The notes beneath the pieces are model-generated. The model saw nothing but the letters and a program-made list of their open reading frames with translations, made no database searches and was not told the origin of the DNA. Of a stretch of 64,000 bases of DNA, positions 1-64,000 are shown piece after piece; positions within the stretch are counted from its first letter, which is position 1, and every line of letters begins with the position of its first letter. The stretch covers positions 160,001-224,000 of the forward strand of contig JBHLNF010000001.1 of NCBI GenBank assembly GCA_048937405.1. Reading direction: 5' to 3'. The position numbers and the translations under genes are program-made. The DNA is from Promethearchaeota archaeon (GTDB lineage: Archaea; Asgardarchaeota; Lokiarchaeia; Sigyniarchaeales; SOKP01).

Positions 1-157
1 TTAAAGCAATAGATAAAATTACCGTACTAATAGGTCCAATTTTTATACCTACTGAGCTATCCTGAAAGAATCTCATCAATCCTGCTCCTGCCATTGGCAT
101 CGGAGCACTCCCACTTCGTCTTTTTTTACGTCTTGATTGAGTTGTACGAGAGGACAT
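1..157 (-). CDS. secG: Preprotein translocase subunit Sec61beta/SecG (3' end runs off the window; absent from ORF track)
   Basis: Manual translation from ATG at 157: MSSRTTQSRRKKRRSGSAPMPMAGAGLMRFFQDSSVGIKIGPISTVILSIAL..; AGLMRFF...IKIGP plus a TM helix is the Sec61beta pattern. Confidence 0.85.
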   Translation of the reverse strand, partial: MSSRTTQSRRKKRRSGSAPMPMAGAGLMRFFQDSSVGIKIGPISTVILSIAL

Positions 158-312
158 TACTAAAGTTAGGTCTAAAATGTATAATAATTATATTGTAAGA
201 TAATTTCTAAAAGCATTTAAAATTTTTTTTTAAATCTTAGTACAAAATATGGAAAATTTTTTTATCTTGTTTTAATTATCTTTTGATAATTCTAAGAAAA
301 CATCAGTAGACT

Positions 313-2160
313 ATGTTGAAAAAAATAAAAATATCATTAGTTATTCTAATTTTCGTTATTTTTTTGATTAATATCTCCTACTTTCCTTGTTTTTTAGATT
401 TTGATAATAATAATAAAAATACTGATACAAATCAATTAAATAATTCTGCAAGTTTAGATGGAGTGGAGAATATATTAATAACCAATCTTTTTAGAAATGT
501 CACTCTGAGTGGTTACGGCTTTTCAACATTTGAAGACTCGATTTCAATTACAAATTTCAATAACAATCCTATCAACTCAATATTTATTGGAATACCATTA
601 AATAATTCAAAGAATTTGGTGTTTTTTAAATCTACGGGAGATAAGGGAAATACATTACATACAGAACGTCCGTTTTTAATAGTAAAAGATTATGAAATGT
701 TTGAAATTTATTTCGACTCCCCCTTATTGCCTCAACAAACGAAATCTATTAAATTCTTTCATCAATATAAAGATCTCATTACTTTTTATGTTATAGATAG
801 TAGTAATTTTCATTATTATACTGGATTGGTATATCCTATCTTACCATATAGAGTAGAAGGAGAGATAAAAGCTTATTATTACTTACCAGAAGGATCTGCA
901 GATATAGAGGGTGGATGGGGTTTTGAGCATGAGGAACCTGAGTATTTTATACGTTATGAATTAGTATTTATTGAAGACCAAATTGGTGATTTGATCTTAA
1001 CACCGTACATGGAAAATTTAGGCGAATTAAAGGAGATTTCCATCATTTATTCTCATGATTCTTTGTCAAAAATGGAAATCGGTAAAATTAATAGAGAAAT
1101 ATCAATTTCTCCATGGGGGATCATGAAAATTAAAGATGCAATTACAATTGAAAATGTAGGAACGGGCAATTATTACTCTCTCTCACTTTATGTACCATTA
1201 CAAGCTAAAGAAATAACTGTTTCAGATGACCTAGGAGGTTTGTATTTCACTGTAGATTCTAGTGCAGAAATGAAATTGGTATTTATTCAATTAACGATAA
1301 ATCGTATCATAATATTACCTAATACAACATATAGTTTTACCATTGAATATTACTTACCTTTTGAGGATTATTCATCCATAAACTGGTTTCAAAATTCAAT
1401 TCAACTTGATATTTTAGCAACTAAATTTGCTTATCTTGGAAAACATCAAACAATAAAAATTATTATAGATGGATGTGAAAACATTGATTTTATTACCGCT
1501 CCTCCAGAATCGATAAAAGAGTCACATGGTACTATGATAATAACATATGAGTCAGATTATGTTACTCCTTTTGAAAGTAATATCATCCAATTTACGTTCA
1601 CAATTGATCTTTTCAACTTACTTTTAAGACCCATTGCTATTATGCTTTTAATATCATTTCTAGCTATAATTTTTGTTTTATTTATCAAATTAAGAAAGGA
1701 AGGTAGTAAAACAGATTTATTAAAAAAAGAATTTATCCCTGTTAATGAAATAAGAGAATTCTGCTCTTTGTATGAAGAAAAAAATGCTTTATTCTTAGAA
1801 ATAAGTCAAGCAGATGAAGACCAAAGAAGAAAAAAAATCTCTAAAAATAATTATAAAAAAATTCTAGATAAAAATACATCAAAAATAGATGAAATACAAA
1901 AAGAAATTATTCCTTTTAAGAAAACTTTATCAGAGATAAACATTACGTTTGAAAATGTAATAAACAAGTTAGATGTTTTAGAAGCAGAGCGAATTAGCGT
2001 TAAGGATAGCTTAAATCTATTAGAATCTCGATATAAAAGAGGAAGATTGCCTTCCAGAGCTGCTTTCCTTAAATTATCTGATGACTTTAAGAAACGGAGT
2101 AAAAGAATAGAGAGAAATATTGATAAATTAATTCAACAATTAAGAAGTTATCTTCTATAA
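313..2160 (+). CDS. Ribophorin I (OST1/RPN1)-like oligosaccharyltransferase accessory subunit
   Basis: Signal anchor, two repeated beta-rich luminal domains (REISISPWGIMKIKDAITIEN, like the RPN1 IEVSHWGNI motif), one TM and a ~150-aa helical cytosolic tail. Confidence 0.75.
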   Translation: MLKKIKISLVILIFVIFLINISYFPCFLDFDNNNKNTDTNQLNNSASLDGVENILITNLFRNVTLSGYGFSTFEDSISITNFNNNPINSIFIGIPLNNSKNLVFFKSTGDKGNTLHTERPFLIVKDYEMFEIYFDSPLLPQQTKSIKFFHQYKDLITFYVIDSSNFHYYTGLVYPILPYRVEGEIKAYYYLPEGSADIEGGWGFEHEEPEYFIRYELVFIEDQIGDLILTPYMENLGELKEISIIYSHDSLSKMEIGKINREISISPWGIMKIKDAITIENVGTGNYYSLSLYVPLQAKEITVSDDLGGLYFTVDSSAEMKLVFIQLTINRIIILPNTTYSFTIEYYLPFEDYSSINWFQNSIQLDILATKFAYLGKHQTIKIIIDGCENIDFITAPPESIKESHGTMIITYESDYVTPFESNIIQFTFTIDLFNLLLRPIAIMLLISFLAIIFVLFIKLRKEGSKTDLLKKEFIPVNEIREFCSLYEEKNALFLEISQADEDQRRKKISKNNYKKILDKNTSKIDEIQKEIIPFKKTLSEINITFENVINKLDVLEAERISVKDSLNLLESRYKRGRLPSRAAFLKLSDDFKKRSKRIERNIDKLIQQLRSYLL

Positions 2161-2172
2161 ACTATCTTTATA

Positions 2173-2808
2173 GTGGAAAAATTCATGAAGCCATGGTTAT
2201 TTGATATATTAGCATGTCCTATTGATAAATATTTTCCATTAAAACTATATATTTTTTCCTTTGAAACCAAAACTGAAGAATTTCAAGTATTTCTTGACAA
2301 ATATAAAAAAAGAGATCTAAGTTCTATAAAAGAAGAGAAAATAATTGAAGTATCCATGAATAAAGATGTACTCTTAATAAAAGATAATATTATTATTGAA
2401 TTTTCCCCTCTTAAATCTTATCTTGAATTAATAATATCAAGTATTAGTGAATTAGATAATATCTTTGACAACACTAAAAAATTAACTAGTAAAGAATGTT
2501 TAAATTTAGTAAAGACAGAAGTTAAACAAAAAATTGTAGATTACTTGAAGAAGAACAATATTGAAAATATTGATGATATCTTTCCTGAATTATATTTTCT
2601 AAACAAAATAAAATTAGAAACAGAAATTGAATCTGGCTTACTATTTTGTGATAAATGTAAGAGATGGTATCCTATAATAGACACAATACCTCAAATGCTT
2701 CCAGATAAATATAGAGATCAACAAAAAGAAATTGAATTCCTTAAAATCAATAAAAATTTATTAGATGAAGAATTTTTTTTTCAAAACCTAAAACCATTTA
2801 ATATATAA
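2173..2808 (+). CDS. trm112: Trm112-family methyltransferase activator with a long central insertion
   Basis: MKPWLFDILACPIDK...EIESGLLFCDKCKRWYPIIDTIPQML; likely start is ATG 2185. Confidence 0.8.
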   Translation: MEKFMKPWLFDILACPIDKYFPLKLYIFSFETKTEEFQVFLDKYKKRDLSSIKEEKIIEVSMNKDVLLIKDNIIIEFSPLKSYLELIISSISELDNIFDNTKKLTSKECLNLVKTEVKQKIVDYLKKNNIENIDDIFPELYFLNKIKLETEIESGLLFCDKCKRWYPIIDTIPQMLPDKYRDQQKEIEFLKINKNLLDEEFFFQNLKPFNI

Positions 2809-2814
2809 AAAAAG

Positions 2815-2916
2815 AGCCCGGTGGTGTAGTGGCCAAGCATTTGGGGCCTTGAACCCCGCGACCACGGTTCGAATATTATCAAGTATGCTTGTTAATTGAA
2901 ATTCCGTGCCGGGCTA
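2815..2916 (+). tRNA. tRNA-Gln(UUG) with a 29-nt intron at position 59/60 (2874-2902)
   Basis: Acceptor AGCCCGG/CCGGGCT+A; anticodon stem TGGGG/CCCCG with TTG at 2849-2851; T-stem CACGG/CCGTG; bulge-helix-bulge AAT-[TTCG/TGAA]-ATT. Confidence 0.92.
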
Positions 2917-2989
2917 TTTTTATATAAAGAAAAAGGGAAATCTATAAAATACAATATCAATTTATGCGAAAATAATACTTCACAATAAC

Positions 2990-4354
2990 ATGCCTCCTCT
3001 TACAGATTTAAATTGGAGTTTTCTGGAAATATTTTATTTGATATTACTTTTTTTAATTGGAATTTTAGTCACTTTTAAAATACTCCCTTTTATAATAAAA
3101 TTCATGAATAAGAAAGATCATGTAGGTTATGATATACACAAAAACACCCAACCTAAAGTGGCTGAATCTGGTGGAATTGCTTTAGTTATTGGCTTTATAA
3201 TTGTTTCTATTTTCCTAATGTTTTTTTTTCCAATATTGTTAAAGGAAACACTTATTTTTCTATCTACTGTTGTTAGTGCGGGAGTTATAGGATTTATTGA
3301 TGATGTAAAAAAATTAAAATCTAGATATAAAATAATTCTTTCAATTTTGTGTGGTAGTCCTATTTTTATTGCGAATTACTTCGGATTTATAACAATTTCT
3401 TCACCCACAATTCCCTTTCTTGATAAAACCAGATTATCCTTTATATATCCACTTGTTATACCCATAATTGTAGCAGTTTTTGTCAATACTGTAAACATGT
3501 TAGAAGGATATAACGGAGAAGGTTCTGGAACATGTTTAATTATTGTAATATTTCTGGGTATTTGTGGGCTTATTTGGAATTCTGCTGAGGCTGTGCTGTT
3601 TACTATCCCAGTAATAGCGGTTTTAATCCCATTTTTTATTTATAATAAATATCCAGCAAAAATTTTCCCCGGAGATGTAGGAACTCTAAGTTTGGGAGCC
3701 ATGATTGCTTGTATTATGCTTTTTGGATCGCTTGAAGTCGCTACTTTTTGTGCCCTTCTCGCTCATATATTTAATAGTTTTTATGTTATCAATTCTGTTC
3801 GTGGATTTTTTGAAAGTACTGATATTCATAAAGATAGAGGTGACATCATATTGCTTGGAAATGATAGAATTAAAGCATCAGATAAAAGAGATGCTGCCTT
3901 AACCTTACCTCGGCTAATATTAGCGAAAGGGCCATTAACAGAGCCAAAGTTAGTAAAAAATTTCTTTGCTCTATCAACAATTTGTGGATTATTTTCTATT
4001 GTATCTATAGTCTTTTTACAGGTTTCCATAGGTAATTATGAAGTTATTGCTTTTTTTATTACAACCATTATTATTTTTTTTCCTACTATTTATATATTGT
4101 ATAAATTTCCTAGAATAAGAGGTATAGTCGTGCAGATGATCATTCTACTTGTTTCTATAACAATTTTTCTAGTTATTATAGAAGTATTTATTATGCCTTT
4201 GCCATTTGAAGATATTGAATTTTTTATAGTAGATATTCCTGTTAATCTTTTAATTTCTTTTCTTTTATTTGTTCCTGGATTATTATTATGGTATTTTCTA
4301 ACTATTAGATATTTTTGGTCTGTAATTAAGAAAATAAACAATACAAATAAATAG
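2990..4354 (+). CDS. aglH: UDP-GlcNAc:dolichyl-phosphate GlcNAc-1-P transferase (AglH/ALG7, MraY-like family) with extra C-terminal TMs
   Basis: GYDIHK..VAESGG, GFIDD, NTVNMLEGYNG, YPAKIFPGDVGT motifs. Confidence 0.85.
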   Translation: MPPLTDLNWSFLEIFYLILLFLIGILVTFKILPFIIKFMNKKDHVGYDIHKNTQPKVAESGGIALVIGFIIVSIFLMFFFPILLKETLIFLSTVVSAGVIGFIDDVKKLKSRYKIILSILCGSPIFIANYFGFITISSPTIPFLDKTRLSFIYPLVIPIIVAVFVNTVNMLEGYNGEGSGTCLIIVIFLGICGLIWNSAEAVLFTIPVIAVLIPFFIYNKYPAKIFPGDVGTLSLGAMIACIMLFGSLEVATFCALLAHIFNSFYVINSVRGFFESTDIHKDRGDIILLGNDRIKASDKRDAALTLPRLILAKGPLTEPKLVKNFFALSTICGLFSIVSIVFLQVSIGNYEVIAFFITTIIIFFPTIYILYKFPRIRGIVVQMIILLVSITIFLVIIEVFIMPLPFEDIEFFIVDIPVNLLISFLLFVPGLLLWYFLTIRYFWSVIKKINNTNK

Positions 4355-4427
4355 ATACAGAAATCTAACAATTTTCCTAAAAGAATTAAAATAATATTCA
4401 TTATCAGAAAAATACGAGGTATTAGAT

Positions 4428-6968
4428 TTGAAAAAATTTTTCAGAAATTTACTATTTGTTTTGTATCTTTTTATATCAATTGGATTTTCTTTTTTGTTCA
4501 ATACACTGTTTTTTCATTTTGATTGGTCAGAACTTATAGTAGATTGGATTTTTATAATAACAACTTTTCTATATTTATTGACAATTGAAGAATTTTATCA
4601 TTGGGTTCGAAATAATAAAAGAAGTGAAATGAGTGATATTGTAGCAATAGCTTTTTTCTTTTTCCTCATTTTGTTTTTTACAAAGGACTTTCTGACTTCT
4701 TTAATGGGAGCATTTTCGATTTATCTCTGGATTGGTATTTTTGAATTAAAAGATTATCCAATATTAAATAAAATATTGATAATCTCATTAGTGACCTACA
4801 ATATTATATTTTTTGCAGGTATCATTTCCTACTATCAAAATAATTCTTTTTTTATAAATACGGCTTTCGCATTTTCCTTCTGGATTATTTTGATTATGGG
4901 ATTTGTATTATTTGGGAGAAAATATTTAATTGTGTGGAGATTTATGAGTCCCGAATATCTAACACTATTTTTATATATAATAGCTTGGTTAGCAGTTACC
5001 TTTCTTAATCAATATACTGCTCTTAACTTCACTAGTAATAAACCATTAAATTTTGAACAACTAACTCTTCTTGATTTTTTTATGAATATATATTTTATTC
5101 TAGTCTGTGTAAATTGGATAATTTATTTTATTTCTGGTTCAATTTTAGATAAAATGCTTGGAATTAAGAGAATAAAAGATAAAACTATTTTGAAAAAAGT
5201 AACTGAAGTAAAGAATAAAATTGGAATTAAAGGTAAAGTAAAAGTAGGCTATGGAAAATATCCAATTTTAAATGCAATGGCATATGGCTCCTTTTTTGAT
5301 AATAGAATTGCTATAATTGCTGAAGATCTGAACCAAATCCCTAATGATGAGTTAAATGGAATTATAGCTCATGAATTAGCACATACTAAAGGACATCATA
5401 CATTAATATTAACTATAATCACAACAGGAGATCTATTAGTGAGAATGATTTTAGGTATTCCTGCCACATTATATGATTATACTTTTGGAAATCCGCAGAT
5501 TCCAATGATTGCTTTTATTTTTTTGAATATAGCGATATATATCCTTCTTTTTATATTTGTAAGAATTTTAGAAGGAAAGGCTGATTTAAAAGCGAAAAAA
5601 GCGGGATATGCAAGAGAACTAACTAAAGCTCTTTATAATTTAGAAAGTTTCTATGCTACTGGAAGAGAAATTGGATTAAATACAATGTTATTATGTGATG
5701 AAAAGATAACAAAAGATAATCAACTATTAGATTATATGAATACTGCTATATATTTGCATCATTCTATGATCAAACCATCAAGAGCATCACTAATTTCAAA
5801 TTTTATAAACTCTCATCCACCGAGTTATCATAGAATTGCAGCACTATTAAGTAATGATTTAAAGCCAAGCAAAGAAGCAATCCTTCCTTTTATTTGTTTG
5901 AAACAATCTAATCAAAAAAAATATGCTAGAAAATTTAAAATGGCTAGAGAGCAATTTAAATTGATAGCAAATGAGAAATTTAAAGAGTTTTTTAAAATTG
6001 ACGATATTTCTTCAATGATGGTCAAGCTTAAAAGGAATGAATTATATAAATTTGAAATTCAGAAAGATTTTGTTTTTCGCAATCTAATTACAGATGATTT
6101 AATTCTTGGAAAATTAGACGATGTTGAATTTGTTGATGATATCTCGGATCCTATTCAATTTATAATAAACGATACTAAAAATCACAAAATTTGTTATTTA
6201 AACTCATCAACCTATTTACGCATTCGATATGATATAAATGCTCAATATTTCTTACAGAAAGATCAATCCTTAACTTTAACTGATGTTGTAATTTCCAATA
6301 AAACCAAAAAACCGTATTATCTTTTCATGGAAAATGATATCACTAAAATCCAAAAATCAATTTTAAAAACACATTTACCAATTTCAATTTCTCAAATTGA
6401 TTCATTGAAAAATCAAGAGATTTTTTTAAAATCAAAAGGAACCTTAAAAAGATTTAAATGTACGGACATAATTAAAGCAGATAATTTGGGAAATTTTCAA
6501 ATTGAATTATCTAATATAGAAAATAAAGATAAAGAACCAATCAAATATACTTTCAATCAATTAATAATTCGACCTAAAAGAATTTATTTAAATATTAGTA
6601 GAAGATCAAGTTTTCGAGAATCTGAAGTTGATATCATTAAATGGTTATCCATCAATCAACTTCAAGCTTTTATTTATCTTAAGAAACCTGTGAATAATAT
6701 AGAAATTGGTTATATTCAGAATATTGAAGGCGATTTACAAAATAGTATGAAAAACTTCTCAATCAAAGATAAAAAAAATGAAAATGCTTTACTTATTATA
6801 AAGAATATTTTTGGAAAGGAAGTAAAAATCCCTTATAAGCAATTAGAGACAATTTATTTTGAATATGATGGTGCTCTAATACAAATTAAATCAGCGACAA
6901 GCTTTACTAGTCGTCTAGGGTATAAATTGCTAAAGAGGTTCAAACCTGAAAGAATCATTATGACTTAA
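4428..6968 (+). CDS. Large membrane M48 (HtpX/Ste24-like) zinc metalloprotease with N-terminal TM bundle and soluble C-terminal extension
   Basis: NAMAYG, HELAH, EGKAD, SHPPSYHRI motifs. Confidence 0.8.
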   Translation: MKKFFRNLLFVLYLFISIGFSFLFNTLFFHFDWSELIVDWIFIITTFLYLLTIEEFYHWVRNNKRSEMSDIVAIAFFFFLILFFTKDFLTSLMGAFSIYLWIGIFELKDYPILNKILIISLVTYNIIFFAGIISYYQNNSFFINTAFAFSFWIILIMGFVLFGRKYLIVWRFMSPEYLTLFLYIIAWLAVTFLNQYTALNFTSNKPLNFEQLTLLDFFMNIYFILVCVNWIIYFISGSILDKMLGIKRIKDKTILKKVTEVKNKIGIKGKVKVGYGKYPILNAMAYGSFFDNRIAIIAEDLNQIPNDELNGIIAHELAHTKGHHTLILTIITTGDLLVRMILGIPATLYDYTFGNPQIPMIAFIFLNIAIYILLFIFVRILEGKADLKAKKAGYARELTKALYNLESFYATGREIGLNTMLLCDEKITKDNQLLDYMNTAIYLHHSMIKPSRASLISNFINSHPPSYHRIAALLSNDLKPSKEAILPFICLKQSNQKKYARKFKMAREQFKLIANEKFKEFFKIDDISSMMVKLKRNELYKFEIQKDFVFRNLITDDLILGKLDDVEFVDDISDPIQFIINDTKNHKICYLNSSTYLRIRYDINAQYFLQKDQSLTLTDVVISNKTKKPYYLFMENDITKIQKSILKTHLPISISQIDSLKNQEIFLKSKGTLKRFKCTDIIKADNLGNFQIELSNIENKDKEPIKYTFNQLIIRPKRIYLNISRRSSFRESEVDIIKWLSINQLQAFIYLKKPVNNIEIGYIQNIEGDLQNSMKNFSIKDKKNENALLIIKNIFGKEVKIPYKQLETIYFEYDGALIQIKSATSFTSRLGYKLLKRFKPERIIMT

Positions 6969-6985
6969 AAAAGTTTAATTTACAT

Positions 6986-7933
6986 GTGTCTTTCAAAAAT
7001 TTAATTATGGCAAGTAAAATTAAAAGTATCATTCGACTTCTACGTATTCGACAATATTATAAGAACTTAATGATTTTTGTCGGGATCTTTTTCAGTTATA
7101 GATTATTTAATACCTCCCTCTATTTTCCACTATTAATTGGATTTGCTTTATTATGTTCAGCTTCATCTTTTAATTATATTATCAATGATATTCGAGATAT
7201 TCAAAATGATAAGAAGCATCCCGAGAAAATTAGAAAGAAACCTCTTGCTTCCGGAGATCTTTCAATTTCTTTTGCCATATTAGTATTATTTATATTAATT
7301 TTATTTATAGTACTAAGTTTGATATTTATTATTCCAAATCTCGGGCTAACACTCATGATAATATTGATTATCACAACAGGTCAGTTGTATAATTATTTTT
7401 TAAAAAATTATGCTTTTATAGATATAATTATCTTGTCCACGGGATATTTATGGAGATCCATAGCAGGCTGTGCAATAATTGGGGAATATGTTTCTGGATG
7501 GTTATATTTTGCAATTTTTGAGATTGCCCTATTATTAAGTATCGCAAAAAGAAAGGGTGATTTAGAACTGCTAGGTAAAGAGAAAGCCATTGAACATAAA
7601 AAAGTATATGATCAATACTCCAAAAAATTATTAGATCAATTTTATGTAATGATAGCGGTCTCTGTTTTTATAACTTATTCGCTTTATCTCATCTTTAAAT
7701 TTGATTTATTTATTCCAGAAGAAGCAAGCCTCAATGAACTGCTTGTTATCATAACAATACCAATTTCCCTCTATATAATTATGAGATTTATGTATCTTAC
7801 CTCTGCTAAACCAGAAGTTGCTCGTAGTACTGAAAAAGCTTTTCTAGATAAAGGTATAATTATTGCTGGGATCTTTCTATTTACAATATTACTAATTTCA
7901 TTTTATTTTGATGATTTTCTCGAATTATTCTAA
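6986..7933 (+). CDS. UbiA prenyltransferase family (polyprenyl-phosphate phosphoribosyltransferase-like)
   Basis: LLRIRQYYKN, YIINDIRDIQNDKKHPEK..KPLASG, AKRKGDL; multi-TM. Confidence 0.8.
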   Translation: MSFKNLIMASKIKSIIRLLRIRQYYKNLMIFVGIFFSYRLFNTSLYFPLLIGFALLCSASSFNYIINDIRDIQNDKKHPEKIRKKPLASGDLSISFAILVLFILILFIVLSLIFIIPNLGLTLMIILIITTGQLYNYFLKNYAFIDIIILSTGYLWRSIAGCAIIGEYVSGWLYFAIFEIALLLSIAKRKGDLELLGKEKAIEHKKVYDQYSKKLLDQFYVMIAVSVFITYSLYLIFKFDLFIPEEASLNELLVIITIPISLYIIMRFMYLTSAKPEVARSTEKAFLDKGIIIAGIFLFTILLISFYFDDFLELF

Positions 7934-8089
7934 ACATTGGAAATAGCATTAGATTTAATTCTCCCAGAAAATTTCATTTTTTATCATAAAATAATAGGAT
8001 ATTTAAATACAGCATTTAGAAGATTATTATAACATATATTCAAATAATTTTCCTCTATAACTACCTGATATTGAAGGAAAATTAAATAA

Positions 8090-9289
8090 TCACTCCAATT
8101 GAAGATCCATATAAGTTATCGCATTATAACAGATTCTTAGACAATCATTCAAAATTTTATTAGAACATTTATCTGGAGTGTCCAAGGTAGAATGAATGTA
8201 TTTTGAATCCTTGTCTGAATGAAAACAAGCTACTTGAAAAAATTTTCGTGTTCTTTTAGTATATGCATGAAAAGACCTATAATCACTTTTTGGTTTAATA
8301 ATCTTATTATATATTTCTAAAGGAATATTTAATTTCTCTGCTGATGTCCTTAAAATATCATTTAAATCCCTATTCATGGGCCTTTTTACAATTAGTCCTG
8401 TTTTCCCTAAAAGTCCGACATAACTCCCAACCATATCAATATTGATATTTATCGATCTTTCAAGATTATTATTGTTTTTAAATTCTTGAAAATATTTTTT
8501 TGTATATTTTTTTGAACCTTTTAATCCCCATTCTTCAGCACCAAACCATATGAATAAAACATCATAATTTTTAAGAGGCTTTTCCTTAATGATTTTTGAA
8601 AGTTCAATTAAAATTGAAACACCACTTGCATTATCAATTGAACCGGTTGATTTGCTAGAAGTAAAAATGAAAAGAAATATTGGGATAATAATACTTAATG
8701 TAACTAAAGAAAGAATACTAACCACATACAATATATAATTATTAAAAAAGGTAACATTGAATAAATTGAGTGTCAACCATACTGATATAAAAATAGCCAG
8801 ACTAATGTGAGGAATTATTATAAATCGAATAATGCCTAATAATACTCTTTGCACTTTATATGACACTCTTGATGAGACAGAATCGTAATGTGCAGAGAAT
8901 ATAACCAGCGGCTTAGGAGATTTGTTATTATTAATTGAAATTTTGGATATAAGATTCTTTGATTCTTCCTTCTTTACAAATGAAATATTACGGGTTTTAT
9001 AGAACATATATTTAATGAAATAAAATAGTACAATAATTAAATATAAGCGAAATATCAATAAATAGGCAAATAGCATTAAGTAAAGTGTTTTCATTAATAA
9101 TCTTATTGGCGTATTCCAAGAAAAATATTCAATTCTTGAATCAACACCCTGTAATCTCAACTTTTCTTGGATATAATTAATTGATTTGGTTTCTCCCACA
9201 CTAGCAGCTGAACGATCAAATGCTAATGCTCTCACATGATTTATAATGTTTAGTTCTTTATTTTCCTTGCTATTTACTCCTACTTCCAT
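8090..9289 (-). CDS. Membrane-associated M28 family peptidase
   Basis: SAHYDS, GSIDNASG, GAEEWGLKGS, NIDMVG, HSTLDT. Confidence 0.85.
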   Translation of the reverse strand: MEVGVNSKENKELNIINHVRALAFDRSAASVGETKSINYIQEKLRLQGVDSRIEYFSWNTPIRLLMKTLYLMLFAYLLIFRLYLIIVLFYFIKYMFYKTRNISFVKKEESKNLISKISINNNKSPKPLVIFSAHYDSVSSRVSYKVQRVLLGIIRFIIIPHISLAIFISVWLTLNLFNVTFFNNYILYVVSILSLVTLSIIIPIFLFIFTSSKSTGSIDNASGVSILIELSKIIKEKPLKNYDVLFIWFGAEEWGLKGSKKYTKKYFQEFKNNNNLERSININIDMVGSYVGLLGKTGLIVKRPMNRDLNDILRTSAEKLNIPLEIYNKIIKPKSDYRSFHAYTKRTRKFFQVACFHSDKDSKYIHSTLDTPDKCSNKILNDCLRICYNAITYMDLQLE

Positions 9290-9637
9290 TTTTTATTTGC
9301 TTTTAGTATGAAATATTTTAATAACGCTAAACTTTTATTATACTTTAATGTTTCTTTTATATAGTGCAATTATAGATTCCAAGTGATTTCTCTTAAAAAG
9401 CAATATCTAATTTTCCAATTCAATTTTTAATCTCCAATGTGATTTCCTAAAAAATAAATTACGAGTTGATTAATCAAATAAATAATTATTTTCTTCATTG
9501 ACTTTATTAGACACTCTAATATCATTATATATATAAAAAAAAACGATAAAACTTATAAGGAGTTGAATTTAAAACAATAATTAACAATAATTTAAATAAA
9601 ATTTTCTAAAAATTTAAATCATTTAAGTGATAAAAAT

Positions 9638-11332
9638 ATGGAAATGGAAAAGAAAAATCTTGCAATAATTGTATTAGCCGTAGCTTTAGTGGCATCTGGT
9701 ATTGGTAATATAGTAATTCTTACAATGAGTGGACTTATTGAGCCAACCGCACCAAAAGAATTACCCACGACCCTCATTTTTGGTACTGGTAGCGGTCCTG
9801 TTGACTCTGATCCCCAATATATGTGGGATAGTGCCTCATTTGACTATGCCTATCAAATTTGGGAAGGTTTATATGCGTATAACTTAAGTGATCCAGACAC
9901 TCCTTTGTTTGCAAATCTTGCAACTGATTTTGGTACGTGGAGTGGTAATAACCACACAGTAACTATTCGACAGGGTATTGAGTTCCATTCTGGTACTAAA
10001 TTTAATGCCACATCTGTAAAATTCTCCCTAGATAGAATAAACTTTTTAAGTAATCTTACAGTTTCAGAAGAATATAATGTGACAGATACATCTTATGGTG
10101 TAAGTGACCTTGCGGTATTATATATGTGGCCTGATGGTACCCCTATTCTTAATCGCACAGAGATCATTAGTGAGTATGTGGTTAAATTTGTATTAAACAG
10201 ACCATATGGTGTCTGGCTACCATTATTGACTTTTACAGGCTCAATGATGCTCGATCCTGAAGTAACTCCAGCAGGTGATTATATATGTGAAGGAATGTCG
10301 GGAGCAACCTCAGAAACAATCTCTGGAACTGGTCCATGGAAATTTGATTATAACATTGCTGGTGTTGAAACACAATTCTCAAGGAATGATGATTTTTGGC
10401 GAGGTCCAGGAGAAATTGAAAAGTTAAAATTTACTGTTATACAAGACTCTGATGCTAGAAATACAGCTATGTTAAATGGAGAAGTACATATATTGGATGC
10501 ACCTCACCCATCATACTATGATGAAATGGGTTCAAATCCAGATTTGGTGCTATACGAGGCTGGTCCTGGTACAATTACTCAATATCTTGGAATGAATAAT
10601 GTACTTTACAACATTACTGTCAGAAGTGCAATTTCCTATGCTATTGATTATGATTATATGATCAATAACTTACTTGAAGGTGAAGCCGTAAGACTAAAAT
10701 CACCAATTCCTCTAGGTATTCAATATGCCAACTGGTCATATGATGTTCCTACTTTAAATCTTACGAAAGCAAGAGAATATATGCAAAGCATGGGGTATGG
10801 TGTTGGCTATACCACAGATGCACAATGGGAAGCTGCGTCCTTTATAACAGTCAACTATACCTATAACTTAGATAATCAGTTCCGAATAGATATGCTCACG
10901 TTATTACAAGATAACTTAGGAAAGATCGGAATTGCTGTTATTGATAACGGTTTGGAATGGTCGCTATATAAAGCTTATCTACAGCTTCCACTAAGCCATA
11001 ATAAATTATCAATATGGTTTATCGGATGGATGCCTGACTATAATGACCCAAGCAATTATGCAAATTCCTTAATGTCAAATATATCTGCTTCAAACACCGC
11101 ACAAATCAATGATCCTACATTAGAAGCTTACTTATTAGCAGGTTTAGAAGAGACAAATCAGACTATTAGAAAACAAATTTACGGGGACATGCAAAAATAC
11201 TGTGTTGAACAATTAAGACCTTGGGCTTATGGCTATGTTGCAAAAAATTTTGATGTGTGGATAAAAGAGCTACACGGCTATCCTAGCAATGGTATGGGTT
11301 ACAATTATTTCTATCCTTGTTATTTTGAATAA
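9638..11332 (+). CDS. dppA: Peptide/nickel ABC transporter substrate-binding protein (family 5)
   Basis: FHSGTKFNATSVKFSLDR, GTGPWK, VRSAISYAID, GWMPDYNDP; N-terminal anchor. Confidence 0.9.
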   Translation: MEMEKKNLAIIVLAVALVASGIGNIVILTMSGLIEPTAPKELPTTLIFGTGSGPVDSDPQYMWDSASFDYAYQIWEGLYAYNLSDPDTPLFANLATDFGTWSGNNHTVTIRQGIEFHSGTKFNATSVKFSLDRINFLSNLTVSEEYNVTDTSYGVSDLAVLYMWPDGTPILNRTEIISEYVVKFVLNRPYGVWLPLLTFTGSMMLDPEVTPAGDYICEGMSGATSETISGTGPWKFDYNIAGVETQFSRNDDFWRGPGEIEKLKFTVIQDSDARNTAMLNGEVHILDAPHPSYYDEMGSNPDLVLYEAGPGTITQYLGMNNVLYNITVRSAISYAIDYDYMINNLLEGEAVRLKSPIPLGIQYANWSYDVPTLNLTKAREYMQSMGYGVGYTTDAQWEAASFITVNYTYNLDNQFRIDMLTLLQDNLGKIGIAVIDNGLEWSLYKAYLQLPLSHNKLSIWFIGWMPDYNDPSNYANSLMSNISASNTAQINDPTLEAYLLAGLEETNQTIRKQIYGDMQKYCVEQLRPWAYGYVAKNFDVWIKELHGYPSNGMGYNYFYPCYFE

Positions 11333-11630
11333 AGAATGAAAAAACTTTAAAAAATTACCAAATAAATCAATTTTTTTTTTTAAAATTTCTATTTTTAAAT
11401 TACTTCCAAATATCTCTACAATCATTTCAATACCATTATTTTTAAAAACCGATTTAATTACTAGTTTTAAATATTCCCTTCGATATATTAAGCTTGATTT
11501 CTGAAGAATAAAGCCGAAATGTTATGTTTGATTTTTTATTAATATTAAGAAATACTTGGTATGAATCTAAAATAATGAATTAATCCGACAGAATAAAAAA
11601 ATAATAGAATAATTAATAAAGAATCGATCA

Positions 11631-12170
11631 TTGATAAAGATATTTTTAGGAAAACAGTGGTTTAATTTATCTGATATAAATAAATATCGGAAGATTGTAA
11701 TGGATAGATATAAAATTGAGCTTGCAAGACAGGGAAATTTTATTGTGGCAATTTTAATGACTCATTTTATTTTTTTTGGCTTTATTGCCAATGTTTATGA
11801 GAAATCGATTGGAGAAGATATATTATTTTTATATAAAGTTTTATTTAGTCCCCAATCTTTTGTTTCAACTTTTCTTCTTATTGCAATTATCTTCTTTATT
11901 GTTTTAAGAGAACCTTTTTTTGAGTACGGAATTAGGAACAGCATAATGCTTACTCCAATTATAGTAGGAATGTCATGGATATGGTATTGGTTTATTGTTG
12001 GATTTGATATCACAATTATTCCTCTCTATTTTATTAAATTTGAAGCTTATTTAACAATTATTAGTATTTTGGGCATTAATTTAACTTCAGCTATTCTTGC
12101 TTCTATTTTAAAAGAAATATATAGAGAACAAAAAAAATCCAAGAAACAAATTATTATAAAAGAAACATAA
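11631..12170 (+). CDS. Hypothetical 4-TM membrane protein inside the ABC cluster (start may be ATG 11700)
   Basis: Four hydrophobic segments; no family recognised. Confidence 0.6.
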   Translation: MIKIFLGKQWFNLSDINKYRKIVMDRYKIELARQGNFIVAILMTHFIFFGFIANVYEKSIGEDILFLYKVLFSPQSFVSTFLLIAIIFFIVLREPFFEYGIRNSIMLTPIIVGMSWIWYWFIVGFDITIIPLYFIKFEAYLTIISILGINLTSAILASILKEIYREQKKSKKQIIIKET

Positions 12171-12214
12171 AAAAATAAGTACAATTTTATAAAAGAAAAA
12201 AATGACTAGGTGTA

Positions 12215-13237
12215 TTGAATTTGAGTATACTTAAATATGTATTTAGAAGATTTTTAACTCTAATACCGGTTTTATTCGGAGTATTGTTGGTTACTTTTAT
12301 ACTCTCAAGGCAAATGCCAGGAGATCCTATATTAGCTCATATGCCTCAACAATACACAATGGCACAATATTTAGCCATGAAACATCGACTTGGATTCGAT
12401 AGACCTCTATTTGACCAATTTTTTATTTACATCGGAAATCTCTTTACAGGAAATTGGGGTGTTTCTGTTTCTATTAATAAAGGTCAAGATGTTTGGGAAC
12501 TTATTTGGGAAAGATTTCCAAGGACATTAGATATTACTATGTTTGCAATGATAATTGCCTCTTATGTGGGGATTAAAACGGGAGTAATTTCAGCAACTCA
12601 CAGAAATAAATCAAAAGACACAATTCTTAGGAGTTTTGCTCTTGTGGGCGTTTCAATACCAATCTTCTGGCTTGGTTTAATCCTACAATTGACGTTAGCC
12701 TATAGACTGAATTTATTTCCAGCTGTGGGGTTTAAAACATTAAGTTATACTGATCCTAAATTAGTTACTGGCTTTAGGATAATTGATTCCTTAATATCGG
12801 GGGAATGGTACTTAATCTGGGATTATTTATATCATCTTGCTCTACCAGTACTATGTTTATCTTTTATAACTCTTGCGTCTATCACAAGACAAACCCGTTC
12901 TAGTATGCTAGAAGTATTGCAACAGGATTATATAAGAACTGCAAGAGCAAAAGGATGTAGAGAGAAAGATGTAATACATAAACATGCTAAAAAAAATGCA
13001 TTGATCCCTACGGTGACAATCATAGGTTTGAATGTTGGTGGTTTATTAGGGGGTGCAATTTTAACCGAAACAACCTTTAACTTGCACGGTGTTGGTGAAT
13101 TATTGCTACGAGCTATTGTGATTAGCGATTATTATGTAATTAATGCAATCGTATTTATGACAACTTTGATATTTATTTTTGTCAATCTATTTACAGATTT
13201 AATATATGCCTATTTGGACCCTCGTATAAAATATTAA
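12215..13237 (+). CDS. dppB: Peptide ABC permease
   Basis: PGDP, QDYIRTARAKG, DLIYAYLDPRI. Confidence 0.92.
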   Translation: MNLSILKYVFRRFLTLIPVLFGVLLVTFILSRQMPGDPILAHMPQQYTMAQYLAMKHRLGFDRPLFDQFFIYIGNLFTGNWGVSVSINKGQDVWELIWERFPRTLDITMFAMIIASYVGIKTGVISATHRNKSKDTILRSFALVGVSIPIFWLGLILQLTLAYRLNLFPAVGFKTLSYTDPKLVTGFRIIDSLISGEWYLIWDYLYHLALPVLCLSFITLASITRQTRSSMLEVLQQDYIRTARAKGCREKDVIHKHAKKNALIPTVTIIGLNVGGLLGGAILTETTFNLHGVGELLLRAIVISDYYVINAIVFMTTLIFIFVNLFTDLIYAYLDPRIKY

Positions 13238-13274
13238 AAAAAAGATAGAGATTATTTCAAAAAGGGAAGAAAAA

Positions 13275-14276
13275 ATGGAACAGTTATATACACAAGAAGA
13301 GTTAATTGAGCAAAAAAAGAAAAAGAATATAGCAAAAAAAGTACTCTCATGGACGGCTTCGAATTTGAAATTTCTTTTTTTACCTGGTTATAGATTAGAA
13401 GAACTTACAATTCGACAAGAAAAATATGAAAAAACTATTAGTAAAAGAAAATTTATCAGAAGATTAAAGTCAACCCTTACAATAATAGGTATAGGTATCA
13501 TTTTTATAATTGTCAGTTTTGCAGTCTTCGCCCCCTGGATATCACCCTACTCATTTCAGGAAGCTGATGGTATTTATGAACCTTGGTATGCTCCACCTTC
13601 TTCAGAACATCCCTTAGGAACAAGTCATTTTGGAAGAGACGTATTAGCAAGAATGATATGGGGGGCAAGATCATCTTTAACCATTGCATTGCCCGCGATT
13701 ACATTAAGTGTAGTTGCTGGTGTCTTTTTTGGTGTTATTGCAGCCTACTATGGTGGATGGATTGATTCAGTCATTATGAGAATATGCGATATTTTTCTTG
13801 CTTTTCCAGGATTAATATTTGCCATAGTTTTAGTGGGTATATTAGGTCGTGTAATGCAATTTATCATTTTAGCTTATGGAATTCTAGGAATACCTTATTA
13901 TGCAAGATTAATTAGAGGGAATGTATTACAAGCTAGAGAACTGCCCTATGTTGAAGCTGCTAAAGTTTCTGGAGCAGGAAGATGGAGAATAATGTTCAAA
14001 CATATAATACCGAACACTATTCAACCAATTATTATCTCATTCACATTTGATATCGGTGGAGTTATTTTAAGTTTCGCTGGTCTAGCCTTTTTAGGATATA
14101 GCGATCCTCACCTAATTGAATGGGGCAGAGATATCGATCTTGGTCGTGGGAAGTTAGTTGAGGCACCTTGGGCGTCATTATTTCCCGGATTGATGATAAT
14201 GCTTACCGTCTTGGGTTTTATGTTAGTAGGAGATGGATTAAGAGATGCCTTGGATCCTAGATTAAGGAACTTATAA
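13275..14276 (+). CDS. dppC: Peptide ABC permease
   Basis: HPLGTSHFGRD, YVEAAKVSGA, GDGLRDALDPR. Confidence 0.92.
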   Translation: MEQLYTQEELIEQKKKKNIAKKVLSWTASNLKFLFLPGYRLEELTIRQEKYEKTISKRKFIRRLKSTLTIIGIGIIFIIVSFAVFAPWISPYSFQEADGIYEPWYAPPSSEHPLGTSHFGRDVLARMIWGARSSLTIALPAITLSVVAGVFFGVIAAYYGGWIDSVIMRICDIFLAFPGLIFAIVLVGILGRVMQFIILAYGILGIPYYARLIRGNVLQARELPYVEAAKVSGAGRWRIMFKHIIPNTIQPIIISFTFDIGGVILSFAGLAFLGYSDPHLIEWGRDIDLGRGKLVEAPWASLFPGLMIMLTVLGFMLVGDGLRDALDPRLRNL

Positions 14277-14289
14277 CTGCTATTTAAAT

Positions 14290-15594
14290 TTGAGAAAACT
14301 AAGTGATTTGATAAAAATAATGGGTATAACCGAAGATAAATATAAAGTAGATGATAAAAAACTTCAAAAATTAACAGCAGAGAACAAAATTTCAGAACTT
14401 ATCCTTGAAGTAGATAATTTGAAAACTTATTTCTATACAGAAGAAGGTATTGTTAAAGCTGTTGATGGTGTATCATTTAAAATATATAAAGATGAAGTTT
14501 TGGGTCTTGTAGGTGAAACTGGCTGTGGTAAATCAGTTACAGCCCTTTCAATTTTACGTCTCGTAAGAGAACCTGGTAAAATAGTAGAAGGAAATATTTT
14601 TTATAAAGGAATTTCTCTATTAGATTTAACTGAGCAAGATATGAGAGAGCATCGTGGTAGGGATATAACAATGATTTTTCAAGATCCTTTAAATTCCCTT
14701 AATCCCGTTATTTCAATTGGAGATCAGATAAGGGAAGTATTTCAATTGCACCAAATAGATGAAATCAAGAAAGATTTGGATGATCGTTTATTAGAAAGAA
14801 GAAATAAGAGAATTGAAATAAAAGAAATTGCACAATATCTAAAGGAGAATAAGGAAGAACTTACCCCTGAAGAAAGAGAAATTAATTTAAAGAAGATTAA
14901 GGATCTTAAAAAACAAACCGTTCATATACCTCTTCTTAAAGATATTCTTTCCGAAAGAGCAGAAAAAATTATTACAGAAGTAGGAATTCCGGATGCTAAA
15001 GGTATTTTAAAAAGATATCCTCATGAATTAAGTGGTGGTATGAGACAACGGATTATGATTGCTATGGCTCTCTCTTGCAATCCTTCATTGTTAATTGCAG
15101 ATGAACCTACTACAGCGTTAGATGTTACTATTCAAGCTCAAATCCTTGATCTGATGAAAGAATTAATAAAGAAGTTCCAAACGTCAATTCTAATAATTAC
15201 ACATGATTTAGGAATTATAGCTGAATTGTGTGATAGGATTGCTGTGATGTACAGTGGAAATATTGTTGAATATGCAACATCTGAAAATTTATTTAAAAAT
15301 CCGCGACATCCCTATACAAAAGGTCTACTTGGTGCTATCCCTAGTATTGAAAAGAGAGATCAAGTATTGCAAACTATTCGAGGCATGGTCCCGAATTTAA
15401 TATATCCTCCATCTGGTTGCAGATTTCACCCACGTTGTGACTATAGGTTAGAAGTGTGTGATAAAATAAAACCAAAATTAACAGAAATTGGTGAAAAATA
15501 TTTTGTTGCTTGTCATCTCTTTGACCCAAAATATAAAGATTCACCAAAATATGAACTAACCAAGAAAGAGGAAATAGATTCATATAAAATATAA
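14290..15594 (+). CDS. dppD: Peptide ABC ATPase with a charged helical insertion
   Basis: GETGCGKS, LSGGMRQR, ADEPTTALD, C-terminal GCRFHPRC..C..VACH. Confidence 0.92.
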   Translation: MRKLSDLIKIMGITEDKYKVDDKKLQKLTAENKISELILEVDNLKTYFYTEEGIVKAVDGVSFKIYKDEVLGLVGETGCGKSVTALSILRLVREPGKIVEGNIFYKGISLLDLTEQDMREHRGRDITMIFQDPLNSLNPVISIGDQIREVFQLHQIDEIKKDLDDRLLERRNKRIEIKEIAQYLKENKEELTPEEREINLKKIKDLKKQTVHIPLLKDILSERAEKIITEVGIPDAKGILKRYPHELSGGMRQRIMIAMALSCNPSLLIADEPTTALDVTIQAQILDLMKELIKKFQTSILIITHDLGIIAELCDRIAVMYSGNIVEYATSENLFKNPRHPYTKGLLGAIPSIEKRDQVLQTIRGMVPNLIYPPSGCRFHPRCDYRLEVCDKIKPKLTEIGEKYFVACHLFDPKYKDSPKYELTKKEEIDSYKI

Positions 15595-15631
15595 AAATAA
15601 TTAATAAATAAAATTAAATTTAAAAATAGAA

Positions 15632-16891
15632 ATGACTCTTGGAAAAGAAGAACTTAAATCTGATAAATTTAGAGTGCAAAAATCCTCTAAAAAAGAAGAT
15701 GAGGTTATCTTAACTGTAAGAAATCTTAAAACATATTATCCAATTTATGGTGGGTTATTTAAACGAAAAATTGGGGAGGTAAAAGCTGTTGATGGTGTTT
15801 CATTTAAACTTTACAAGAGAAAGACTTTAGGCTTAGTAGGAGAAAGTGGATGTGGGAAAACCACAATTGGTAATACTATTTTAAATCTCGTAGCTAATAA
15901 TGATGGTGAAATTTATTATGGAAATCGAAGGGTTGATCCAGGAAGAATTCAGCGAATATCTGAAAAACTTATTAGGAGATATAAAAAAATCTATCTTGCT
16001 TCCGTTATGAATATTTATAGGAAAAGACATAAAAAAATCAATGATTTTTTCGTTAAAACTCCACAATGGATAAAAAAACTTTATGTGAAGACAAAAATCA
16101 AAGGAAAAGAGATTTTTGAAGATTTTAAAGTTGAAAAATTCTTTAGAAAGAAAATTCAAATGGTTTTTCAAGATCCTGATTCATCTTTAAACCCTAGGTG
16201 GAAAATAGTGAATATTATTGGGGAACCTCTTCGACTTTTGGAAGGTATGACAAAAAGAACCGAAATTAGACACCGTGTTCTTGAATTATTAGAAACAGTA
16301 TCTATGAAAGCAGAACATTTAGATAGGTATCCTCATGAATTCTCAGGAGGTCAAAAACAAAGAATTGTAATAGCCAGAGCTTTAGCATGCAATCCAGAAA
16401 TTATAGTGTTAGATGAACCGACTTCAGCTCTAGATGTTTCTGTTCAAGCTCAAATATTAAATTTATTGAAAAACTTACAGAATATGTTTAATTTATCATA
16501 TCTTTTTATAACCCATGATTTAAGTGTAGTACAACATATTGCTGATGATATCCAAGTTATGTATTTAGGAAAATTTGTTGAAGGTGGTTCTATAGATGAA
16601 GTTTTCTATAATCCAACACATCCATATACTAGAGCCCTACTATCGGCTCGACCAACATTTGATCCAAGTTCAAAGAAAAATAGAATTATCTTAGAAGGTG
16701 ATGTACCAAGTCCAATCAATCCTCCCTCTGGATGTCCTTTCCATCCAAGATGTCAAGAAAAAGGAGAGCATGTTGGATGTGGTTTAGAAAATCCAATAAG
16801 AATTCCACTTGGAGGAACTCATTATATGATGTGTTTGCCGTTTAAAGGAGAGAAAAAATCATATAAAGGAATAAATTACATTTCTGATTAG
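15632..16891 (+). CDS. dppF: Peptide ABC ATPase with a basic insertion
   Basis: GESGCGKT, FSGGQKQR, DEPTSALD, GCPFHPRC. Confidence 0.92.
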   Translation: MTLGKEELKSDKFRVQKSSKKEDEVILTVRNLKTYYPIYGGLFKRKIGEVKAVDGVSFKLYKRKTLGLVGESGCGKTTIGNTILNLVANNDGEIYYGNRRVDPGRIQRISEKLIRRYKKIYLASVMNIYRKRHKKINDFFVKTPQWIKKLYVKTKIKGKEIFEDFKVEKFFRKKIQMVFQDPDSSLNPRWKIVNIIGEPLRLLEGMTKRTEIRHRVLELLETVSMKAEHLDRYPHEFSGGQKQRIVIARALACNPEIIVLDEPTSALDVSVQAQILNLLKNLQNMFNLSYLFITHDLSVVQHIADDIQVMYLGKFVEGGSIDEVFYNPTHPYTRALLSARPTFDPSSKKNRIILEGDVPSPINPPSGCPFHPRCQEKGEHVGCGLENPIRIPLGGTHYMMCLPFKGEKKSYKGINYISD

Positions 16892-17211
16892 TACTATTAC
16901 TATTTCACTTTTTTTTTACAATTTGTTTTCTTTAAATTTTTCAAATTCCCATTAAGTGCCAATTTACAATTGTGAAAGTATAGAAATTAAGTTAAATAAT
17001 ATTTTTTTTTTAAATGATGACTTTTATAAATTCTAGAGTCTTTGTCTTTATATCTTCATCTTAGATTATGCTAAATGATTATCAACATTAATCAGGTTAG
17101 CAGGTTATGAAAAATAATTCGATAAGAAAAAAAAACTTATAAAATTAAATTAAAGCTTTTCATTTCGAAACAAAAAGTTAAAAATAAAATTTTGAATTTT
17201 CTATTTTATCT

Positions 17212-18411
17212 ATGACTGAAAAATCGCGAATATATGTAATTAAAACTTCTCCAAAAACTGTTCTTGAAGATTATGGAAAATTAATGCATTTATCCAAATA
17301 TCAAAATTATTTCCCTAAAGATCTTAAAACAATTATTAAACTCAATCTTAGCTGGTCTAAATTCTATCCTTCATGTTCTAGTCCACCATGGCAAGTAGAA
17401 GGAGTACTTAAAACAATGATTGAAGATGGTTATGATCATCGTAATCTTTTTACAGCTGAAAACCGCACTGTTGTTACCAATATTTCGAAAGGTATTACCC
17501 AAAATCGCTGGAGTCCAATTATTCAAAAATATGGTGCTTGGTTTGTACCTTTAACTAAAGTTCCTTTTACTTCATACAATGATGATTTAAGATCAAAATT
17601 TGAGACATTAAGAGATAAAGAATTACATGTTTTAGATTCAAAAATATTTCCAAAAGGATTTAAAATACCAAAATTTTACTTAGGAAAACCTATAATTCAC
17701 TTACCAACCATGAAAACGCATGGGCATACAGGATCTATTGGAGGGTCTTTAAAGAATACAGTTGATGATTCGAGGAATGGAGGAATTACATGCGCCATGA
17801 AAAATGCATTTGGTGGATTGCTAACAAAACGAAGACACTTTTCTCATCAATATATGAGTGAGGTATTGGTAGATTTACTGATAATCCAAAAACAGATACA
17901 TCCTGCAATAATGTCGATTGTAGATGGAACAGTTTGTGGTGATGGTGCGGGACCGAGAACCATGATACCACGAATTAAAAATTATTTGCTTGCTGGGTAT
18001 GACCAAGTGGCAATCGATACTGTTGTTGCTAAAATGTTAGGATTTAATCCTTTAGACTTACCTGCTATAAAAATCGCTCATGACGAAGGTTTAGGATGTG
18101 GAGATTTTGATCAAATTGAAATTATTGGGGAAAATATCTCTCATGTTAACTGGAAATTTAGAGTTAAAAGAAGTTTGGTAATTTGGGGTGATCAGATGGT
18201 AAGAAAAGGTAAGCTCTCTTTTTTACATCCATTATTCCATAACAAACTGTTTATGGCTTTACCCATATTAGGCTCCTTAATATATCACGATATGTTTTGG
18301 TATCCTACAATAGGTAAAAAAAGAATTAAACAGTTCATGAAAACTGACTGGGGAAAGATGTTTGAGAATTACCCTACAGAATCTTTAGGGACAATAAACA
18401 AATTTAATTAA
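17212..18411 (+). CDS. DUF362-family putative Fe-S protein
   Basis: IIKLNLSW, LPTMKTH, ITCAMKNAFG, DGTVCGDGAGP, DQVAID. Confidence 0.75.
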   Translation: MTEKSRIYVIKTSPKTVLEDYGKLMHLSKYQNYFPKDLKTIIKLNLSWSKFYPSCSSPPWQVEGVLKTMIEDGYDHRNLFTAENRTVVTNISKGITQNRWSPIIQKYGAWFVPLTKVPFTSYNDDLRSKFETLRDKELHVLDSKIFPKGFKIPKFYLGKPIIHLPTMKTHGHTGSIGGSLKNTVDDSRNGGITCAMKNAFGGLLTKRRHFSHQYMSEVLVDLLIIQKQIHPAIMSIVDGTVCGDGAGPRTMIPRIKNYLLAGYDQVAIDTVVAKMLGFNPLDLPAIKIAHDEGLGCGDFDQIEIIGENISHVNWKFRVKRSLVIWGDQMVRKGKLSFLHPLFHNKLFMALPILGSLIYHDMFWYPTIGKKRIKQFMKTDWGKMFENYPTESLGTINKFN

Positions 18412-19190
18412 AGAATCTCTTTTATTGCCTTTTTATAATCAAACTTATTGTCTTTTTTATGAATTTTATAATAAATTAAGAATTCGATAGATCCTCCCTT
18501 TCCTAAGAGTGGAGAACTTTTTATTCCATAAGGAAATATATTGTTTTTTATACTCCATTCTATCAATTCTTTAAGTATATTAGAGAGAATTCTGGAATCT
18601 CTAATAATTTTAAATTTTTTTTCTTTTTGAAATTGAGTTTCAAAAAGAGGTTTTATTAATGCAATTATAATTCCTTTTTTTCTAAGAAAGTTTTTTACAT
18701 TTGGAAGGATTTCTCTTAAAGAAGTAAAAGTAGTATCAATCGTACAAACATCAATTTTTTCCTCCATTTCTATTTTATTACGGGCATCAACACCAACCAT
18801 CGGAATCACAATTTTTTTCATCTTCTCAATTCTCAATAACGGATGTAATAAATCAATCGCTGTATCTATTGCATATACTTTACGAGCACCACTTTTTATT
18901 AAACAATCTGTAAAGCCTCCAACAGATGCTCCAATATCCGCACAAACTTTATCCTTAACTGAAATTGAGAAAAATTTTAACGCGGATTCTAATTTCAGAC
19001 CTCCTCGTCCAACGTACGGAAATTTTTTTAGCAAATGAATTTCAAGAGAATCGTCTACTCGCTTTCCAGGCTTTGTTATTTTTTTACCATTAATAACTAC
19101 ATAGCCGTTCATAATGAGCCATTGTGCTTTAGTTCTACTTTCAACTAAGCCTCTATCAACTAATACAACATCAATCCGTTCCTTCATCAA
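18408..19190 (-). CDS. tlyA: TlyA-family rRNA 2'-O-methyltransferase (S4 + FtsJ)
   Basis: RIDVVLVDRGLVESRTKAQ, YVGRGGLKL, DIGASVGGFTD, LIKPLFE. Confidence 0.9.
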   Translation of the reverse strand: MMKERIDVVLVDRGLVESRTKAQWLIMNGYVVINGKKITKPGKRVDDSLEIHLLKKFPYVGRGGLKLESALKFFSISVKDKVCADIGASVGGFTDCLIKSGARKVYAIDTAIDLLHPLLRIEKMKKIVIPMVGVDARNKIEMEEKIDVCTIDTTFTSLREILPNVKNFLRKKGIIIALIKPLFETQFQKEKKFKIIRDSRILSNILKELIEWSIKNNIFPYGIKSSPLLGKGGSIEFLIYYKIHKKDNKFDYKKAIKEIL

Positions 19191-20304
19191 ACTTCTTTCT
19201 TATAGGATTATTATATGTTTTTTCATAGATTATCAATGATATTTTTTTACTGATTTTACTTATTTGCACTTTAATAGACAAAATACCTCCCCATCTTTTA
19301 TAAATTGCTCTAAACAATAAACCAATAGCAAAAAATGTGGCTGTTATAAAAAACCAAATATTAATAGGATTCAATCGATTCAAAAATAAAAAATACAATA
19401 GATTATGAGAAACATATAAAGTAAATGAATAATATGAATAATAAAATAATAATTTATAACTTTTTTCTGTATTAATCAGATTTAATATTTCAAATATTAA
19501 TAATACAGAAAATAATGTTAATTCAATACCCAAAGCATAAATTATCCAAGAAAAAGTTCTTCGATTTAAGAACTTAGGAAAACTAATAAACACCCCAAGG
19601 ATAATAAATAAGATACCAATTACTAAGAGTAAAAATAAATCCTTATACCTTAAAACTCTATTTTCAATTTTTTCATTTTGATTTGTATAAAAAACATTAA
19701 AAATTGTATCTCCAACTACGGTCCCAAATAGGAAAAAAGGGTAAAAAGTTAATATTGGATCTTGATGGATATCATGATATAAGATATGAAATATTAATCC
19801 ATATAAATTTGCTTCACCTTCATATTCTAATAATAGTGATACCAGTATTTGATTTAAAATCATGACAATAAAACCAAAACTTATTCTAAAAATCCTTGAA
19901 GTCTTTAAAAGTGGCAATGTAATGATTAGAGATACTGCTGTTGTTAACAATACATACCAGGTCCATATCCAGGTAAGATCATTTAAACTCAAAGAAATTA
20001 ATATATTATAAATTATTGCTATCGCAAAAATAAAAAAAGCTCGAAGAATGTAAGTATTTCTTATTATACTTGGATTTAACTGATTAAATTTACTAGTTTC
20101 AATAATTTTATTCCTATATGATAGTGTAATACTTATTCCTGATATAAATAGAAAACCAGAGGCGCCAATAGGATCAAATATCATTTTTGTAAAGCTATTT
20201 ATACTAGAATAATCATTTTTTAACCACCAATCTATTAAATGAGTTAAAATCATCCAAGCCATACATAATCCGCGAAAAATATCAATGCTTTTTAATCTCT
20301 TCAT
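19171..20304 (-). CDS. Multi-TM DUF1624/HGSNAT-like acyltransferase
   Basis: RLKSIDIFRGLCMAWMILTH N-terminal motif; ~10 TMs. Confidence 0.65.
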   Translation of the reverse strand: MKRLKSIDIFRGLCMAWMILTHLIDWWLKNDYSSINSFTKMIFDPIGASGFLFISGISITLSYRNKIIETSKFNQLNPSIIRNTYILRAFFIFAIAIIYNILISLSLNDLTWIWTWYVLLTTAVSLIITLPLLKTSRIFRISFGFIVMILNQILVSLLLEYEGEANLYGLIFHILYHDIHQDPILTFYPFFLFGTVVGDTIFNVFYTNQNEKIENRVLRYKDLFLLLVIGILFIILGVFISFPKFLNRRTFSWIIYALGIELTLFSVLLIFEILNLINTEKSYKLLFYYSYYSFTLYVSHNLLYFLFLNRLNPINIWFFITATFFAIGLLFRAIYKRWGGILSIKVQISKISKKISLIIYEKTYNNPIRKKFDEGTD

Positions 20305-20385
20305 AAATATTCCAAATTGTTGAGATACCGACTAATTAATATATACAAAAATCAGGAAAACATAATAGATTAACCAATTATCATT

Positions 20386-21234
20386 TTATTCTTTTGTAAT
20401 TTCATGAAGAATTGCTGATGATTCACTGAGAGAAATTTCACCATCTAAAATTTTATCTATTAATTCCTGTAATGTGTTTAAATTATCAACATAATTAATA
20501 TTCTCTTTATGATTGCTCTTTTTATAATTAGGTACCTTACTCTGTTTAAATAATGATAAATAATTCAATTGTGTAATTTCAACACCCTTCCTCAGTGCTA
20601 AAATTAAAGCCGAAATCTCATGCTTTGTTTTTACTCTCTTTTTATAATCCTTGATTTTAATTTTTGATGATTTAGTTTCATCAATTAGATATAGTCTCAT
20701 TTTTTTCCTTAAATGAAATAAATCAAGAATAAAATCTACAAGTTCGTATGTTAAAGATAAAACGCCACTTCCAAATTTAAACTTTAACATCATCAAATTT
20801 GGATTATCATCTTGGAAATAATATACAATATCTTTAATTAATTTTATAAAATCATTTTTATCATAGAAAGTGTCAGAGATTAAAAAAAAATTATCTAAAA
20901 ATATAACAATTCCAATTTTTTTTGATCCAGGATCTACAGAAAATACTATTTCCGAATATCTTTTTTTATATCCTACTCGGTATGCCGCTAAAACTTTAAA
21001 AATATAATTGTAAAAATTATTTCCTTCTGAATAAGGGAGAATTTCTAATTTTTCTGGAATATTTTTAAATTTTAATGCCTCCTTAAAAGTAGTCAATATT
21101 AAAGAGGGAACTTTTGGATTTTTAATCTTAAGATTTAAAATTTCAAACTTAATATTCAGGCGATTTAGTTCCTTGTTTAATTTATAAAAAAAATTTAAAT
21201 CTTCAGTACTAACATATAAAATTTTATTTCTCAA
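20386..21234 (-). CDS. Hypothetical protein with a YqgF/RNase H-like domain
   Basis: VDPGSKKIGIV...LIDETKSS...HEISALILA resembles the YqgFc fold. Confidence 0.5.
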   Translation of the reverse strand: MRNKILYVSTEDLNFFYKLNKELNRLNIKFEILNLKIKNPKVPSLILTTFKEALKFKNIPEKLEILPYSEGNNFYNYIFKVLAAYRVGYKKRYSEIVFSVDPGSKKIGIVIFLDNFFLISDTFYDKNDFIKLIKDIVYYFQDDNPNLMMLKFKFGSGVLSLTYELVDFILDLFHLRKKMRLYLIDETKSSKIKIKDYKKRVKTKHEISALILALRKGVEITQLNYLSLFKQSKVPNYKKSNHKENINYVDNLNTLQELIDKILDGEISLSESSAILHEITKE

Positions 21235-21278
21235 ATTATAATTATAAATATTAGATAAAATTAATAATTTCTAAATAC

Positions 21279-21971
21279 ATGAAATTTCCAACATTAGAGT
21301 TAAATAAGTATTTTAATTCCATCGACTCTTTTCAAGGTATTTTTTCTGTATTTGGGGATTTTGGCACCGGAAAAACTACATTTAGTCTCCAAACTGCTAT
21401 AAATTCAGCTGAAATTGATAAATCTGTTATTTATATTTTTACTAAACCTAATTTCCCCTATGAAAAAATTAAATTAATTTGCAAATTCTCAAAACAAATT
21501 GAAAAGAAAATTCACTTTATTCATACTCTAAATTTTAGAGAATTATATAGATTAATCTTCAATTTAGAATTTTTAATATTAGAATATTTAACCCAGAATA
21601 AGCCAAGATTTAATCTAATTGTTATTGATTCAATAACCAATTTGTATAGATTAGAACTAAACAACGATAATAAAGAAAAAAATTATAGCTTGAACTATCA
21701 ATTAAATCAAATGTTGGCCAATCTAGCATATCTTAATGAAAAATATTTTATTGATGTTTTAATTGTTAATGAACTAAATATAAAAAGGATTGAAAATCAA
21801 ACTATTGAGATTCAAAGTGGTGGAAAGGTCATGGAATTTTGGGCAAAATATTTATTGAAAATTACTAAAACTCAAATATTAAATGAGAGAAAATTTTTAT
21901 TTACAAATACCGCTAAACAATACTCTTTAGAATTTACCTCAAGTTTAGGAGAACAAGGATTTAAGAAATAA
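21279..21971 (+). CDS. RadB-like RecA/RadA paralogue
   Basis: GDFGTGKT, LIVIDSITNLYR, GGKVMEFW; no N-terminal HhH. Confidence 0.75.
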   Translation: MKFPTLELNKYFNSIDSFQGIFSVFGDFGTGKTTFSLQTAINSAEIDKSVIYIFTKPNFPYEKIKLICKFSKQIEKKIHFIHTLNFRELYRLIFNLEFLILEYLTQNKPRFNLIVIDSITNLYRLELNNDNKEKNYSLNYQLNQMLANLAYLNEKYFIDVLIVNELNIKRIENQTIEIQSGGKVMEFWAKYLLKITKTQILNERKFLFTNTAKQYSLEFTSSLGEQGFKK

Positions 21972-22014
21972 ATTTTGCCAAATATTTACTAACTCTATAA
22001 TTATTGATGATTAT

Positions 22015-23244
22015 TTGATTATGTTAAAAAAAAATCTAACTTTAATTAAAGAAGGTTCAGTAAAATTTTACATTTATAATATTGATGAAGGACAAATCCC
22101 TTCAAAATCAATGAATACCTTTTATAATAAAAGAATGGAGATTAATCGAGATATATCAACTTTAGCTATCAATGCCTATACCGATTTGTATCAACAAAAA
22201 AACCTGATTATTATTGATTCTATGGCAGCATCAGGAATAAGCTCTATTAGGATATTGAGAGAATGTAAAAACGCAAAGAAAATCTTTATCAATGATATTA
22301 ATCCTGAAGCTATTAGAATTATAAAAAAAAACATTAAATTGAACAGTCTTAATCATTCCCCAATTAAAATTATAATTTCCAGAAAAGATGCCAATTTCCT
22401 ATTTTCTGAAATCGCAAGTAAAAAATGCAAGAATTTAGATGAAATGCAAGAATCACCAAATGTTATTTCAATAGATCCGTTTGGAACACCAAACCTTTAT
22501 ATTGACTCTGCCTTCAAAACAATACAAAAAAGAAATGGCTTAATGTGCATTACAGCTACAGACACTGCTGTTTTATTTGGAATTCGTCCCGATGTTTGTA
22601 TTAGGAAATATTTTGCAAAACCGCTCCATAATGAGTATTGCAAAGAAATTGGGAGTCGTATTTTAGTCTATTTTATCTCTAGAATAGCTAACCTTAATAA
22701 AATAGGAATAATTCCTCTTTTAACTTTCTATTCTGGTCATTTTATCAGAATTTTCTGTTTAACTTTTAAAAATAAAAGAAAAATTACCGAATCTTTTGGA
22801 AATATTGGTTATATTATCCATTGCAAGAATTGTGGATATAGATCTTCATTTAGAAATAATATTTTAGAGATACCCAAGGAATGCCCACTATGTTTAAATA
22901 AAAAAACTCTTGATTATGCAGGACCTTTATGGATAGATAAAATTCATAATTTGAATTTTATCAAAAAGATGTTGTATTTAAATGAAAACTCTAAATTCCA
23001 AAATAAAAAAAGAATTGGAAAACTTTTGTCATTTATTGCAGAAGAAAATAATATGCCAGTTTCATACTATAACATTCATATTCTATGTCAAAATTTAGGA
23101 CTTACTTCAATTCCTAAAATTCAAGATATCATAGAGACAATTGAGAAAATAGGGTATCAAAGTTCTAGGACTCATTTTAATTTTTTATCAATAAAAACCA
23201 ATTTAGATTTGAATACTTTAAAGAAATTATTGATTGATATTTAA
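22015..23244 (+). CDS. trm1: tRNA (guanine26-N2)-dimethyltransferase
   Basis: FYNKRMEINRD, NDINPEA, IDPFGTP, ITATD, CxxC..CxxC, AGPLW. Confidence 0.92.
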   Translation: MIMLKKNLTLIKEGSVKFYIYNIDEGQIPSKSMNTFYNKRMEINRDISTLAINAYTDLYQQKNLIIIDSMAASGISSIRILRECKNAKKIFINDINPEAIRIIKKNIKLNSLNHSPIKIIISRKDANFLFSEIASKKCKNLDEMQESPNVISIDPFGTPNLYIDSAFKTIQKRNGLMCITATDTAVLFGIRPDVCIRKYFAKPLHNEYCKEIGSRILVYFISRIANLNKIGIIPLLTFYSGHFIRIFCLTFKNKRKITESFGNIGYIIHCKNCGYRSSFRNNILEIPKECPLCLNKKTLDYAGPLWIDKIHNLNFIKKMLYLNENSKFQNKKRIGKLLSFIAEENNMPVSYYNIHILCQNLGLTSIPKIQDIIETIEKIGYQSSRTHFNFLSIKTNLDLNTLKKLLIDI

Positions 23245-23264
23245 GAGTTATAGATGATTATAAA

Positions 23265-23903
23265 ATGGCAAAAAATCGAGAATCTCACAAGAAAGAACAG
23301 TTTTACAGACAAGCTAAAAAAGATGGGTACCGTGCAAGGTCTGCATATAAATTATTTGATATTCAAAAAAAATATAATATTTTTAAAAGAGCTTTTTACA
23401 TACTTGATATCGGATGTGCCCCTGGTTCATGGTTACAGGTAGAAAAAAAATTTGCTGAAGAAAATGTAATAAAATACAATGATCAATATTATTACCATGA
23501 TCACTTTAAAATAATGGGAATAGATATTGTGAATACATCCCCTATTGAAGATGTTCGTATAATTAAAGCAGATATTACAAAGCCAGAAATCCAAGAAGAG
23601 TTGGATGCTTTTTTTCATAGTAAATTAGATTTGATATTGTCTGATGCATCTATAAAAAAAACTGGTAATAAATTCACTGATCATTTAAGACAATTAGCTC
23701 TATGTTATAAAATATTAGAGTTAGCTCTCAACAATCTAAAATTTAAAGGGAATTTAGTAATTAAACTGTTCCAAGGTGCTGATTTTGATAAATTTTATCA
23801 AAACATAAAGCCATTCTTTAAAATTGTAAAAGCTTATAAACCAATATCTTCCAAAAAGAAAAGTAATGAGATTTTCCTAGTTGGTTTAAAAAAAAAACAC
23901 TAA
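23265..23903 (+). CDS. rlmE: 23S rRNA Um2552 methyltransferase (RlmE/FtsJ)
   Basis: GYRARSAYKL, DIGCAPGSWLQ, LSD, KLFQG, SNEIF (K-D-K-E). Confidence 0.92.
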   Translation: MAKNRESHKKEQFYRQAKKDGYRARSAYKLFDIQKKYNIFKRAFYILDIGCAPGSWLQVEKKFAEENVIKYNDQYYYHDHFKIMGIDIVNTSPIEDVRIIKADITKPEIQEELDAFFHSKLDLILSDASIKKTGNKFTDHLRQLALCYKILELALNNLKFKGNLVIKLFQGADFDKFYQNIKPFFKIVKAYKPISSKKKSNEIFLVGLKKKH

Positions 23904-24511
23904 ATATCTTGCAATCGAGCTTCGATATCATCAAAATTAATTTCATAATCCTCATCTCGCGAACTGGTATTAATCCATTCAGTTAACCATTCACAATGTT
24001 GAGGATTAAAATTATCTAGATTTGTGTCATTACACTTATCCCTAAAGGGGCATATGAAACAAGGTTGCCTAGAAAACATGTTCCAAATAAAATCTTTATT
24101 CTTTTTATTAATTTTTAGTTCTTTAGCCTTAATATCAATGTCCTCAAGAGCAAATATATGTTTAGTCCAAGAGGCGTCAATTAATTCTCGAATCATTTTG
24201 ATTTTTGATTGTAATGTTAAAATATCTAAAATATTTTCCAAATCACTACGTTTTTTTTTAGTCAGTTCTAAAAGTCTGCTAAATAATATATCTTTTTCAC
24301 GATTTATGATATTTAGTATCATTTTTTCATCTTTTTTTAAGGAACGATTGAATTCTTTCTTTTTTTCCTCTATTCTTTCAATTCTTCTTTCCACATCAGA
24401 TTTTTCCTCTAAAGGACCTTCAACATGTTCTTTTATTTTGCATTTATGACGCGATAAATAAGCAAAACCCTTTCCACAATAAGGGCAAATTTCCTTTTTT
24501 TTTTTTGCCAT
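23900..24511 (-). CDS. RPC34/TFE-beta-like protein (winged helix + 4-Cys Fe-S motif) with N-terminal Zn finger
   Basis: C-terminal PCFICPFRDKC-x12-CEWLTEW; central wHTH-like segment; N-terminal CPYC..HKC. Confidence 0.65.
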   Translation of the reverse strand: MAKKKKEICPYCGKGFAYLSRHKCKIKEHVEGPLEEKSDVERRIERIEEKKKEFNRSLKKDEKMILNIINREKDILFSRLLELTKKKRSDLENILDILTLQSKIKMIRELIDASWTKHIFALEDIDIKAKELKINKKNKDFIWNMFSRQPCFICPFRDKCNDTNLDNFNPQHCEWLTEWINTSSRDEDYEINFDDIEARLQDI

Positions 24512-24699
24512 TGTAATGATTTAGTTTATTTTATTATAATAAATTTAACTATCAAAATTAAAAGGACTATAATATTATCATTATGAATATTTTAAAATTA
24601 ATTTTATGCTTTTTCGAGAATTAACATAAAAATTATCAATAATTTTAATATTCTAATTTTAAATTGTATTTATACTATTAAGATCATTAATACATAACA

Positions 24700-25527
24700 A
24701 TGATTATTAATAAAATATTAGGAATAGATAAAGATAAAATAATTAAATTACAAAGTGTCTACAATCAATCTGTAATAAATAATGAATGTCAATATTTTCT
24801 AACTTCAGGAGCTAAAAATTTTGATGAAACTATAGGAGGAGGTTTCTGCAAGCGCAAAAAATATTTGATATTCGGAGCAAATAAAAGTGGTAAAACTCAG
24901 CTATGTCATCAATTATGTGTTCAAGCCTATTTCCAATTTTCTGATTCTAAAGAAAATCCTCGATTCAAGAATGAGCAGTTTATTTTTTATTTTGATACAG
25001 AAAATACATTCCGACCTGAAAGAATTAAAGAACTTATTGCAAAGTACGATTTGGAACTTCAGAAAATACTTAAGAATATTTTAGTATCTAAAATTATGAG
25101 TAATTCCGCTTTTTTATTATCTTTAGAAGAACTTAATAATTATATAGGAAATAATTCAATCAATGTGCTAATCATAGATTCAATAAATAATCATTATAAT
25201 TCTGATTTAGCAAATAAAAAAATTACTGCCAATAAAGCAAAAGGAGTTTTTTTTAAAATCTTGACTAAAATAAACGAACTTTCACTAAGTAATAATTTTA
25301 TTATAATAGCAACAGCACAGATTAGCTTAAATTTAAATACGAACTCTCTTATAAAAGTCTTACCTATAGGTAATAATATTTTAAACCACTTTTTTTCAGA
25401 ATATGTTTATCTGGATTATAAGGAAAAGGATAAAAGATATGTTCAATTAGTAAATTCATTGACATACCCTGAAAAGAAGTTATTATTCACAATATCCCCT
25501 CTAGGAATTCAAGATTATAAAATTTAA
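24700..25527 (+). CDS. RadA/Rad51 paralogue lacking the N-terminal domain
   Basis: GANKSGKTQLCHQLCV, DTENTFRPERI, LIIDSI. Confidence 0.8.
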   Translation: MIINKILGIDKDKIIKLQSVYNQSVINNECQYFLTSGAKNFDETIGGGFCKRKKYLIFGANKSGKTQLCHQLCVQAYFQFSDSKENPRFKNEQFIFYFDTENTFRPERIKELIAKYDLELQKILKNILVSKIMSNSAFLLSLEELNNYIGNNSINVLIIDSINNHYNSDLANKKITANKAKGVFFKILTKINELSLSNNFIIIATAQISLNLNTNSLIKVLPIGNNILNHFFSEYVYLDYKEKDKRYVQLVNSLTYPEKKLLFTISPLGIQDYKI

Positions 25528-25537
25528 TTTTACTATT

Positions 25538-26365
25538 TTAATAGTTTAAAAACTCTTCTATAGAAAGGTATTGAAAATCTTCTATAGGATTCTTAGAATT
25601 TACAAAATATATAGGGTTCTTTATCATTTTTTTCAACCACTTTATTAATTCTAGGGCATATCGGAGCTTTTTTTGTTTAGTGGAATTTGCTTCTTGATTT
25701 TCTTTTATTTCTATTTTAGAATATTTTCCTACAATATTACCAAAATCCATTCCTATTAGAAATAATCTATGGAATGGAGAGATTAATGATCGTAGAAAAA
25801 AAAGTATTCGATCTCCATCAGTAAAACCACCTGGGTTAATGAGATTTATCAAAGGCTCAACTTGAGTAGTCCCTATTACTCTTTCGAATTTAATAATCTC
25901 ATCTTCATAATACTTTAGTTTTTCGATGTTATCTCCGTGAGCATGTATAATATTAAAATTAGTATAGTTAAATTCTTTTTTAGTAATCCCGTCCAAATCT
26001 GTAAAAATGGCATCGATTTTTATTCCCTTTTCTCTTAATAGGATTGAAGCTCCATCCGCAGCAAGATTAATAAAATTTTCAAAGAAAATGAATCCTTTTT
26101 TTTCCCCAATTTCATTTACAGTTCTTTCTAATGATGGGCCACAACCAAAAATTAAAATTGATGGTTTTTTTTGAATTCTTAGTTTAAATAACCTTAAAAT
26201 ATTATTTAATTCCCAATTTTGGCTTTTTTGTAAAAATATATGTGATAAATAATCACGAGCTTCACAGTCTTTTTGATAGTTGAATTTGAAGTCTAATTTT
26301 ATCTGCTCATACCAGTTTTTAAATATTTTATGAAAATTTAGTTGTTCCTGTAGTTTAAAATCCAT
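25538..26365 (-). CDS. mptE: 6-hydroxymethyl-7,8-dihydropterin pyrophosphokinase MptE-like (DUF115)
   Basis: GCGPSL, AADGA, TDLDG, HAHGDN, GGFTDGDR, GMDF. Confidence 0.8.
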   Translation of the reverse strand: MDFKLQEQLNFHKIFKNWYEQIKLDFKFNYQKDCEARDYLSHIFLQKSQNWELNNILRLFKLRIQKKPSILIFGCGPSLERTVNEIGEKKGFIFFENFINLAADGASILLREKGIKIDAIFTDLDGITKKEFNYTNFNIIHAHGDNIEKLKYYEDEIIKFERVIGTTQVEPLINLINPGGFTDGDRILFFLRSLISPFHRLFLIGMDFGNIVGKYSKIEIKENQEANSTKQKKLRYALELIKWLKKMIKNPIYFVNSKNPIEDFQYLSIEEFLNY

Positions 26366-26491
26366 ATTGTCATACTAAAAAAAAATTCTCTAAAAAAATC
26401 AATCATAAAATTTTAAATTATTATCTTAATTAATAAAAACATACTATTTTATTCAATATTATTATAATTCATAAATTTATTAAAAAGGAGT

Positions 26492-26893
26492 TTGAAGAAT
26501 ATGGCTAAATGGTTTACGAAAACACATCAATGGTTTGATGATGCTACAAAAATGGTTGGAATTACTCCTTATGCTGCAGAACAGCTTGGAGAAATTAGTT
26601 TTGTTGATGTAGAAGGTCTTGAGGGTGCTACTCTTGAACAAGTAAAAATGGATGGAGATGAACCTTCAAGCGACCCAATTGATTGTACTGTTGAATCAAG
26701 TAAGGCTGTTGGTGATATTTATTCACCAGTGAGTGGTAATGTAATTGAAGTTAATTCCGATTTGATGGATGAACCTGAGAAAATTAATGAAGATGCCTTT
26801 ACAGCATGGTTATTTAAAATAGAACCATCAAATTGGGATGCTGAAAAGGGCAATTTATTAGATGAAGGAGCATATAATGCTTTAGTAGGTTAA
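26492..26893 (+). CDS. gcvH: Glycine cleavage H protein (lipoyl carrier); likely start ATG 26501
   Basis: VGITPYAAEQLGEI, VESSKAVGDIYSPVSG, PEKINED. Confidence 0.9.
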   Translation: MKNMAKWFTKTHQWFDDATKMVGITPYAAEQLGEISFVDVEGLEGATLEQVKMDGDEPSSDPIDCTVESSKAVGDIYSPVSGNVIEVNSDLMDEPEKINEDAFTAWLFKIEPSNWDAEKGNLLDEGAYNALVG

Positions 26894-27099
26894 AATATAA
26901 AAAAATATACATTTTATCTTAAAAAAATTTTATATTTTTTTTTTTTTTTGAAACTATTAAGAAATTTTAATAAAATAGCTTCTTTCTTAGCAAAAATTTT
27001 AATTTGAATATATGAAATCGTTTAAATCACTATATTTTATCTTTCATTATTCAAATTGTATACAAATAAAAGAGAATCCTCTATATTTAGGGATTAAAT

Positions 27100-27600
27100 T
27101 TAAATTTCACCAAGTTTCACATTTATCATATATTGGAGTAGTACAAATGAGATAATGATCATAAATATACCAATAATCAAAACCCAAATTGCCATTTTCT
27201 TATTATATACATATTTAGATGCTTGAAACAGAGCAATAAATCCAATAGAACAAAATAGAATTAAGATAGATGCCACAATTCCTTCAATAATAAAACTCTC
27301 ATGAAGATCTGTGTAGATAAATATAGGATCTCCCGCACTATTTGCTCCTATTGACGGAGGTTCTCTAACCATAAAATAAACTACACCTGTTTGAAGAACA
27401 AATAGGATAATTAAGATAACGATTACGCTCAAAGATCTTGAGGGTGTTGGAAGGGAAAGTCTTGAAAGTTTTAATTTAGGAAAATGAATTTTAGGTTTCC
27501 TTAATGAGTTTCCAAAAATCCAAGGTGTTTTATCTCTGATCTTTTCAAAAATAGTTTCAGAACCAATAATTTCCTCTTTTTTTAATACATCTTTTTGCAT
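27100..27600 (-). CDS. OSTC/DC2 (OST3/OST6-family TM region) oligosaccharyltransferase subunit
   Basis: PKLKL..P.PS, TGVVY..EPPSIG, FIIEGIVAS, three TMs, matching the recalled DC2 pattern. Confidence 0.72.
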   Translation of the reverse strand: MQKDVLKKEEIIGSETIFEKIRDKTPWIFGNSLRKPKIHFPKLKLSRLSLPTPSRSLSVIVILIILFVLQTGVVYFMVREPPSIGANSAGDPIFIYTDLHESFIIEGIVASILILFCSIGFIALFQASKYVYNKKMAIWVLIIGIFMIIISFVLLQYMINVKLGEI

Positions 27601-27640
27601 AAACTATGAAATAATTATTTAATTAAATTTATTAAGTTTT

Positions 27641-29167
27641 TCAAAGAGGTATAGAATTACACTTTGAGTTTAGCCTAATTTTTTTTAATAAATTAATCAA
27701 TAATTTCCAGATTTTTATAACAGATTTAATCAATAATCGCTCATCTGGTGAATGCGCGCCTATATTTGTAGGACCAATTGAAATCATTTCCATTTCAGGA
27801 AATTTTTTTTTTAAAATTCCACATTCTAAACCGGCATGAATTGCCTTAATTATAATATCTTCATTGAATAACTCTTTATATGTTTCCTTACAGTTTTTCA
27901 ACAAGGAAGATTGAAAATTTGGAGTCCATCCAGGATAGTCAGAATCCTTTACTATATTCATTTCTAAACCAGTTAAGTTTAATAACGCTCTGGTTTTTTC
28001 CCAAATAACGTTTTTAAAATATTCGCTTAAACTTCTCTGGCTTATTATGATTTCTAATTCATTTTCTCTGGTTCTTAATGAACCAAGATTGGAAGAACTG
28101 AAAACTAATTCACTAATTCGAGGATGTATCAACAAAGGACCATTAGGTAATAAGTACATTATATTTAATAAATTTTCCTGAATATTTTTATTTAGTACCT
28201 TATTATTGGTATATAGTTCTAGTTCCTCTAATGATATAGTTAGATTAGGTTCAATCTCATCAAAAATTACTTTTATTTTAGTAAATAGAGTTTTTATAGA
28301 GGATATAATCTCTGAAGATTGGTTTTTCTCAATATATAATACAGATTCTGCTTCTCTAGGTATAGCATTAGGCCTATTACCGCCATCAATTGAACAAATA
28401 TGGATTGAATATAGTCTATTTAATTTCCAGAGAAGGTGCCCTATGATCTTTAATGCATTTCCCCTTCCTAAATGAATATCTACCCCAGAATGACCTCCTT
28501 TTAATCCAGATATAAAAACTCTAATCGGCATATATTTCGTCTTTTGTTGATTTAACTCAATCATTTCTTTTTTAATTTCAATGAAATGAACCAAACCACC
28601 CGCGCACCCTATTGTTACGGCATCATCTTCTTCTGAATCAAGGTTTATTAAGAAATCTCCATCCATAAATTCATTATCAATTTTAAATGCTCCTTTAAGA
28701 CCTTGTTCTTCATCAATAGTAAATAACATATTAAATCCTAAGGAGTTAAAATTTAATTCCCCTTTATGTATTTTTTTTAATAGAGTCAAAATATAGCATA
28801 TCCCTACACCATTATCTGCTCCTAAAGTTGTTCCCTCCGCTGTAAGCCATTTATCATTCTCAATTTCTTCAATTTTTAATTTTAATGGATCTTTTGAAAA
28901 ATCATGAGATACTGATTCATTTTTTTCACAAACCATATCTAAATGACATTGTAATACAACTGTAAATTTTTGATTTGATCTAGCAGGAACTAGGATAATT
29001 AAATTTCCAACAGAATCTATTTTACTTTTAAAACCAAATCTCTCTGCTTCTTTCTTTATAAACGTTCTTATTTTCTCTTCCTGTTCAGAACACCGAGGAA
29101 TTTTAGAAACTTCTTCAAAGTATTCCCAAAATTCGGACGGTTGTCCTAAATCTTTTAAATTTAGCAA
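27641..29167 (-). CDS. pepD: Aminoacyl-histidine dipeptidase (M20C)
   Basis: QCHLDMVCEK, TTLGADNG, DEEQGL, NLDSEE, HAGLECG, HSPDE. Confidence 0.92.
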   Translation of the reverse strand: MLNLKDLGQPSEFWEYFEEVSKIPRCSEQEEKIRTFIKKEAERFGFKSKIDSVGNLIILVPARSNQKFTVVLQCHLDMVCEKNESVSHDFSKDPLKLKIEEIENDKWLTAEGTTLGADNGVGICYILTLLKKIHKGELNFNSLGFNMLFTIDEEQGLKGAFKIDNEFMDGDFLINLDSEEDDAVTIGCAGGLVHFIEIKKEMIELNQQKTKYMPIRVFISGLKGGHSGVDIHLGRGNALKIIGHLLWKLNRLYSIHICSIDGGNRPNAIPREAESVLYIEKNQSSEIISSIKTLFTKIKVIFDEIEPNLTISLEELELYTNNKVLNKNIQENLLNIMYLLPNGPLLIHPRISELVFSSSNLGSLRTRENELEIIISQRSLSEYFKNVIWEKTRALLNLTGLEMNIVKDSDYPGWTPNFQSSLLKNCKETYKELFNEDIIIKAIHAGLECGILKKKFPEMEMISIGPTNIGAHSPDERLLIKSVIKIWKLLINLLKKIRLNSKCNSIPL

Positions 29168-29263
29168 TTTTTTCCCTTCTAATTAAAATATAAATATTGA
29201 TTCATTTATAATAATTATAGAATAACACTAAATTCTTTATAACTTTAGTCAAAGGCTAATTAA

Positions 29264-30391
29264 ATGAGTTGGAAAGATCTTTATTCAGAAGTAAAAAAAC
29301 GTAAAATTGAAGCACTAAATAAAAAAGATGTTGTACAAGCTGTTGAAAAGCATGGAAAGATTTTAGCCGTAAGTGGAAGATATGAAAAACCTAAAAAAGT
29401 AATTGAACATATGTATGCTTCATTGAAAAAAGTGATTAGAGAAAAAGAAATTATGAAAGAAGATCTAACTCAGTATGATGTATTATTAATTGGATGTCCA
29501 GGAAGTGATATCCCTTATGCTGCTCATCCAAAAGTTCGAGATTTTGTTATGAATGGTGGATGGTTGATAACAACTGATTGGGCTTTACGAAGTATTATTG
29601 AAAATATATTTCCCGGTTTTATACGTTGGAATCAAGCTAAAACCGCTGATGCTGTTGTTGCTTGTCAGATTAATGAACAGAACCACCCTTTTCTGGAAGG
29701 TGTAATCAGTGAAATTCAACAAAGTAAATGGCAAAAACAATCTGCAAAAAATACAAAAAAAAGTGAATTTCGCTGGTGGTTAGAAACCAAATCGTTTCCT
29801 ATACAAGTTTTAAATCATCAGGTTGTAAGAGTATTAATTAGTTCATGGGAAATTCAAAATAAATGGGGAGAATCTCCTGTACTTGTAGAATTTGATTATG
29901 GAAAAAAAAATGGAAGAATAATCCACATGATTAGCCATACTCATTTACAGAAAGGTGGTGTTAAAGGAAAATATGCCTCTGCTTTAATCTTAACAAATAT
30001 TTTAGACGAAAAAGTATCTCAAAAAATGGGTATAAGACAAAAATCAACTTCTGACTATGTTTCAGATTGGCAACAAACTCAACCACAACAACAATATAAT
30101 CAAACACCCTTAGAACAACAATGGATAACTCCTCCTTCCCAAACAGAATATTTAACACCAGCTACAGAGGGTAGTGGTTTAACAGAAACGTCTCAAATAA
30201 TAGAGATTGATGTGAATAGTCCCGATTTTTCATTCACTAATAAGTGTATTTATTGTAATTATGACTTTATGGAATATAAGGGAAGAATCTTTGCATGTAA
30301 TGCCTGCAAAACCTTATATCATGAACATTGTATTAATTCCCAAGTTAATGAAGGAATATGCAAAAAATGTAATAGAATTTTATTATGGTAA
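29264..30391 (+). CDS. Hypothetical: GATase-like domain, Q/P-rich linker and C-terminal C4HC3 (RING-variant/PHD-like) finger
   Basis: YDVLLIGCPG..FVMNGGWLITTDW; CxxC-x13-CxxC-x4-HxxC-x9-CxxC. Confidence 0.55.
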   Translation: MSWKDLYSEVKKRKIEALNKKDVVQAVEKHGKILAVSGRYEKPKKVIEHMYASLKKVIREKEIMKEDLTQYDVLLIGCPGSDIPYAAHPKVRDFVMNGGWLITTDWALRSIIENIFPGFIRWNQAKTADAVVACQINEQNHPFLEGVISEIQQSKWQKQSAKNTKKSEFRWWLETKSFPIQVLNHQVVRVLISSWEIQNKWGESPVLVEFDYGKKNGRIIHMISHTHLQKGGVKGKYASALILTNILDEKVSQKMGIRQKSTSDYVSDWQQTQPQQQYNQTPLEQQWITPPSQTEYLTPATEGSGLTETSQIIEIDVNSPDFSFTNKCIYCNYDFMEYKGRIFACNACKTLYHEHCINSQVNEGICKKCNRILLW

Positions 30392-30509
30392 TTCCCTTAT
30401 CATTAATAATACTCTCTATATCTTTCTTTTACAAATATAATTTCTTTGAATAAATTAAAAATTGAAAATAAAAATAAAAAAAAGAGAAAATATTTTCTTG
30501 TTCTAAAAA

Positions 30510-30707
30510 CTAGTTTTCTATAATTTCAATAGCTTCTTCAGGACATTGAGTTTCGCAAGCCCTACATCCCACACAATCTTCTCTGTTTTCTTCAATAACG
30601 TTTACTTTACCACCCTCAGGCTCGCCAAAACATTCAGAAGGACATACTTCATAGCAGGTACCACAACCAGTACAAGCATCCATATCAATATTAATATCAA
30701 AGGACAT
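30510..30707 (-). CDS. 2x[4Fe-4S] ferredoxin
   Basis: CTGCGTCYEVCP and CVGCRACETQCP. Confidence 0.92.
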   Translation of the reverse strand: MSFDINIDMDACTGCGTCYEVCPSECFGEPEGGKVNVIEENREDCVGCRACETQCPEEAIEIIEN

Positions 30708-30888
30708 TGTTTTTTAACTCCTTTCAATTGATTTTTCTTATGTTCAAAATTATGATTATTTAATAATAATCCTAATTTTGATAATAATAGAAAAAATATA
30801 AATTTCGTTTTTATTAAGAAAAGTTACCAAATGATTTTTATATTTTAGATTTAGTCTAAGTCTTTTAATAAAAAATTATTATTTAACA

Positions 30889-32007
30889 TTGAACGCTAAG
30901 GAACTTTGGAATTTCAAATACAATGCCCCTATTCTTGGAATTGAATTATGTGATATCAATAACAATGGAAAGTTAGAAATTATTGCTTTTACTAAAAATG
31001 GGATGTTATTATTCATATCACTTGATGGGAAATTGTTGCATAAAGAATTAGTATCGAAAAATTCACCACTTTGGCATATGAGAATACATGATATTGATAA
31101 TGATGGAAGACATGAATTAGTATTAGGTGGAATGGATGGAATATTAAGAATTTTTAAATGCAAATCTACTTATAATTTGGAACCTTTCTGGATACATAAA
31201 TTTAATTCCTCTATTAGCGGAATTCTAATAGAAGACATAAACGATAATAACTTCAATGAATTGATTATATTTTCACTTGATAAAACTTTAAGAGTTTTAA
31301 ATTCCTTAGATGGTAAATTAATATGGGGACAGATTTTTCAAGATGGTATAGCAGATGCGATAGTTTTTAAAAATAATAAAAAACATAATCATAAAGAAAT
31401 ATTAGCATGTGGAAATGACGGAACTATCAGATGCTATGAAGGGGTCAATGGAAAATTATTATGGTTTAAAAAATATTCTGATAAAATGCGAGTTATTACT
31501 TATATGAACACCATTAAGGGACAATTAGTTTTATCTGGAGGGGATGATAAGAAGCTTCATGTTTTAAATAAATTAACTCAAAATGAAATTAAGACTTTAC
31601 AATTTAATAATTATGTTTGGAAGTGTGTATCTTATCCATTTCCAATCTTAAATAATTGTCTAGTAAGTTCTTATTCATTTGCTTATTTTAATGAATCGAT
31701 ACAAATTAAAAATATTGAATTTACTTCAAAATTAGCTTGTTTTAATGAGTCTTTTAATACAAAATGGGACTTAAATGGCTATAATATTGAATGTTTAAAG
31801 ATAAGAAAAATTTATGAGAGAATTCTTATTATTGTTGGTACTACTAAAGGAAACCTTTTGATTATTGAAGAAGAAACAGGAAAAATAATATTTTTTGGAA
31901 ATTATAGTTCTTGTATAAATATGACTCAAATATGTGAAGAACAAAGACTAATTTTTACATGCCATGATAATGGAACTATTATTGCTCATCATTTGGAAAA
32001 AACGTAA
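30889..32007 (+). CDS. FG-GAP/WD40-like beta-propeller protein
   Basis: Repeats DINNNGKLE, DIDNDGRHELVLGGMDGILRIF, DINDNNFNE, GNDGTIRCY, GGDDKKLHV. Confidence 0.7.
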   Translation: MNAKELWNFKYNAPILGIELCDINNNGKLEIIAFTKNGMLLFISLDGKLLHKELVSKNSPLWHMRIHDIDNDGRHELVLGGMDGILRIFKCKSTYNLEPFWIHKFNSSISGILIEDINDNNFNELIIFSLDKTLRVLNSLDGKLIWGQIFQDGIADAIVFKNNKKHNHKEILACGNDGTIRCYEGVNGKLLWFKKYSDKMRVITYMNTIKGQLVLSGGDDKKLHVLNKLTQNEIKTLQFNNYVWKCVSYPFPILNNCLVSSYSFAYFNESIQIKNIEFTSKLACFNESFNTKWDLNGYNIECLKIRKIYERILIIVGTTKGNLLIIEEETGKIIFFGNYSSCINMTQICEEQRLIFTCHDNGTIIAHHLEKT

Positions 32008-32051
32008 AATATTATAATTTAAAATAAAAAAAAGAAAATTTTTATTAAAGC

Positions 32052-32375
32052 TTAATCTTCAGCTTCTTCTTCAGCTGCTAGCTCTTCCTCAAGTTCTTCT
32101 AATGGAACAGGTGCAGGGGTTGTTAACATGCTATACCCAATCCAAATAGCAATTATGGAAATAAGCAACACTAGAAGCCACATAGGTGCTACTACAAATA
32201 ATCTCCAATCAAGCCAATCGATCCCAAACAGATTAGTCCATTCATCCCACTCTCCAGTTTTAGGTGCCCAAACTGTTGTAAATAAGAGATCTAATATTGA
32301 ACCCATTGTATATATTATAGCAATTAAAATACCAACAATCATTACAATGGCGCCAATTATTTTATCCTTTGCCAT
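32052..32375 (-). CDS. 2-TM membrane protein with acidic tail, possibly DPM2-like
   Basis: DKIIG..IYT..P..WIGYSML pattern followed by TTPAPVPLEELEEE. Confidence 0.5.
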   Translation of the reverse strand: MAKDKIIGAIVMIVGILIAIIYTMGSILDLLFTTVWAPKTGEWDEWTNLFGIDWLDWRLFVVAPMWLLVLLISIIAIWIGYSMLTTPAPVPLEELEEELAAEEEAED

Positions 32376-32576
32376 AATTATAACCTTTTATTTTTTTTAT
32401 TTTTAGCAATAAATTGTTAAACATACAAATCATGCTTAATATTATTTTTAAAAAACTATTTAATTAAAACCATTCGATCATTCTATTAAATTGTAAATAT
32501 AAAATTCGGATGAACCCTAATTAGATTGTATATAGATAAAAAATAATTATAGATTATAAAAACAAACTCTGAATTT

Positions 32577-33539
32577 ATGCTTGAAGAAAATGGTTATGTT
32601 TTAATAATTGGTTCTAGTAATATGGATTTAAATATCTATTCCAAACGTTTTCCATATCCAGGAGAAACTGTAACAGGAGGGATATTTAAACAATTTCTAG
32701 GAGGAAAGGGTGCAAATCAAGCAGTAGCTTCTGTAAGATCAGGCTCTAAAACCATTTTTATAGGTAAAATCGGAGCTGACTTATTTGGTGATCAAATGGT
32801 TTCTAAATTGACAAGTGAAGGAATTAATATGGATCATATTATCAGAGATTCCAAAAATCCTAGTGGCGTTGCTTTCATTTTAGTCGATGAAAATGGTGAA
32901 AACATGATAAGCGTAGCACCTGGAGCTAATGTTAATCTAAAGCCAGAAGAAATTAGATCTAAAACTCAACTCATCAAAAATGCTAATTCAATTATAGTTC
33001 AAATGGAAATTCCAACAGAGACAATTCAAGAGATATTCAATATAGCTTCTGAAGGTAATTGTATCAAAATTTTAAACCCAGCCCCTTTAAAACCCCTTCC
33101 TATAGAGATTTTAAGGAATGTTGACATTATAATACCAAATGAAGGTGAACTCTATCAATTACATAACCAACTCGGATTTAAAAATATATTAGTCGAGGGT
33201 ATACAAAAAATTGTTCAAATTTCAAGGGATCTTGCTGATTTAGGAGTAGAATATATCATCACAACGTTAGGTAAGAAAGGCAGTATAATTTTTGAAAAAA
33301 AAATTAATAAATTCTATGAAATTGCAGCTCCGGCGGTTCACACTGTAGATACAGTCGGGGCTGGTGATTGTTTTATAGGAGTTTTGGCAAGTTTCTTAAA
33401 TAAAGGAGAAACAATTTTAAATGCTGTTAAATCTGCAACAGTAGCCGCTTCTATTGCAGTTACCAAAAAAGGTGCACAAGAATCAATGCCATATCTAAGC
33501 GAAATCCAAAAAAAACTTAAAGAATTTAATTTAAATTGA
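32577..33539 (+). CDS. rbsK: Ribokinase (PfkB family)
   Basis: GGKGANQA, LNPAP, PNEGE, DTVGAGDCF. Confidence 0.9.
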   Translation: MLEENGYVLIIGSSNMDLNIYSKRFPYPGETVTGGIFKQFLGGKGANQAVASVRSGSKTIFIGKIGADLFGDQMVSKLTSEGINMDHIIRDSKNPSGVAFILVDENGENMISVAPGANVNLKPEEIRSKTQLIKNANSIIVQMEIPTETIQEIFNIASEGNCIKILNPAPLKPLPIEILRNVDIIIPNEGELYQLHNQLGFKNILVEGIQKIVQISRDLADLGVEYIITTLGKKGSIIFEKKINKFYEIAAPAVHTVDTVGAGDCFIGVLASFLNKGETILNAVKSATVAASIAVTKKGAQESMPYLSEIQKKLKEFNLN

Positions 33540-34234
33540 AACTAAAAGGTTATATTTATTTGTTTAATGAAAATATTCCAATTAATAGAAGTACTTTATT
33601 AAGAAAAACACACTCTAAGGAGTTAATAATTGAAATAAATCCAAAACAGTTATCAGATATCTTTTTGATTAATGGCTCAGACTTTAAAACAAAAGGTATA
33701 AAAGAATCAGATTTAGTAATTAAACCTAATTCTTATTATATGATAGTAAACAAAGGAAAAAGATCATTAAATATTAAGTATAATCAAGATATCTCTAAAC
33801 ATCAAATAGTATATAATCCTTATAAATATGAAACCTCACAAAGAATACTTCTTGAATCCGATTGGTTTAAAGAACGATATTGTATCCCTAAAGGATATAT
33901 TAATATCCTTCCCAAGTGGTATAGCTTTAAATTTACTTATCTTGATTTTAATTTGATATTTATTCGACCAGAATTTGGTTTATCAATTCAAGTTCATAAG
34001 TATAGAAACGAATCATGGGAAATACTAGAAGGTAAACCTATAATTATCAGTGGAAGTGATGTATATTATTTTGTTGAAGCTGGTAGTACATTTCAAAATC
34101 CAATTAACACTTATCATTCTATTATTAATCCAAATAAAGATGAAAACAAATTTGTATTGATTAAAGAAAAATGGAATGGAAAATTTGATGAAAATGATAT
34201 AGATCGTGTTTTTAATCCAAATCACTTTGAATAA
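33536..34234 (+). CDS. Cupin protein (mannose-6-phosphate isomerase type II C-terminal-like)
   Basis: LSIQVHKYRNESWEILEG...YHSIIN...ENDIDRV. Confidence 0.55.
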   Translation: MKLKGYIYLFNENIPINRSTLLRKTHSKELIIEINPKQLSDIFLINGSDFKTKGIKESDLVIKPNSYYMIVNKGKRSLNIKYNQDISKHQIVYNPYKYETSQRILLESDWFKERYCIPKGYINILPKWYSFKFTYLDFNLIFIRPEFGLSIQVHKYRNESWEILEGKPIIISGSDVYYFVEAGSTFQNPINTYHSIINPNKDENKFVLIKEKWNGKFDENDIDRVFNPNHFE

Positions 34235-34240
34235 ATTGAT

Positions 34241-34267
34241 TTTTGTCTATGTAATGAGTAGACAAAA
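34241..34267 (+). terminator. Hairpin between the cupin gene and the ribosomal cluster
   Basis: TTTTGTCTAT-GTAATGA-GTAGACAAAA, 10-bp stem with one T-G pair; function not established. Confidence 0.3.
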
Positions 34268-34463
34268 TGCGGTTTCTAATTTAAGGGATAAAAATAATTG
34301 AGATTCTCTTCAAAATTACATCTAACACTTATAAGTTTTATGATTTTTACGTGCTTAACCTAAAAGTTAAAATTCAATTGAACACTAAAAACCTTACCGG
34401 AATATGATTTATCAGAAAAAATTTACGGAATAATATTAATGGAATAAGCAGATTGGTTAAAAA

Positions 34464-35039
34464 ATGGCTCCAGATGAAAAGTCTGACGAAAGAGAATCAG
34501 AAGAAATGGAAGAAACATCACATAGAGATTTAGAAAAAGATTCAAATTCAGAAAAAGACATTGAAAGTGAATCTGAAACAGAATCAAGGGAAGAATTAGA
34601 AGAAAAAGGAGAATTAGACACGGAAGCAGAGTTAGATAGACTTAGGTTTAAATATAGAGGATTTACAATAGATGAGTTGAAGAAAATGAATATGGATCAA
34701 TTCATACAATTATTACCTGCCAGAGCTAGACGTTCTTTAAAACGAGGATTACCTCCAAGACAAAAAAAATTGCTAGAAAGATTGAGACGGGCATATCGTG
34801 CTAAAAAAAGAGGTAAAGATTTGGTTACCAGAACCCATGTAAGAGACATGATCATCTTTCCTGAAATGGTTGGTCTTAAAATAGGTGTCTACAATGGCAA
34901 AATATTTGAAATTGTTGATATAAGGCCAGAAATGATTGGACACTATTTAGGCGAGTTTTCTCTTACAAGAAAAAGAATACAACATGGGTCTCCAGGAATC
35001 GGAGCCACCAGAAGTTCGAAATATGTTCCATTGAAATAA
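34464..35039 (+). CDS. rps19: 30S ribosomal protein uS19 with acidic N-terminal extension
   Basis: [40 protein letters not shown]. Confidence 0.97.
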
Positions 35040-35065
35040 TAATAAAATAAAAAGGTTGATGATAA

Positions 35066-35545
35066 TTGCCTAATTGGGGTTATTCTTTTGTAGAACAGAA
35101 ATATGATACAGATAGATTGGCAAAAGCATCTGGTAGGGATATTAGAATTAAACCTAAACATGCAAGAGAAATTTGTGCTGTAATTAAAGGTATGAAGGTA
35201 GAACAAGCAAAATCTTACTTAGAGAAAGTTATTAGTTTGGAGCAATCAGTACCTTTTAGAAGACATAAGAAAAAAGTACCACATAGAAAAGATCTAAAGC
35301 AATTTAAATGGTATGCTGGAAGATATCCACAAAAAGCAGCAGCCAGAATATATGAAATTCTTACTTCTGTTGAATCAAATGCAGAATATAAGGGTTTAGA
35401 TATTGATTTATGTAGGATCATTCACGCAGCAACACATAGAGGTAGAATAATAAAAAGAAACATCCCTAGAGCACATGGTCGAAGTACTGCAAAAAACAAG
35501 CATCTTTCACATGTAGAAATTGTTATTTACGAATTTCCAAGCTAG
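35066..35545 (+). CDS. rpl22: 50S ribosomal protein uL22
   Basis: KHAREIC, GRYPQKAA, PRAHGRS. Confidence 0.97.
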   Translation: MPNWGYSFVEQKYDTDRLAKASGRDIRIKPKHAREICAVIKGMKVEQAKSYLEKVISLEQSVPFRRHKKKVPHRKDLKQFKWYAGRYPQKAAARIYEILTSVESNAEYKGLDIDLCRIIHAATHRGRIIKRNIPRAHGRSTAKNKHLSHVEIVIYEFPS

Positions 35546-35596
35546 GTAAATTAATATTCAATTTGAAATAATAATTATGATAAAATTGATAGAAAT

Positions 35597-36391
35597 ATGA
35601 GTCCTCTAGTGAAAAACTTTATTGAACAAGGAATTAAGCTAATGCAAATAAATGAATATTTACGTTCAGAACTAGTTCGTGCAGGATTTGCAGGTGTTGA
35701 TTTACAACGAACACCATTAGGAGTTAGGATAACCTTAAAAACGAGTCGCCCCGGACTAGTAATTGGGAAGGGGGGAAAGAGAATTCAAGAAATTACAGAC
35801 GTTCTGCAAGACAGATTCGGACTTGAGATGCCTCAAATCGAAGTTGAGGAGGTGGCAGAACCAGATCTTGATGCTCAAATTATGGCAGAAAGATTGGCTT
35901 ATTCATTAGATAGAGGAAGACATTATAGAAGAGCAGGTTATTACATACTCAGAAAAGTAATGGATGCAGGAGCTCGTGGTGTAGAAATAATTATCTCTGG
36001 TAAAGTAACTTCTCAACGTGCTCGAGTTCAAATTTTTAGAGCAGGAACTATGTCCAAAAGTGGTCAAACAGCTCAAGAAGGAGTAGATAAGGGTGTTGCA
36101 CAATGTATACAGAAATCTGGAGTGTTGGGAATAATTGTGAAAATAATGCGAGCCAATACAAAAATGGGTGATGATATCCGAATCAAAGAAGATCTCTTAT
36201 CTAAAGCTCAAGCAGCAGAAGAATCTAAGCTAGTAAAAACACGAGCAGATTATGTGATTGAAGAGGAAAAAAAGGAAATTCTAAGCAAAGAAGATAAACA
36301 ATTGCTTGATGAAGTAGATGAGGAGGATACTTCCGAGATTTCATTAGATTCTGATAAAGAGATTGAAAAAATAGAATTAGATGATGAATAA
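35597..36391 (+). CDS. rps3: 30S ribosomal protein uS3 with acidic C-terminal tail
   Basis: RPGLVIGKGGKRI KH motif, GARGVEIIISGK. Confidence 0.97.
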   Translation: MSPLVKNFIEQGIKLMQINEYLRSELVRAGFAGVDLQRTPLGVRITLKTSRPGLVIGKGGKRIQEITDVLQDRFGLEMPQIEVEEVAEPDLDAQIMAERLAYSLDRGRHYRRAGYYILRKVMDAGARGVEIIISGKVTSQRARVQIFRAGTMSKSGQTAQEGVDKGVAQCIQKSGVLGIIVKIMRANTKMGDDIRIKEDLLSKAQAAEESKLVKTRADYVIEEEKKEILSKEDKQLLDEVDEEDTSEISLDSDKEIEKIELDDE

Positions 36392-36412
36392 GTATTGAAT
36401 AAGTGATTAAGA

Positions 36413-36613
36413 ATGGATATTATTATCGCAAAAAAAGTTCGAGAAATGGATGTTAGAGAAAGAGAAAGAACACTTTTGAATTTAAGAGAAGAATTGATGA
36501 TGCTTTACTCAATGCAAACTGGTGGTGGACTTGCTGATAATCCCGCCAAAGCAAAATTATTAAGAAAGCAAATTGCAAGAATATTAACAGTTTTAAATGA
36601 AGAAAAGCGATGA
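36413..36613 (+). CDS. rpl29: 50S ribosomal protein uL29
   Basis: NPAKAKLLRKQIARILTVLNE; operon position. Confidence 0.93.
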   Translation: MDIIIAKKVREMDVRERERTLLNLREELMMLYSMQTGGGLADNPAKAKLLRKQIARILTVLNEEKR

Positions 36614-36924
36614 TTGACCCAAAATATTTGATATATCATGATCTTATAGGATTTATTGCCTATATTAAGCCCAAATCAAAAATTAAGGATAATAAATTCT
36701 TAGATGTAGGTATAGTAATCGATGATACAAAAAATATGTTAATTACTGAGAAGGATAATAAAATTAGGAAATTTATCAAAAAAGATTACATATTTAGATT
36801 TAAGCTACCCCACCAAAAAAGTGAAGAAGAGGACTATTATCTAGAAGTGCAAGGTATTAGAATTGTTGGTTCTCCTATAAATAGACTAAGAAGTTTAAAG
36901 AAGAAGAGATGGTTAAAAGCATGA
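36610..36924 (+). CDS. rnp1: Ribonuclease P protein Rpp29/POP4
   Basis: HDLIG..GIVIDDTKNML..K..FRF..G..IVGSP..R; canonical position between uL29 and uS17. Confidence 0.85.
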   Translation: MIDPKYLIYHDLIGFIAYIKPKSKIKDNKFLDVGIVIDDTKNMLITEKDNKIRKFIKKDYIFRFKLPHQKSEEEDYYLEVQGIRIVGSPINRLRSLKKKRWLKA

Positions 36925-37277
36925 GTGATAATATTGGTATTCCTGGAGTAATTCCTCCAAAGATTAAGTCAGAAGAATGCAAAGATCTTTCTTGCCCATT
37001 TCATGGTAAAACAAGAATTAGAGGAAAAATTACCCAAGGAGTTGTAGTAAGCAAAAAATCTAAAAATACTATTATCATAAGGCGTGATTATGTTCAGTTT
37101 GTTAAAAAATATCAAAGATATGAACGTCGTAATACACGCTTAGCGTGTCATTTAACAGATTGTTTGAGTAATGAAATTCAAATCGGAGATTTAGTAAGAG
37201 TTGGTGAATCTAGAAAAATTTCGAAAACAAAAGCTTTTATAGTTCTCGGAAAAATTACAGGTGGGGGGGTGGTTTAA
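36909..37277 (+). CDS. rps17: 30S ribosomal protein uS17 (likely start ATG 36921)
   Basis: CKDLSCPFHG, KYQRYERR, ESRKISKTK. Confidence 0.96.
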   Translation: MVKSMSDNIGIPGVIPPKIKSEECKDLSCPFHGKTRIRGKITQGVVVSKKSKNTIIIRRDYVQFVKKYQRYERRNTRLACHLTDCLSNEIQIGDLVRVGESRKISKTKAFIVLGKITGGGVV

Positions 37278-37703
37278 ATGGGAACGAGAAGAAAACTAGG
37301 GAGAAAAACCTATACTAAATCACGCACTAGCTATGGTTTATGTAATGGATCAAAAATCTTGATTGCCGATAATTCTGGAGCTAAAATAGCTCAAATCATT
37401 AATGTAGATGGTTTCAAAACTAGATTAAGAAGATTACCAAAAGCTTCTGTTGGTAGTGTTTGTACCGTTACAATAAAGAAAGGTAAACCTGAATTAAGAG
37501 GAAATATAGTAAAAGCTGTAATTGTTAGACAAAAAATGATTTATAGACGACTAGATGGAACGAGACTTTGTTTTGAAGATAACGCTGGAGTAATAGTAAC
37601 GAAAGAAGGTGAACCGAAAGCAACAGAGATACGTGGTCCAATCGCACGAGAAGCTGCTGAAATGTTTCCAAGGTTAGCATCAATATCATCATTAATAATA
37701 TAA
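37278..37703 (+). CDS. rpl14: 50S ribosomal protein uL14
   Basis: ADNSGAK, AVIVRQK, FEDNAGVI. Confidence 0.97.
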   Translation: MGTRRKLGRKTYTKSRTSYGLCNGSKILIADNSGAKIAQIINVDGFKTRLRRLPKASVGSVCTVTIKKGKPELRGNIVKAVIVRQKMIYRRLDGTRLCFEDNAGVIVTKEGEPKATEIRGPIAREAAEMFPRLASISSLII

Positions 37704-37717
37704 TAAAAGGATTAAAA

Positions 37718-38146
37718 ATGAAAGTAAAATCAAAACATCCAAGTAAACAAAGAAAGGCATTATATAATTATAACAATCATCAAAGATCAAAATTAATAAG
37801 TACAAGGGTAGCAGATTTTCTTCGCGACGAATATGGAATAAAAAAGCTTCCTATTAGGGTTGGTGATCAAGTTCGAGTTTGTAGAGGTGAATTCAAGGAT
37901 TTTGAGGGAGAAGTTATAGAAATAACACGTAATCAAAGATGTAAAATTAAAGAATGTACTTTTGAAAAAACAGATGGAACTCAATTTAATCCTGGTATTC
38001 ATATTTCAAATTTAGTAATAACAAAATTTGCTAAAGAAAAGAACATGGATCCATGGCGTGCGGATATGATAGAAAGAAAAGCAGTATATGGTTTTTATAA
38101 GGAAGAAATTAAAGCACCAAAAAAGGAGAAGGAGGGCGAAAAATAA
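37718..38146 (+). CDS. rpl24: 50S ribosomal protein uL24
   Basis: PSKQRK, LPIRVGDQVRVCRGEFK, IHISNLVIT. Confidence 0.95.
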   Translation: MKVKSKHPSKQRKALYNYNNHQRSKLISTRVADFLRDEYGIKKLPIRVGDQVRVCRGEFKDFEGEVIEITRNQRCKIKECTFEKTDGTQFNPGIHISNLVITKFAKEKNMDPWRADMIERKAVYGFYKEEIKAPKKEKEGEK

Positions 38147-38149
38147 ACA

Positions 38150-38905
38150 ATGACGAGACATGGAGGCCAAAAATCTTTAAAAAGGTTAAATACTCCCGCT
38201 TTCTTACAAATTAAGAGAAAACATGGTACATTTTTCGTGAAACCTTCTCCTGGACCACATCCTAATAGACTTTGTCTACCTCTTTTACATATTGTTAGAG
38301 ATCTCCTTAAAATAGTCGATAATCATAGGGAAGCAAAAAAAATAATTGTAGCAGGACAATTCAAGGTTGATGGAAAAATAGTAAGAAATAAATCATACCC
38401 CCTAGGATTAATGGATGTACTATCAATTGTAAAACTAAACAAACATTATAGAATCTTACCAGATTCCCATCATGGGTTGATTTTACATGAGATTTCTGAA
38501 GAAGAAAGTACTTACAAATTATGCAGAATAAATAATAAAAAGACCGTCAAGGGAGGAAATATTCAGTTAAATCTACATGATGGAAGAAACATTTTAATTA
38601 AAGTTAAAGATCCCAAATCCCCAAAAGAGGATGTTTATAAAAGAATGGATGTCCTAAAAATATCCATTCCAGAACAAGAAATCCATAAAGTCTTAAAATT
38701 TAAAGAAAATAATATTGCAATCATTATATCTGGAAAAAACATTGGTCAAGTTGGAAAAATTATTAATATATTGAAAAGATTTGGCCCTAAAGCTAGTACA
38801 GTCTCAATTCAACATAATGGAGGTCATACTGAGACTTTATATGATTATACTTTCATTTTGGGAGAAGAGAATTTTGAAATAGACATACCCAACTTAAATA
38901 GCTAA
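38150..38905 (+). CDS. rps4e: 30S ribosomal protein eS4
   Basis: LKRLNTP, PSPGPH, GLMDVLSI, QLNLHDGRNI. Confidence 0.97.
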   Translation: MTRHGGQKSLKRLNTPAFLQIKRKHGTFFVKPSPGPHPNRLCLPLLHIVRDLLKIVDNHREAKKIIVAGQFKVDGKIVRNKSYPLGLMDVLSIVKLNKHYRILPDSHHGLILHEISEEESTYKLCRINNKKTVKGGNIQLNLHDGRNILIKVKDPKSPKEDVYKRMDVLKISIPEQEIHKVLKFKENNIAIIISGKNIGQVGKIINILKRFGPKASTVSIQHNGGHTETLYDYTFILGEENFEIDIPNLNS

Positions 38906-38921
38906 TAAAGTTTAAAATCAA

Positions 38922-39524
38922 GTGAAAAAAATGTCAAGTAAAACAAGATCGAAAATATCATCGGCTCTTTCAAAAGAATTTGAAGAAAAATGGAAAAATC
39001 CAATGAAAAAACCATATTTAGAAAAGCTAGTTTTAAATATAGGGGTTGGAGTTGGAGGGGAAGAGTTAGAGAAAGCTGTTAATGTTTTAGAAACAATTAC
39101 AGACCAAAAAGCAATTAAGACTACATCAAAAAAAAATGTGAAAGAATTTAATTTAAGAATAGGACGACCCATTGGTACGAAAGTAACTATTAGGGGTCAA
39201 GCTGCTGAGAAATTACTTAAAAGATTACTAATTGTTAATAATAATAAAATATTAAGAAAAAGTTTTGATAATTATGGTAATTTTGGTTTTGGAATAACCG
39301 AGCACATTTCTATTCCCGGTATTGAATATGATAATGCAATTGGGATATGGGGTTTGGATTGTGTAGGAAGAGTAGTTAGACCCGGAATGAGAGTAAAATC
39401 TAGACGAAAAGCTCGGACTAAAGTTCCAAAACATCATTATGTCTCACGACAAGAAACCCAATATTTTTTAGAACAAAATTTTGGAGTTGAAATTGTAGAA
39501 AAATTAGAATTAGAATATTTTTAA
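38922..39524 (+). CDS. rpl5: 50S ribosomal protein uL5
   Basis: NPMKKP..KLVLNIGVG, GTKVTIRG, GNFGFGITEHI. Confidence 0.97.
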   Translation: MKKMSSKTRSKISSALSKEFEEKWKNPMKKPYLEKLVLNIGVGVGGEELEKAVNVLETITDQKAIKTTSKKNVKEFNLRIGRPIGTKVTIRGQAAEKLLKRLLIVNNNKILRKSFDNYGNFGFGITEHISIPGIEYDNAIGIWGLDCVGRVVRPGMRVKSRRKARTKVPKHHYVSRQETQYFLEQNFGVEIVEKLELEYF

Positions 39525-39543
39525 TGAGTTTAGGTGAAATAAA

Positions 39544-39693
39544 ATACCACAAGGCAAACATTTCGGTAAAGGCCAGAGAGAATGTAGAAGATGTCATACT
39601 CATAGAGGAGTAATACGACGGTATGGATTATATATATGTAGAAGGTGCTTTTATGAAATAGGAAAAGATATTGGATTTAAAAGATTTGAGTAA
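39544..39693 (+). CDS. rps14: 30S ribosomal protein uS14 (Zn-binding type); not in ORF track, apparent ATA start
   Basis: (M)[48 protein letters not shown]; in-frame TGA at 39535 upstream with no ATG/GTG/TTG between; GGTGA 6 nt before ATA. Confidence 0.9.
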
Positions 39694-39713
39694 TAATTAG
39701 AATAAAAAAAAGT

Positions 39714-39869
39714 GTGAATATCTATGACAAATACCATAGCAGATGCTTGTTGTGCCCTTAAAAATGCAGAAAGAGCACGTAAAAAGGAAGTTATTATTAG
39801 CCCTGCTTCTAAGGTTCTTCAACAAATTCTTCGAATATTCCAAAGACAAGCATATATTGGAGAATTCGA
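39714..39869 (+). repeat. Left copy of a 156-bp imperfect direct repeat (uS8 RBS + first 49 codons); partner at 54740-54895
   Basis: Direct comparison gives 5 mismatches (tct/att in the spacer, ACA/CCA, CTT/CTC, GGA/GGC). Confidence 0.97.
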
Positions 39870-39885
39870 AGTCTGTTTATTATAA
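39724..39885 (+). pseudogene. rps8: Truncated 5' fragment of uS8 at the canonical position after uS14
   Basis: MTNTIADACCALKNAERARKKEVIISPASKVLQQILRIFQRQAYIGEFE then VCLL*; matches the intact copy except T2/P2. Confidence 0.93.
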
Positions 39886-40245
39886 ATATTTTAAAACTAA
39901 ATTTCTAAACTCCTGTACTTTTATAGGTTTTGATATATATTGATTAAAACCAGATGACATAATACGTTCCTTATCTCCTTTCATTGCAAAAGAAGTTACA
40001 GCAATTATTGGTATATCTTTGAATTTTTCGATTTTTCTTAAATTTGAACAAATTTCTGTACCGTTCATTTCTGGTAATTGAATGTCTAGAATAATTAAAT
40101 CTGGATTACCTGATTTGATTAATTCAAATCCTAAATCACCTCTAGTTTCTTCAAAAATTTCAATATCGGGTATTAAATTTAAAATTGCTTTAAATAGCTT
40201 CATATTTTTTTCATTATCCTCAATAACATACACACTTTTTTTCAT
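39880..40245 (-). CDS. Single-domain response regulator (CheY/DivK-like receiver)
   Basis: IEDNEKN, LIILDIQLPEMNG, AVTSFAM, YISKPI. Confidence 0.93.
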   Translation of the reverse strand: MKKSVYVIEDNEKNMKLFKAILNLIPDIEIFEETRGDLGFELIKSGNPDLIILDIQLPEMNGTEICSNLRKIEKFKDIPIIAVTSFAMKGDKERIMSSGFNQYISKPIKVQEFRNLVLKYL

Positions 40246-40401
40246 AAATCATTACCTACTTTTTTATTGAAACATAAAGAGAATTACGTGAATAATTCTT
40301 TTAAGGAAATTTTCACCTATGACTTCTAGATAAATCATTTTAGCTAAGATATATAAATTTTTAGAAATCTAAAATTGAAATAGAAGAATTGCAAATTGAT
40401 T

Positions 40402-41949
40402 TTAAGGACAAAATTTTAATTTTAGTTCTTGAGCTATATTAGCCATTTTATTTAGTTCTTCATAATCTTTTTCAATTATTGATTTCATGATATCAACCTT
40501 TAACTTTTTAATTTTTTCAAGAGTAATAGAAAATTCTTTATTAATATCCTCATATAATTTGTCTATGTTGCTATAAAGAAGTTGAGCTTGATTTTTATCA
40601 ATAATCTCAGAATTAATTATCTTTCTTTGATAAAAAGTATTTAATTCTTCTAACCAATTCCTTCCAATTTCTCCTATTGGTAGTAGATCATCGATTTTTC
40701 CTGTATTTAGCCCCATTTCAAATTTATCCTTATATTCATCGAATAAATTCCTGAAATAATTGTTAATTTTATTTTCAATGGCTTCTAAGTTAATATTAGG
40801 ATTCATAAAAAGAGTTACAGTATAATTATTATAACTAAAAATATGCATTTTTAAATTACTTCCTCTCAAACCAAAACCGGTTAAATCCTGAATATTTAGT
40901 TCCAAAGAAAATTTCTCCAACGCACTTATAAACATTGGAATCAATTCAAGATCAATTGGAATTATACTATCATCATTTGGAACACTTTGAGAAATATAAT
41001 CTTTAATAGCATTATCATATAATTCAAAATTTAATAACGATAATCCATCTTTATCTGATATTATTGCTCCTATGATCCCTGAATTTTTTTCTTCAGTCGG
41101 AATTTCTAATAAAGGAAAATTTCTCTCATCTTTATCATTTGAGACGGAGAAAAAATTCTCCAAAACTTTTTTGTATATTACCTTACCTTTATTCGTTAAA
41201 CTTAGAAGTGATTCATTTTTTACCTCTTTTACTTCAATATGACCTTTATTAATTAAATTTTCAACTAAATAATTTACCAATTTCTCAGGACGATTCAATT
41301 TTTCATAAAGAATATCTTTAGCAATAATTACATTTTTATCAATTTGATGTATGATTTTCAATGATTCATCAACCATATTCAATAATAATCCTTCATTAGG
41401 TAAGACATCTTGAAGGCAAGTTTTCATAATTTCAATGAAATATGAAAAAGTCTGATGAAAGTATTCCTTTTTCAAACTGGTAAATCGAAAATTTATTAGA
41501 GTATCATTTGAGAAACTATTCTTAATTATCGATCTAATTTCTCTGATTTTCTTTTCACTTACCAAATCTATTTTATGTAATAATACAAAAATAAAGGTGG
41601 ATGGAGTAAGATCATTTCTTAAATCAATAACTTTTCTTACAAAATTAATGATCTCATCATTATTAGATTTAATGTCAATTACTACCAATATTAGTTTAGT
41701 GTCATAAAAAATTCTTTTTTCATCTGTTTCAAGCCATCGTTTATTTTCTTGACCAGCTAGATCAAATATACCAATATCTTCATTTAAACCTGGTAATCGC
41801 AATATTAATGATTCTTCTCCATATGTTGGGTCTAAAGCATATTCTAGTAACTTAGATGAACTTTCTCCTTCAAAAAAGACTTTACGAAGGGTTGTTTTCC
41901 CAGCATTTGGTGGTCCTACAAATATAATTTTTTTTCCTATTTTGATCAC
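40402..41949 (-). CDS. Rag/Gtr1-like small GTPase fused to a winged helix and a longin/roadblock-like domain
   Basis: G1 GPPNAGKT, G2 PTYG, G3 DLAGQ, G4 HKID; wHTH-like LVENLINKGHIE..LSLTNKGK; GAIISDKDGLSL..LIPMFISALEKFSLE. Confidence 0.75.
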   Translation of the reverse strand: MIKIGKKIIFVGPPNAGKTTLRKVFFEGESSSKLLEYALDPTYGEESLILRLPGLNEDIGIFDLAGQENKRWLETDEKRIFYDTKLILVVIDIKSNNDEIINFVRKVIDLRNDLTPSTFIFVLLHKIDLVSEKKIREIRSIIKNSFSNDTLINFRFTSLKKEYFHQTFSYFIEIMKTCLQDVLPNEGLLLNMVDESLKIIHQIDKNVIIAKDILYEKLNRPEKLVNYLVENLINKGHIEVKEVKNESLLSLTNKGKVIYKKVLENFFSVSNDKDERNFPLLEIPTEEKNSGIIGAIISDKDGLSLLNFELYDNAIKDYISQSVPNDDSIIPIDLELIPMFISALEKFSLELNIQDLTGFGLRGSNLKMHIFSYNNYTVTLFMNPNINLEAIENKINNYFRNLFDEYKDKFEMGLNTGKIDDLLPIGEIGRNWLEELNTFYQRKIINSEIIDKNQAQLLYSNIDKLYEDINKEFSITLEKIKKLKVDIMKSIIEKDYEELNKMANIAQELKLKFCP

Positions 41950-43260
41950 TTAAATTTTTTTATTGAAGTAATATATATTTTTTAATTTTTGTTTGATTTG
42001 ACCAATTGTCCAAATTAATTTATTTGCACTAAGAGTTTCTGAAAAACAAACTAAATTTTTAAGATTAAATTTTTGATAATTCAAACTGTTCATAATAATA
42101 TTCAAATTAGAACTTGAGAGAATTAAATGTTCAATTCTATCATTTTTAGATACATTTTCGAAAGTTTTATTTAATTGGGTTATAAGTTTATGCGAATGAT
42201 TGATAATTATCGTGTTAAAATCTTTCGTAATAGATTGTGCTACTATACTATCATTTAAATTAGTAATAAAAAACATAGTTTTTGAAAAATTTGATATCAT
42301 ACTATCCAACAGGTTCTTTAAGTGAAAAGTATATTTTGAAAAATTGCTTAATAATTCATAAAATGCATTATAAAGGCTATAAATTAAATTTGGATAAATA
42401 CTTGTATAATAAATAGACACATCAAATTTCATTTTTAAAATGTTTGTAAGGTCTTTAAGATACTCTTTTCTAGATCCTTTCTCTATTAAATCAATTTTAT
42501 GGATGAAAAGAATTAGTTGAGCAGTATAGGAGTTATCTTGTAAAATTTCAATGACTTGTTTGATATCCTCCATGATTAATTGTTCATTTGTAATCCATGT
42601 TGGATAATCAAAGAGATATACTATAAAGTCAGTATTCTCAAATGCTAGAATTTGGTCATTATTTTTATTATTTTCCAGAAGTTGACTGAGTTCTTGTCCA
42701 GAAGAATCAAATAAACCTACCTTCAAATCTAACCATGAATAAACTGATGGCGATATTCCTCGAGTCGGTTCTAAAGGATTTGTTATTAAATTTATTGGAT
42801 CATATCCTTCAAAGACAATTTTCTTAATAGTTGTTTTTCCTGTACCTGGTCTACCAATTATCAATATCTTTTTAGCTGAAGACTTAATAAAAAAAGTATC
42901 AATTTTCTCTTGGAAATATTTTTTTTTATCATCTTCAGATTTTCCTAAGAATTTTCTGGCAAATTTAATAAATTCAGATTTTTGATTATATAAATTAATC
43001 TTTTCTTTTTCTTCCAGTATAATAAGAATTATTTCATATCCAATCTCAGAAACTTTTGATTTATCACAATAACTAAGTATAATATTATCTTTATATGTAA
43101 TTTCAATTAACTCACCCTTCTTAAAATCATCTTCATAGGAATGAGTCATATATATTTTATTGATTAATTCATCCGTTAGTTTTAATTCTAAAGGATATTT
43201 CAGCTCAAGCGTAGCACCCATTTTAGTATCCCAACTAAAAAACGCTAAACCTTTAACCAT
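41950..43260 (-). CDS. Rag/Gtr1-like small GTPase with N-terminal longin/uDENN-like and C-terminal roadblock-like domains
   Basis: N-terminal FFSWDTKMGATLELKYP; GRPGTGKT, LEPTRG, DSSGQ, FIHKID, YYTSIY; C-terminal MFFITNLNDSIVA. Confidence 0.75.
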   Translation of the reverse strand: MVKGLAFFSWDTKMGATLELKYPLELKLTDELINKIYMTHSYEDDFKKGELIEITYKDNIILSYCDKSKVSEIGYEIILIILEEKEKINLYNQKSEFIKFARKFLGKSEDDKKKYFQEKIDTFFIKSSAKKILIIGRPGTGKTTIKKIVFEGYDPINLITNPLEPTRGISPSVYSWLDLKVGLFDSSGQELSQLLENNKNNDQILAFENTDFIVYLFDYPTWITNEQLIMEDIKQVIEILQDNSYTAQLILFIHKIDLIEKGSRKEYLKDLTNILKMKFDVSIYYTSIYPNLIYSLYNAFYELLSNFSKYTFHLKNLLDSMISNFSKTMFFITNLNDSIVAQSITKDFNTIIINHSHKLITQLNKTFENVSKNDRIEHLILSSSNLNIIMNSLNYQKFNLKNLVCFSETLSANKLIWTIGQIKQKLKNIYYFNKKI

Positions 43261-43266
43261 TAAATC

Positions 43267-45411
43267 TCAACTCTCTATTTTTTCTTTTAATTTTTTAGTT
43301 ATAGTAAAAGTAAATGTTGATCCTGTACCTAATACGCTATTAAATGTTATACTTCCTCCATGTAATTCTACAAGCCTTTTGGTTAATGATAATCCAAGTC
43401 CGGTCCCAGGAACAGAGCGTACATATGTAGAATCTACTCTTTTAAATTCCTTGAAGATCAGAGAAAAATCTTTTTGATCTATTCCAATACCTGTATCATT
43501 TACTTTAAAAACCCATTGACCATATTTTTCTTGTATTTTTACTGTAATTTGACCTTCAAGAGTAAATTTAATAGCATTACTTAAGAGATTCAATAAAATT
43601 TCTTTGAATCGAATTGGATCTGCATAAATATATTTTTTTTCATCTAATCCTTTAATCTTTAATTTAAGGTTCTTTCTATTATACATAGGCTTTAAGCTTG
43701 ATTTAATTTGTTCAAATATGTTATTTAATGAAACCTTTTGAATATTCAAGTTTATTTGTCCAGATTCTATTTTTGATATATCTAAAATATGTTTAATCAT
43801 ATCAAATTGATGTTCTGCAGAATTTTTTATATCGGTAACAAATTCCTTTTGTTCATCATTTATTTGACCATAAACACCCTCTAATAATAAATCAGAAAAT
43901 CCAATAATAGCATTTAAAGGAGTCCTTAATTCATGTGACATTGTAGCCATGAATTCTGTTTTAAACTGAGAAGACTTTACTATTTGATCCATGTATAATT
44001 TCTGCTGTTCAAGGGTTTTATTTAACTCTTTAGTTCTATCCTGAACTTTTTGTTCTAATTCATCTTTAAATTTCTCTTCTAAAAGTTCTGAGGTCTTTTT
44101 TTCAGTAATATCTTTAAAAATCAGTTGAAATAGAGTTCCAGGCTTCTGTTTTATAATAGAAGCTTGAATTTCAACCCAAATACTTTCTCCATCCTGTTTT
44201 TTTAACTCAACCTCAACAGGTTTTGGAAAATTATTTTCAAAATTGGCATGAAAAATTTTCTTAAAATAAAGCTTAACTTCAAAAGGAAAGAAGTTGATAA
44301 GCTCATCTATTGATTTTTGAATAAAATAATCCCTTTCATAACCAAATATTTTGTCTGTAGTAAAATTAGCATCAACAACAATTCCATTAAAGTTTATTAT
44401 TAATATGGCATTTGGTGAGTTATCAAATAAATCTTTGTATCTTTTTTCAACAAAAATTTGATCAGTTATATCCCTCGAAATAACAAGAATTCTCACTTGC
44501 CCATCTTTATTTATAAAATTTTTAAAATTACATTCATGCCATAGCCAATGGCCCTCTTTATGTTTAATTCGCAATTTTATAGTACTTTTTTCACTTTTTA
44601 ATGGATCTTTTAATAATTTTGATATCTTTCCTTTATCTTTTGGATGAAGAAAATCCAGATATGATTTTTCCAATATCTCTTTCTTTTTGTATCCTAGCAG
44701 TTTAAATGCTATTTTTTCATTAAAATATTTAACTATTAATTTCAAACTAAGAATTATGATTAAATCATTTATATTTTCTTCAATGCGAATATGTTTCTCT
44801 TCTGATTCTTTCAACATTTTTTTTATTATATAATGTTCTATACCATTTCCAATAATTTGTGAAGATAATCGTAAAATTGATAACTGTGTCTCATTCGACT
44901 CTTTATGTATTGAATCATTTAAATATCCAATAAATCCTGCTAAGTCTTTTCTAATATATAGTGGAAACACCAATAGAGATCTGATATTATTAAGATTTAA
45001 TAACCTTTTTGTAGCTTTTGCTTCATCAGTTAAACTAGAAATATCATAAATATTGATAATTTTTCCTTTTCTAAGTTGATTATTCCACCATGGAAATTTT
45101 AAAAGCCATGAATTGTTAAAGTATTCAAATAACGGTTTAATTCCTTTTGCACACCATTCATACGTATTTTTTAAATTAATCTCATTAAAATTAATAATAT
45201 ATAAAACAACCCGACTCGCTTTGTTTAAAAACCCAATATCACGTAATGTAGCATTAATAATATCATTAATCTCGATATCTCCAAAGAATCGAGATGAAAT
45301 TGTTGAAATCAAAGTTTCTAAATCTGACCAAAATTGAACCAGACATTTTACATTTTGTTTTACATCATTTTTTTCTCCAAAAATATTTTCTTTGTTGTGA
45401 ATTCCACTCAT
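43267..45411 (-). CDS. Cytoplasmic sensor histidine kinase (GAF-PAS-PAS-HisKA-HATPase)
   Basis: NTYEWCAKGI GAF, FLHPKD PAS, MSHELRTPLNAIIGF, NLLSNAIKF, DTGIGI, GTGLGL. Confidence 0.93.
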   Translation of the reverse strand: MSGIHNKENIFGEKNDVKQNVKCLVQFWSDLETLISTISSRFFGDIEINDIINATLRDIGFLNKASRVVLYIINFNEINLKNTYEWCAKGIKPLFEYFNNSWLLKFPWWNNQLRKGKIINIYDISSLTDEAKATKRLLNLNNIRSLLVFPLYIRKDLAGFIGYLNDSIHKESNETQLSILRLSSQIIGNGIEHYIIKKMLKESEEKHIRIEENINDLIIILSLKLIVKYFNEKIAFKLLGYKKKEILEKSYLDFLHPKDKGKISKLLKDPLKSEKSTIKLRIKHKEGHWLWHECNFKNFINKDGQVRILVISRDITDQIFVEKRYKDLFDNSPNAILIINFNGIVVDANFTTDKIFGYERDYFIQKSIDELINFFPFEVKLYFKKIFHANFENNFPKPVEVELKKQDGESIWVEIQASIIKQKPGTLFQLIFKDITEKKTSELLEEKFKDELEQKVQDRTKELNKTLEQQKLYMDQIVKSSQFKTEFMATMSHELRTPLNAIIGFSDLLLEGVYGQINDEQKEFVTDIKNSAEHQFDMIKHILDISKIESGQINLNIQKVSLNNIFEQIKSSLKPMYNRKNLKLKIKGLDEKKYIYADPIRFKEILLNLLSNAIKFTLEGQITVKIQEKYGQWVFKVNDTGIGIDQKDFSLIFKEFKRVDSTYVRSVPGTGLGLSLTKRLVELHGGSITFNSVLGTGSTFTFTITKKLKEKIES

Positions 45412-45476
45412 AATTTAACTTTAATTTAATCTATCTTATACATTTTTGATACAAATAATATCTATTCAATAAAAGA

Positions 45477-46166
45477 TCATTCACAATGATCTTTGGGAAA
45501 TTGTTCTTCAAGAGCTTTCATAATATCGTTGCAAGAATCCAAGATCATGTTAATGTAATTCATAATCTCAGGTCTAGATATTTTTCTATTTATATTTTGA
45601 TCTATTATTAACTCACCAAATCCTCGAATTGTGTTAATTCCACTCCGAATCTGCATATTTATGGATTCTAAAGGTAGGATTTCATCTTTTTGCATATAAA
45701 TCTTATTTATTTCTTTAATAAAATTCTCAAATTCATTTTTATCATCAGACAAAATTTTATTACGTTTAATTTTATGAAAAATCATTCCAATTTTTTTGAA
45801 ATGAAGTATTGGTATTATAGAATAGCCAACATCCCGAAGTAGTATTATAGCATATAATTGTTTTCCTCCCCTTGCTGATAAATCCTCTATTTCGATCTTA
45901 TAGATTTGGGCATAAAAATTATTAAAATCTAATATAACAAATTGATTTTTAGTATTTAGCGCGTCTCTTAAAAGATTTTTTACAAATTCTTCATTTTTCA
46001 GAGGAATTTGAGAATATAGGGCTCTTGGACCTAATGTATGATCATATTTTCCAATAATCATAATAAAAGGATATTTTTCTAAATTATGCTTAAGAGTTGA
46101 ATAAATATCAAGATTTTCCTCTTCACGTTTATTTTTAAATTGGATATCTTTTATAATTTCTTTCAT
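45477..46166 (-). CDS. Folliculin/SMCR8-like longin domain fused to a degenerate, His-less HisKA-like domain
   Basis: YDHTLGPRALY and IEDLSARGGKQLYAIILL; C-terminal INMQIRSGINTIRGFGELI aligns with SHELRTPLNAIIGFSDLL of the neighbouring kinase. Confidence 0.62.
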   Translation of the reverse strand: MKEIIKDIQFKNKREEENLDIYSTLKHNLEKYPFIMIIGKYDHTLGPRALYSQIPLKNEEFVKNLLRDALNTKNQFVILDFNNFYAQIYKIEIEDLSARGGKQLYAIILLRDVGYSIIPILHFKKIGMIFHKIKRNKILSDDKNEFENFIKEINKIYMQKDEILPLESINMQIRSGINTIRGFGELIIDQNINRKISRPEIMNYINMILDSCNDIMKALEEQFPKDHCE

Positions 46167-46375
46167 TTTTTTTCCATGTAAATTAAATGATATATACTAA
46201 ATCTTAAGAATAAAAAAATCCTTATTGAAAGAAGTTTTTTATCCTTAGAATGATTTCTAAATTAATTGGAAAAGAATTGATATTTAATCTTTACTATTTA
46301 ATAAAGTGTATGAGTTATTAGGAAAAAAAAGAAATTTTTGTACAAATTTATATAATAGAAGCATATTAATAATTT

Positions 46376-47860
46376 ATGTCGGAATCCGCAAATACTATTA
46401 TAAAATATTTCTGCGATCGCTTTTTAGATATTGAATACTATCCTTCTAATTTGAAGGCAATTTTGGATTTTGATTTGCATAAAATAAAAAATATTAAAAA
46501 AGAAGATTTGCTGAAATTCCAGAAATTTAATATAAAAACCTTTCGAGATCTATGTAATTTAGATCAATCTGATTATGATCGGTTGATAAATCATTCATTT
46601 ATAGAAAAAAATCTACTAAATAATATTATTATTGCAGCAACTTTAATTGCTAATTCATGGAATAAAAGAAGTATTTACTTGAATAAACCAAAAATGAAAG
46701 TTGTTGTGGCTGGTCTTGATTTTGCAGGTAAAACATCTTTAATTAATAGATTGATTCACGATTATAACTACAATGATATGAATAATATTGAGCCAACAAT
46801 AGGGACAAATATAGAAGAATATCACTCAAAATGGCTGAATTTAATATTATGGGACTTAGGTGGCCAAAAGGATAATATAAATGAATATTTAGAATCTCCA
46901 GAAAAATTTTTTGTACAATTAGATGTTTTAATTTTTGTCATTGATGCCCAAGATGATAATAGATATAATGAAGCGGTTCGTTATTTGAATGATTTAATTG
47001 AAATATTTACATTTTTAAATGAAAATCCATATATCCTTGTATTGATAAATAAAGTAGATTCTGATATAGCAGAGGATCCAGATTTTCAAATTAAACTTGA
47101 ATATTTAATGGATAAAATAACTAATATCTTTATTAATAGTCAAAAATCATGGAATTTTGAGCTCATACCTACAAGTATCTATAATTTTTATTCTTCAGAA
47201 CCCGAGATTGCTAAAAGCATTAAAAAAATCTTTACAAAAGAAAAATCAGAAACACATTTGGATACTATAACGGAAATTAATGAGAAATTAGAAAGAATTT
47301 TAAATATAAACCTAGAATTAATGGATAAAATAGTATCTGATTTTTCCAAAATAAAACAAACCTTATTTAGATTTACACACTCTAATGTTTCTCAATCACT
47401 ATTTAACATTCCAATTCAGGATGTTCCCTGCAAGAATAGTTTTGATAAACAAAAAACAAATCAGAAAGATAGGACAAAGAAAAAAGAATCGAAAAAAAAA
47501 GAATTAAAAAAGAGAGAAAGAATAAAAAAAGTTATAGGTCCCCCGAAACGTTTAGAATCTATTATATCACCAAATGAAATTACACAAAATATAAAAAATA
47601 ATCATAAAATTACTGAAGAAAAATTGAAAGAAATAAAAAACGATTTAACCCCAACTCCTAAATCGTCTGATTTACGATCAACCCCACCAATAGCTCCTAA
47701 AAAAGGTTATTTAAGTAAAGCTGATCTTAAACCTCCACCCCCGCCACCAAAAATTGCAATTAAAAATGATACTTCATTACAAGGGAATAGAAAACAAATT
47801 ATTTCAGAATTAAAGGAATTATTTATAAGAAGAGGGTTAGTCCCTCATAAAAATATTTAA
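46376..47860 (+). CDS. Arf-like small GTPase with N-terminal helical domain and a long Lys/Pro-rich C-terminal tail
   Basis: VVAGLDFAGKTS, EPTIG, WDLGGQ, FVIDA, NKVD; PPPPPK near the C-terminus. Confidence 0.82.
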   Translation: MSESANTIIKYFCDRFLDIEYYPSNLKAILDFDLHKIKNIKKEDLLKFQKFNIKTFRDLCNLDQSDYDRLINHSFIEKNLLNNIIIAATLIANSWNKRSIYLNKPKMKVVVAGLDFAGKTSLINRLIHDYNYNDMNNIEPTIGTNIEEYHSKWLNLILWDLGGQKDNINEYLESPEKFFVQLDVLIFVIDAQDDNRYNEAVRYLNDLIEIFTFLNENPYILVLINKVDSDIAEDPDFQIKLEYLMDKITNIFINSQKSWNFELIPTSIYNFYSSEPEIAKSIKKIFTKEKSETHLDTITEINEKLERILNINLELMDKIVSDFSKIKQTLFRFTHSNVSQSLFNIPIQDVPCKNSFDKQKTNQKDRTKKKESKKKELKKRERIKKVIGPPKRLESIISPNEITQNIKNNHKITEEKLKEIKNDLTPTPKSSDLRSTPPIAPKKGYLSKADLKPPPPPPKIAIKNDTSLQGNRKQIISELKELFIRRGLVPHKNI

Positions 47861-48400
47861 TTATCGTTTAGAACAAATGAAAAATATTATAATTCGTATG
47901 AATTGTCTTTTTAATATTCAATTTTATCGGATTATAAAATTTATATTCCGCTCTTTTCCCTAACTTATTAGAATGTGATGTTCTCCATCATATTATTTTA
48001 TTTGTATTTATTTAAAGTGTGTTTTATATTCCAAGATAAAATTTTTTCTTAAGATCTATTTTAAACTTATATCTAAATCAGTTTGAATGAAATAAATCTT
48101 GAAATCATTAAATTAAGGACTTTAGCAAGATAAAAAGATAATTTAATTCAAACTTATCAAATCTTATAATAAAGTGAATTTTTTATCTTTTACTTCTTAT
48201 GATTTCTACTACTATTCACAAATATGGAAGCGAAATATAAAGAATTACTTTAATACCTGTAATAAATCAAGTTTCTAACTAGTAAATTCAACTTTTTTTA
48301 CTAGTAATTTGTGATTTTTTAATGGACTATGCATTTCGAAAAAATTAAAAATATGAAATTTATTGCTTTTATGGAGTAATTAATAGAACATTATTTTATT

Positions 48401-50746
48401 ATGCGGAAAAAAATTCAATCATTAGAAAAATTCAAAATAAAAAATAGACCTTTTAATCATAATATTTTAGAGGTTATAGTAGAAATAAATCTAGATGGAA
48501 AGTTTATTTGTTTTAGTCCACAGGTTTATGATCTTTTCGGTTTTCGACCAAAAAAGTTAATCAAGCTAAATGAACAAAATTTCATCCATCCAGAAGATTT
48601 ATCACTTTATAGAGAAGTAATTGATAAGGTAAAAAACTTTAAAGAAACATTTATTGTAGATTTAAGAGTGAAGCACAATAAGGGATATTATGTCCCAATT
48701 TCATTAAAGGTTAATTTAATCTTACCTAATAATACAAAAAAAATAATTGGTATAATAAGAGATATTTCAGATATCAAAATTTCCAAGTTAAAATTTAAAG
48801 AATCTAAAGAGAAATATCTAAACATTATCAATAATATGATGGAAGGATATTTTGAAATTGATCTTAAGGGAAATTTTTTATATGCTAATGTGTATTTCTG
48901 TAAAACATTAAATTATTCTAAGGAAGAATTAATAGGAAAAAATTATCATTTTATTTATGAAAAAAAGACATGCGAACGTTTATTTAATATATTCACCCAA
49001 ATATATAAGACAGGGATACCTCATCCTCCAGAAGAAGTAATTAAAGTGGTAACAAATAAGGGTAAACTATTATATGTTGAAGGATCTATTCATTTATTAT
49101 ATGATTCTGAAGGATATAAGGTTGGATTTTATGGCTTAGCTCATGATACAACAAAAGAGATAAAAAACAATCAAAAATTAAAAGAATTCGAATTGAAATA
49201 TAGCAATATTCTCGAAAATATGATGGAAGGGTATTATGAAACTGATCTTAGGGGAAATTTTATATATGTTAATGCTGAGTATTGCAAAATTTTGGGATAT
49301 TCAAAAAAAGAATTATTAGGAAAGGATTATAGAACCTTTTATAATGTAGAGGGATTGAGTAATTTACAGAGTATTTTTACCAAAATATATAAAACTGGGA
49401 TACCTCACGCTCCAACAGGATTAGTAAAATTGGTGACAAAGAAAGGTAAACTTATATATTTTGAAGGTCCTGTTGATTTAATATATAGTTCGAAAGGAAA
49501 AAAGATAGGATTTTATGGGCTTATTCGTGATATAACAAAAAGAAAAATTGCGGAACAAAAATTAAAAGAGTCCGAAGAGAAATATCGAAGCATACTCGAA
49601 AATATGATGGAAGGATATTATGAAGTGGATTTAGAAAACAATATCATTTTTTTTAATGATTCTTTTAATAAGATATTAGGACATCCAAAAGAGAAATTAT
49701 CAAATGAAAAATTTGATTGGTTTTTAAGTTCTCATAGTAAAAAGAGATTTTCCTTACTTTTTAATAATTTATTAGAGAATAAAATGTCATTTTTAATTTC
49801 CCAGTTTGAAATAATAAATCAAAAAGGAGAAATTATAAATGTCGAAACTTCAATATATCAAAAACAAGATATGAAAGGAAATATAATCGGATTCGGAGGA
49901 TTATTGCGGGACATTTCTGAAAGGATGCAAATCGAAGAAATGAGAGAAGAATTTACTGAAGAACTCCAAAATCAAGTAGTTCAAAGAACTCAGGAACTAA
50001 ATGAAGCATTAGAAAAGCAAGAATTATACATTCAAGAGATATTGAAGTCTTCTCGTTTTAAAAGCGAATTTATGTCTGTGATGTCCCATGAGCTGAGGAC
50101 ACCTATGAATGCCATCATAGGTTTTTCTGATCTTTTGATGGAGGGGGATTTTGGTCAACTTAATGAAAATCAAAAAGACTTCTTATATGATATAAAAGGG
50201 TCTGCTAACCACTTACTAAATATAATTAATCATATACTTGATATCTCGAAAATAGAGTCAGGTAATTTGAATTTGAAGATAAAAAAGATTCAACTGGATA
50301 TAGTTATAAAACAAGTCAAAGGAACACTTAAAACTTTATTTGATAATAAGAATTTAACATTTAAGGTGATTGGGTTGAAAAAGAATAAGGTTATCAATGT
50401 AGATCCTATAAGGTTTAAAGAGATTCTTTTCAACCTATTAAGCAACGCAATTAAATTCACCTTAAAAGGAATTATTACTTTGAAAATTTCTGAAGATGAG
50501 ATGCTATGGAAATTTGACGTGATTGATACAGGTATTGGTATAGCTAAGGAAAATTTAGGGTTTATTTTTATGGATTTTAGAAGAATTGATGATCCCCATG
50601 TAAATTCAACAGAAGGAACTGGACTTGGCCTTTCTGTTACAAAAAGACTAGTCGAGCTCCATGGTGGAAGTATCAGTTTTACAAGCGAATTTGGGAAAGG
50701 ATCTACATTTTCCTTTACAATTCCTAAAGATTTAAAAGAAGGGTAA
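48401..50746 (+). CDS. Cytoplasmic sensor histidine kinase (4x PAS-HisKA-HATPase)
   Basis: Repeated NMMEGY.E.DL PAS starts; MSHELRTPMNAIIGF, NLLSNAIKF, GTGLGL. Confidence 0.93.
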   Translation: MRKKIQSLEKFKIKNRPFNHNILEVIVEINLDGKFICFSPQVYDLFGFRPKKLIKLNEQNFIHPEDLSLYREVIDKVKNFKETFIVDLRVKHNKGYYVPISLKVNLILPNNTKKIIGIIRDISDIKISKLKFKESKEKYLNIINNMMEGYFEIDLKGNFLYANVYFCKTLNYSKEELIGKNYHFIYEKKTCERLFNIFTQIYKTGIPHPPEEVIKVVTNKGKLLYVEGSIHLLYDSEGYKVGFYGLAHDTTKEIKNNQKLKEFELKYSNILENMMEGYYETDLRGNFIYVNAEYCKILGYSKKELLGKDYRTFYNVEGLSNLQSIFTKIYKTGIPHAPTGLVKLVTKKGKLIYFEGPVDLIYSSKGKKIGFYGLIRDITKRKIAEQKLKESEEKYRSILENMMEGYYEVDLENNIIFFNDSFNKILGHPKEKLSNEKFDWFLSSHSKKRFSLLFNNLLENKMSFLISQFEIINQKGEIINVETSIYQKQDMKGNIIGFGGLLRDISERMQIEEMREEFTEELQNQVVQRTQELNEALEKQELYIQEILKSSRFKSEFMSVMSHELRTPMNAIIGFSDLLMEGDFGQLNENQKDFLYDIKGSANHLLNIINHILDISKIESGNLNLKIKKIQLDIVIKQVKGTLKTLFDNKNLTFKVIGLKKNKVINVDPIRFKEILFNLLSNAIKFTLKGIITLKISEDEMLWKFDVIDTGIGIAKENLGFIFMDFRRIDDPHVNSTEGTGLGLSVTKRLVELHGGSISFTSEFGKGSTFSFTIPKDLKEG

Positions 50747-50750
50747 AGAT

Positions 50751-51131
50751 TTGATAAAAAAAATATTTATCATTGATGATTATGAGAGAAATTTAAGGTT
50801 ATATAAAGCGACATTTAATGGTGCCCCTAATTTAGATATCATTACGGAGAGAGATGGGATAAAAGGTTTAGAGATGTTAAAAGAGAGTAATCCAGATCTG
50901 ATTATTTTAGACTATAAACTAACAAATATAACTGGTGTTGAGATATGCAAAGAGTTAAGAAAAATAGAAAAATTCAAAGATATTCCAATAATTATGGTTT
51001 CTTCAACCCCTATTGAAAAAGATGTTGATAGAGCAACCTATTTTAAGGAAGCTGGTTTTAATTTATATTTCTCAAAACCAATAAACATTAAAAAATTTAG
51101 AGAAATCATAAAAAATCTATTATTCAAATAA
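50751..51131 (+). CDS. Single-domain response regulator
   Basis: IIDD, PDLIILD, MVSS, FSKPI. Confidence 0.9.
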   Translation: MIKKIFIIDDYERNLRLYKATFNGAPNLDIITERDGIKGLEMLKESNPDLIILDYKLTNITGVEICKELRKIEKFKDIPIIMVSSTPIEKDVDRATYFKEAGFNLYFSKPINIKKFREIIKNLLFK

Positions 51132-51376
51132 TCATCTAATAAAACAATACTAGATTAAGTAGAACTATACTTTATAGATTTAAGTTTTTATTCCTTTGTT
51201 CTATAATTAGATTTTACTTTATAATTTTTTAAATATTTATTACCATATTATTTCTTTAAATAATTTAAAATTTCTGAGATTTGTAATTATTATGAAAGCT
51301 CTAATTAGATATGAATAATCTAACTGGTGGATTCTTTCTGTATCATTGTTTAATATTTCGAATTATGACATCTTCA

Positions 51377-52114
51377 TTAGGCAAGAATGTAAGGTTTTTC
51401 GTTTATCTCAGGAATCAAAATTATGAAATTACTACCCTTTTTATAATCCCCTTTCACTTTATCTTCCACCCAGATATAACCATTATATTTCTTTATTAAT
51501 TTTTTAACAAGAGTTAGTCCAAAACCCATTCCATTCAAACATTCTCGGATTTCATACTCTTTTTGAAAAATAGATTTTTTCCTTGCATTGGTAATACCAA
51601 CTCCGTTATCAATAAATTCGATTTTAACAAAAGAAGTATTATTCAGAATTATTTTTGAGACGTTAATTAATATTTGAATATTTGAGTTTTTATTGTGATA
51701 TATTGCATTAAATATAATATTCTCAAATACATTCTGCAATAATTTATCTCCTTGAACATATAATCCATTAAAATATGATTTTCGAATGCTTGAATAGTTG
51801 AAATTAATTTTTATATTATTTTCAGGAAATGATGATTCAATATATTCTATGGATGTCTTTAATAAATGGAGAACATCAATAGGTTGAAGAGAATTGTTAG
51901 AATCATCAAAATTAGTTACATTTTTCACATTTGAAATTATTTGAATTCCCCTCATCACCTGTTTATTTATAATATTCATACAAATTCTCATTTGTTCAGG
52001 TTTGGTTAAAGAAAAAGAGCAAAGTTGTAGAGAAGACTGAATAATATGAAGAATAGTCCCAAAATCATGAATTAAAATATCTCCATATGTATCAAATACA
52101 TTTTTTTTCTCTAT
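51377..52114 (-). CDS. Sensor-less histidine kinase (HisKA + HATPase); frame extends upstream of the ORF-track start to an apparent ATA start
   Basis: In-frame upstream of ATG 51991: IEKKNVFDTYGDILIHDFGTILHIIQSSLQL (H-box), bounded by TGA within GGTGA; NIIFNAIYH, DNGVGI, GMGFGL. Confidence 0.75.
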   Translation of the reverse strand: MEKKNVFDTYGDILIHDFGTILHIIQSSLQLCSFSLTKPEQMRICMNIINKQVMRGIQIISNVKNVTNFDDSNNSLQPIDVLHLLKTSIEYIESSFPENNIKINFNYSSIRKSYFNGLYVQGDKLLQNVFENIIFNAIYHNKNSNIQILINVSKIILNNTSFVKIEFIDNGVGITNARKKSIFQKEYEIRECLNGMGFGLTLVKKLIKKYNGYIWVEDKVKGDYKKGSNFIILIPEINEKPYILA

Positions 52115-52328
52115 TGTTTGTCACCAATTATGATGCTAATTATTTTTATTGAATTTTTTTTATCTTTCTTATAAAGATTTAATTGTATTTTATGGTAAAA
52201 TTTGGATTACAATACTATAAAGATTGACATTTCTATAAAAAAACTTATATTTAAATCTTTTTTTTCCAAAAAGGTGTATTACAATAAAGATCATTTAATT
52301 TTTGAAATGAGTTTTTCATCTGTAAATT

Positions 52329-52730
52329 TTAACTTATAATACTATTATTTATTTTAATGTCCTTCCTTTTTAATATTTTTAAAACAGTTTTAAATAATTT
52401 TTCTAAAGAAAATGGTTTATCTAAAAAATATTTTGCTCCTTTGGATAAAGCTTCAATCTTAATTTTATTATCTGCACTAGCAAATATTATTTTTGCTGTA
52501 TTTTCAATCTTTAAGATTTCTTCAAGGATTTGAATACCGTTTTTATTTGGCATTCGATAATCCAAAATTATAATATCAGGTTTTTTATATAAATTCTTGA
52601 ATAATGAAATGGCTTCTTCTCCATCACCTGTTAGACCTAATATCTTATAACCCTTACTTTCTAGAGCCATTTTGTAAAACCTTCTTAATTGGTTATCATC
52701 CTCTGCTATAAAGATTGATGACATATTCAT
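52329..52730 (-). CDS. Single-domain response regulator
   Basis: IAEDD, PDIIILDYRMPNKNG, FASA, LDKPF; overlaps the kinase stop (ATGA). Confidence 0.92.
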   Translation of the reverse strand: MNMSSIFIAEDDNQLRRFYKMALESKGYKILGLTGDGEEAISLFKNLYKKPDIIILDYRMPNKNGIQILEEILKIENTAKIIFASADNKIKIEALSKGAKYFLDKPFSLEKLFKTVLKILKRKDIKINNSIIS

Positions 52731-54007
52731 TGTACCTCCGGAAGTTTAAGAATAAATTTACTCCCTTTGGTATAATCCTCTGGAATCTTGTTTTCAACCC
52801 AAATTTTAGCATTAAATATATCTAAAATACTTTTGACAAGCGATAATCCTAATCCTAATCCACTAAGGCTTTTATTCATCCCAAAATCCCTAGTAAAAAG
52901 ACTTTGTTTCCTTGAATCGGGAATACCTACTCCATTGTCAATAAACTCGACCTTAAAAAATTTTTTTCCCTCTTCTTGAATGTGAGAGATCTTGATTAAT
53001 ATCTCAACAATTGAATTATCATTATGAATAACAGCATTAAGGAGAATATTTTCAAATATATCAAATATGAATTTATTTGCCACAATGAAAAAATTTTGTA
53101 GCTTGGTTTCAATTAGAATTTTCATTTCCCTTTTCTCTGTCCTTTTTTTGAGGTTATTAATTGCTTCTTCTAATATTTCTTTAAAATCTAGTTTTTCTAA
53201 AAATGTTTCAGATTCTAAAATTATGCTAAATTTTCTAACATTCCTAATTAAGTGTGTTCCCCTGTCAATTTGTTCTTTAATCAATTTTATTGATTCGTTT
53301 TCAGTTAAATCTCCAGTAATTTTTAAGTCTTGTTCAAATAATTCTAAACCCATTAATATGTTTTGAAGAATGTTATTAATATCATGAACGAAAAGATCCT
53401 TATAAAAACATTCTCTATTATACGCTTCTTGATATTTTTCAATAGATTTCTCGAAATTGGATACAGAAAACCATGTTATGAATGCAATAAGTACATAAAT
53501 GTTTAATCCAATAAAATTAGGAAAGAATCCATTGATAAAGCAAATAAGTAAATTGACAAAAATAATGAAAAATGTCATAATAAAACTCATATATGGGGTT
53601 ATTAAAAATCCAGCCATAATAATAGGTAACACAAGCTGAAGAAGAGATCTGCCTAAGACAAGTTCATAGGGAGTATCTGAGAGAAAAATAAGTATAGTTA
53701 CTAGTACTAGAAAAGTGCTAATGGCTAATTTATTAGACAAATAGTTATTTACCAAGAAAATAACAATACCTCCGAAAAAAGCAAATGTGGATAAACCTAA
53801 TATCAAAATTGTCTCTTTATTTCCTCCAATAGGAGATCCAATGATGAAGAAACTAAGATATATTAAAATAATCAAACCATCTGCAGATTCTATTCCAAGA
53901 AGTAAAATATTGAGAACTTTTTTTTTTCTCATTTCCTCTAGATCTTTTTTATGAATCAAAAAAAAATAATTTAGAATTCTCTTTATAAATGAACTCACCA
54001 TTTGCAC
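52727..54007 (-). CDS. Membrane-bound histidine kinase (~6 TM + HisKA + HATPase)
   Basis: TM bundle, LFVHDINNILQ, NILLNAVIH, DNGVGI, GLGLGL. Confidence 0.9.
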   Translation of the reverse strand: MQMVSSFIKRILNYFFLIHKKDLEEMRKKKVLNILLLGIESADGLIILIYLSFFIIGSPIGGNKETILILGLSTFAFFGGIVIFLVNNYLSNKLAISTFLVLVTILIFLSDTPYELVLGRSLLQLVLPIIMAGFLITPYMSFIMTFFIIFVNLLICFINGFFPNFIGLNIYVLIAFITWFSVSNFEKSIEKYQEAYNRECFYKDLFVHDINNILQNILMGLELFEQDLKITGDLTENESIKLIKEQIDRGTHLIRNVRKFSIILESETFLEKLDFKEILEEAINNLKKRTEKREMKILIETKLQNFFIVANKFIFDIFENILLNAVIHNDNSIVEILIKISHIQEEGKKFFKVEFIDNGVGIPDSRKQSLFTRDFGMNKSLSGLGLGLSLVKSILDIFNAKIWVENKIPEDYTKGSKFILKLPEVQ

Positions 54008-54739
54008 CCTTAACTAAAAAACAAGAATGATTATAGAATAATAGAATTAATATTTAAATTTAGCCATATTTGTCAGGAATAATTAGCAAACAAATAAATA
54101 CAACTCTTCTCAAATTTCAAGATTGTTATTAATTAACTTATTTCTTCCTATTTTTGTCTAAAAAATAATTTTAGATAATTTATAATAATATCTTCAGTTT
54201 TTAAGCTTTTTAAGAGTAAAGGAAGATTAAATAAGAATCTTGGATTAGTATCAATATATTAGACAAGTTAATAAACATTTTTGGTTATAATAAGAATAGA
54301 AGAGAAATTATATAAAATAAAATTTGAGTTAACATTGGATTTCGCCCTCTATTAACCTTAAAGTAGGTTATTCTCCTCCTCACATTTTAAACTCAAGTTT
54401 TTTCTTCCCTTCTCCTCAAGTTTTAAGATAAGGTTGTTAAGTAGAGATAAATCCTAATATGACTCTTTCAATGTTTAGATCCTTGTTTCTAGGTCAAGCG
54501 CAATCAAATTTTTATTACTGGAAAGAAAAAGCAAAAGAAGATAATTAATTTTTTCTAATTAAATAATTTTTAAGTTTTATGGTTTTATTTTAGATTTCAA
54601 TATCAATTAATAAAATTAAAATTTAATCCATTACTAATTAGAACAATACGGAGTAATGGATGGAAAAAACTAAAATAATAATTCTGGATATTGTTCCTGA
54701 TTTTATTAATTAAAATAAGATAAGAAATTTTAGGAAAGA

Positions 54740-54895
54740 GTGAATAATTATGCCAAATACCATAGCAGATGCTTGTTGTGCCCTCAAAAATGCAGAAAGA
54801 GCACGTAAAAAGGAAGTTATTATTAGCCCTGCTTCTAAGGTTCTTCAACAAATTCTTCGAATATTCCAAAGACAAGCATATATTGGCGAATTCGA
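54740..54895 (+). repeat. Right copy of the 156-bp rps8 5' repeat
   Basis: Matches 39714-39869 with 5 mismatches. Confidence 0.97.
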
Positions 54896-55133
54896 GAGGT
54901 ATGATGACGGAAGGCAAGGAAAATTTAAGATAGCATTATTAGGTAAAATTAATGAGTGTGCAGGATTAATGAGATTAAATTATAAATTATCTCAATTTGA
55001 GATGTTAGAAAGAAAATTATTACCAGCTCCAGGATTAGGCATTATAATTTTTACAACAAATCAAGGTATAATGACGATGAGTGAAGCAGAAGAAAATCAT
55101 ATTGGTGGGCATACTTTATGTTATATTTATTAA
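54750..55133 (+). CDS. rps8: 30S ribosomal protein uS8 (intact copy)
   Basis: YIGEFERYDDGRQGKF, LGKINEC, TTNQGIMT..A..IGG. Confidence 0.97.
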   Translation: MPNTIADACCALKNAERARKKEVIISPASKVLQQILRIFQRQAYIGEFERYDDGRQGKFKIALLGKINECAGLMRLNYKLSQFEMLERKLLPAPGLGIIIFTTNQGIMTMSEAEENHIGGHTLCYIY

Positions 55134-55155
55134 ATTATTACGAGGGAACTATTAA

Positions 55156-55734
55156 ATGGTAAAAATTGCGTTTTTTAAAGAAGAATTGGAAATTCCTGCT
55201 GGTGTAAAAATCACACTAGAAGCTGGACAGCATATTCGAATAAAAGGTGCTAATGGTGATATAATAAAAGATTTCTCCCATATAAGAGGTATAAAAATCT
55301 CAGTGGAGAAAAAAAAAATTATATTTACAACTAACTTTCCAAAAAGTGGAACAGTAGCATTAATTAAAACTGTTGTTAGTATCATTAATAATTTAATTAT
55401 TGGAGTTCAAACAAATTATAAATATGTATCTAAAATTTGTTATTCACATTTTCCTTGTAATTGTGAAGTGAAATCAGATAAGAAAGAGATTCATGTAGTT
55501 AATTTTTTAGGAGAAAGAGCCCCTAGAAAGGCAAATTATCCTAATAATGTGAAAGTTGAAGTAAAGGGAGATGATGTATATTTTATTGGACCAGATAAAG
55601 AAGCTTTAGGTCAAGCAGCTGCTAATGTTAAAAGAGCTTGTCGTATTCGGAAAAAAGATCCTCGAGTTTTTCAAGATGGGGTCTATTTATACAAAAAAAT
55701 GATTGGAGATGAAATTATCTGGGAAATCGCCTAA
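55156..55734 (+). CDS. rpl6: 50S ribosomal protein uL6
   Basis: YSHFP, NFLGERAPR, KDPRVFQDGVY. Confidence 0.97.
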   Translation: MVKIAFFKEELEIPAGVKITLEAGQHIRIKGANGDIIKDFSHIRGIKISVEKKKIIFTTNFPKSGTVALIKTVVSIINNLIIGVQTNYKYVSKICYSHFPCNCEVKSDKKEIHVVNFLGERAPRKANYPNNVKVEVKGDDVYFIGPDKEALGQAAANVKRACRIRKKDPRVFQDGVYLYKKMIGDEIIWEIA

Positions 55735-55749
55735 AGTAAGGTAATTATT

Positions 55750-56268
55750 ATGGTACAAGATAAAAGATTATTAGAACTTCGGAAAAAAATAAATAAAACT
55801 CGACCTTCATTTAGAAGGGTTGAGTCTTGGCGATATAAGAGAGTTAAAGATTCATGGAGAAAAGCAAGAGGTATTGATTCAAGAACAAGAAAAAAAAAGA
55901 AATCTGGCGTTAAATCCCCCTCTGTTGGATACAGATCTCCAAAAAAAGTTAGAGGTTTGCATCCTTCAGGGTATTTTGAGGTACCGGTTACTAGAATCCA
56001 AGATTTTAAAAATCTCAATAAAAATAGACATGCTGTTAAAATCTCTAGCAAATTAGGTTCAAAAAAGCGCATCGCTCTTATCGATTATTGCCAAAAAAGA
56101 GGGTTTAAAATATTAAACCTTGGTATTTCTCAAAAAGAAATCGAAAGTTTAGAGGCTATGGCAGAAGCCCCTCTATCTGATTTTGAGGATGAAGATTTTC
56201 TAGATAATGATGATTTAGAAGAATCTCTTGGTTTAGATGATAAAAAAGCTAAAAAAAAGAGGAGATAA
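55750..56268 (+). CDS. rpl32e: 50S ribosomal protein eL32 with acidic-then-basic C-terminal extension
   Basis: WRKARGIDS, VGYRSPKKVRGLHPSG. Confidence 0.96.
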   Translation: MVQDKRLLELRKKINKTRPSFRRVESWRYKRVKDSWRKARGIDSRTRKKKKSGVKSPSVGYRSPKKVRGLHPSGYFEVPVTRIQDFKNLNKNRHAVKISSKLGSKKRIALIDYCQKRGFKILNLGISQKEIESLEAMAEAPLSDFEDEDFLDNDDLEESLGLDDKKAKKKRR

Positions 56269-56271
56269 AGG

Positions 56272-56733
56272 ATGAATTTAAAACCGCAAAAACGAATGGC
56301 AGCAGAAATTCTTAAATGTGGGGAAAATAGAGTTTATTTTGATCCGTATTTAATTGAAGATATATCACTTGCTATAACTCGAGATGACATTCGTAGTTTA
56401 ATAAAACAAGGTATAATACAGAAAAAATATAAAACTGGTATTTCAAATTATAGAAAAAAATTAAGACATCAGAGGAAGAAGAAAGGAAGAGCTAGAGGTT
56501 TAGGAAAGCGAAAAGGTACAAAGTATGCAAGAACACCAAAAAAGAAAGCCTGGATTAAACGAATACGTCCAATTAGACGAGAACTAAAAAAACTAAGAGA
56601 TAGAAAATTAATTACACCTGCTAATTATCGAAAGTTATATAAGAATGCTAAAGGTGGAATGTTCAATACTGTTGCTCAGTTAAATAGATACATTAAAGAA
56701 AAAGAATTAATAAGAAGAGGGAGAGGTCGTTAA
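56272..56733 (+). CDS. rpl19e: 50S ribosomal protein eL19
   Basis: QKRMAAEILKCGENRV, GKRKGTKYAR, YKNAKGG. Confidence 0.97.
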   Translation: MNLKPQKRMAAEILKCGENRVYFDPYLIEDISLAITRDDIRSLIKQGIIQKKYKTGISNYRKKLRHQRKKKGRARGLGKRKGTKYARTPKKKAWIKRIRPIRRELKKLRDRKLITPANYRKLYKNAKGGMFNTVAQLNRYIKEKELIRRGRGR

Positions 56734-56735
56734 AA

Positions 56736-57329
56736 TTGGCTAAAGGTCCAAGATATAGAAGATCATTTCGAAGACGTCATGATGGAAAAACAGATTATCA
56801 TAAGAGATTAAAATTATTAAAATCAAGAAAATTAAGGGTAGTTATTCGAGCTTCAAATAATCATATGAGAGTTCAACTAGTTCAATCCACATTAGGTGGT
56901 GATAAAGTTTTAGTTTCTGCTTTTTCTAAAGAATTAACCTCAAAGTATGAATGGAACGCTAACACGGGAAACATTCCTGCTTCTTATTTAACGGGGTATT
57001 TAGCAGGATTACGGGCAAAAAAACAAAATATTCAGGACGGAATTTTTGATTTAGGGCTGTTCTATCATCGTAATCGAGTGTTAGCTACTTGTAAAGGATT
57101 AATCGATACTGGAATAGACATTCCTTATCGTGAAGAATTTTTTCCAGAAAGTTTAGATAATAGAATTAAAGGGATTCATATTGAAGAATATGCCAAAACT
57201 CTAAAATCAAATGAGCCAGAATTATATGAACAGTTATTCTCAGGATATTTAAATAAAAACAAAATTAATCCATTAAAACTAAGTCAAATGATTTCAGATT
57301 CATCAAAAAAGATTAAAAATCAAGTTTAA
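56736..57329 (+). CDS. rpl18: 50S ribosomal protein uL18
   Basis: FRRRHDGKTDYHKR, NIPASYLTG. Confidence 0.97.
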   Translation: MAKGPRYRRSFRRRHDGKTDYHKRLKLLKSRKLRVVIRASNNHMRVQLVQSTLGGDKVLVSAFSKELTSKYEWNANTGNIPASYLTGYLAGLRAKKQNIQDGIFDLGLFYHRNRVLATCKGLIDTGIDIPYREEFFPESLDNRIKGIHIEEYAKTLKSNEPELYEQLFSGYLNKNKINPLKLSQMISDSSKKIKNQV

Positions 57330-57344
57330 AAAGTGAGTTAAATA

Positions 57345-57959
57345 ATGAGTCGTTTAAGAAATATAGATGAAGAATGGACCCCAAAGACACGTTTAGGTGA
57401 ACTAGTTCAGCAAGGGCTCATGACACTAGATAAAATATTTCAAAATAATTTAGTTGTTAAAGAAAAAGAAATAATAAATATATTACTCCCTCAACTCAGA
57501 GAAGATGTAATAACTATACGTATGATACAAAAAATGACCGCTAGCGGTCAACGTAGTAGATTTAAGGCAGTTGTTATTGTAGGTGCTGATGGGTTTCTAG
57601 GAGTAGGAGCATCAAAAAGCAAAGAAGTTGGACCTGCAATTAGAAAAGCAATTGATAAAGCTAAACTATCCGTTATCCCAATCCTCAGAGGTTGTGGGAG
57701 TAAGGAATGTGGATGTGGAGGAACGCATAGTATACCGTTTAAAATCAAAGGTAAGTGTGGATCAGTCAGAATCCAATTAATACCCGCACCTGCAGGAGTG
57801 GGGTTAGCATGTGCAGATAAAGTAAAACAGGTACTGAAATTATGTGGTATTGAAGATGTTTGGAGTAAGACCTATGGCGATACAAGAACAAGTGAGAATC
57901 TAGTTAAAGCTACTTTTGAGGCTTTAAAAAATGCTCATAAATTTAACTTTAATATTTAA
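57345..57959 (+). CDS. rps5: 30S ribosomal protein uS5
   Basis: WTPKTRLG, GQRSRFKA, LIPAPAGVGL. Confidence 0.97.
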   Translation: MSRLRNIDEEWTPKTRLGELVQQGLMTLDKIFQNNLVVKEKEIINILLPQLREDVITIRMIQKMTASGQRSRFKAVVIVGADGFLGVGASKSKEVGPAIRKAIDKAKLSVIPILRGCGSKECGCGGTHSIPFKIKGKCGSVRIQLIPAPAGVGLACADKVKQVLKLCGIEDVWSKTYGDTRTSENLVKATFEALKNAHKFNFNI

Positions 57960-57976
57960 AAGTAAGTGGTGTAAAA

Positions 57977-58501
57977 ATGGCTATGGCAAAAAAAAAAATA
58001 AGAATGAAGGAAACTGATTTTACTCCAAAATTATATTTTGCAATACGCATAAGAGGTGCCCCTGGTATGAGAAGAAAAATATTAGATACCTTAAAGATGC
58101 TTAGAATGCATAAAGTAAATCATGGGGTATTAATTTGGGGTACTCCTTCTTATAAAGGTATGCTTATAAAATGTAAAGATTATATTGCTTATGGAGAAAT
58201 TGATGAGAAGACTTTAGTAAGACTACTAAGAGTAAGAGGGAGAGTAGAAGGCAATAAAATGTTAACTGAAGAACACATTAAGAATTTAACTAACTATAAA
58301 AATTTTAAAGAATTAGCTAAAGCACTACTTAACGGAGAAATTCAATTTAAAGAAAAATATATCTACAAAATTAAACCAGTATTCCGATTACATCCCCCCA
58401 GAAAAGGACATAAAGGTACCATTAAAAAACATTATAATGAAGGGGGATCATTAGGGAATGTTGGAGAATATATTAATGAATTAATCCATAAAATGCTCTA
58501 A
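57977..58501 (+). CDS. rpl30: 50S ribosomal protein uL30
   Basis: AIRIRG, DYIAYGE, PVFRLHPPRKG. Confidence 0.96.
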   Translation: MAMAKKKIRMKETDFTPKLYFAIRIRGAPGMRRKILDTLKMLRMHKVNHGVLIWGTPSYKGMLIKCKDYIAYGEIDEKTLVRLLRVRGRVEGNKMLTEEHIKNLTNYKNFKELAKALLNGEIQFKEKYIYKIKPVFRLHPPRKGHKGTIKKHYNEGGSLGNVGEYINELIHKML

Positions 58502-58518
58502 TCTAAAGGTGAAAAATT

Positions 58519-59001
58519 ATTACACGAAAATATCCAAGAAAAGTTAGAAGCATGAGAGGAAGACGTACTCACGGTTATGGGAGAGTAGGTCAACATAGAA
58601 AAACTGGACAACGCGCTGGCAGAGGAAAAACTACTCAATGGAAAAAAAGTAAAAAAAGCTATTATTTAAAACAAAAAGAACTCGGTTTTCCAGACCCAGA
58701 TTGGGATATTGGGAAGAAGGGATTTAAGAGACCTCAAGATATTTTAAGAATTTATAAAGTAAATACAATTAATGTAAAAGATTTAGATCAAAAGATTGAT
58801 AATCTTGTCCTTGACAATAAAGCCACAAAATCTGGCAGTACATATAGCATAAATATGAATGAAATTAATATTCAGAAACTTTTAGGAAAAGGAGAAATAC
58901 ATAAAGCAATCAATATAACTGTTAATAAGGCATCTCAAAAAGCTATTGAAAAGATTGAAGATGCCGGTGGCAAAATTACCCTATTGTCTCAAGCAGAATA
59001 A
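58519..59001 (+). CDS. rpl15: 50S ribosomal protein uL15; frame extends upstream of ATG 58552 to an apparent ATT start
   Basis: (M)TRKYPRKVRSMRGRRTHGYG..GKKGF..KLLGKG..AIEKIEDAGG; in-frame TGA 58510 lies within GGTGA. Confidence 0.93.
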   Translation: MTRKYPRKVRSMRGRRTHGYGRVGQHRKTGQRAGRGKTTQWKKSKKSYYLKQKELGFPDPDWDIGKKGFKRPQDILRIYKVNTINVKDLDQKIDNLVLDNKATKSGSTYSINMNEINIQKLLGKGEIHKAINITVNKASQKAIEKIEDAGGKITLLSQAE

Positions 59002-59071
59002 AATTTAATATATTTTCAATACAGTTCTTTATGCAATTATTTCAATTATTTTTTTCTTCAGAGAAATTAAA

Positions 59072-59209
59072 ATGGCTATGGAAGATTTTGTTGATGATGA
59101 AACCGAAGAGGAAAGAAGAAAACGAAAAATATGTTTATTAATTTTTATAATAGTATTGCTAGTTATGACGTTGCCATCAACATTGGCTATTATTACTATG
59201 TTTAAATGA
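59072..59209 (+). CDS. Small 45-aa single-TM protein (not in ORF track)
   Basis: MAMEDFVDDETEEERRKRKICLLIFIIVLLVMTLPSTLAIITMFK*; acidic-basic-hydrophobic layout fills the intergenic gap. Confidence 0.5.
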   Translation: MAMEDFVDDETEEERRKRKICLLIFIIVLLVMTLPSTLAIITMFK

Positions 59210-59219
59210 TGACTATGCT

Positions 59220-59873
59220 TTAAAATAACATTTTTTTAACTAATTGGATTAATCCAGGTAATATAAAAATAAATCCCAATGTATTTCCAACAATATGAAC
59301 TATAGTAAATATTAATCCTGTCATAAAATAAGGTAGATATTCATTAAGTGTACCAAAATAAGATAACACTTCTACTAATGTAGAAATCAATTGATAACTT
59401 GAAGTAAGTAAAGCCCCTATCAAACCAAACAAAATCATTACTGAAACTCTATATAGATCCTCATCTGATAAAAATGCTCTTTTCTTTTGAAAAAAATTAC
59501 CTGTCAATCCTCCAATTAAACCTGTAATTGAATAATGTGATAATTGGGCCATAAAAAGCGGTAAAGGAGAAGCACCTAAAGGATTAAAAAAACAAAAAAT
59601 AAATGAACTTAAAAATCCCACTATCATACCATCTCTTTTGCCAAGAATAAATCCTGATAAGAATATGGTTAGGGTAAATAATTCAATATTAGGAATATAT
59701 GCTAAAAGATACCCTAAAACTATTGCTAATGCTGTAAACATGCTAATTAAAGCAATTCGAAATGATTTTCTTTCCAACCATATTGAACAATTTGCTTTTT
59801 CTTGTTCAACATCAGGTACCTCCAATGTTTCACTAGATTCTTTTAATTCTGCTTTTGTTGCCATCTTATTCAT
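59220..59873 (-). CDS. ECF transporter S-component (CbrT-like)
   Basis: IALISMFTALAIV..IPNIELFT..G..G..VG; ~6 TMs; HIVGN. Confidence 0.75.
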   Translation of the reverse strand: MNKMATKAELKESSETLEVPDVEQEKANCSIWLERKSFRIALISMFTALAIVLGYLLAYIPNIELFTLTIFLSGFILGKRDGMIVGFLSSFIFCFFNPLGASPLPLFMAQLSHYSITGLIGGLTGNFFQKKRAFLSDEDLYRVSVMILFGLIGALLTSSYQLISTLVEVLSYFGTLNEYLPYFMTGLIFTIVHIVGNTLGFIFILPGLIQLVKKMLF

Positions 59874-60085
59874 TCAAAAAAAAAAAATTTTAGGATATAA
59901 TTTTTTATAATTGAACATATTTTTTAAATATATAGGAAAATTAGCCTACGGGGCTTACGGCTTCTATTCTTTAAAAATTAAGAGTAGAAAGCATGTTTTT
60001 TTAATACTTACTAGCATTGAAGAAGTCTTTAAAATTTATTATATCTTAAGTAATATATAAGCAAAAATAAATAATAAAAAGGTAA

Positions 60086-60559
60086 TTGAAATTGGAGAAT
60101 ATTATTATAATTAAAGAAGAACTGGAATGTGATACATCAACAGCTTTTAAAATGTTTACTAATAATAAATCCTTAGAGAGTTGGTTGACTGAAGAAGCGG
60201 ATATAGAACCTAAACTTGGAGGTAAGTATGAACTTTTCTGGGATCCTAACAATAAAAAATCTAACAGTACAATAGGGTGTAAAATTACAGGAATCGAGAA
60301 GAATAAATTTATATCATTTGATTGGAAGGGACCAGTCGAATTTGAATCATTTATGAATTGTGCTGATCCACTTACACATGTGATTGTATTCTTTTCTCAG
60401 AATGAATCTGATTCAAATATAAGTAATATATTTTTATTCCATACTGGGTGGAGAGATAATTCTGAATGGCAAAAAGCTCGGATTTATTTTGATAAAGCAT
60501 GGTTGAAGGCGTTAGAAAACCTGAAAGAAAAGATTATTAATAAAACCTTAGGCATCTAA
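60086..60559 (+). CDS. SRPBCC/AHA1 (START-like) domain protein
   Basis: FT...LESW...GGKYEL..FDWK..HTGW..W...LENLK. Confidence 0.8.
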   Translation: MKLENIIIIKEELECDTSTAFKMFTNNKSLESWLTEEADIEPKLGGKYELFWDPNNKKSNSTIGCKITGIEKNKFISFDWKGPVEFESFMNCADPLTHVIVFFSQNESDSNISNIFLFHTGWRDNSEWQKARIYFDKAWLKALENLKEKIINKTLGI

Positions 60560-60598
60560 ATATTTAAATAAATAACTCTCATTCTAAATATTGACAAA

Positions 60599-61380
60599 AT
60601 GAAAGATATAAATAACAAACAATTTGTAATTTTTAACAATAAAAAGCACTATGTCAATTATTTTGAATTTAATTCACTAAGCCTGACTGATCTCGGAATT
60701 AAAGATATATCTGAAATAAATGGCTTAGATAAGTTAAATAATCTAAATCATTTACACTTGTCTGATAATAAAATAACCCAAATAAATGGTTTAGACCATT
60801 AGAGAACCTTGAATGGCTAACGCTATAAGCTAATAAAATCACAGAAATTAAAGGTTTAGAAAATCTGAGAAACTTGCAAGAATTAAACCTCTGCTTGAAT
60901 GAAATATCTGAAATAAAAGGACTGGATTCCCTAACAAACCTTAAGATTTTACGAATTTATGCGAATCGAATTGAAGAAATTAAAGGTCTTGAAAACTTAA
61001 AAAGTTTAGAAATCCTAGAGCTTGGTGAGGCTCATTAGCAATCTGGAAATCTGATTAAAGAAATTAAAGGTCTTGAAAATCTTACTAACCTCAAGGAATT
61101 ACGCCATTCATATAATCAAATCAAAGAAATCAAAGGACTTGAAAATTTAAAAAAACTCGAACTTCTAGACCTTCATAAGAATGAGATCACTGAAATTAAA
61201 GGGCTTGATAATCTAGAGAAATTGAAATGGCTTGATTTATCACATAATCAAATTATTGAATTTAAAGGTCTTGATAAGCTTAATAACTTAATTTGGTTGT
61301 TTTTAGAACCAAAATTATTAAAAAGCACTGAATTCGAAGAACATCCTGTATATGATTATAAAACAGGTAAAAAACTCTAA
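60599..61380 (+). pseudogene. SDS22-like leucine-rich-repeat protein pseudogene
   Basis: ~10 22-aa repeats (IKGLENLxNLxxLxLxxNxI); frameshift at ~60799, in-frame TAA 60826-60828 and TAG 61036-61038. Confidence 0.85.
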
Positions 61381-61599
61381 AGTTCGATCTATATTATTAC
61401 TTTTAACACAATTTCTAAATCCTCTCCTAGTCTCAATTTTTTAAGAGAAGAGACCAAATCTTATAGGTTAAGTTACCAATACCTTTAAATGGTTTGGTTC
61501 TTTGATGATAGTATATTAGGAGAGAGTAGGAAAATTATCCTAATCAAATGATCCTTTATTTGAATAAACATATATTTAAACAAAAAGTGAATAACATCA

Positions 61600-62406
61600 A
61601 TGAAAAAAAACAAAAAAATAACTTATATCGTTGTTTCAATGGTAGTTCTTCAACTTTTCATATCATTTTCAATTCCAAAAGTCAAAGCAACTATAAATAT
61701 TCCCGATGAATTTAATAAAAAGTTAGATCTGGATGAGGTCTATATATATAATGTAACAGCATTTAATACTACAAAACCCCTTGAATGGTTAGATGTGGAC
61801 TGGACGGCCCCCTCTAAAGGATTTGCAAATACTACAGCAGGAGGTCAGATTAAAGTAAGCTTTACCGGATTCTATGATAAAGATCCTAATGACTTTTTCA
61901 ACATCTTTGGCAGTCCAATGCCTTATATGGATATCGAATTTATCGAGAATAGATTTGGGAATTTAGTTTCTAATGCTACGTTTTACAACATCTCTAATGG
62001 TGAAGCTGATCTTAATTTATTACTTGGGTATAATAGATTTAAATCTGGATTTCTAATTCCTATCAACAATATTTCTGGCTTAAGAAAACAGGCTTACACT
62101 CAAAATGAACCTCCTTATATGAATGCCACGGTTACCATCCAAGAGACTTCTACACGCATAACTTTTGATTTTCAGCAAAAAACCGGGCTTGAACAAAAGA
62201 CAAAATCAACATATGATAAAATCTCAGGTCTACTTGTTAATACAAACACTAGTGTTGGAAATTATACTCTTGAAATGACACTTATAAATTTCCCTAGCTT
62301 TTCATCTGAAGAAATCTTTATTCCAGCATATCAGGTTTATTTAATTTTTGGAATAACTTTAATTACAATAACAGTAACTATTGCAAAATTGAAAAAACGA
62401 AAATAA
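61600..62406 (+). CDS. Secreted/surface protein with C-terminal sorting-type anchor (Loki-CTERM-like)
   Basis: Signal peptide, several N-x-S/T sequons, IPAY + TM + KLKKRK end. Confidence 0.65.
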   Translation: MKKNKKITYIVVSMVVLQLFISFSIPKVKATINIPDEFNKKLDLDEVYIYNVTAFNTTKPLEWLDVDWTAPSKGFANTTAGGQIKVSFTGFYDKDPNDFFNIFGSPMPYMDIEFIENRFGNLVSNATFYNISNGEADLNLLLGYNRFKSGFLIPINNISGLRKQAYTQNEPPYMNATVTIQETSTRITFDFQQKTGLEQKTKSTYDKISGLLVNTNTSVGNYTLEMTLINFPSFSSEEIFIPAYQVYLIFGITLITITVTIAKLKKRK

Positions 62407-62468
62407 AATATTGAATTGTGTTATTTTATATTAATTAATTTTTTTTTATTATTTTTTAAATCCTTATT

Positions 62469-62894
62469 ATGAAGAAGAACATTAGATACCTCATTATTAG
62501 CATCGTAGCAGTATCAAGTTTTACAATACTTCTAGTATTCAATTTTCTTATCTTACCAAACATACAATCAAATAATAACCAAATAAATGATGATAATAGT
62601 GAAAAGCAATATGAAGTAAGAAATATCTCTGTATATATTGACTATTCAGGAGTTAAGGAAAATGAAATTTTTCAAAATATAAATTTAACAAATTATAAAA
62701 CCACAGCTTATCATGCAATACTTAATTGCTGTGATATTAAGTTTAAAGATTTTGGGTGGGGTATATTCGTTGAAAAAATAAATGGAGTAGGAGTAGGATG
62801 GATATATTGGATCAATGATGATGCTCCACCTAGTATGCCCTGCAATTATTATTATTTGGTAGATAATGATATAGTTAATTGGAAATATGTTTAA
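62469..62894 (+). CDS. Membrane-anchored DUF4430 (transcobalamin C-terminal-like) protein
   Basis: GIFVEKINGV..WIYWIN....C..Y.L.DND.V.WKY. Confidence 0.75.
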   Translation: MKKNIRYLIISIVAVSSFTILLVFNFLILPNIQSNNNQINDDNSEKQYEVRNISVYIDYSGVKENEIFQNINLTNYKTTAYHAILNCCDIKFKDFGWGIFVEKINGVGVGWIYWINDDAPPSMPCNYYYLVDNDIVNWKYV

Positions 62895-62921
62895 TTTTGA
62901 CTTAATCCTTAATTATAGTGA

Positions 62922-63365
62922 TTAATAATTCATATCTTTTGTCTCAATTTTCTGTAAAACAGGTTCCATTTCTCTAAAAGCTTTTCGAATCTTATGAAAG
63001 TAGTAACCTAATTTATATCCTTTTTTACAATTTGTAAATAACATAAAATTATTATCTGCTGATCCTACAAGAATGATAGTATAACCCTTTGTTCCTCGAA
63101 TCACAATATCCCTTAATTCACCTTGCTGTAAACCCTGACTAATCTTCTCTCCTAACGAGATTAATGTTGCAGGGCTCGCACTGTAAATATCCCATACAAC
63201 ATCAGCAGTTTCAGAACTCGCAATTCTTAACCCTGTTTTTGAGACAACAGCGGTTCCTTCCAAATCGGTAGAAGCTTCTAAATTTTCTAAATTACGCATT
63301 AACTCATCTAGTATATCTTGGCTGATGTTAATTTCAGATTCTTTTGCTTGACCTATTTTAAACAC
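62922..63365 (-). CDS. Roadblock/LC7 domain protein
   Basis: LEGTAVVSKTGLRIAS..LQQGELRDIVIRGTKGY. Confidence 0.85.
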   Translation of the reverse strand: MFKIGQAKESEINISQDILDELMRNLENLEASTDLEGTAVVSKTGLRIASSETADVVWDIYSASPATLISLGEKISQGLQQGELRDIVIRGTKGYTIILVGSADNNFMLFTNCKKGYKLGYYFHKIRKAFREMEPVLQKIETKDMNY

Positions 63366-63396
63366 CTCTGTTAAGATAATATTAATTTTTAAGAAT

Positions 63397-64000
63397 TTAA
63401 ATGTTTTTTAGTCGAATACTTCTTAATTCTTTAAGAAAAACAGGATCTCCTTTCTTTACCTGTTTTTCATCAGATTTAATCCCTACTATAACAGCACCTT
63501 TCGTACCAAATGTATCTAAAATTTTAGTAAATGGAGGTTCTAAGGACTTCCCAATTATTTTTTTTGCCCCGATAGCGCTTTGTGCCAAACCATTACAGAC
63601 AATTCCTTGAGGATGATCTGGATTTTTGATGCTTCCTTGTTTAGTTTTATATTTATAAAATAAGGGTGGTTCATTATATATATTTAACAATTCTGCTGAT
63701 CCCAATATTCTTAAAGTAGTAGGAGGTAGATCTAAACGACTAAGAAGCATAATATTTTTTTCTTTTCTTATTAAAACTTTCTCCTGTAATAATATTATTG
63801 CCCTAAATCCCCTATCTTTATTTGAAACAGTAGTTTGAATTTTCTTTCCGTTAAGTTCATAATATGGATAAATATTTCCACTAGTCGTTACCATTCCTAT
63901 AGTAATATGGATCTGAGTTCTGAAACCTGTTTTTGGTTTAAATAGCTTATTATTATTTACTTTTACTTCCAAGATATTACCATAATCAAAAGCATTAGGG
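63397..64000 (-). CDS. selB: Selenocysteine-specific elongation factor SelB, C-terminal domains III-IV (5' part outside the window)
   Basis: HITIGM, RLDLPPTTLRILG, GLAQS..GAKKIIG, TFGTKG as recalled for archaeal SelB; frame is open to the window edge. Confidence 0.82.
   Translation of the reverse strand, partial: PNAFDYGNILEVKVNNNKLFKPKTGFRTQIHITIGMVTTSGNIYPYYELNGKKIQTTVSNKDRGFRAIILLQEKVLIRKEKNIMLLSRLDLPPTTLRILGSAELLNIYNEPPLFYKYKTKQGSIKNPDHPQGIVCNGLAQSAIGAKKIIGKSLEPPFTKILDTFGTKGAVIVGIKSDEKQVKKGDPVFLKELRSIRLKNI

Follow-up and report, generated by a model that had tools for sequence, protein, structure and literature searches.

The window analysed here, a stretch of 64,000 nucleotides from the Lokiarchaeia-type genome that is labelled G000 in our genome set, contains a ribosomal protein operon that starts with uS19 and is interrupted between uS14 and uS8 (Table 1). 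uS14, which has no ATG, GTG or TTG start codon and whose Pfam match was obtained on the 49-aa gene call of a second assembly, is followed by a short uS8 reading frame and then by an island of unrelated genes. Behind the island uS8 starts again, is complete this time and leads into uL6, eL32, eL19, uL18, uS5, uL30 and uL15. The copies of the uS8 5' end form a direct repeat of 161 nucleotides with 96% identity and a spacing of 15,026 nucleotides, and 14,865–14,880 nucleotides (about 14.9 kb) lie between them. An earlier note on this DNA had described a 15-kb island that splits rps8 and repeats the ribosome-binding site and the first 49 codons at exactly this distance, with a copy after uS14 that stops at 53 codons and a complete copy after the island; the repeat alignment and the reading frames agree with this description. 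The number of mismatches given there, five in 156 bp, has to be corrected to six in 161 nucleotides, of which three precede the ATG, within 15 nucleotides, and three fall in the coding part of 146 nucleotides. A degenerate extension of the duplication as far as the stop codon of uS14 is possible, which would bring its length to approximately 175 nucleotides. The uS8 5' repeat is present in exactly two copies in the whole genome, and among the 120 sampled genomes of the family only G000 has two. The 53-codon reading frame is read as a dead pseudogene stub; the working gene is the one on the right.

Table 1. Features of the split ribosomal protein operon and of the island within it (positions in the window).
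Feature	Position	Strand	Basis and remarks
Conserved non-coding block	34323..34403	+	Upstream of uS19, first gene of the operon
uS14	39535..39695	+	Final intact gene of the proximal half-operon; translation and Pfam Ribosomal_S14
Repeat copy A	39709..39869	+	Ribosome-binding region and uS8 codons 1-49, canonical site after uS14
Truncated uS8 ORF	39724..39885	+	53 codons: 49 of uS8 and 4 unrelated
Left junction	39870..39879		About 8-10 nt of unassigned filler; uS8 homology to its left, homology to the response-regulator flank in relatives to its right
Segment A	39880..47860	both	Pfam; syntenic orthologues elsewhere in six species
Response regulator	39880-40245	-	Segment A; Pfam
Gtr1/RagA-like GTPases, two	40402-41949, 41950-43260	-	Segment A; Pfam
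PAS histidine kinase	43267-45411	-	Segment A; Pfam
229-aa protein	45477-46166	-	Segment A; sub-threshold folliculin match
Arf-like GTPase	46376-47860	+	Segment A; Pfam
Histidine kinase, three PAS domains	48401-50746	+	Pfam
Response regulator	50751-51131	+	Pfam
HATPase_c-only gene, 204 aa	51377-51991	-	Pfam
Response regulator	52329-52730	-	Pfam
Membrane histidine kinase	52727-54007	-	Pfam
Structured repeat element	54299..54414	+	In the spacer; multicopy in the genus
Paralogue of the uS19-upstream block	54567..54655	+	95-183 nt upstream of the uS8 ATG
Repeat copy B	54735..54895	+	Start of the full uS8
Intact uS8	54750..55133	+	127 aa; Pfam Ribosomal_S8

The cargo of the island consists of two-component genes and genes for Rag/Arf-like GTPases. 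Its left end is abrupt: the uS8 homology stops at position 39869 and the stop codon of the minus-strand response regulator follows 10 nucleotides on (39880-39882), as the earlier note had also seen, and no microhomology is evident at this joint. Internal repeats of 384 nucleotides (family D1) are found within 48401..51131, and the only long inverted repeat (I1) is a pair of paralogous response-regulator genes. A Pfam search of all called genes revealed no recombinase, transposase, excisionase, replication, conjugation or virus genes in the island and its flanks, which bears out the lack of a recombinase noted before. Scans of island and spacer with Rfam and for tRNA genes found nothing, including an Rfam match for the structured repeat element in the spacer, and the island has no terminal inverted repeats. 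A transposon or composite IS was rejected, since neither terminal inverted repeats nor a transposase were found. The G+C content of the island is 25.05%, the 0.7th percentile among genome windows, which is compatible with exchanged DNA; the orthologous cluster in G003 and G005 is likewise low in G+C.

The block of 14.9 kb between uS14 and uS8 is a genuine chromosomal insertion. The same gene order is present in a separately deposited public assembly of the same strain (GCA_048937415.1), in a contig of 125.6 kb compared to 1.05 Mb in G000, with 100% and 99.995% identity. The sole difference between both assemblies lies within copy B, where one of them has the base of copy A, and both contain the integrated form alone. 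The evidence for the junctions comes from two assemblies of one strain and from the right junction, which is common to another species, G053.

The left 8 kb of the island (segment A) have syntenic orthologues at another chromosomal locus in six species (G003, G005, G045, G066, G012 and G051), with 70–77% nucleotide identity, similar to that of the flanking genes. In G003, G005 and G045 the segment is located between the orthologues of G000 C17:177483 and C17:177524. A cut-and-paste transfer from contig C17 was considered and dropped because most species, among them the nearest relative G044, have nothing at this site; a flanking duplication at the site was found in neither G003 nor G045. The counterpart of 50462-54179 is contiguous in G044, with 91% identity, and adjoins eS26 there, and the island of G053 lacks 51904-54444. 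Since orthologues of the left part are found elsewhere in six species and the right part adjoins eS26 in the nearest relative, the cargo is, judged by these comparisons, native material from the flexible gene pool of the genus. The idea of an imported element is not upheld.

The earlier note had also proposed comparing the adjacency of uS14 and uS8 in related genomes. They are contiguous in 49 of the 53 other species of the genus, and in these as well as in G044 and G051 the unit that corresponds to the 161-nucleotide repeat is single-copy and contiguous with uS14. A uS8 that is detached from uS14 was found in G053, in G018 (in which the left side of the split is unassembled) and in the JGI metagenome contig L115, and the cargo that separates the operon halves varies between species. 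In G053 (contig C218) island sequence is joined to the same uS14-uS8 intergenic spacer and uS8 as in G000. There is no stub in G053; its left junction consists of uS14 followed by a second uS14, 74% identical. A second copy of the uS8 5' end is absent from the 119 other genomes of the family, and exact-match scans of metagenome contigs detected neither the stub-to-cargo junction nor the copy-B junction. The protein collection contains other short reading frames for the uS8 N-terminus; these are genes that an insert of 29–30 nucleotides interrupts, and not stubs. Inserts of this size are present in uS8, uS14 and uS3 of relatives, and their minimum-energy folds gave no clear bulge-helix-bulge motif.

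The right junction is shared with G053 and the promoter-like block next to it also with the distant G018 and the metagenome contig, thus these comparisons date the split of the operon to before the G000 genome. The stub is specific to G000; the separation at this point is shared with G053, G018 and L115. In the tree the intact G044 is sister to the split G053, so the history requires loss or transfer. A transfer of the distal half-operon into G018 was rejected: the identity of this half to G000 (76%) is in line with that of the proximal half (73%) and also with that of other species.

A conserved non-coding block upstream of uS19, found also in G012, G021, G008, G018, G022 and G069, is probably the promoter or 5' leader of the operon, to judge from its conservation. 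G000 contains only two copies of this type of block, and the second is located upstream of the intact uS8. The same subfamily precedes uS8 in G053, G018 and the JGI contig L115; the uS8-upstream copies of G000, G053 and G018 are 72–92% identical to each other and 45–59% identical to the copies upstream of uS19, which marks them, on sequence identity, as a distinct paralogue lineage. This paralogue is probably the promoter or leader of the distal half-operon from uS8 to uL15, and it would be the expression signal that, according to the earlier note, the island had to supply, likely at its right end. Its conserved AT-rich box (54607-54624) is a candidate archaeal promoter (BRE/TATA) by conservation and paralogy. 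A general ribosomal promoter motif was discarded, as the short AT-rich core also precedes unrelated genes and only the block of about 80 nucleotides is specific.

Relatives have similar scars at a number of positions in this operon, with inserts of 0.1 to 15 kb that are bounded by duplications of 46–161 nucleotides. In G022 140 nucleotides of the uS5 5' end are duplicated around 2.3 kb and a uS3 fragment shows the same architecture, in G044 about 75 nucleotides of the eS4 3' end are duplicated around 4.65 kb, and G067 has a perfect repeat of 55 nucleotides in uL22.

The locus can best be described as a chromosomal insertion without a recombinase, in which 14.9 kb of native signalling genes are bracketed by a duplication of the uS14-uS8 spacer and the uS8 5' end; we give this reading a probability of roughly 60%. 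The arrangement looks like a recombination scar of the kind described in bacteria and not like a self-mobile element. The duplication would have been left by homologous recombination through the uS8 5' segment and not by site-specific integration. It might have arisen by a single-crossover (Campbell-type) event, or else a "split" and an "intact" operon allele may have recombined with each other and left one illegitimate joint at codon 49. Some substitutions that are specific to G000, for example at alignment column 50, occur in both copy A and copy B, thus the stub is recent or has been homogenised; gene conversion could have kept the copies alike since the event. Copy B is a mosaic, as the 30 nucleotides before codon 3 are identical to G053 and the coding part is of the G000 type, which is explained better by recombination or gene conversion than by a target duplication in place. 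The proximal half of the operon would be transcribed from the uS19 promoter and end at the stub, and the distal half would be transcribed from the duplicated block.

Other explanations have to be weighed against this one. In line with the circular element inferred in the earlier note, a circle of island, promoter block and rps8 fragment might loop out by host homologous recombination and re-enter any genome via the conserved rps8 sequence. Direct repeats of 161 nucleotides with 96% identity suffice as recombination substrates and recombination between them would restore a perfect operon. The distribution of the split allele and its promoter paralogue is patchy (present in G000, G053, G018 and L115 compared to the intact close relatives G044 and G024), the cargo varies while the promoter-uS8 end is constant, the island is low in G+C, and the sole difference between the assemblies is a base of copy A within copy B. 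We nevertheless regard such a circle as unlikely, since the left stub occurs in only one of the 120 family genomes, its junction is on no other contig, the left junction of G053 differs, and the divergence of the promoter paralogue (75% identity between G000 and G018) approximates that of the genomes, which fits descent better than recent spread. It is likewise doubtful that the promoter block and the rps8 5' fragment form a portable, homology-based docking site with which a reversible split-operon allele circulates among Lokiarchaeial species; if true, the cargo would be exchangeable and the scars in uS5, uS3, eS4 and uL22 would result from the same process at other ribosomal genes.

An insertion in place by replication or repair, with template switching or staggered-break fill-in, would have copied the insert from another source or ligated it out of one and duplicated the 161 nucleotides in the same event. 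The scars at other sites of the operon and their variable repeat lengths, as reported for bacteria (PMC2853133), point in this direction, but the genome contains no second copy of the cargo, which copy-and-paste template switching should have left, the right junction is older than the stub and copy B is the mosaic described above. We consider this origin improbable. Direct repeats at the ends, a restored target gene and a variable presence are also what a classical integrative element would show, with the repeats as attL and attR and an integrase that was lost or acts in trans. Such an element is very improbable here: the genes for recombination, excision, replication, conjugation or virus functions are missing from island and flanks, the repeats have considerable length and contain mismatches, the element would have targeted the 5' end of a protein gene and not a tRNA, and chromosomal clusters in relatives are orthologous to the cargo. 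Finally, two strains or loci might have been misjoined at the rps8 repeat, as this is a metagenome-type assembly with an estimated contamination of 5.69%. That is hardly credible, since joining two sequences wrongly at a repeat that they share cannot produce the new joint between uS8 codon 49 and the end of the response-regulator gene, the structure lies within a 1.05-Mb contig and is seen again in the separately deposited assembly, and the right junction was found independently in another species. The six differences between the repeat copies count against a collapsed-repeat artefact as well, as the earlier note had argued from the mismatches.

The ribosomal protein cluster is the most conserved gene arrangement of prokaryotes, and the building of genomes from metagenomes and their placement in trees routinely rely on it as a single marker block without interruptions. 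Here we find an Asgard genus in which this cluster is being dismantled: insertions land inside it, duplication of part of the interrupted gene lets that gene survive, and the half that has become detached is preceded by a copy of the upstream block of the operon. This provides a case, traceable between species, of a long essential operon turning into units that are probably transcribed independently, an arrangement as in eukaryotes. For annotation it means that a 53-codon "S8" reading frame together with a second S8 on the same contig need not signal contamination.

Several known systems share parts of this architecture. In integrase-borne islands, too, a disrupted target is rebuilt by sequence at one end of the island; they use 3' ends of tRNA or protein genes, whereas here a 5' end is rebuilt, the cargo is native, and an integrase, a short att core and a tRNA are missing. 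As in a Campbell-type insertion-duplication, the insert is located between two homology copies, with one truncated and one complete gene, and recombination between the repeats would reverse the event; however, the unit of cargo and fragment was found in no other genome (119 family genomes and metagenome contigs), and neither a circular form nor a vector backbone was observed outside G000. [quoted passage not shown] It is similar in that a homologous anchor (here uS8 and the downstream genes) and one illegitimate joint (here uS8 codon 49 to the end of the response-regulator gene) would bring in neighbouring non-homologous DNA with no need for a mobility gene. Clusters of translation genes that are split by unrelated gene blocks in particular lineages have been reported (Brandis et al. 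2019, PMC6735719; Brandis 2021, PMC8046335). Those insertions are located between operons, whereas this one lies inside an spc-type operon, at the 5' end of a gene, and is accompanied by a second copy of the upstream block.

Insertion with long target duplication (Nobusato et al. 2000; Furuta, Abe and Kobayashi 2010, PMC2853133) was described for bacterial restriction-modification genes, with repeats of 46–423 bp that often overlap a gene end. It is defined by an insert below 20 kb, the absence of mobility genes, a direct duplication of more than 30 bp and a target that is single-copy in insert-free relatives, and according to that survey no archaeal case survived its screen. At our locus the insert measures 14,865–14,880 nucleotides, the duplication is 161 nucleotides long with a single-copy target in G044, G051 and 49 of 53 species, and no mobility gene (by Pfam), tRNA gene or terminal inverted repeat was found. 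Our locus differs in its signalling cargo, in its target, an essential ribosomal gene that is hit at the 5' end within an operon, and in the paralogue of the operon's own upstream block that accompanies the restored gene. The split uS8 locus carries this class of insertion into the archaea and beyond restriction-modification genes as cargo.

The uS8 gene of the genome under study (G000; 4.47 Mb in 29 contigs) has its 5´ end duplicated around a block of signalling genes of about 14.9 kb, the island, as the earlier note had observed; the same order is found in a separate assembly. The window corresponds to C7:160001-224000 of G000. The duplication is a direct repeat of 161 nt with 96% identity and a spacing of 15,026 nt. 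It is the sole long repeat bracketing the region in the window, it occurs twice and no more in the whole genome, and among 120 sampled family genomes only G000 has two copies. The six mismatches comprise three in the 15 nt 5´ of the ATG and three in 146 coding nt. The homology of copy A stops at its last nucleotide, 39869, and the first island gene has its stop codon 10 nt beyond.

Features of the uS8 region and its relatives (window positions unless a contig, C, or a relative locus or metagenome contig, L, is named; other G numbers are genomes of relatives)
Feature	Coordinates	Description
Copy A	39709-39869	after uS14; starts 53-codon ORF 39724-39885 (stub)
Copy B	54735-54895	starts complete uS8, 127 aa
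Segment A	39877 to ~47860	left ~8 kb of island
Island, right part	50462-54179	91% identical to G044:C10, there adjoining eS26
Spacer block before uS8	54567-54655	89 nt
Conserved block 5´ of uS19	34323-34403	homologous to spacer block
Structured element	54299-54414; C28:326074-326327	~115 nt, two G000 copies
Response regulators		island, n=3
Histidine-kinase genes		island, n=4; 2 with PAS domains, 1 HATPase_c only
GTPases		island, Gtr1/RagA-like n=2, Arf-like n=1
229-aa protein		island, folliculin match below threshold
uS8 inserts	L109:742-770; L113 ~4139-4168; L115; L116	29-30 nt
uS14 insert (G053)	L080	reverse strand
uS3 insert (G018)	L036 ~3345-3375	

The two junctions differ in age. Aligned to copy B, the G044 and G051 sequences extend back to 54714-54722, the position of the uS14 stop codon. 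Copy B matches G053 at all of the 30 nt preceding codon 3 and differs there from copy A. Over codons 3-49 both copies have G000-specific states in common and differ from each other at two sites, compared with about 17 differences for G053 and about 9 for G044. Judged from these sequences, the right junction predates the stub. A tree of 832 nt gave (G000,(G044,G053)) and placed G018 in a distant clade next to the intact G024. This topology and the shared G000-specific states show that the split allele, in which uS8 is detached from uS14, is patchily distributed, and that the stub is either a recent product of the G000 line or owes its continued similarity to gene conversion.

Based on locus coordinates, 49 of the 53 other species of the genus have uS14 directly followed by uS8, while the two are split in G053 and G018, and G005 and G050 are not judgeable; uL5-uS14-uS8-uL6 are neighbours in 27 of 29 loci compared. 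The cluster is already interrupted in the genus between uL2 (on contig C25) and uS19. Four JGI metagenome contigs (L109-L112) and L116 start 130-600 nt 5´ of uS8 in non-coding DNA without uS14, thus the boundary is broken in further Lokiarchaeial lineages as well. G053:C365 carries two tandem uS14 genes (L080 422-805), first the native one with a 29-nt insert and then a 49-aa copy with a nucleotide identity of only 74%; beyond them come an unrelated ORF on the minus strand and the contig end, which is rich in G+C. The window uS14 lacks an ATG, GTG or TTG start at 39526-39545; its frame opens past the TGA within GGTGAAATAAAATA, in agreement with the ATA/ATT starts read earlier at 6 nt downstream of GGTGA. 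For uS19 (34464-35039), an apparent acidic extension of ~75 residues at the N-terminus and the in-frame ATG at 34464 are kept across the genus; the deposited annotation has the 117-aa core only.

The detached uS8 is preceded by a spacer block, a putative promoter or leader to go by its position and conservation, and a profile search of the G000 genome returned this block and the one 5´ of uS19 only. The uS8-upstream copies of G000, G053 and G018 form a separate lineage (72-92% mutual identity, 45-59% to the uS19-upstream copies); between G000 and G018, the uS19-upstream copies have 87% identity. In JGI contig L115 a block of this subfamily precedes uS8, which there follows a minus-strand gene instead of uS14; no paralogue of the block was detected 5´ of uS8 in L109-L112 or L116. 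The helices of the nearby structured element are nested: GGGA/TCCC, then AATTTGAGC/GCTCAAATT as a stem of 9 bp, and an inner hairpin that co-varies; up to 7-8 copies occur in several species of the genus, often at contig ends, and an Rfam search with it gave no match.

At 25.05% G+C, the island falls at the 0.7th percentile of equally sized windows of the genome, and the orthologous cluster in G003 and G005 is likewise below its flanks. Syntenic orthologues of segment A (70-77% nucleotide identity) are located in G003, G005, G045, G066, G012 and G051 between the orthologues of G000 C17:177483 and C17:177524. A cut-and-paste from C17 was considered and dropped: most species, the nearest relative G044 among them, have no interruption at this site, and therefore segment A is a variably present cassette of the flexible gene pool of the genus, a translocation not being demonstrable. 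G053 holds island pieces with 84-89% identity, and its contig C218 joins 51218-51903 straight to 54445 and continues through uS8. The three PAS domains of a 781-aa kinase are tandem 384-nt units (48790-49714; 67-76% identical), and two single-domain response regulators (39880-40245 and 50751-51131) form an inverted pair of paralogues with 71% identity over 141 nt.

Similar scars are found in the genus. G022:C12 (L105) has the ribosome-binding region and first ~45 codons of uS5 duplicated (140 nt) around a 2.3-kb insert, the left copy being a stub and the right one the complete gene, and a uS3 fragment remains after uL22. At the eS4/uL5 boundary of G044:C14 (L101 1483-6330), about 75 nt from the 3´ end of eS4 are present twice, on either side of 4.65 kb of unrelated genes (DUF362-like, sulfotransferase-like and chemoreceptor-like). 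The uL22 gene of G067:C3 (L106) holds a perfect 55-nt repeat, and the G018 operon ends 21 codons into uL14. G042 and G069 (L107, L108) have 1.5-1.9 kb inserted between uL22 and uS3, a boundary split over separate contigs in G003. Furthermore, ribosomal-protein ORFs of related Lokiarchaeia are broken by 29-30-nt inserts with stop codons or a frame shift. These have a 6-9-bp hairpin followed by a ~10-nt tail, their stems co-vary between lineages and their removal restores the frame; those in uS8 follow codon 46 or 48, 5-11 nt from the end of the copy A homology. Such inserts might represent mini-introns or elements for translational bypass; a clear bulge-helix-bulge fold was not seen in them.

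One rival explanation, judged improbable, is an assembly chimera. In GCA_048937415.1, deposited separately (125.6-kb contig), the gene order is unchanged, with identities of 100% and 99.995%, and over 39 kb the assemblies differ at one base, 54833 within copy B, the window carrying the base of copy A there. This variant fits gene conversion within the population and could equally be a polishing error from read cross-mapping.

Among biological origins, a self-propagating circle anchored by homology is close to the earlier reading of a recombined circular element carrying a uS8 5´ fragment. That reading holds in part: the island contains no recombinase, and likewise no transposase, virus or plasmid gene, no tRNA and no matched Rfam family. 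The same gene content counts against an element that has lost its integrase. An in-place insertion via replication or repair is a further rival. The preferred reading is that a split and an intact allele recombined through the 5´ segment of uS8, with one illegitimate joint. This route best accounts for the mosaic structure of copy B and for a right junction older than the stub.

The G000 structure qualifies as an insertion with long target duplication as defined in PMC2853133, and its topology is that of a Campbell-type insertion-duplication. The favoured route would resemble homology-facilitated illegitimate recombination (PMC3240628). The island is a further, archaeal member of an already known kind of rearrangement.

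Follow-up and report, generated by a model that had tools for sequence, protein, structure and literature searches.

An island of signaling genes in a ribosomal-protein operon

In the window (the whole 64,000-nt stretch of DNA analyzed here), an island spanning 39880-54007 sits between S14 and S8 in a ribosomal-protein operon, flanked by 161-nt direct repeats (Table 1). A sequence-only reading had held that all 11 genes of the island are signaling genes, and their ORFs and domains bear this out, down to the distances of 65, 6, 0, and 156 bp along the minus-strand run, which match exactly. Its three receiver-only regulators are indeed all single-domain receivers, and its two Rag-like GTPases and one Arf-like GTPase were likewise recovered. 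The four histidine kinases that it counted are, however, three complete kinases and one fragment, since HA204 corresponds to residues 239-426 of its paralogue HK426 (35% identity) and is CA-only, consisting of DHp helix 2 and the ATPase domain, with neither H-box nor membrane part.

Table 1. Genes of the island and flanking repeats (window coordinates)
Feature	Position	Strand	Length	Description
Direct repeat, left copy	39709..39869	+	161 nt	
REC1	39880..40245	-	121 aa	DivK-like single-domain receiver
GTP515	40402..41949	-		Rag-like GTPase, Gtr1_RagA match
GTP436	41950..43260	-		Longin-like + Rag-like G domain + Roadblock
HK714	43267..45411	-		Soluble GAF-like/PAS/PAS/HisKA/HATPase_c histidine kinase
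LNG229	45477..46166	-		NPRL2/FLCN-type longin + His-less DHp hairpin
GTP494	46376..47860	+		Arf-like GTPase, divergent from LNG229
HK781	48401..50746	+		Soluble 4xPAS histidine kinase
REC2	50751..51131	+		Single-domain receiver
HA204	51377..51991	-		Truncated kinase, accessory
REC3	52329..52730	-		Single-domain receiver, accessory
HK426	52727..54007	-		Membrane histidine kinase, accessory
Direct repeat, right copy	54735..54895	+	161 nt	

The repeat copies are 96% identical, differing at 6 of 161 positions. The left copy, which has 15 leader nucleotides and S8 codons 1-49, ends in a truncated 53-aa ORF; the intact S8 gene (54750-55133) takes its 5' end from the right copy. Eleven relatives of the same genus were compared at this position, and in all of them S4e-L5-S14-S8-L6 is uninterrupted. 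In genome G012 and at locus L053, moreover, the block is bordered by two genes, one of 515 aa and one of 352/390 aa; in the present genome these two are 114 bp apart on contig C17, an empty site. The block has left this usual site and moved as a unit.

Domain architecture of the signaling proteins

Among the kinases, HK714 displays two PAS domains followed by HisKA and HATPase_c in Pfam. Its N-terminal GAF is a weak match (E = 0.012), and the orthologue in MK-D1 has a clear GAF_2 (4.9e-18). Across 13 orthologues there is no variation at the H-box His493 or at the residues of the N, G1, and G2 boxes. HK781 contains three tandem 384-nt PAS repeats, and a kinase of its type (37-48% identical) is found beside HK714 in ~15 related loci. 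REC2, which starts 4 bp after HK781, is 48% identical to REC1, and REC3 overlaps by 4 nt with HK426, whose N-terminal half is hydrophobic. REC1 itself (Response_reg, 9e-24) has its acceptor Asp54 as well as Asp10, Thr84, and Lys106 intact, and among solved structures its best relative is DivK (1m5t, E = 8.4e-26). With orthologues 56-83% identical, it is the most conserved component of the block.

The two Rag-like GTPases, encoded by genes with no intervening base pair here and that abut or overlap in relatives, both retain the P-loop, DxxGQ, and HKxD motifs. GTP436 (Gtr1_RagA, 79.8 bits) exhibits a longin-like N-domain (residues 2-105), a Rag-like G domain (129-305), and a Roadblock C-terminal domain (309-431). 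Its AF2 model (pLDDT 80.6) has full-length RagA/RagC and Gtr1/Gtr2 as top Foldseek matches (E 7.5e-18 to 1e-15, TM ~0.6). GTP515 (Gtr1_RagA, 53 bits, cut-off 22) consists of a G domain (7-166), a weak winged helix (~217-259), a Roadblock-like region (~287-417), and a C-terminal coiled coil, with G1, DxxGQ, and HKxD invariant in 18 orthologues. The winged helix had been proposed from sequence, and Pfam matches to it do recur, but they are weak (DUF6293_C is matched by 8 of the 18 orthologues, with E 4e-4 at best). The Arf-like GTP494 (Arf, 84.7 bits) displays GLDxAGKT, WDxGGQ, and NKxD motifs. In addition, it has an N-terminal domain of 100 aa, a coiled coil, Lys-rich and polyproline stretches, and a conserved C-terminal helix motif.

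As for LNG229, which had been read as a longin/pseudo-HisKA fusion, it really is a GAP-type longin joined to a His-less DHp. An N-helix precedes a longin domain (32-166) with GP46-47 and Arg99, and the protein ends in a DHp hairpin (162-229; AF2 model pLDDT 83). Residues 32-166 superpose on NPRL2 with Z scores of 13.1-13.7 (rmsd 2.7 Å over 133 aa) and on FLCN with Z scores of 11.2-11.8, generic longins scoring at most 10.7, while the hairpin resembles the DHp of HK853 (Z 8.6, rmsd 2.2 Å). Pfam detects Folliculin in LNG229 (E 1.5e-3) and, among 45 orthologues, Folliculin in 44 and HisKA in 20. In an hhalign alignment (E 1.1e-3), Met171 of LNG229, at the phospho-His position, stands opposite His493 of HK714. 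The hairpin shows moderate homology to DHp, with an hhalign probability of 21%, which counts against the cooperating module proposed below, as does the lack of the DENN/C-terminal domain and of the second longin partner of eukaryotic GAPs. Among the orthologues, G46 and P47 never vary and R99 hardly does, and the H-box-flanking R174, T179, I180, G182, and F183 are invariant as well. Arg99 is Arg-finger-like, a putative counterpart of FLCN R164 or NPRL2 R78.

Conservation of the block across Lokiarchaeia

We found 48 loci, all in Promethearchaeota (Lokiarchaeia), 47 of which carry an LNG229 orthologue; one is in the cultured Promethearchaeum syntrophicum MK-D1 (NZ_CP042905.2, 2079002-2099604). 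Twenty loci extend at least 2 kb upstream and 9 kb downstream; among them, a kinase is present in 19, a GTP494-like gene in 18, a GTP436-like gene in 15, a REC1 orthologue in 13, and a GTP515-like gene in 11. Of the 39 loci that reach at least 2 kb upstream, 31 have a GTP494-like gene adjoining the LNG229 orthologue. The block also persists, in rearranged form and at 25-60% identity, in other families of the order. Gene neighborhood had been part of the refuting test set beforehand for a link between kinases and GTPases, and this refutation failed: kinases, GTPases, and the longin gene proved syntenic in many related genomes from at least three families and co-occur as a unit. Indeed, full-length orthologues of LNG229, GTP436, and GTP515 occur in the same 6 of 36 congeneric genomes (G003, G005, G008, G012, G026, and G033), and none of the three is present at full length in the other 30, one of which (G024) has a broken LNG229 fragment (56% identity, one TAG stop).

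Not all of the island is conserved. The part of the original one-system claim that stands concerns the left ~8 kb (39880-47860) and the HK781-type second kinase, which alone are conserved; the core consists of REC1, the two Rag-like GTPases, the GAF-PAS kinase, the longin/His-less-DHp protein, and the divergent Arf-like GTPase. HA204 and REC3-HK426 are accessory, without conservation in relatives. Conversely, a 293-aa Rag-like GTPase located directly 3' of LNG229 in 26 of 47 loci, which is the most obvious candidate substrate, and a DHp-REC protein common in relatives are both absent here. The present copy is therefore a reduced version, which counts against the proposed module.

The proximity of kinases and GTPases clearly exceeds chance across genomes, but not within this one. 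The genome has 55 small-GTPase and 37 HATPase_c matches, and 7 GTPases lie within 5 kb of a kinase versus 3.6 expected (p = 0.06), or 4 versus 3.3 without the island (p = 0.42). Both gene families being large, paralogue-rich neighborhoods arise easily, which again weakens the case.

A proposed phosphorelay-GTPase module and its precedents

The genes of the block probably form one functional module, inherited, lost, and moved as one, and its functional coupling is well supported. That this is a lineage-specific module of Promethearchaeota/Lokiarchaeia in which a His-Asp phosphorelay and small-GTPase switches cooperate seems to us somewhat favored, and chances are about even that LNG229 is the physical coupler. 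What was observed is which genes are present, their folds and conserved motifs, and that they stay syntenic, co-occur, and have moved together; the direction from kinase to GTPase, every contact, and the mechanistic steps, whose exact order is doubtful, are inferred. The soluble GAF-PAS kinase HK714, and probably also the PAS-rich HK781, would sense an intracellular cue, and the kinase would phosphorylate the DivK-like REC1. REC1~P might then bind the dimeric His-less DHp of LNG229 in the way that DivK~P docks on the pseudokinase DivL, and this docking would decide the GAP activity of the two NPRL2/FLCN-type longin domains (GP46-47, Arg99). The GAP would act on the Rag-like GTP436 and GTP515, which probably form a heterodimer through Roadblock contacts, and/or on GTP494, the Arf-like GTPase encoded divergently, and output could pass through GTPase accessory domains, namely the winged helix of GTP515 and the polyproline tail and helix motif of GTP494.

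A predicted interaction had been called for, and one complex, two LNG229 with REC1, scored 0.35 (runs 0.56, 0.04, and 0.35) against 0.00 for the best control, with at least 83% of contacts in agreement between runs and a partner pLDDT of at least 80. Of 80 solved complexes, 58 reach the mark, as do 2 of 110 mismatched pairs, and passes scoring at most 0.60 comprise only 7 of the 80 solved complexes and both mismatches. The prediction gives weak support to a possible contact. Because structures of DHp-receiver complexes have been solved, likeness alone may account for the pass, and the weakness of the prediction and the single run at 0.04 count against the proposed module.

The evidence from synteny, co-occurrence, and the fusion would also fit if GTPases and longin were the input and the phosphorelay the output, the nucleotide state of the GTPases tuning kinase activity. 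The His-less DHp of LNG229 would then heterodimerize with HK714 or HK781, or sequester REC1, with REC1 taking the signal elsewhere, much like the mutual kinase/GTPase control of complex formation in actinobacterial conservons, whose interactions need both activities (PMC4316618; PMC13343842). DHp is moreover the dimerization module of kinases, and the H-box region of LNG229 is close to that of the neighboring kinases. Nevertheless, we regard this wiring as improbable: a GAP-type longin with a conserved GP motif and Arg99 points to action on a GTPase rather than reception from one, and REC1 is DivK-like, a class that signals by docking on DHp domains (PMC4211667).

It is similarly unlikely that the genes are co-inherited but independent, held together by shared regulation or travel on a mobile island, with the DHp of LNG229 merely a dimerization handle and the adjacent kinases and receivers serving other pathways. 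The block is mobile, GTPases show no within-genome enrichment near kinases, kinase number and type differ between loci, and the accessory genes are not conserved. Yet at least six gene families stay linked, though reordered and at the low identities above, across three families of the order, co-occurrence within the genus is perfect, no other member is as conserved as REC1, and a mere handle need not keep five residues around the H-box invariant. It is far less probable still that the arrangement in this metagenome-assembled genome arose by misassembly or by chance. Although no single public contig spans S14, repeat, and island, and genome contamination is estimated at 5.7%, the core gene order recurs in dozens of assemblies made independently, among them the closed genome of MK-D1, contigs of a separate study extend out of the island into the right repeat, and the repeat copies are not identical.

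The initial statement that no system of this composition had been described was too strong, as the general idea of two-component and longin coupling in Asgard archaea is already in print, and conservons and the Frz/RomR-MglA/MglB system also precede it. The accessible text of Liu et al. (bioRxiv 10.1101/2020.10.19.343400; Nature 2021) reports many NPRL2-like longin fusions with two-component domains, hence, as here, GAP-type longins joined to two-component parts in Asgard archaea, and proposes a growth regulation centered on two-component systems with eukaryote-like regulators. That text deals with domain fusions rather than a conserved multigene block, finds most Asgard eukaryotic-signature genes without conserved neighborhoods, and does not present a His-less DHp, DivK-like receiver, Rag-like pair, and Arf-like partner as a unit. 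Conservons (PMC4316618; PMC13343842), which comprise the CvnA kinase, CvnB Roadblock, CvnC, and the CvnD GTPase, similarly unite in one operon a histidine kinase, a Ras-superfamily GTPase, and a Roadblock/longin-superfamily regulator. However, they are bacterial rather than archaeal, with an MglA-like instead of Rag/Arf-like GTPase, their kinase is a membrane HAMP kinase with an LPxR tail, they include a DUF742 protein, and, unlike the island, they have neither receiver nor longin-DHp fusion. In Myxococcus xanthus, where the Frz chemosensory pathway acts on MglA/MglB (PMC3441718), a kinase likewise phosphorylates output-less receivers that act by protein contact on a small GTPase and its Roadblock-fold GAP, but the kinase is CheA-type, the genes are dispersed, and the GAP has no DHp fusion. 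In Caulobacter, DivK~P docks on the non-phosphorylatable DHp of DivL (PMC4211667), which keeps its CA domain and regulates the kinase CckA, whereas here the hairpin is on a GAP-type longin.

With the eukaryotic Rag/Gtr system and its longin GAPs FLCN-FNIP and GATOR1 (NPRL2-NPRL3), the block shares paired Rag-like genes and, in GTP436, a Rag-type G domain with a Roadblock C-terminal domain, and the LNG229 longin, closest to NPRL2/FLCN, keeps the GP motif and an ARG motif. In contrast, TOR, Ragulator, and a DENN domain are absent here, the archaeal GTPases bear extra longin and winged-helix domains, and the GAP-like longin is on a kinase hairpin with His-Asp signaling upstream. Adjacent Rag-like genes in MK-D1, a pair that may correspond to GTP436/GTP515, were modeled as a Gtr1/Gtr2-like dimer by Tran et al. 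2024 (PMC10933270), who predicted heterodimerization via Roadblock domains and found GTPase genes generally outside longin/Roadblock operons, leaving GTPases unmatched to regulators. The block names testable partners for orphan Asgard GTPases.

Composition and recurrence of the signalling block

The AT-rich window (GC ~27%) is part of a contig of 1.05 Mb in a genome of 4.47 Mb and carries a kinase-GTPase module that is real, conserved and mobile. As the sequence-only reading had proposed, all 11 ORFs of this block encode signalling proteins, and the minus-strand run from LNG229 (the putative "coupler", a longin domain joined to a His-less DHp, the dimerisation and phospho-acceptor hairpin of kinases) through the kinase HK714 and the GTPases GTP436 and GTP515 to the receiver REC1 has gaps of 65, 6, 0 and 156 bp. 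The gene of the third GTPase, GTP494, is oriented divergently to LNG229, with 209 bp between them; a motif search of 20 divergent LNG229/GTP494 intergenic regions returned no operator candidate, only AT-rich TATA-like words. The remaining genes include two classical kinase-receiver pairs, HK781-REC2 (4-bp gap) and HK426-REC3 (4-nt overlap), and all three receivers of the block indeed have no output domain. The earlier count of four kinases needs correction, however, since one of them is a truncated paralogue of HK426 with only DHp helix 2 and the ATPase (CA) domain, while the others stand. This stand-alone CA fragment, which has no H-box, represents a duplicate of HK426 in decay or else a free CA domain. 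HK781 contains three tandem 384-nt units of 67-76% DNA identity, each encoding one PAS domain, a sign that the gene duplicated internally in the fairly recent past.

Features of the block and of related loci (window coordinates unless a contig or locus is named)
Feature	Position	Strand	Description
Signalling block	39880-54007		11 ORFs
S14 gene	39533-39693		ribosomal protein
Left direct repeat	39709-39869		161 nt, flanks block, contains S8 5' end
REC1	39880-40245	-	receiver
GTP515	40402-41949	-	Rag-like GTPase
GTP436	41950-43260	-	Rag-like GTPase
HK714	43267-45411	-	GAF/PAS kinase
LNG229	45477-46166	-	longin + His-less DHp
GTP494	46376-47860	+	Arf-like GTPase
GTP494 C-terminus	47600-47860	+	Lys-rich stretch, polyproline, helix
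HK781 repeats	48790-49714		PAS units
HK426 paralogue	51377-51991		truncated
Right direct repeat	54735-54895		161 nt, flanks block, contains S8 5' end
Preceding genes, relatives	L043:638-5656; L035:1386-8249; others		560-620-aa pair, 515-aa protein
Preceding genes, own genome	C17:177519-186487		counterpart of the above
Usual site, own genome	C17:176358-179066		515-aa and ~350-aa genes
Extra members, relatives	L014:12365-13228; L014:8825-9706		287-aa DHp-receiver protein and 293-aa GTPase, coordinates listed jointly
Distant LNG229 paralogue	L024:1902-2528		H-box His kept, no Arg99

Within this genome the block does not stand out from a chance neighbourhood: small-GTPase matches number 55 and HATPase_c matches 37, and by permutation the proximity of GTPases to kinases is not significantly enriched. 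Across genomes, the association is clearly more than chance. We found 48 loci, including one in the closed genome of the cultured Promethearchaeum syntrophicum MK-D1 (NZ_CP042905.2, 2.079-2.100 Mb), with an LNG229 orthologue in 47 of them; all are labelled Promethearchaeota or Promethearchaeia except three (two Odinarchaeota, one Bathyarchaeota), which look like mislabelled bins. Among the 20 loci with enough flank, a kinase is present in 19, a GTP494-like gene in 18, a GTP436-like gene in 15, a REC1 orthologue in 13 and a GTP515-like gene in 11. The possibility that these genes are never syntenic in relatives, which would have spoken against the initial proposal, does not hold, for the neighbourhood of kinase, GTPase and LNG229 recurs from genome to genome. 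Within the Promethearchaeum family the gene families of the block are kept at 25-60% identity in changed order; within the genus, orthologues of LNG229, GTP436 and GTP515 occur in the same six of 36 genomes, and the other 30 have none except for a broken LNG229 fragment in one (G024). These genomes are kin and not independent, but the block is absent from the closest relatives and present in more distant ones, and is therefore gained or lost as a unit.

Relatives possess further members, namely a 293-aa Rag-like GTPase encoded directly after the longin gene (26 of 47 loci) and a protein of 287 aa that joins a DHp-like segment to a receiver, and the gaps of the present island hold no remnants of either gene. 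Without these two proteins, the present copy is a reduced one, and its placement is unusual. Ahead of the block, many relatives have genes for a pair of paralogues of 560-620 aa and for a 515-aa protein outside any Pfam family, which also have a counterpart elsewhere in this genome (on contig C17) and may be a further part of the conserved neighbourhood.

The putative coupler, the GTPases and the phosphorelay proteins

The family of LNG229 is very small: a search of 1.84 billion representative proteins gave 39 matches at E <= 1e-3. In the AF2 model of LNG229 (pLDDT 83), a helix at the N-terminus comes before the longin domain (beta-beta-alpha-beta-beta-beta-alpha), and two helices form a hairpin behind it. 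The longin domain is best matched by NPRL2 of GATOR1 (VIA Z 13.1-13.7), then by a Loki longin and FLCN (Z 11-12; FLCN 11.2-11.8, VIA), with SNARE and adaptin longins lower (VIA Z <= 10.7) and a Foldseek probability of 1.0; the modelled fold is closest to catalytic GAP subunits of the FLCN/NPRL2/SMCR8 type. The kinship with FLCN and NPRL2 is visible by fold comparison only, neither protein having surfaced in single-sequence or profile searches of solved structures. G46-P47 is invariant and lies at the start of strand 2, and R99, at least 90% conserved within the motif ARGxKQxY, lies in the beta4-beta5 loop as a candidate Arg finger. This segment presumably resembles that around R164 of FLCN. 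A GP motif before strand 2 together with a conserved arginine finger marks GAP longins and some Asgard longins, and the 2025 Traffic paper reporting this raises the question of whether the latter work with Rag/Gtr or with Arf-related GTPases (PMC12290439).

With 229 aa, LNG229 has neither a C-terminal DENN domain nor the C-terminal domain of NPRL2, and carries the hairpin there instead. This antiparallel helical hairpin is homologous to kinase DHps: it superposes on that of HK853 (Z 8.6, rmsd 2.2 Å over 66 aa), Pfam HisKA is matched in 20 of 45 orthologues, and hhalign aligns the C-terminus with residues 473-533 of HK714, the H-box region (E 1.1e-3). The position of the phospho-acceptor His is taken by Met171 (Leu or Val in orthologues) and no CA domain is attached; a distant paralogue keeps the H-box His and is without Arg99. 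The best BLAST HSP, between the N-terminal helix of LNG229 and the HK714 H-box (E 7e-4), was rejected as compositional because H27 of LNG229 is not conserved. Single-sequence searches found no longer fused relatives of LNG229; profile searches found rare ones with an extra N-terminal PAS domain. The variants in the coupler family (P0012, P0014, P0021) comprise such PAS-longin-DHp proteins and a 556-aa protein with six HisKA-like repeats. The island contains no gene for a second longin partner, and the N-terminal domain of GTP436 is longin-like.

GTP436 is a member of the Rag/Gtr family, with a G domain (Pfam Gtr1_RagA, 79.8 bits vs a cut-off of 22) that follows the longin-like domain and precedes a C-terminal Roadblock domain (residues 309-431 of the AF2 model, alpha-beta-beta-alpha-beta-beta-beta-alpha); over its full length it matches the structures of RagA/RagC and Gtr1/Gtr2, with E down to 7.5e-18. 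Its gene abuts that of GTP515 (0 bp) and co-occurs with it perfectly, indirect evidence that the two proteins may heterodimerise through their C-terminal domains, as Rag/Gtr proteins do obligately. Both retain every G motif, DxxGQ and HKxD included. GTP515 has a Rag-like G domain and a weakly supported winged helix. Its residues 287-417 align in the Atlas model to LAMTOR3 and Robl_LC7 clusters (TM 0.68), and Pfam detects no Robl_LC7 in it; the probable Roadblock domain is a lead only, because the pLDDT of that model is 0.68. The G domain of GTP494 classifies by sequence as Arf-type (Pfam Arf, 84.7 bits vs a cut-off of 22.3), with GLDxAGKT, WDxGGQ and NKxD invariant in 19 sequences. Arf proteins have a short amphipathic helix at the N-terminus for membrane insertion; in GTP494 a conserved stretch of ~100 aa, a domain with weak Pfam matches only (DUF4332, E 0.005), comes before the G domain. 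The protein ends in a tail with a Lys-rich stretch, PPPPPP and a conserved helix (R..IISELKE.F.KRGL); polyproline and helix, not the linker, are conserved down to MK-D1, and a link of this tail to actin or profilin is conceivable.

HK714 is complete in its kinase motifs, with H493 and the ATP-lid glycines invariant. REC1, closest to DivK (E 8.4e-26) and the most conserved member of the block (56-83% identity among orthologues), has an intact acceptor pocket in which D10, D54, T84 and K106 are conserved. By these motifs, the two are a two-component kinase and a two-component receiver.

Proposed direction of signalling and known systems

The most plausible reading of the block is that the kinase would phosphorylate REC1, that REC1~P would act on the His-less DHp of LNG229, and that the longin GAP of LNG229 would then act on the Rag-like pair and/or the Arf-like GTPase. 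There is a precedent in DivK~P and DivL, where a receiver signals by docking on a DHp incapable of phosphorylation (PMC4211667). Complex prediction of two LNG229 copies with REC1 scored 0.35 against 0.00 for the best control, which is weak support; of 80 solved complexes 58 attain that mark, as do 2 of 110 mismatches, and with scores <= 0.60 only 7 of those 80 attain it, along with both passing mismatches. The runs agreed in at least 83% of contacts, with a partner pLDDT of at least 80, and the pass may show likeness only, because DHp-receiver complexes are in the PDB. The signal might instead run in reverse, from the GTPase/longin side into the phosphorelay, a direction that we consider unlikely. 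That independent signalling genes are merely co-inherited seems to us similarly improbable.

The order from kinase over REC1~P and LNG229 to GTPase can be taken further, in a version that we hold to be quite doubtful. The block would then correspond, in archaea, to the Rag-FLCN/GATOR1 nutrient switch, with a His-Asp phosphorelay in place of TOR signalling, in which a DivK-like receiver gates an Arg-finger longin GAP on a Rag-like heterodimer and the Arf-like GTPase, through its polyproline tail and C-terminal helix motif, relays the state to cytoskeleton or membrane. If true, it would offer a model, directly testable in MK-D1, of how GTPase regulation of the eukaryotic type first became part of prokaryotic signalling.

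Bacterial kinase-GTPase systems are known in conservons (PMC4316618, PMC13343842) and Frz-MglA/MglB (PMC3441718). The actinobacterial conservon (AGPS) combines a CvnA-type membrane kinase, a stand-alone MglB-type Roadblock, a DUF742 protein and an MglA-type GTPase. In contrast, the present block has, by Pfam, soluble PAS kinases and Rag/Arf-type GTPases, with no stand-alone Roadblock and no DUF742, and is not a conservon. Our literature searches found no published description of it. The novelty claimed at the outset is overstated, since Liu et al. had already described proteins that combine an NPRL2-like longin with two-component domains, and had put forward a pathway built around two-component systems (bioRxiv 10.1101/2020.10.19.343400). 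In MK-D1, Tran et al. (2024) described a single Rag-like pair in an operon; they could not otherwise assign regulators to Asgard GTPases, because their genes seldom lie in operons (PMC10933270). In dozens of species, MK-D1 included, the block sets a GAP-motif longin beside a kinase, a receiver and particular GTPases of the Rag-like and Arf-like kinds, which gives a small set of defined candidates for assays of phosphotransfer, GAP activity and binding. Should the coupling be true, it would be a concrete route for plugging eukaryote-type GTPase regulators into prokaryotic phosphorelays.

The block among ribosomal-protein genes

The block interrupts a ribosomal-protein cluster, with S17-L14-L24-S4e-L5-S14 on its left and S8-L6-L32e-L19e on its right, so that S8 and the downstream genes are separated from the upstream operon by 15 kb. 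S14-S8 is uninterrupted in all 11 same-genus relatives examined there, and the nearest relatives by ribosomal-protein DNA (91%, 88% and 86% identity) have no block. The two flanking repeats are 96% identical (6 differing positions), the left being slightly closer to relatives than the right (93.7% vs 92.5% for the nearest). No integrase, transposase or recombinase domain occurs among the 11 ORFs of the island, which has the repeats and not the recombinase of an integrative mobile element; scans with Rfam, tRNA, PADLOC and NCBIfam gave nothing specific. Public contigs connect the inside of the left repeat with the island and, on the other side, the island with the right repeat; the junctions are supported in part, because no single piece spans S14, repeat and island.

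In two relatives the block lies between genes for a 515-aa protein and a 352- or 390-aa protein. On C17, the 515-aa and ~350-aa genes are adjacent, 114 bp apart; with this usual site empty and the block at S14/S8, it has therefore moved, or been re-acquired, as a whole. The S14 gene next to the left repeat has no ATG, GTG or TTG start, and an in-frame ATA lies 6 nt after GGTGA; five congeneric genomes share this arrangement, and in one of them, G064, the codon is ATC by our frame call.

Follow-up and report, generated by a model that had tools for sequence, protein, structure and literature searches.

Within a 64,000-nucleotide stretch of Lokiarchaeial DNA (the window, from whose first letter all positions are counted) lie two abutting genes whose products, here P0002 and P0001, are with high confidence, for identity and architecture taken together, paralogous Rag-family GTPases of one Lokiarchaeial subfamily with intact nucleotide-binding motifs (Table 1). 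In related genomes the pair nearly always adjoins a sensor kinase and a receiver, and the locus therefore has the look of a phosphorelay-coupled GTPase switch. We consider the account as a whole, that is, a Rag pair acting as a two-GTPase switch under a phosphorelay, to be reasonably probable.

Table 1. Coordinates of the two GTPase genes, their domains and the neighbouring genes in the window.
Feature	Residues	Position	Strand	Motifs or basis
P0002, whole gene: longin-GTPase-roadblock Rag-like GTPase, 436 aa		41950..43260	(-)	ORF, Pfam, Foldseek
P0002 N-terminal longin-order domain	1-122	42895..43260	(-)	AF2 topology, pLDDT ~80-90
P0002 G domain	130-305	42346..42873	(-)	G1 GRPGTGKTT, switch I PTRG, G3 DSSGQ, G4 HKID, G5 TSI
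P0002 C-terminal roadblock domain	309-432	41965..42336	(-)	AF2 model, Foldseek
P0001, whole gene: G / winged helix / longin-like domain / helical tail, 515 aa		40402..41949	(-)	ORF, Pfam
P0001 G domain	1-180	41410..41949	(-)	G1 GPPNAGKTT, switch I PTYG, G3 DLAGQ, G4 HKID, G5 TSL
P0001 MarR-like winged helix	184-266	41152..41400	(-)	AF2, profile, ESM-Atlas
P0001 longin-order alpha/beta domain	292-416	40702..41076	(-)	AF2 order, Atlas matches
P0001 tail, three long helices	420-513	40411..40692	(-)	AF2 420-445, 452-492, 496-513, pLDDT 73-88
Single-domain CheY-like receiver		39880..40245	(-)	Pfam Response_reg, E 9e-24
Cytoplasmic sensor histidine kinase (weak GAF, two PAS, HisKA, HATPase)		43267..45411	(-)	Pfam
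Folliculin-type longin protein		45477..46166	(-)	Pfam Folliculin, E 1.5e-3, below cut-off

The gene pair

The original prediction described two genes without a gap, and both reading frames were recovered at the coordinates it had given, on the minus strand, with P0002 upstream and its TAA (41950-41952) followed directly by the GTG of P0001, which begins at 41949. An alternative start of P0001, an ATA at 41940, lies 9 nucleotides further on and gives a protein of 512 residues, the length of most of its homologues; as both starts are possible, the gap between the genes is 0 or 9 nucleotides. The pair is not a chance reading, because each protein has more than 180 homologues, with identities reaching down to about 40%; among the homologues listed for the two proteins, the source names are Lokiarchaeota, Promethearchaeota or generic. 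Judging from the layout of the genes, P0002 and P0001 are most likely made from one tightly packed transcript and co-translated.

Rag-family G domains

The Rag-like character that had been proposed for both G domains emerged from profile, sequence and structure searches alike. Gtr1_RagA (PF04670) is the best-matching Pfam family of each, above its curated cut-off of 22 bits in both cases: P0002 scores 79.8 bits (E 2.6e-22) as against 25.7 for MMR_HSR1 and 21.6 for Arf, and P0001 scores 53 bits as against 28.8 for Ras and 27.2 for Arf. The best sequence match among solved structures is RagA for P0002 (5e-15) and Gtr1 for P0001 (1.6e-8). With Foldseek, the top 12 matches of P0002 are all RagA or Gtr1, aligned over about 310 columns to full-length targets and extending through the C-terminal roadblock domain, and the alignments of P0001 to full-length Rags cover about 400 columns. 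VIA-align with the P0001 G domain, for which a wide search with the whole model effectively covered residues 1-185, returned RagD (Z 18.1, rmsd 2.2, 167 aligned), RagC (17.1), LokiRagO (16.9) and Gtr1 (16.2), followed next after the Rags by the Roc domain of LRRK2 (15.3) and Arf6 (15.2).

The HKID form of G4 and the glutamine-containing G3 of both proteins (DLAGQ in P0001, DSSGQ in P0002), which were picked out originally, are not peculiar to this genome: the P-loop, the switch I threonine, the glutamine of DxxGQ and the H, K and D of HKxD are invariant in the 50-sequence alignment of each family. For P0002 the invariant residues in the 50 homologues are G136, G141, K142, T166, R167, D185, G188, Q189, H254, K255, D257, T286 and S287. 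HKID aligns with the HKMD of RagA, and the TSI-type G5 and the helix after it also align with RagA. P0001 and P0002 further share an 'FEGE...LL' stretch ahead of switch I, and a tree built on 34 G domains of the same genome, which carries 35 Gtr1_RagA matches, places them in one clade with two 300-residue paralogues (99/94 support).

Accessory domains

The domain orders predicted for the two proteins agree with the AlphaFold2 secondary-structure maps of both (mean pLDDT of the two models, 81 and 77). In P0002, the N-terminal domain runs strand-strand-helix-three strands-two helices, which is the longin order, and the C-terminal domain, directly after the G domain, runs helix-two strands-helix-three strands-helix. 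Searches with the longin profile against solved structures and Pfam gave no significant match and no solved longin, and the longin assignment consequently rests on the predicted topology together with the published LGR class; the roadblock profile likewise returned nothing significant from solved structures and Pfam. As modelled, P0002 is a Rag-type G domain plus roadblock with an additional N-terminal longin.

The middle domain of P0001, suspected from the outset to be a winged helix-turn-helix, is one. Its AlphaFold2 model has helices at residues 184-206, 211-218 and 222-234, a hairpin at 238-251 and a helix at 253-266; the family profile matches a solved MarR-family structure (E 5e-5), 25-28 of 50 family members match Pfam winged-helix families, and residues 187-266, as modelled with ESM-Atlas, resemble MarR clusters at TM 0.75-0.81. 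The MarR match is confined to the winged-helix core (profile positions 17-78, MarR residues 34-98), and the N- and C-terminal dimerisation helices that flank it in MarR are absent in P0001, where the flanks are the G domain and a disordered linker. Since only the core is matched, without those helices, the domain is a MarR-like fold and not a MarR family member. The acidity of the winged-helix region (mean -1.9) was considered as an argument on DNA binding and set aside, the difference from the TrmB- and MarR-type proteins of the same genome having gone once the comparison was restricted to the core.

The Rag layout is modified in P0001, where the winged helix and the disordered linker split the G domain from an alpha/beta domain whose strand-helix order is that of a longin. 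The ESM-Atlas structure matches for residues 288-420 are Robl_LC7 and LAMTOR3 clusters (TM 0.62-0.72), and Pfam yields faint MAPKK1_Int matches in 2 of 50 members only. The helices of the tail may form a bundle or coiled coil. A profile of the P0001 longin and tail found nothing significant among solved structures and Pfam, and profile-profile comparison detected no relationship of the three longin/roadblock domains with each other or with the folliculin-type longin of the locus, nor of the P0001 tail with the kinase-like hairpin of the latter. Hence the longin and roadblock folds, which occur in the order foreseen, are recognisable by predicted structure only. Free-standing relatives of either half are encoded in these archaea, namely a G domain with a winged helix of about 300 residues and a longin with a tail of about 250 residues, and P0001 looks like a fusion of these two modules; its C-terminal half is found in one archaeal order only.

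Gene neighbourhood and its conservation

P0002 followed by an abutting P0001, with a gap of -9 to +24 nucleotides, recurs in 36 of 43 informative Lokiarchaeial loci, across which P0001 identity ranges from 40 to 80%. The histidine kinase gene lies 6 nucleotides upstream of P0002, and its orthologue adjoins the pair in most loci; the kinase was judged soluble by eye only. The receiver gene lies 156 nucleotides downstream of P0001, and of the 31 loci with abutting full-length genes, 25 have an orthologue (66-88% identical) no more than 2.2 kb from the pair. Gene order around the pair takes at least two forms, and both receiver and kinase stay beside it in each. Promethearchaeum (MK-D1 and relatives) lacks the abutting arrangement: the LGR gene closest to its P0001-type gene is about 2 kb off, and only 25-27% identical to P0002. 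At a further locus (L023) the P0001-type gene occurs twice in tandem, and the P0002-type gene lies on the opposite strand.

The folliculin-type longin has a GP-Arg loop and a conserved ARG motif, with GKYDxxLGP and SARGGKQ-type motifs invariant in 14 orthologues, and C-terminal to it is a kinase-dimerisation-like hairpin that lacks the histidine and aligns weakly to the kinase H-box. In 13 loci its gene and the pair are no more than about 8 kb apart. In most other loci it is followed directly by a different GTPase of 290 residues from the same subfamily, which there is the more obvious client.

The linkage to the kinase, the receiver and the folliculin-type longin did not figure in the original prediction and is the most informative feature of the locus.

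Comparison with known systems

The eukaryotic nutrient-signalling Rag/Gtr GTPases (RagA/B-RagC/D; Gtr1-Gtr2) are the top matches of both G domains by sequence, by profile and by structure, and share with them the HKxD form of G4, the DxxGQ form of G3 and the TSI-type G5 and, with P0002, the G-plus-roadblock layout. The Lokiarchaeial locus similarly encodes two paralogous subunits together, with a folliculin-type longin nearby; folliculin is a GTPase-activating protein (GAP) for RagC/D. Unlike the eukaryotic proteins, P0002 adds an N-terminal longin, whereas in P0001 the G domain is followed by a winged helix, then by a domain of longin rather than roadblock order, and lastly by a helical tail. 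The candidate partners of what is here a putative dimer are a histidine kinase and a receiver, and not Ragulator or TORC1. As P0001 and P0002 both score nearer RagA/Gtr1 by sequence, there is no clear split into an A-type and a C-type with respect to the eukaryotic Rags.

From the same phylum come the solved LokiRagO (8yl2) and LokiRagM (8zla, 9m28), Rag-like G-plus-roadblock proteins, both of which are among the Foldseek matches of the two models. In contrast to the pair, they are of about 300 residues, without longin, winged helix or tail, and are reported as a homotetramer and a monomer; the search of solved structures gave no direct sequence match of P0001 or P0002 to either at E 0.1 or better.

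The architectures had also been called unusual. The domain orders themselves are real, but the claim of unusualness was overstated: Tran et al. (2024) already list both in Promethearchaeum syntrophicum MK-D1, where the Rag-like GTPase architectures include LGR, LG and GXLX, with X denoting unknown function (PMC10933270). At the MK-D1 locus (L042), a 38% identical P0001-type gene (GXLX) lies about 2 kb from an LGR gene, with the same subfamily and domain orders, but the genes abut in our locus and not in MK-D1. The same study reports an AlphaFold2-predicted roadblock-mediated heterodimer for one MK-D1 operon pair and finds GTPase genes generally not in operons with regulators (PMC10933270), whereas the present pair sits in a conserved kinase/receiver/longin neighbourhood. 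Thus, the protein types are already catalogued and the winged helix and the kinase/receiver wiring are not: what is new is the winged-helix identity of the first X in the GXLX class, and the conserved co-translated pair with its kinase and receiver linkage.

Precedents for coupling a small GTPase and a roadblock protein to a kinase or receiver exist in the actinobacterial conservons (PMC13343842) and in MglA/MglB/RomR, with MglA group 3 having a receiver-winged-helix neighbour (PMC4316618). The conservons (CvnA kinase, CvnB roadblock, CvnC, CvnD GTPase) and the Myxococcus MglA/MglB/RomR system follow the same functional logic of a co-encoded GTPase, roadblock regulators and a kinase or receiver. 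However, their GTPases are bacterial, MglA-type and served by separate regulators, and those of the present pair are Rag-type with fused domains; when compared with CvnA-D, the locus differs in gene order and has no separate roadblock or CvnC gene, and where the conservons have a membrane kinase, CvnA, it has a kinase with PAS domains. The likeness is one of analogy, not membership.

Asgard longins have already been linked to two-component signalling by fusions (Liu et al., 2021; bioRxiv 10.1101/2020.10.19.343400). The folliculin-type gene of the locus fits the published Asgard GP-motif longin class in its GP loop, ARG motif and kinase-type hairpin fusion (PMC12290439), and by its sequence is a candidate Asgard counterpart, with a putative GAP role, of the folliculin-FNIP/GATOR1 longin GAPs. 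The published work leaves the GTPase partners of folliculin-like Asgard longins as an open question (PMC12290439); here the Rag-like pair, and elsewhere further Rag-like genes, are linked to such a longin.

A putative two-GTPase switch and its alternatives

We posit that P0001 and P0002 might work jointly as a two-GTPase switch, joined via their roadblock/longin-fold domains as Rag/Gtr dimers are, the nucleotide state of which would be set by the soluble PAS histidine kinase and the CheY-like receiver. The folliculin-type longin may act as a GAP in this arrangement, and output may pass via the winged helix of P0001, its helical tail or both. We give the combination of heterodimer and phosphorelay coupling an even chance or slightly less. 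Support for the heterodimer that was originally proposed is indirect, consisting of the conserved abutting genes, the sister G domains and the Rag precedent, and proximity of the genes is by itself no proof that the kinase and receiver act on the GTPases. Because the P0001 domain is longin-order and not roadblock-order, a literal Rag-style roadblock-roadblock dimer is not possible, and the dimer would therefore need a mixed roadblock-longin or a longin-longin interface. The most elaborate version, in which an archaeal Rag-type heterodimer is hard-wired to both a two-component phosphorelay and a folliculin-type GAP, with the winged helix carrying the output to DNA, is quite improbable.

With respect to the output alone, and compatibly with a heterodimer, P0001 could, as was originally suggested, be a GTP-gated transcription factor. 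Its winged helix would then occupy promoters or not according to the nucleotide state that the G domain takes together with P0002, in a chain from kinase to receiver to GTPase to DNA; we regard this as rather unlikely. As the receiver is without an output domain, any transcriptional output must be supplied by another component, and the P0001 domain is a genuine MarR-like winged helix, with conserved basic positions (K198, K211, K217, K235, K254, K256) and a core (residues 199-262) of net charge +4, or +0.9 as the family mean, next to 0.0 for TrmB-type and +2.4 for MarR-type proteins of the same genome. Furthermore, at two other places in this genome ArsR-type winged-helix genes immediately precede small HKxD GTPase genes, which suggests that GTPases are paired with DNA-binding proteins repeatedly. 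Against this, the match is to the core without the MarR dimerisation helices, the wing falls three residues short of that in the matched MarR, whose Asp-Arg-Arg stretch has no counterpart here, and positions 222, 226 and 230 of the predicted recognition helix are mostly acidic or neutral. Winged helices also act as protein-binding modules in ESCRT-II, cullins and PCI proteins, and several such families are among the weak matches of the P0001 domain.

A more fundamental alternative to the two-GTPase switch is that there is no binding between P0001 and P0002: each would homo-oligomerise via its roadblock or longin-plus-tail domain, and the two would be co-transcribed only because they act serially or in parallel in one pathway, for instance with one regulating the client of the other. 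We consider this unlikely, yet a real alternative, because the solved Lokiarchaeial Rag-like GTPases are, by their PDB titles, homotetrameric or monomeric (8yl2, 8zla, 9m28). Tran et al. also predicted homodimers for a number of MK-D1 GTPases with longin or roadblock domains (PMC10933270), the dimerisation-type domains of P0001 and P0002 differ in strand-helix order, and the locus with tandem P0001-type genes departs from the paired arrangement. However, the abutting stop and start codons kept in most loci over a wide range of identity are typical of subunits made in a fixed ratio, the G domains are sister paralogues like the A-type and C-type subunits of Rags, and eukaryotic Rag, Ragulator, folliculin-FNIP and NPRL2-NPRL3 as a rule heterodimerise via such folds (PMC10933270).

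That the two are instead Arf-like GTPases, for which the Rag comparison misleads, is very unlikely: NCBI names many homologues 'ADP-ribosylation factor-like protein', the PTxG switch I resembles the PTIG of Arf (alignment in the supplement of PMC10933270), and Arf6 and SR-beta fall just 2-3 Z units under the Rags for the P0001 G domain, but Gtr1_RagA leads Arf by 26 bits (P0001) and 58 bits (P0002), G4 is HKxD as in Rags and not NKxD as in Arf, the G5 region follows RagA, P0002 has a Rag-type C-terminal roadblock domain, and in a published phylogeny Asgard proteins formerly labelled Arf-like fall near Rag and not in the Arf clade (PMC11914678).

Implications

The function of Asgard Rag-like GTPases has been stated to be unknown (PMC10933270). 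The locus brings together five parts, namely two Rag-like GTPases that have longin/roadblock domains of their own, a folliculin-type longin, a sensor kinase and a receiver, in one tight cluster found in dozens of Lokiarchaeial genomes, and could reveal a pre-eukaryotic wiring of Rag signalling. If the elaborate version, with its phosphorelay, folliculin-type GAP and output to DNA, is correct, it would amount to a pathway of prokaryotic style for sensing energy or nutrients that shares its components with the Rag-folliculin branch of eukaryotic TORC1 signalling, reveal which GTPases are the clients of Asgard GP-motif longins, and offer a testable picture of the role of Rag GTPases before lysosomes and TOR existed. 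If P0001 and P0002 act separately, the locus would be one more case of the large Asgard GTPase expansion. Overall, we rate the finding as real and as ordinary to interesting.

Among the sequencing runs listed as containing the stretch, all are of sediment and soil metagenome DNA.

Organization of the gene cluster

Within the AT-rich window (~27% G+C), the genes for the two Rag-like GTPases, P0002 and P0001, form part of a tight gene run together with those for a kinase (P0003), a folliculin-type longin (P0004) and a receiver (P0005). The kinase stop codon and the ATG of P0002 are separated by 6 nt, and the junction sequence bears out the original prediction that the GTPase genes abut without a gap: the TAA of P0002 is followed at the very next base by the GTG start of P0001. 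The P0001 start is ambiguous (window 41940-41949, minus strand), with the GTG abutting the stop and an alternative ATA, 9 nt (three codons) downstream, which would yield a 512-aa protein, the length of most homologues, and restore their 'M-x-K-K-I-I-F' N-terminus. No Shine-Dalgarno-like sequence was found before either the GTG or the ATA.

Features of the window and related loci elsewhere in its genome (G000)
Feature	Location	Strand	Remark
P0005, 121-aa receiver	39880-40245	minus	ORF in tight gene run
P0001, 515 aa	40402-41949	minus	ORF in tight gene run
P0002, 436 aa	41950-43260	minus	ORF in tight gene run
P0003, 714-aa kinase	43267-45411	minus	ORF in tight gene run
P0004, 229 aa	45477-46166	minus	ORF in tight gene run
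Third Arf/Rag-like multidomain GTPase, 494 aa	46376-47860	+	Divergent from folliculin-type longin gene
Second PAS histidine kinase, then own receiver	48401-51131	+
Further kinase pieces and receiver	51377-54007	minus
ArsR-type gene and small HKxD GTPase gene	L047 (G000:C27:43800-45700)
ArsR-type gene and small HKxD GTPase gene	L048 (G000:C7:401300-402700)

The G domains and their affinities

The G motifs quoted in the original prediction were all recovered (GRPGTGKTT, DSSGQ and HKID in P0002; GPPNAGKTT, DLAGQ and HKID in P0001), and alignments of 50 sequences per family show no variation in the P-loop Gly and Lys, the switch I Thr, Asp-x-x-Gly-Gln or His-Lys-x-Asp. With these motifs intact and the catalytic Gln retained, P0002 and P0001 probably both function as GTP-binding switches. 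Profile searches also uphold their description as Rag-type, favoring Gtr1_RagA over Arf and Roc: it is the top Pfam family for P0002 (79.8 bits) and P0001 (53 bits; cut-off 22), with Arf, Ras and Roc all scoring below 29 bits. Among solved structures, P0002 is closest in sequence to RagA (5e-15), also matching Gtr1, and P0001 to Gtr1 (1.6e-8), followed by Gtr2 and RagA; the RagA alignment spans HKMD as well as the 'TSIW' G5 region and its subsequent helix. In Foldseek searches with AlphaFold2 models, the top-ranking matches of each protein are full-length RagA/Gtr1 chains. When the P0001 model was aligned exhaustively against known structures, RagD came out on top (Z 18.1; rmsd 2.2 over 167 residues), followed by RagC (17.1), a Lokiarchaeial RagA-like protein (16.9) and Gtr1 (16.2), with LRRK2 Roc, Arf6 and SR-beta ranking below the Rags (Z ~15). 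The margin of Rag over Arf is large by sequence profile and modest by structure, and switch I, compared with the supplementary alignment of PMC10933270, takes the Arf-like form PTxG. Hence, this subfamily bears the hallmarks of Rag together with a few traits of Arf, in agreement with published trees in which such Asgard proteins adjoin Rag and lie outside Arf (PMC11914678).

The Rag/Arf-like expansion in the genome is very large, with 35 Gtr1_RagA matches in 4.47 Mb, several of them clustered (e.g. C26:69982-95485). In a tree of the G domains of 34 of these matches, P0001, P0002 and two 300-aa G-roadblock paralogues form one clade (99/94 support). A candidate for a second Rag-like pair, nearer the canonical Rag layout, is found at another locus (L049, G000:C28:439000-443000), where a 345-aa longin-GTPase gene is flanked by two G-roadblock paralogues (300 and 305 aa) that resemble each other closely and belong to the subfamily of P0001 and P0002.

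Domain architectures and the winged helix of P0001

The AlphaFold2 models (mean pLDDT 81 for P0002 and 77 for P0001) predict that each protein carries longin or roadblock folds of the dimerization or regulator type. In P0002, residues 1-122 show the longin order (two strands, helix, three strands, two helices), 130-305 form the G domain, and 309-432 show the roadblock order (helix, two strands, helix, three strands, helix); the ~310 columns aligned with RagA/Gtr1 by Foldseek comprise the G and roadblock domains. In P0001, the G domain (1-180) is followed by three helices with a beta hairpin (184-266), a disordered linker (268-289), an alpha/beta domain of longin order (292-416) and three long helices (420-513). 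An ESM-Atlas model of P0001 288-420 resembles Roadblock/LC7 and LAMTOR3 clusters (TM 0.62-0.72), and also matches an archaeal cluster in which a winged helix and a roadblock domain are joined. As no sequence profile detects a longin or roadblock domain in either protein, the predicted structures are the basis of these assignments.

Three lines of evidence agree that the middle domain of P0001 is a winged helix, as originally proposed. First, a profile of residues 181-268 built from 50 homologues matches solved MarR-family regulators (best E 5e-5) from helix 2 through the wing. Second, winged-helix Pfam families, namely HTH_34, HTH_45, DUF6293_C, TrmB, HTH_24 and MarR, match up to 28 of the 50 members. 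Third, an Atlas model of residues 187-266 aligns with MarR clusters at TM 0.75-0.81. The match lacks the MarR dimerization helices, and the wing is 3 residues shorter than that of the matched MarR and is devoid of its Asp-Arg-Arg stretch. Positions 222, 226 and 230 of the predicted recognition helix bear mainly acidic or neutral residues. The mean net charge of the winged-helix core across the family (+0.9; +4 in P0001 itself) falls between those of TrmB-type (0.0) and MarR-type (+2.4) domains from the same genome, and charge is therefore not decisive with regard to DNA binding. At two other places in the genome (see table), a small GTPase gene (180-182 aa, HKxD G4) is immediately preceded by a gene for an ArsR-type winged-helix protein (111-113 aa); the combination of a winged helix with a Rag/Arf-like GTPase also occurs there as a two-gene unit.

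Conservation of the pair and origin of P0001

Each GTPase has more than 180 homologues, and the names among the matches listed are Lokiarchaeota/Promethearchaeota or generic. We fetched 46 loci from a species-level genome collection, several of them from metagenome bins with doubtful labels. Of 43 informative loci, 36 have orthologues of P0002 (49-74% identical) and P0001 (40-80% identical) on the same strand and in this order, with -9 to +24 nt between them. The exceptions include a distant homologue on a contig labelled Bathyarchaeota and Promethearchaeum-type genomes including MK-D1 (Promethearchaeum syntrophicum), where receiver genes precede a P0001-type gene (37-40% identical); at three such loci, MK-D1 among them, a gene with the P0002 layout lies ~2 kb downstream. 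In another exception, the Promethearchaeia genome of locus L023, tandem P0001-type genes (36% and 42% identical; L023:6439-9512) are accompanied by a P0002-type gene on the opposite strand, 1.6 kb off (11139-12407). Close or distant copies of the pair occur on contigs (L001, L039 and L043) labelled Patescibacteria (P0001 80% identical), Bathyarchaeota (30%) and Odinarchaeota; at least the Patescibacteria- and Odinarchaeota-labelled copies seem to reflect misbinning, not gene transfer.

A profile of the C-terminal half of P0001 detected matches in 21 of the 25 genomes sampled from the window's family and one of two from the sister family, and no match among 124 genomes drawn from 25 further families of the phylum; full-length copies are present in ~11 of the genomes covered by this search. 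Profile and shape searches recovered both halves as free-standing proteins, a ~300-aa G-plus-winged-helix form and a ~250-aa longin-plus-tail form, and P0001 thus looks like their fusion.

Conserved neighbors

The best-conserved gene of the neighborhood is the receiver (66-88% identical), which lies within 2.2 kb of the pair at 25 of 31 abutting full-length loci, mostly divergent just upstream of P0002, and downstream of P0001 in the window's clade. A PAS histidine kinase orthologue is convergent and 13-124 nt downstream of P0001 at 17 loci, and directly upstream of P0002 in the window's clade; hence, the linkage survives rearrangement. The pair is inherited together with an apparently cytoplasmic sensor kinase and a free-standing receiver. 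The gene for the folliculin-type longin lies within ~8 kb of the pair at 13 loci, and at all seven of these that were inspected it directly adjoins a 290-320-aa GTPase of the pair's subfamily. Its Pfam Folliculin match is sub-threshold, and 14 orthologues retain 'GKYDxxLGP' followed by Arg/Lys, plus 'SARGGKQ'; a survey of Asgard longins reports exactly such motifs and asks which GTPases these longins serve (PMC12290439). The C-terminus of P0004 gives a weak alignment to the H-box of the adjacent kinase, with another residue in place of the histidine.

Functional implications

Asgard Rag-like GTPases, including fusions to longin and roadblock domains, are already known, as are exactly the layouts of P0002 (longin-G-roadblock, LGR) and P0001 (G-X-longin-X, GXLX; PMC10933270), and Lokiarchaeial Rag-like structures have been solved (PDB 8yl2, 8zla and 9m28). 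In the literature searched, we found no mention of X as a MarR-like winged helix, of a conserved, co-translated LGR-then-GXLX pair, or of its conserved link to a specific receiver, PAS kinase and folliculin-type longin. The pair is a good entry point for experiments rather than a surprise.

The cluster furnishes two intact Rag-family switches from one tightly packed message. We propose that these might pair through their roadblock/longin-fold domains, as pairing is the universal use of such folds in Rag, Ragulator, folliculin-FNIP and GATOR1 (PMC10933270; also established knowledge). The phosphorylated receiver, which has no output domain, could bind a protein of the module and thereby shift its nucleotide state, with the folliculin-type longin acting as a potential GAP for one of the Rag-like proteins. 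P0001 would deliver the output through its winged helix and helical tail, to DNA, as the original prediction of a possible GTP-gated DNA-binding protein had it, or to another protein. Bacterial precedents linking GTPases, roadblock proteins and kinases or receivers are offered by the actinobacterial conservons, whose roadblock protein works as a GAP and whose CvnC is probably an exchange factor (PMC13343842), and by MglA/MglB/RomR, with MglA group 3 having a receiver-winged-helix neighbor (PMC4316618). According to an earlier proposal by Liu et al. (bioRxiv 10.1101/2020.10.19.343400), two-component systems are at the center of Asgard growth control and have 'eukaryotic' longins as regulators.

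The wider 15-kb segment

The whole GTPase/kinase/receiver cluster, ~15 kb, is bracketed by a 161-nt direct repeat (window 39709-39869 and 54735-54895; 96% identical, 15,026 nt apart), and the bracketed segment interrupts a ribosomal-protein gene cluster (uL24, eS4 and uL5 upstream). Given these flanking repeats and the position inside a ribosomal-protein run, the signaling module seems to have entered this site as one block, by insertion or relocation. The G domain (101-270) of the third GTPase in this segment scores nearly equally against Arf (84.7 bits) and Gtr1_RagA (80.9), and it falls in a different clade of the genome's GTPase tree from the pair. The second PAS kinase contains three 384-nt tandem repeat units in its PAS region (48790-49714).

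Follow-up and report, generated by a model that had tools for sequence, protein, structure and literature searches.

The longin-DHp gene lies on the minus strand at positions 45477..46166 of the window, i.e., the whole 64,000-nucleotide stretch of DNA analysed here, which comes from a Loki-type Asgard archaeon. The gene has an ATG start, is present as a single copy in its own genome and encodes a protein of 229 aa (P0001) composed of an N-terminal helix, a longin domain of the FLCN/NPRL2 type and a DHp hairpin that lacks the histidine. The strings quoted in the initial annotation, IGKYDHTLGPRALY and IEIEDLSARGGKQLYAIILL, were found in the translated ORF, in which codon 45872-45870 (AGG) encodes Arg99 and codon 45656-45654 (ATG) encodes Met171. 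P0001 has 218 homologues at E ≤ 1e-3. A pseudogene or a chance ORF was ruled out, given 131 full-length homologues, invariant motifs and the lack of stops. Residue conservation in the longin-DHp family is counted below over 131 homologues.

An AT-rich intergenic region (46167..46375) separates the longin-DHp gene from a divergently transcribed gene on the plus strand (46376..47860) that encodes an Arf/Rag-like GTPase of 494 aa (Pfam Arf, 7e-24; Gtr1_RagA, 1.3e-22), a candidate substrate whose nearest solved chains are LokiRagO 8yl2 (1.5e-18) and LokiRagM, followed by Arl3/Arf1. On the other side, 65 nt downstream and on the same minus strand, there is a gene (43267..45411) for a sensor kinase with a GAF-PAS-PAS-HisKA-HATPase architecture according to Pfam. 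The minus-strand gene at 41950..43260 encodes a RagA/Gtr1-like GTPase of 436 aa, a candidate partner or substrate that carries an N-terminal GAP-class longin and a C-terminal roadblock region; among solved chains, human RagA (5e-15) and Gtr1 (1e-10) are closest to it. Its longin contains an invariant W10-D11...G15, and the model of its N-terminal part (pLDDT 88) has the Loki longin, Lst4, NPRL2, C9orf72 and FNIP2 as nearest folds (Z 10.6-11.1). A second Rag-like GTPase of 515 aa (40402..41949, minus strand; Pfam Gtr1_RagA, 4e-14), also a candidate substrate, is encoded by a gene that abuts the previous one without a gap; it matches Gtr1 and Gtr2 in the PDB at 1.6e-8 and 3e-6, and its orthologues are found in L001, L003, L007, and L009. 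The minus-strand gene run ends with a stand-alone receiver (39880..40245; Pfam Response_reg, 9e-24), a candidate docking partner for the pseudo-DHp. A further receiver is encoded at 50751-51131.

This neighbourhood was compared across 19 loci from different genomes (the window, L001, L003, L005, L006, L007, L009, and L012-L023). A Rag/Arf-like GTPase gene is the immediate neighbour of the longin-DHp gene in 14 of the 19 loci, and either a GTPase or a two-component gene stands next door in all 19, which include the relatives of 20-30% identity in L007 and L009. The divergent arrangement of the GTPase and longin-DHp genes is the same in 10 of 12 further genomes, as well as in L003 and L007, and orthologues of the 494-aa GTPase adjoin the longin-DHp gene in most loci. 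A kinase gene is likewise the next gene after longin-DHp in L003, L005, L013, L014, L018, and L020, and receivers are found nearby in L003, L005, L006, L007, and L014.

The longin domain comprises residues 32-160 (45687..46073, minus strand). The AF2 model of P0001 (pLDDT 77) shows a longin topology, strand-strand-helix-strand-strand-strand-helix-helix, with the elements E35-42, E46-52, H59-70, E76-80, E84-94, E102-112, H120-131, and H143-159. Among solved folds, the top match of the model is NPRL2 (8fw5_B; Z 13.6, rmsd 2.9, 135 aligned residues), the Loki longin 8yqg_B reaches Z 12.8 and FLCN (6nzd_H) Z 11.9 (rmsd 2.8, 127 aligned residues) (all VIA), and Npr2 is also among the top matches; the longins of SNARE, adaptor, TRAPP, and Mon1 proteins score Z 10.4 or less. 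The top Foldseek matches are likewise GATOR1/FLCN chains, and the structural neighbours in the ESM Atlas include Heimdall Folliculin-like proteins, NPRL2, SMCR8, and C9orf72, with scores below 0.9 that make them leads at best.

At the sequence level, Folliculin (PF11704) is the sole longin family of Pfam that P0001 matches (E 0.0015), covering residues 75-151 with 18.8 bits, which is under the gathering score of 23.3. The same family matches 21 of the 21 scanned members at E ≤ 1 (best E 3.8e-5), and L024, a paralogue of another class, exceeds the gathering score with 29.8 bits. The FLCN, NPRL2, and SMCR8 chains were not recovered by whole-family or longin-only profile searches of PDB sequences, which gave chance-level matches only (CheY-like proteins, dopachrome isomerase, a proteasome subunit), and a single-sequence PDB search with P0001 gave nothing useful; thus, what ties the sequence to folliculin is the Pfam model together with the motifs described below. 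The folliculin resemblance of P0001 exceeds chance, and the Folliculin-like longin claimed in the initial annotation is borne out by the AF2 topology, by NPRL2 and FLCN as nearest folds and by the Pfam matches throughout the scanned family. A DENN domain was not found in P0001 by Pfam or by fold search, and the chain ends at residue 229 in the DHp hairpin.

The longin carries two motifs of catalytic GAP longins. The GP motif, Y41-D42-H-T-L45-G46-P47-R48 (46023..46046, minus strand), lies at the start of strand 2 (E46-52), with an aromatic-Asp pair before the GP, and is conserved at D42 (131/131), G46 (131/131), P47 (130/131), and Y41 (129/131). It is collinear with L13-H-G15-P16-R17 of FLCN (PDB folliculin) and with W33-D34-N-I-L-G38-P39-R40 of C9orf72. 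The arginine-finger motif, D95-L-S-A98-R99-G100 (45867..45884, minus strand; Arg99 codon 45870-45872), aligns without gaps with D160-S-L-A163-R164-G165 ... Y170-x-I172-I173 of FLCN, and the AF2 model places Arg99 in the loop between strands 4 and 5 (E84-94 and E102-112). The FLCN strings are present in the PDB chain 6ulg_L, where FFIKDSLARGFQRWYSII occupies positions 156-173 with its Arg as R164, and HGPRTLF contains G15-P16. The start of the structural alignment, which pairs residue 33 of the model with residue 2 of FLCN, is consistent with the motif offset of 31.

The conservation of this motif agrees with the proposal that Arg99 is a finger residue of the FLCN type, since R99 is kept in 129 of the 131 homologues and is sequence-collinear with FLCN R164, with G100 kept in 130 and D95 in 128. 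Two divergent members have replaced the arginine, P0130 by Glu and P0133 by Lys, and thus not all branches require it. From its collinear position, Arg99 may be regarded as the counterpart of FLCN R164 and as a candidate arginine finger. The GP motif was defined in a recent study (PMC12290439; Traffic 2025), which reported GP and arginine finger together only in the GAP class and absent from non-GAP longins.

Residues 165-222 (45501..45674, minus strand) form a HisKA-like helical hairpin, here called pseudo-DHp, with helices 167-192 and 198-222 in the AF2 model. Its best fold match is the DHp of HK853 (5uht_A, chain 255-317; Z 7.9, rmsd 2.3), a Z value that for a helical hairpin is not distinctive alone. 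The profile of the C-terminal 70 residues retrieves histidine-kinase DHp chains from the PDB at E 1.1e-4, 0.0019, and 0.0029, with DivL as a weak match (E 0.57); hhalign against the DHp of 11 neighbouring kinases gives a probability of 96.9%, and Pfam HisKA matches 2 of 21 family members (best 0.0038). Residues 165-222 are homologous to HisKA (DHp). In both the PDB-profile and the neighbouring-kinase alignments Met171 falls on the phospho-His column, so that the histidine-less HisKA helix pair described in the initial annotation is recovered by two alignments. The remnant of the H-box, S168-I-N-M171-Q-I-R174-S-G-I-N178-T-I-R-G182-F183-G (45615..45665, minus strand), has its phospho-His position occupied by Met171 (codon 45654-45656). 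Across the 131 homologues this column is Leu or Met in 124 (86 and 38, respectively) and His in 4, the latter being divergent members, and R174, N178, G182, and F183 are nearly invariant in the family. The hairpin and 11 of 11 neighbouring kinases have N/G/F/L in common at His+7/+11/+12/+15; these positions are a general trait of the HisKA subfamily, and therefore they do not single out a particular partner. The claimed absence of an ATPase domain is also correct, because the chain ends 58 residues past Met171 and the ORF stops 7 residues past the second helix; Pfam finds no HATPase_c in P0001. Examined for a longin fold, for the conservation of Arg99, and for a DHp-like C-terminus, i.e., the points on which it could have failed, the initial annotation was refuted on none.

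In eukaryotes, FLCN-FNIP2 is a GAP for RagC/D (PDB 6NZD, 6ULG, 8DHB), NPRL2 of GATOR1 is a GAP for RagA/B, and C9orf72-SMCR8 is a GAP for Arf1. P0001 resembles FLCN in its longin fold (Z 11.9), in the collinear GP and D-x-x-A-R-G-x4-Y-x-I-I motifs, and in the Rag-like GTPases encoded next to its gene. However, it has 229 aa versus 579, it lacks the DENN domain and the long insert between strands, and an FNIP-like partner gene was not recognised; before the GP it has an aromatic-Asp pair, as C9orf72 does, whereas FLCN has F10-C11. NPRL2 is its best structural match (Z 13.6). With respect to C9orf72-SMCR8, Y41-D42-x-x-L-G-P-R resembles the C9orf72 motif, Arg99 would correspond to the SMCR8-type finger and the longin of the neighbouring RagA-like GTPase has the invariant W-D-x3-G; thus, a two-longin platform with a WD side on the RagA-like GTPase and an Arg side on P0001 is conceivable. 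Unlike that complex, P0001 bears both features in one chain, has neither DENN nor WDR41, and its predicted pairing is weakly supported. As in DivL, where the phospho-acceptor of the DHp is replaced by Tyr (PMC4211667), and in CheA P3, Spo0B, and ChpT, the HisKA-type hairpin has its acceptor replaced (by Met or Leu in P0001 and its family) or serves only dimerisation or relay, but P0001 is without any ATPase domain, is fused to a eukaryote-type longin and belongs to one Lokiarchaeia order.

The fusion of longin and two-component domains is not new in kind, since many Asgard fusions of NPRL2-like longins to such domains were reported by Liu et al. 2020 (bioRxiv 10.1101/2020.10.19.343400, Fig. 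5c), a class that, as described there, covers the architecture of P0001 in kind. The loss of the histidine, the conservation of the arginine and GP motifs in this subfamily and the tight pairing with Rag/Arf-like GTPase genes are apparently not described in that paper. The motifs themselves were reported in Asgard longins of the FLCN/SMCR8 type as possible GAPs for ArfR or Rag (PMC12290439), and P0001 carries both at the same structural places; that study deals with 15 mostly Heimdall-type longins and mentions neither a kinase-derived domain nor gene neighbourhoods. A literature search for longin with histidine kinase or HisKA in Asgard, and for the LokiRag names, found nothing relevant.

We propose with moderate confidence that P0001 is a longin regulator of the FLCN/NPRL2 type for the adjacent Rag/Arf-like GTPases, most likely a GAP, on the basis of the GP and arginine motifs, of a fold that is nearest to GAP longins and of the Rag/Arf-like GTPase genes next door. 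The GAP role and the two-component docking are inferred from the conserved neighbourhood, from analogy and from paralogue fusions, since among the Asgard arginine-finger longin paralogues there are single-chain fusions to Arf/Ras-type GTPases (L027, L028) and to PAS domains (L026, P0132, P0135). In this mechanism Arg99 would be inserted into the nucleotide pocket of the adjacent GTPase, as R164 of FLCN is with RagC. In eukaryotes, the two-longin platform is built by GAP longins that function as DENN-bearing heterodimers, and the lack of a DENN domain in P0001 counts against the GAP reading; in P0001 this platform could arise by pairing of the pseudo-DHp into a four-helix bundle, or the C9orf72-like longin (W-D...G) of the RagA-like GTPase could serve as the second longin. 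The pseudo-DHp may dock a receiver or a kinase while itself remaining unphosphorylated, since it keeps the receiver-facing N, G, F, and L of the cluster kinases, and in this way GAP activity would be tied to the phosphorelay.

The complex of the longin (residues 28-165) with residues 1-308 of the RagA-like neighbour, GTP and Mg was predicted with a score of 0.35 (best control 0.00), with at least 94% of the contacts shared between the runs and a partner pLDDT of at least 80, which gives weak support. Of 80 solved complexes, 58 reach the mark used for such scores, as do 2 of 110 mismatched pairs, but at a score of 0.60 or less it is reached by only 7 of the 80 solved complexes and by both mismatches, and a pass of this kind is more likely to be wrong than right if the guess was not already probable. 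A more elaborate proposal, which we regard as doubtful, is that the histidine-less DHp reads receiver phosphorylation or pairs with the adjacent kinase and so gates an Arg99-dependent GAP activity on the Rag-like heterodimer, with the C9orf72-like longin of the RagA-like GTPase as second catalytic half.

The order of the kinase genes would also fit a flow of information in the reverse direction, which we consider rather unlikely: P0001 would regulate the two-component system and not be a GAP, the longin would be an effector of the GTP- or GDP-bound Rag/Arf-like GTPase, and the histidine-less DHp would form a dead heterodimer with the kinase or sequester a receiver, so that the state of the GTPase would set kinase output, in the manner of DivL, a pseudokinase whose DHp senses the state of DivK. 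The longin-DHp gene is indeed placed 26-66 nt upstream of a same-strand PAS kinase in the window, L003, and L005, with the kinase directly next in L013, L014, L018, and L020; the H-box remnant is conserved nearly as well as the longin motifs and has the N/G/F/L positions of the kinases; and the repurposing of a DHp has a precedent in DivL (PMC4211667), which the C-terminal profile matches weakly (E 0.57). However, this reading would leave unexplained the near-invariance of the GP and arginine motifs, the mark of catalytic GAP longins (PMC12290439), and in 8 of 12 further genomes the longin-DHp gene is directly followed by a Rag-like GTPase gene instead of a kinase gene. The same two motifs, reported only in the GAP class, and the closest solved longins, which belong to three GAP complexes and not to GEF longins, argue against a nucleotide-exchange factor or a passive GTPase platform with a structural arginine, in the manner of most longin dimers (TRAPP, Mon1-Ccz1, DENN). 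Such a role is improbable in our opinion, even if most of the activity of longin and roadblock dimers is as platforms for GEFs (Tran et al. 2024, PMC10933270), Liu et al. 2020 suggested that the FLCN-like module of Asgard archaea functions in nucleotide exchange and two members lack the arginine.

With respect to the hairpin, it is very unlikely that the pseudo-DHp is a mere homodimerisation module like CheA P3, without two-component contact and with kinases nearby just through their abundance. In its favour, dimerisation is obligate for DHp domains, PAS kinases abound in Lokiarchaeial genomes and at several loci the gene is flanked on both sides by GTPases, not kinases. Against it, the surface-type H-box residues Q172, R174, S175, and N178 are strongly conserved beyond the needs of a hydrophobic core, some relatives with a retained histidine adjoin receivers and hybrid kinases (L006, L007), and each of the 19 loci has either a GTPase as immediate neighbour or two-component genes only a few kb away.

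Asgard archaea possess dozens of small GTPases and longin/roadblock proteins, and genome layout rarely reveals which regulator pairs with which GTPase (Tran et al. 2024, PMC10933270). The longin-DHp family is an exception to this uninformative layout: throughout a Lokiarchaeia order, a folliculin-type Arg-finger longin stands beside an Arf/Rag-like GTPase and a pair of RagA/Gtr1-like ones, which provides a testable pairing with three candidate substrates and bears on whether the GAP activity of longins predates eukaryotes. The kinase-derived hairpin gives in addition a concrete handle on the idea, put forward by Liu et al. 2020, that growth signalling in Asgard archaea runs via two-component systems with eukaryote-type regulators. 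If the doubtful proposal of a GAP activity gated by a receiver or kinase is true, it would amount to a direct physical coupling of a His-Asp phosphorelay to the small-GTPase cycle and to a prokaryotic precursor of the FLCN/GATOR1-Rag nutrient axis, in which sensor kinases take the place of the eukaryotic nutrient sensors.

The histidine was probably the ancestral state of the hairpin, as inferred from its HisKA homology; a tree of 30 family members, with its long branches, is too poorly resolved to establish on its own when the histidine was lost. A descent from a Spo0B/ChpT-like phosphotransfer protein is suggested by the few divergent relatives with a histidine, such as P0130 and P0148, which illustrate how an adaptor of this kind could have evolved from such a protein. 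The longin-DHp gene is distributed in one order of Lokiarchaeia only, and within the own genus of P0001 it is patchy and absent from many complete genomes. In the window, the gene sits inside an insertion of 15 kb that is flanked by a 161-nt repeat and thus, taken together with its patchy presence in the genus, it is accessory, not core.

The 45477-46166 ORF (minus strand, ATG start) encodes a 229-aa protein, P0001, that joins a longin domain to a kinase-type helical hairpin. The sequence strings quoted in the initial annotation are found in this protein, and so are the two residues that it had singled out, Arg99 (codon AGG, 45872-45870, minus strand) and Met171 (codon ATG, 45656-45654, minus strand). 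The AF2 model (pLDDT 77, pTM 0.60) places the strands and helices of residues 35-159 in longin order. In an all-against-all structural search, the top match was NPRL2 (8fw5_B; Z 13.6, rmsd 2.9, 135 aligned), followed by a Lokiarchaeal longin (8yqg_B; Z 12.8), yeast Npr2 (8adl_S; Z 12.6) and, in fourth place, folliculin (FLCN) (6nzd_H; Z 11.9, rmsd 2.8, 127 aligned), with SNARE, adaptor, TRAPP, Mon1 and DENN longins at Z 10.4 and below. Foldseek retrieved the same families, and the ESM Atlas neighbours, found with the Atlas's own model, were a Heimdall Folliculin-like cluster, NPRL2, SMCR8, C9orf72 and Promethearchaeota longin-GTPase fusions. Folliculin is also the sole Pfam family matched by P0001, at 18.8 bits, under the gathering threshold of 23.3, and it matches 21 of the 21 family members scanned.

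The longin half carries two motifs that are near-invariant among 131 full-length homologues: Y41 (129), D42 (131), G46 (131) and P47 (130) in one, and D95 (128), A98 (120), R99 (129) and G100 (130) in the other. The FLCN strings given for comparison in the initial annotation are borne out by the PDB: 6ulg_L reads FFIKDSLARGFQRWYSII at 156-173, which makes the FLCN arginine R164, and IVALCHFCELHGPRTLF at 4-20, which makes its GP pair G15-P16. Without gaps, I93-D95-A98-R99-G100-Y105-I107-I108 of P0001 fall on I158-D160-A163-R164-G165-Y170-I172-I173 of FLCN, and I35...G46-P47-R48-L50 on I4...G15-P16-R17-L19 with an offset of 31, the same as where the structural alignment begins (residue 33 of the model on residue 2 of the FLCN chain). 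The Y41-D42-x-x-L-G-P-R stretch also resembles W33-D34-N-I-L-G38-P39-R40 of C9orf72. According to a 2025 paper in Traffic (PMC12290439), a GP motif and an arginine finger are specific to GAP longins and shared with some Asgard longins.

The C-terminal half forms a hairpin (residues 167-192 and 198-222 of the model) whose best solved match is the DHp domain of HK853 (5uht_A; Z 7.9, rmsd 2.3, model 166-229 on chain 255-317), a score that is weak taken alone because hairpins are common. Provided that this alignment has no gaps, Met171 would lie on His260. It is the sequence statistics that settle the matter in favor of homology to HisKA: with a profile built from 18 members over their final 70 residues, the three best PDB matches are histidine-kinase DHp chains (E 1.1e-4, 0.0019 and 0.0029) and the Leu/Met column of the family falls on the histidine of SHEIRTP, and in hhalign the DHp domains of 11 kinases from the window and related loci align in the same register with a probability of 96.9%. 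No ATPase domain follows the hairpin. Column 171 is occupied by Leu in 86 of the 131 full-length sequences, by Met in 38 and by His in 4; across the 131, Q172, R174, S175, G176, N178, I180, G182 and F183 are near-invariant. The histidine-bearing members (P0130, P0133, P0145 and P0148) are the most divergent of the family; two of the four match the canonical H-box with S-H-x-x-R, and the arginine finger is missing from P0130 and P0133. Since the domain descends from HisKA, we infer an ancestral histidine and its loss in the main clade, an order of events for which the resolution of the family tree is too poor. Positions His+7, +11, +12 and +15, which from work on EnvZ and HK853 we take to be the receiver-facing ones of helix 1, are N, G, F and L both in the P0001 family and in 11 of 11 neighboring kinases.

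Two related proteins show other arrangements. P0141 (556 aa) is membrane-anchored and consists of six histidine-less HisKA-like hairpins in tandem (S-F-[NK]-L-R-T...G-F), where Phe replaces the histidine, another use of dead DHp modules. P0136 (196 aa) joins a polytopic membrane N-terminus to the last 85 residues of the P0001 family, i.e., the DHp only, and could be either a genuine fusion or a chimeric gene call.

On the minus strand of the window, the longin-DHp gene is followed by genes encoding a GAF-PAS-PAS kinase, a RagA/Gtr1-like GTPase (436 aa; 41950-43260), a second Rag-like GTPase (515 aa; 40402-41949) and a receiver, with gaps of 65, 6, 0 and 156 nt. Transcribed divergently from the longin-DHp gene is one for an Arf/Rag-like GTPase (494 aa; 46376-47860, plus strand). 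The same gene types, orthologous by BLAST, surround relatives in loci L003/L004, L001, L005 and L007 of other genomes; in L009 a PAS-longin-DHp variant adjoins a 515-type GTPase, and in L006 a histidine-bearing member lies amid hybrid kinases and receivers. Among 12 further species genomes, the divergent neighbor is a 494-type GTPase in 10, and the gene directly downstream encodes a short Rag-like GTPase in eight and a kinase in four. This short GTPase (~293 aa, with a winged-helix-like tail; L012 2164-3045, plus strand, and likewise L015-L017, L019 and L021-L023) begins 27-60 nt past the longin-DHp stop and occupies the place that the kinase has in the window.

The 436-aa GTPase has an N-terminal GAP-class longin of its own (residues 1-125; model pLDDT 88), a possible second longin beside that of P0001, whose nearest folds are tied (a Loki longin, Lst4, NPRL2, C9orf72 and FNIP2; Z 10.6-11.1). 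Its W10, D11 and G15 are kept without exception in 17 homologues and spaced as W33-D34...G38-P39 of C9orf72, and a deep relative (L007 8155-9438) reads W-D-D-A-I-G-P. A complex prediction of P0001 residues 28-165 with residues 1-308 of this GTPase, GTP and Mg scored 0.35 (best control, 0.00), which counts as weak support with no interface reported; the mark is attained by 58 of 80 solved complexes and by 2 of 110 mismatched pairs, yet a passing score of 0.60 or less accounts for just 7 of the 80 and for both mismatched pairs. At least 94% of contacts are shared between the runs, with partner pLDDT of at least 80. The prediction raises the odds only slightly.

Paralogous Asgard arginine-finger longins occur standalone (L025), fused to PAS-PAS (L026 1-1230, minus strand) and in one chain with Arf/Ras-type GTPases (L027 270-1310, 346 aa, and L028 400-1617, 405 aa, both minus strand), the fused ones carrying [FY]D..LGP and D..ARG. 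Fusions to GTPases or PAS of this sort provide Rosetta-stone evidence that longins of this class work on small GTPases and take sensory input.

We lean toward P0001 being an arginine-finger regulator of GAP type, in which the longin would act on the co-encoded Rag/Arf-like GTPases and the pseudo-DHp would serve for dimerisation and as a surface on which a receiver or kinase could dock. We consider it unlikely that P0001 is instead a DivL-like effector, passing the state of a GTPase on to the kinase, and a GEF or passive platform is somewhat less likely still. That the hairpin only dimerises seems improbable.

As such a GAP-type regulator, P0001 would work like FLCN, NPRL2 and SMCR8, although it shares their architecture only in part because it has no DENN domain; similarly, its hairpin is homologous to HisKA, yet it is no kinase, having neither the histidine nor the ATPase domain. 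This kind of fusion is already published, NPRL2-like longins joined to two-component domains in Asgard archaea being reported by Liu et al. (2020, bioRxiv 10.1101/2020.10.19.343400). What is added here is that a DHp minus its histidine, with histidine-bearing relatives, makes up the two-component part, that the catalytic-type motifs are near-invariant in the subfamily, that the gene is tightly paired across the order with three defined GTPase families, and that its RagA-like neighbor has a C9orf72-like motif.

A word-indexed search found 218 homologues, with source names Lokiarchaeota or Promethearchaeota, and when 1.84 billion representatives were searched exhaustively, no more than 28 clusters at 50% identity emerged, which marks the family as small and compact. 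The gene is single-copy in the genome of the window. Among 399 Asgard genomes, the full-length form is restricted to the family of the window and to two sister families within its order, and its occurrence is patchy even inside the genus. The window is AT-rich (G+C ~27%) and contains archaeal ribosomal-protein genes alongside the Rag/Arf-like GTPases, PAS kinases and receivers. A 161-nt direct repeat (39709-39869 and 54735-54895; 96% identical, 15,026 nt apart) flanks the entire signalling island within the ribosomal-protein operon, which gives the island the look of an insertion in which the 5' end of the uS8 gene was duplicated, in keeping with the patchy distribution.

Other features of the window are the long Lys-rich, proline-rich tail (PPPPPPPK) of the 494-aa GTPase (residues ~340-494), partly retained in L003 and L012, and a kinase gene (48401-50746) with three tandem 384-nt repeats (48790-49714; 67-76% identical) that correspond to duplicated PAS domains. 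The 30889-32007 gene (plus strand) encodes a 372-aa beta-propeller that matches BBSome-subunit Pfam models (Beta-prop_BBS7, 9.8e-12; BBS2_Mid, 3.5e-11).
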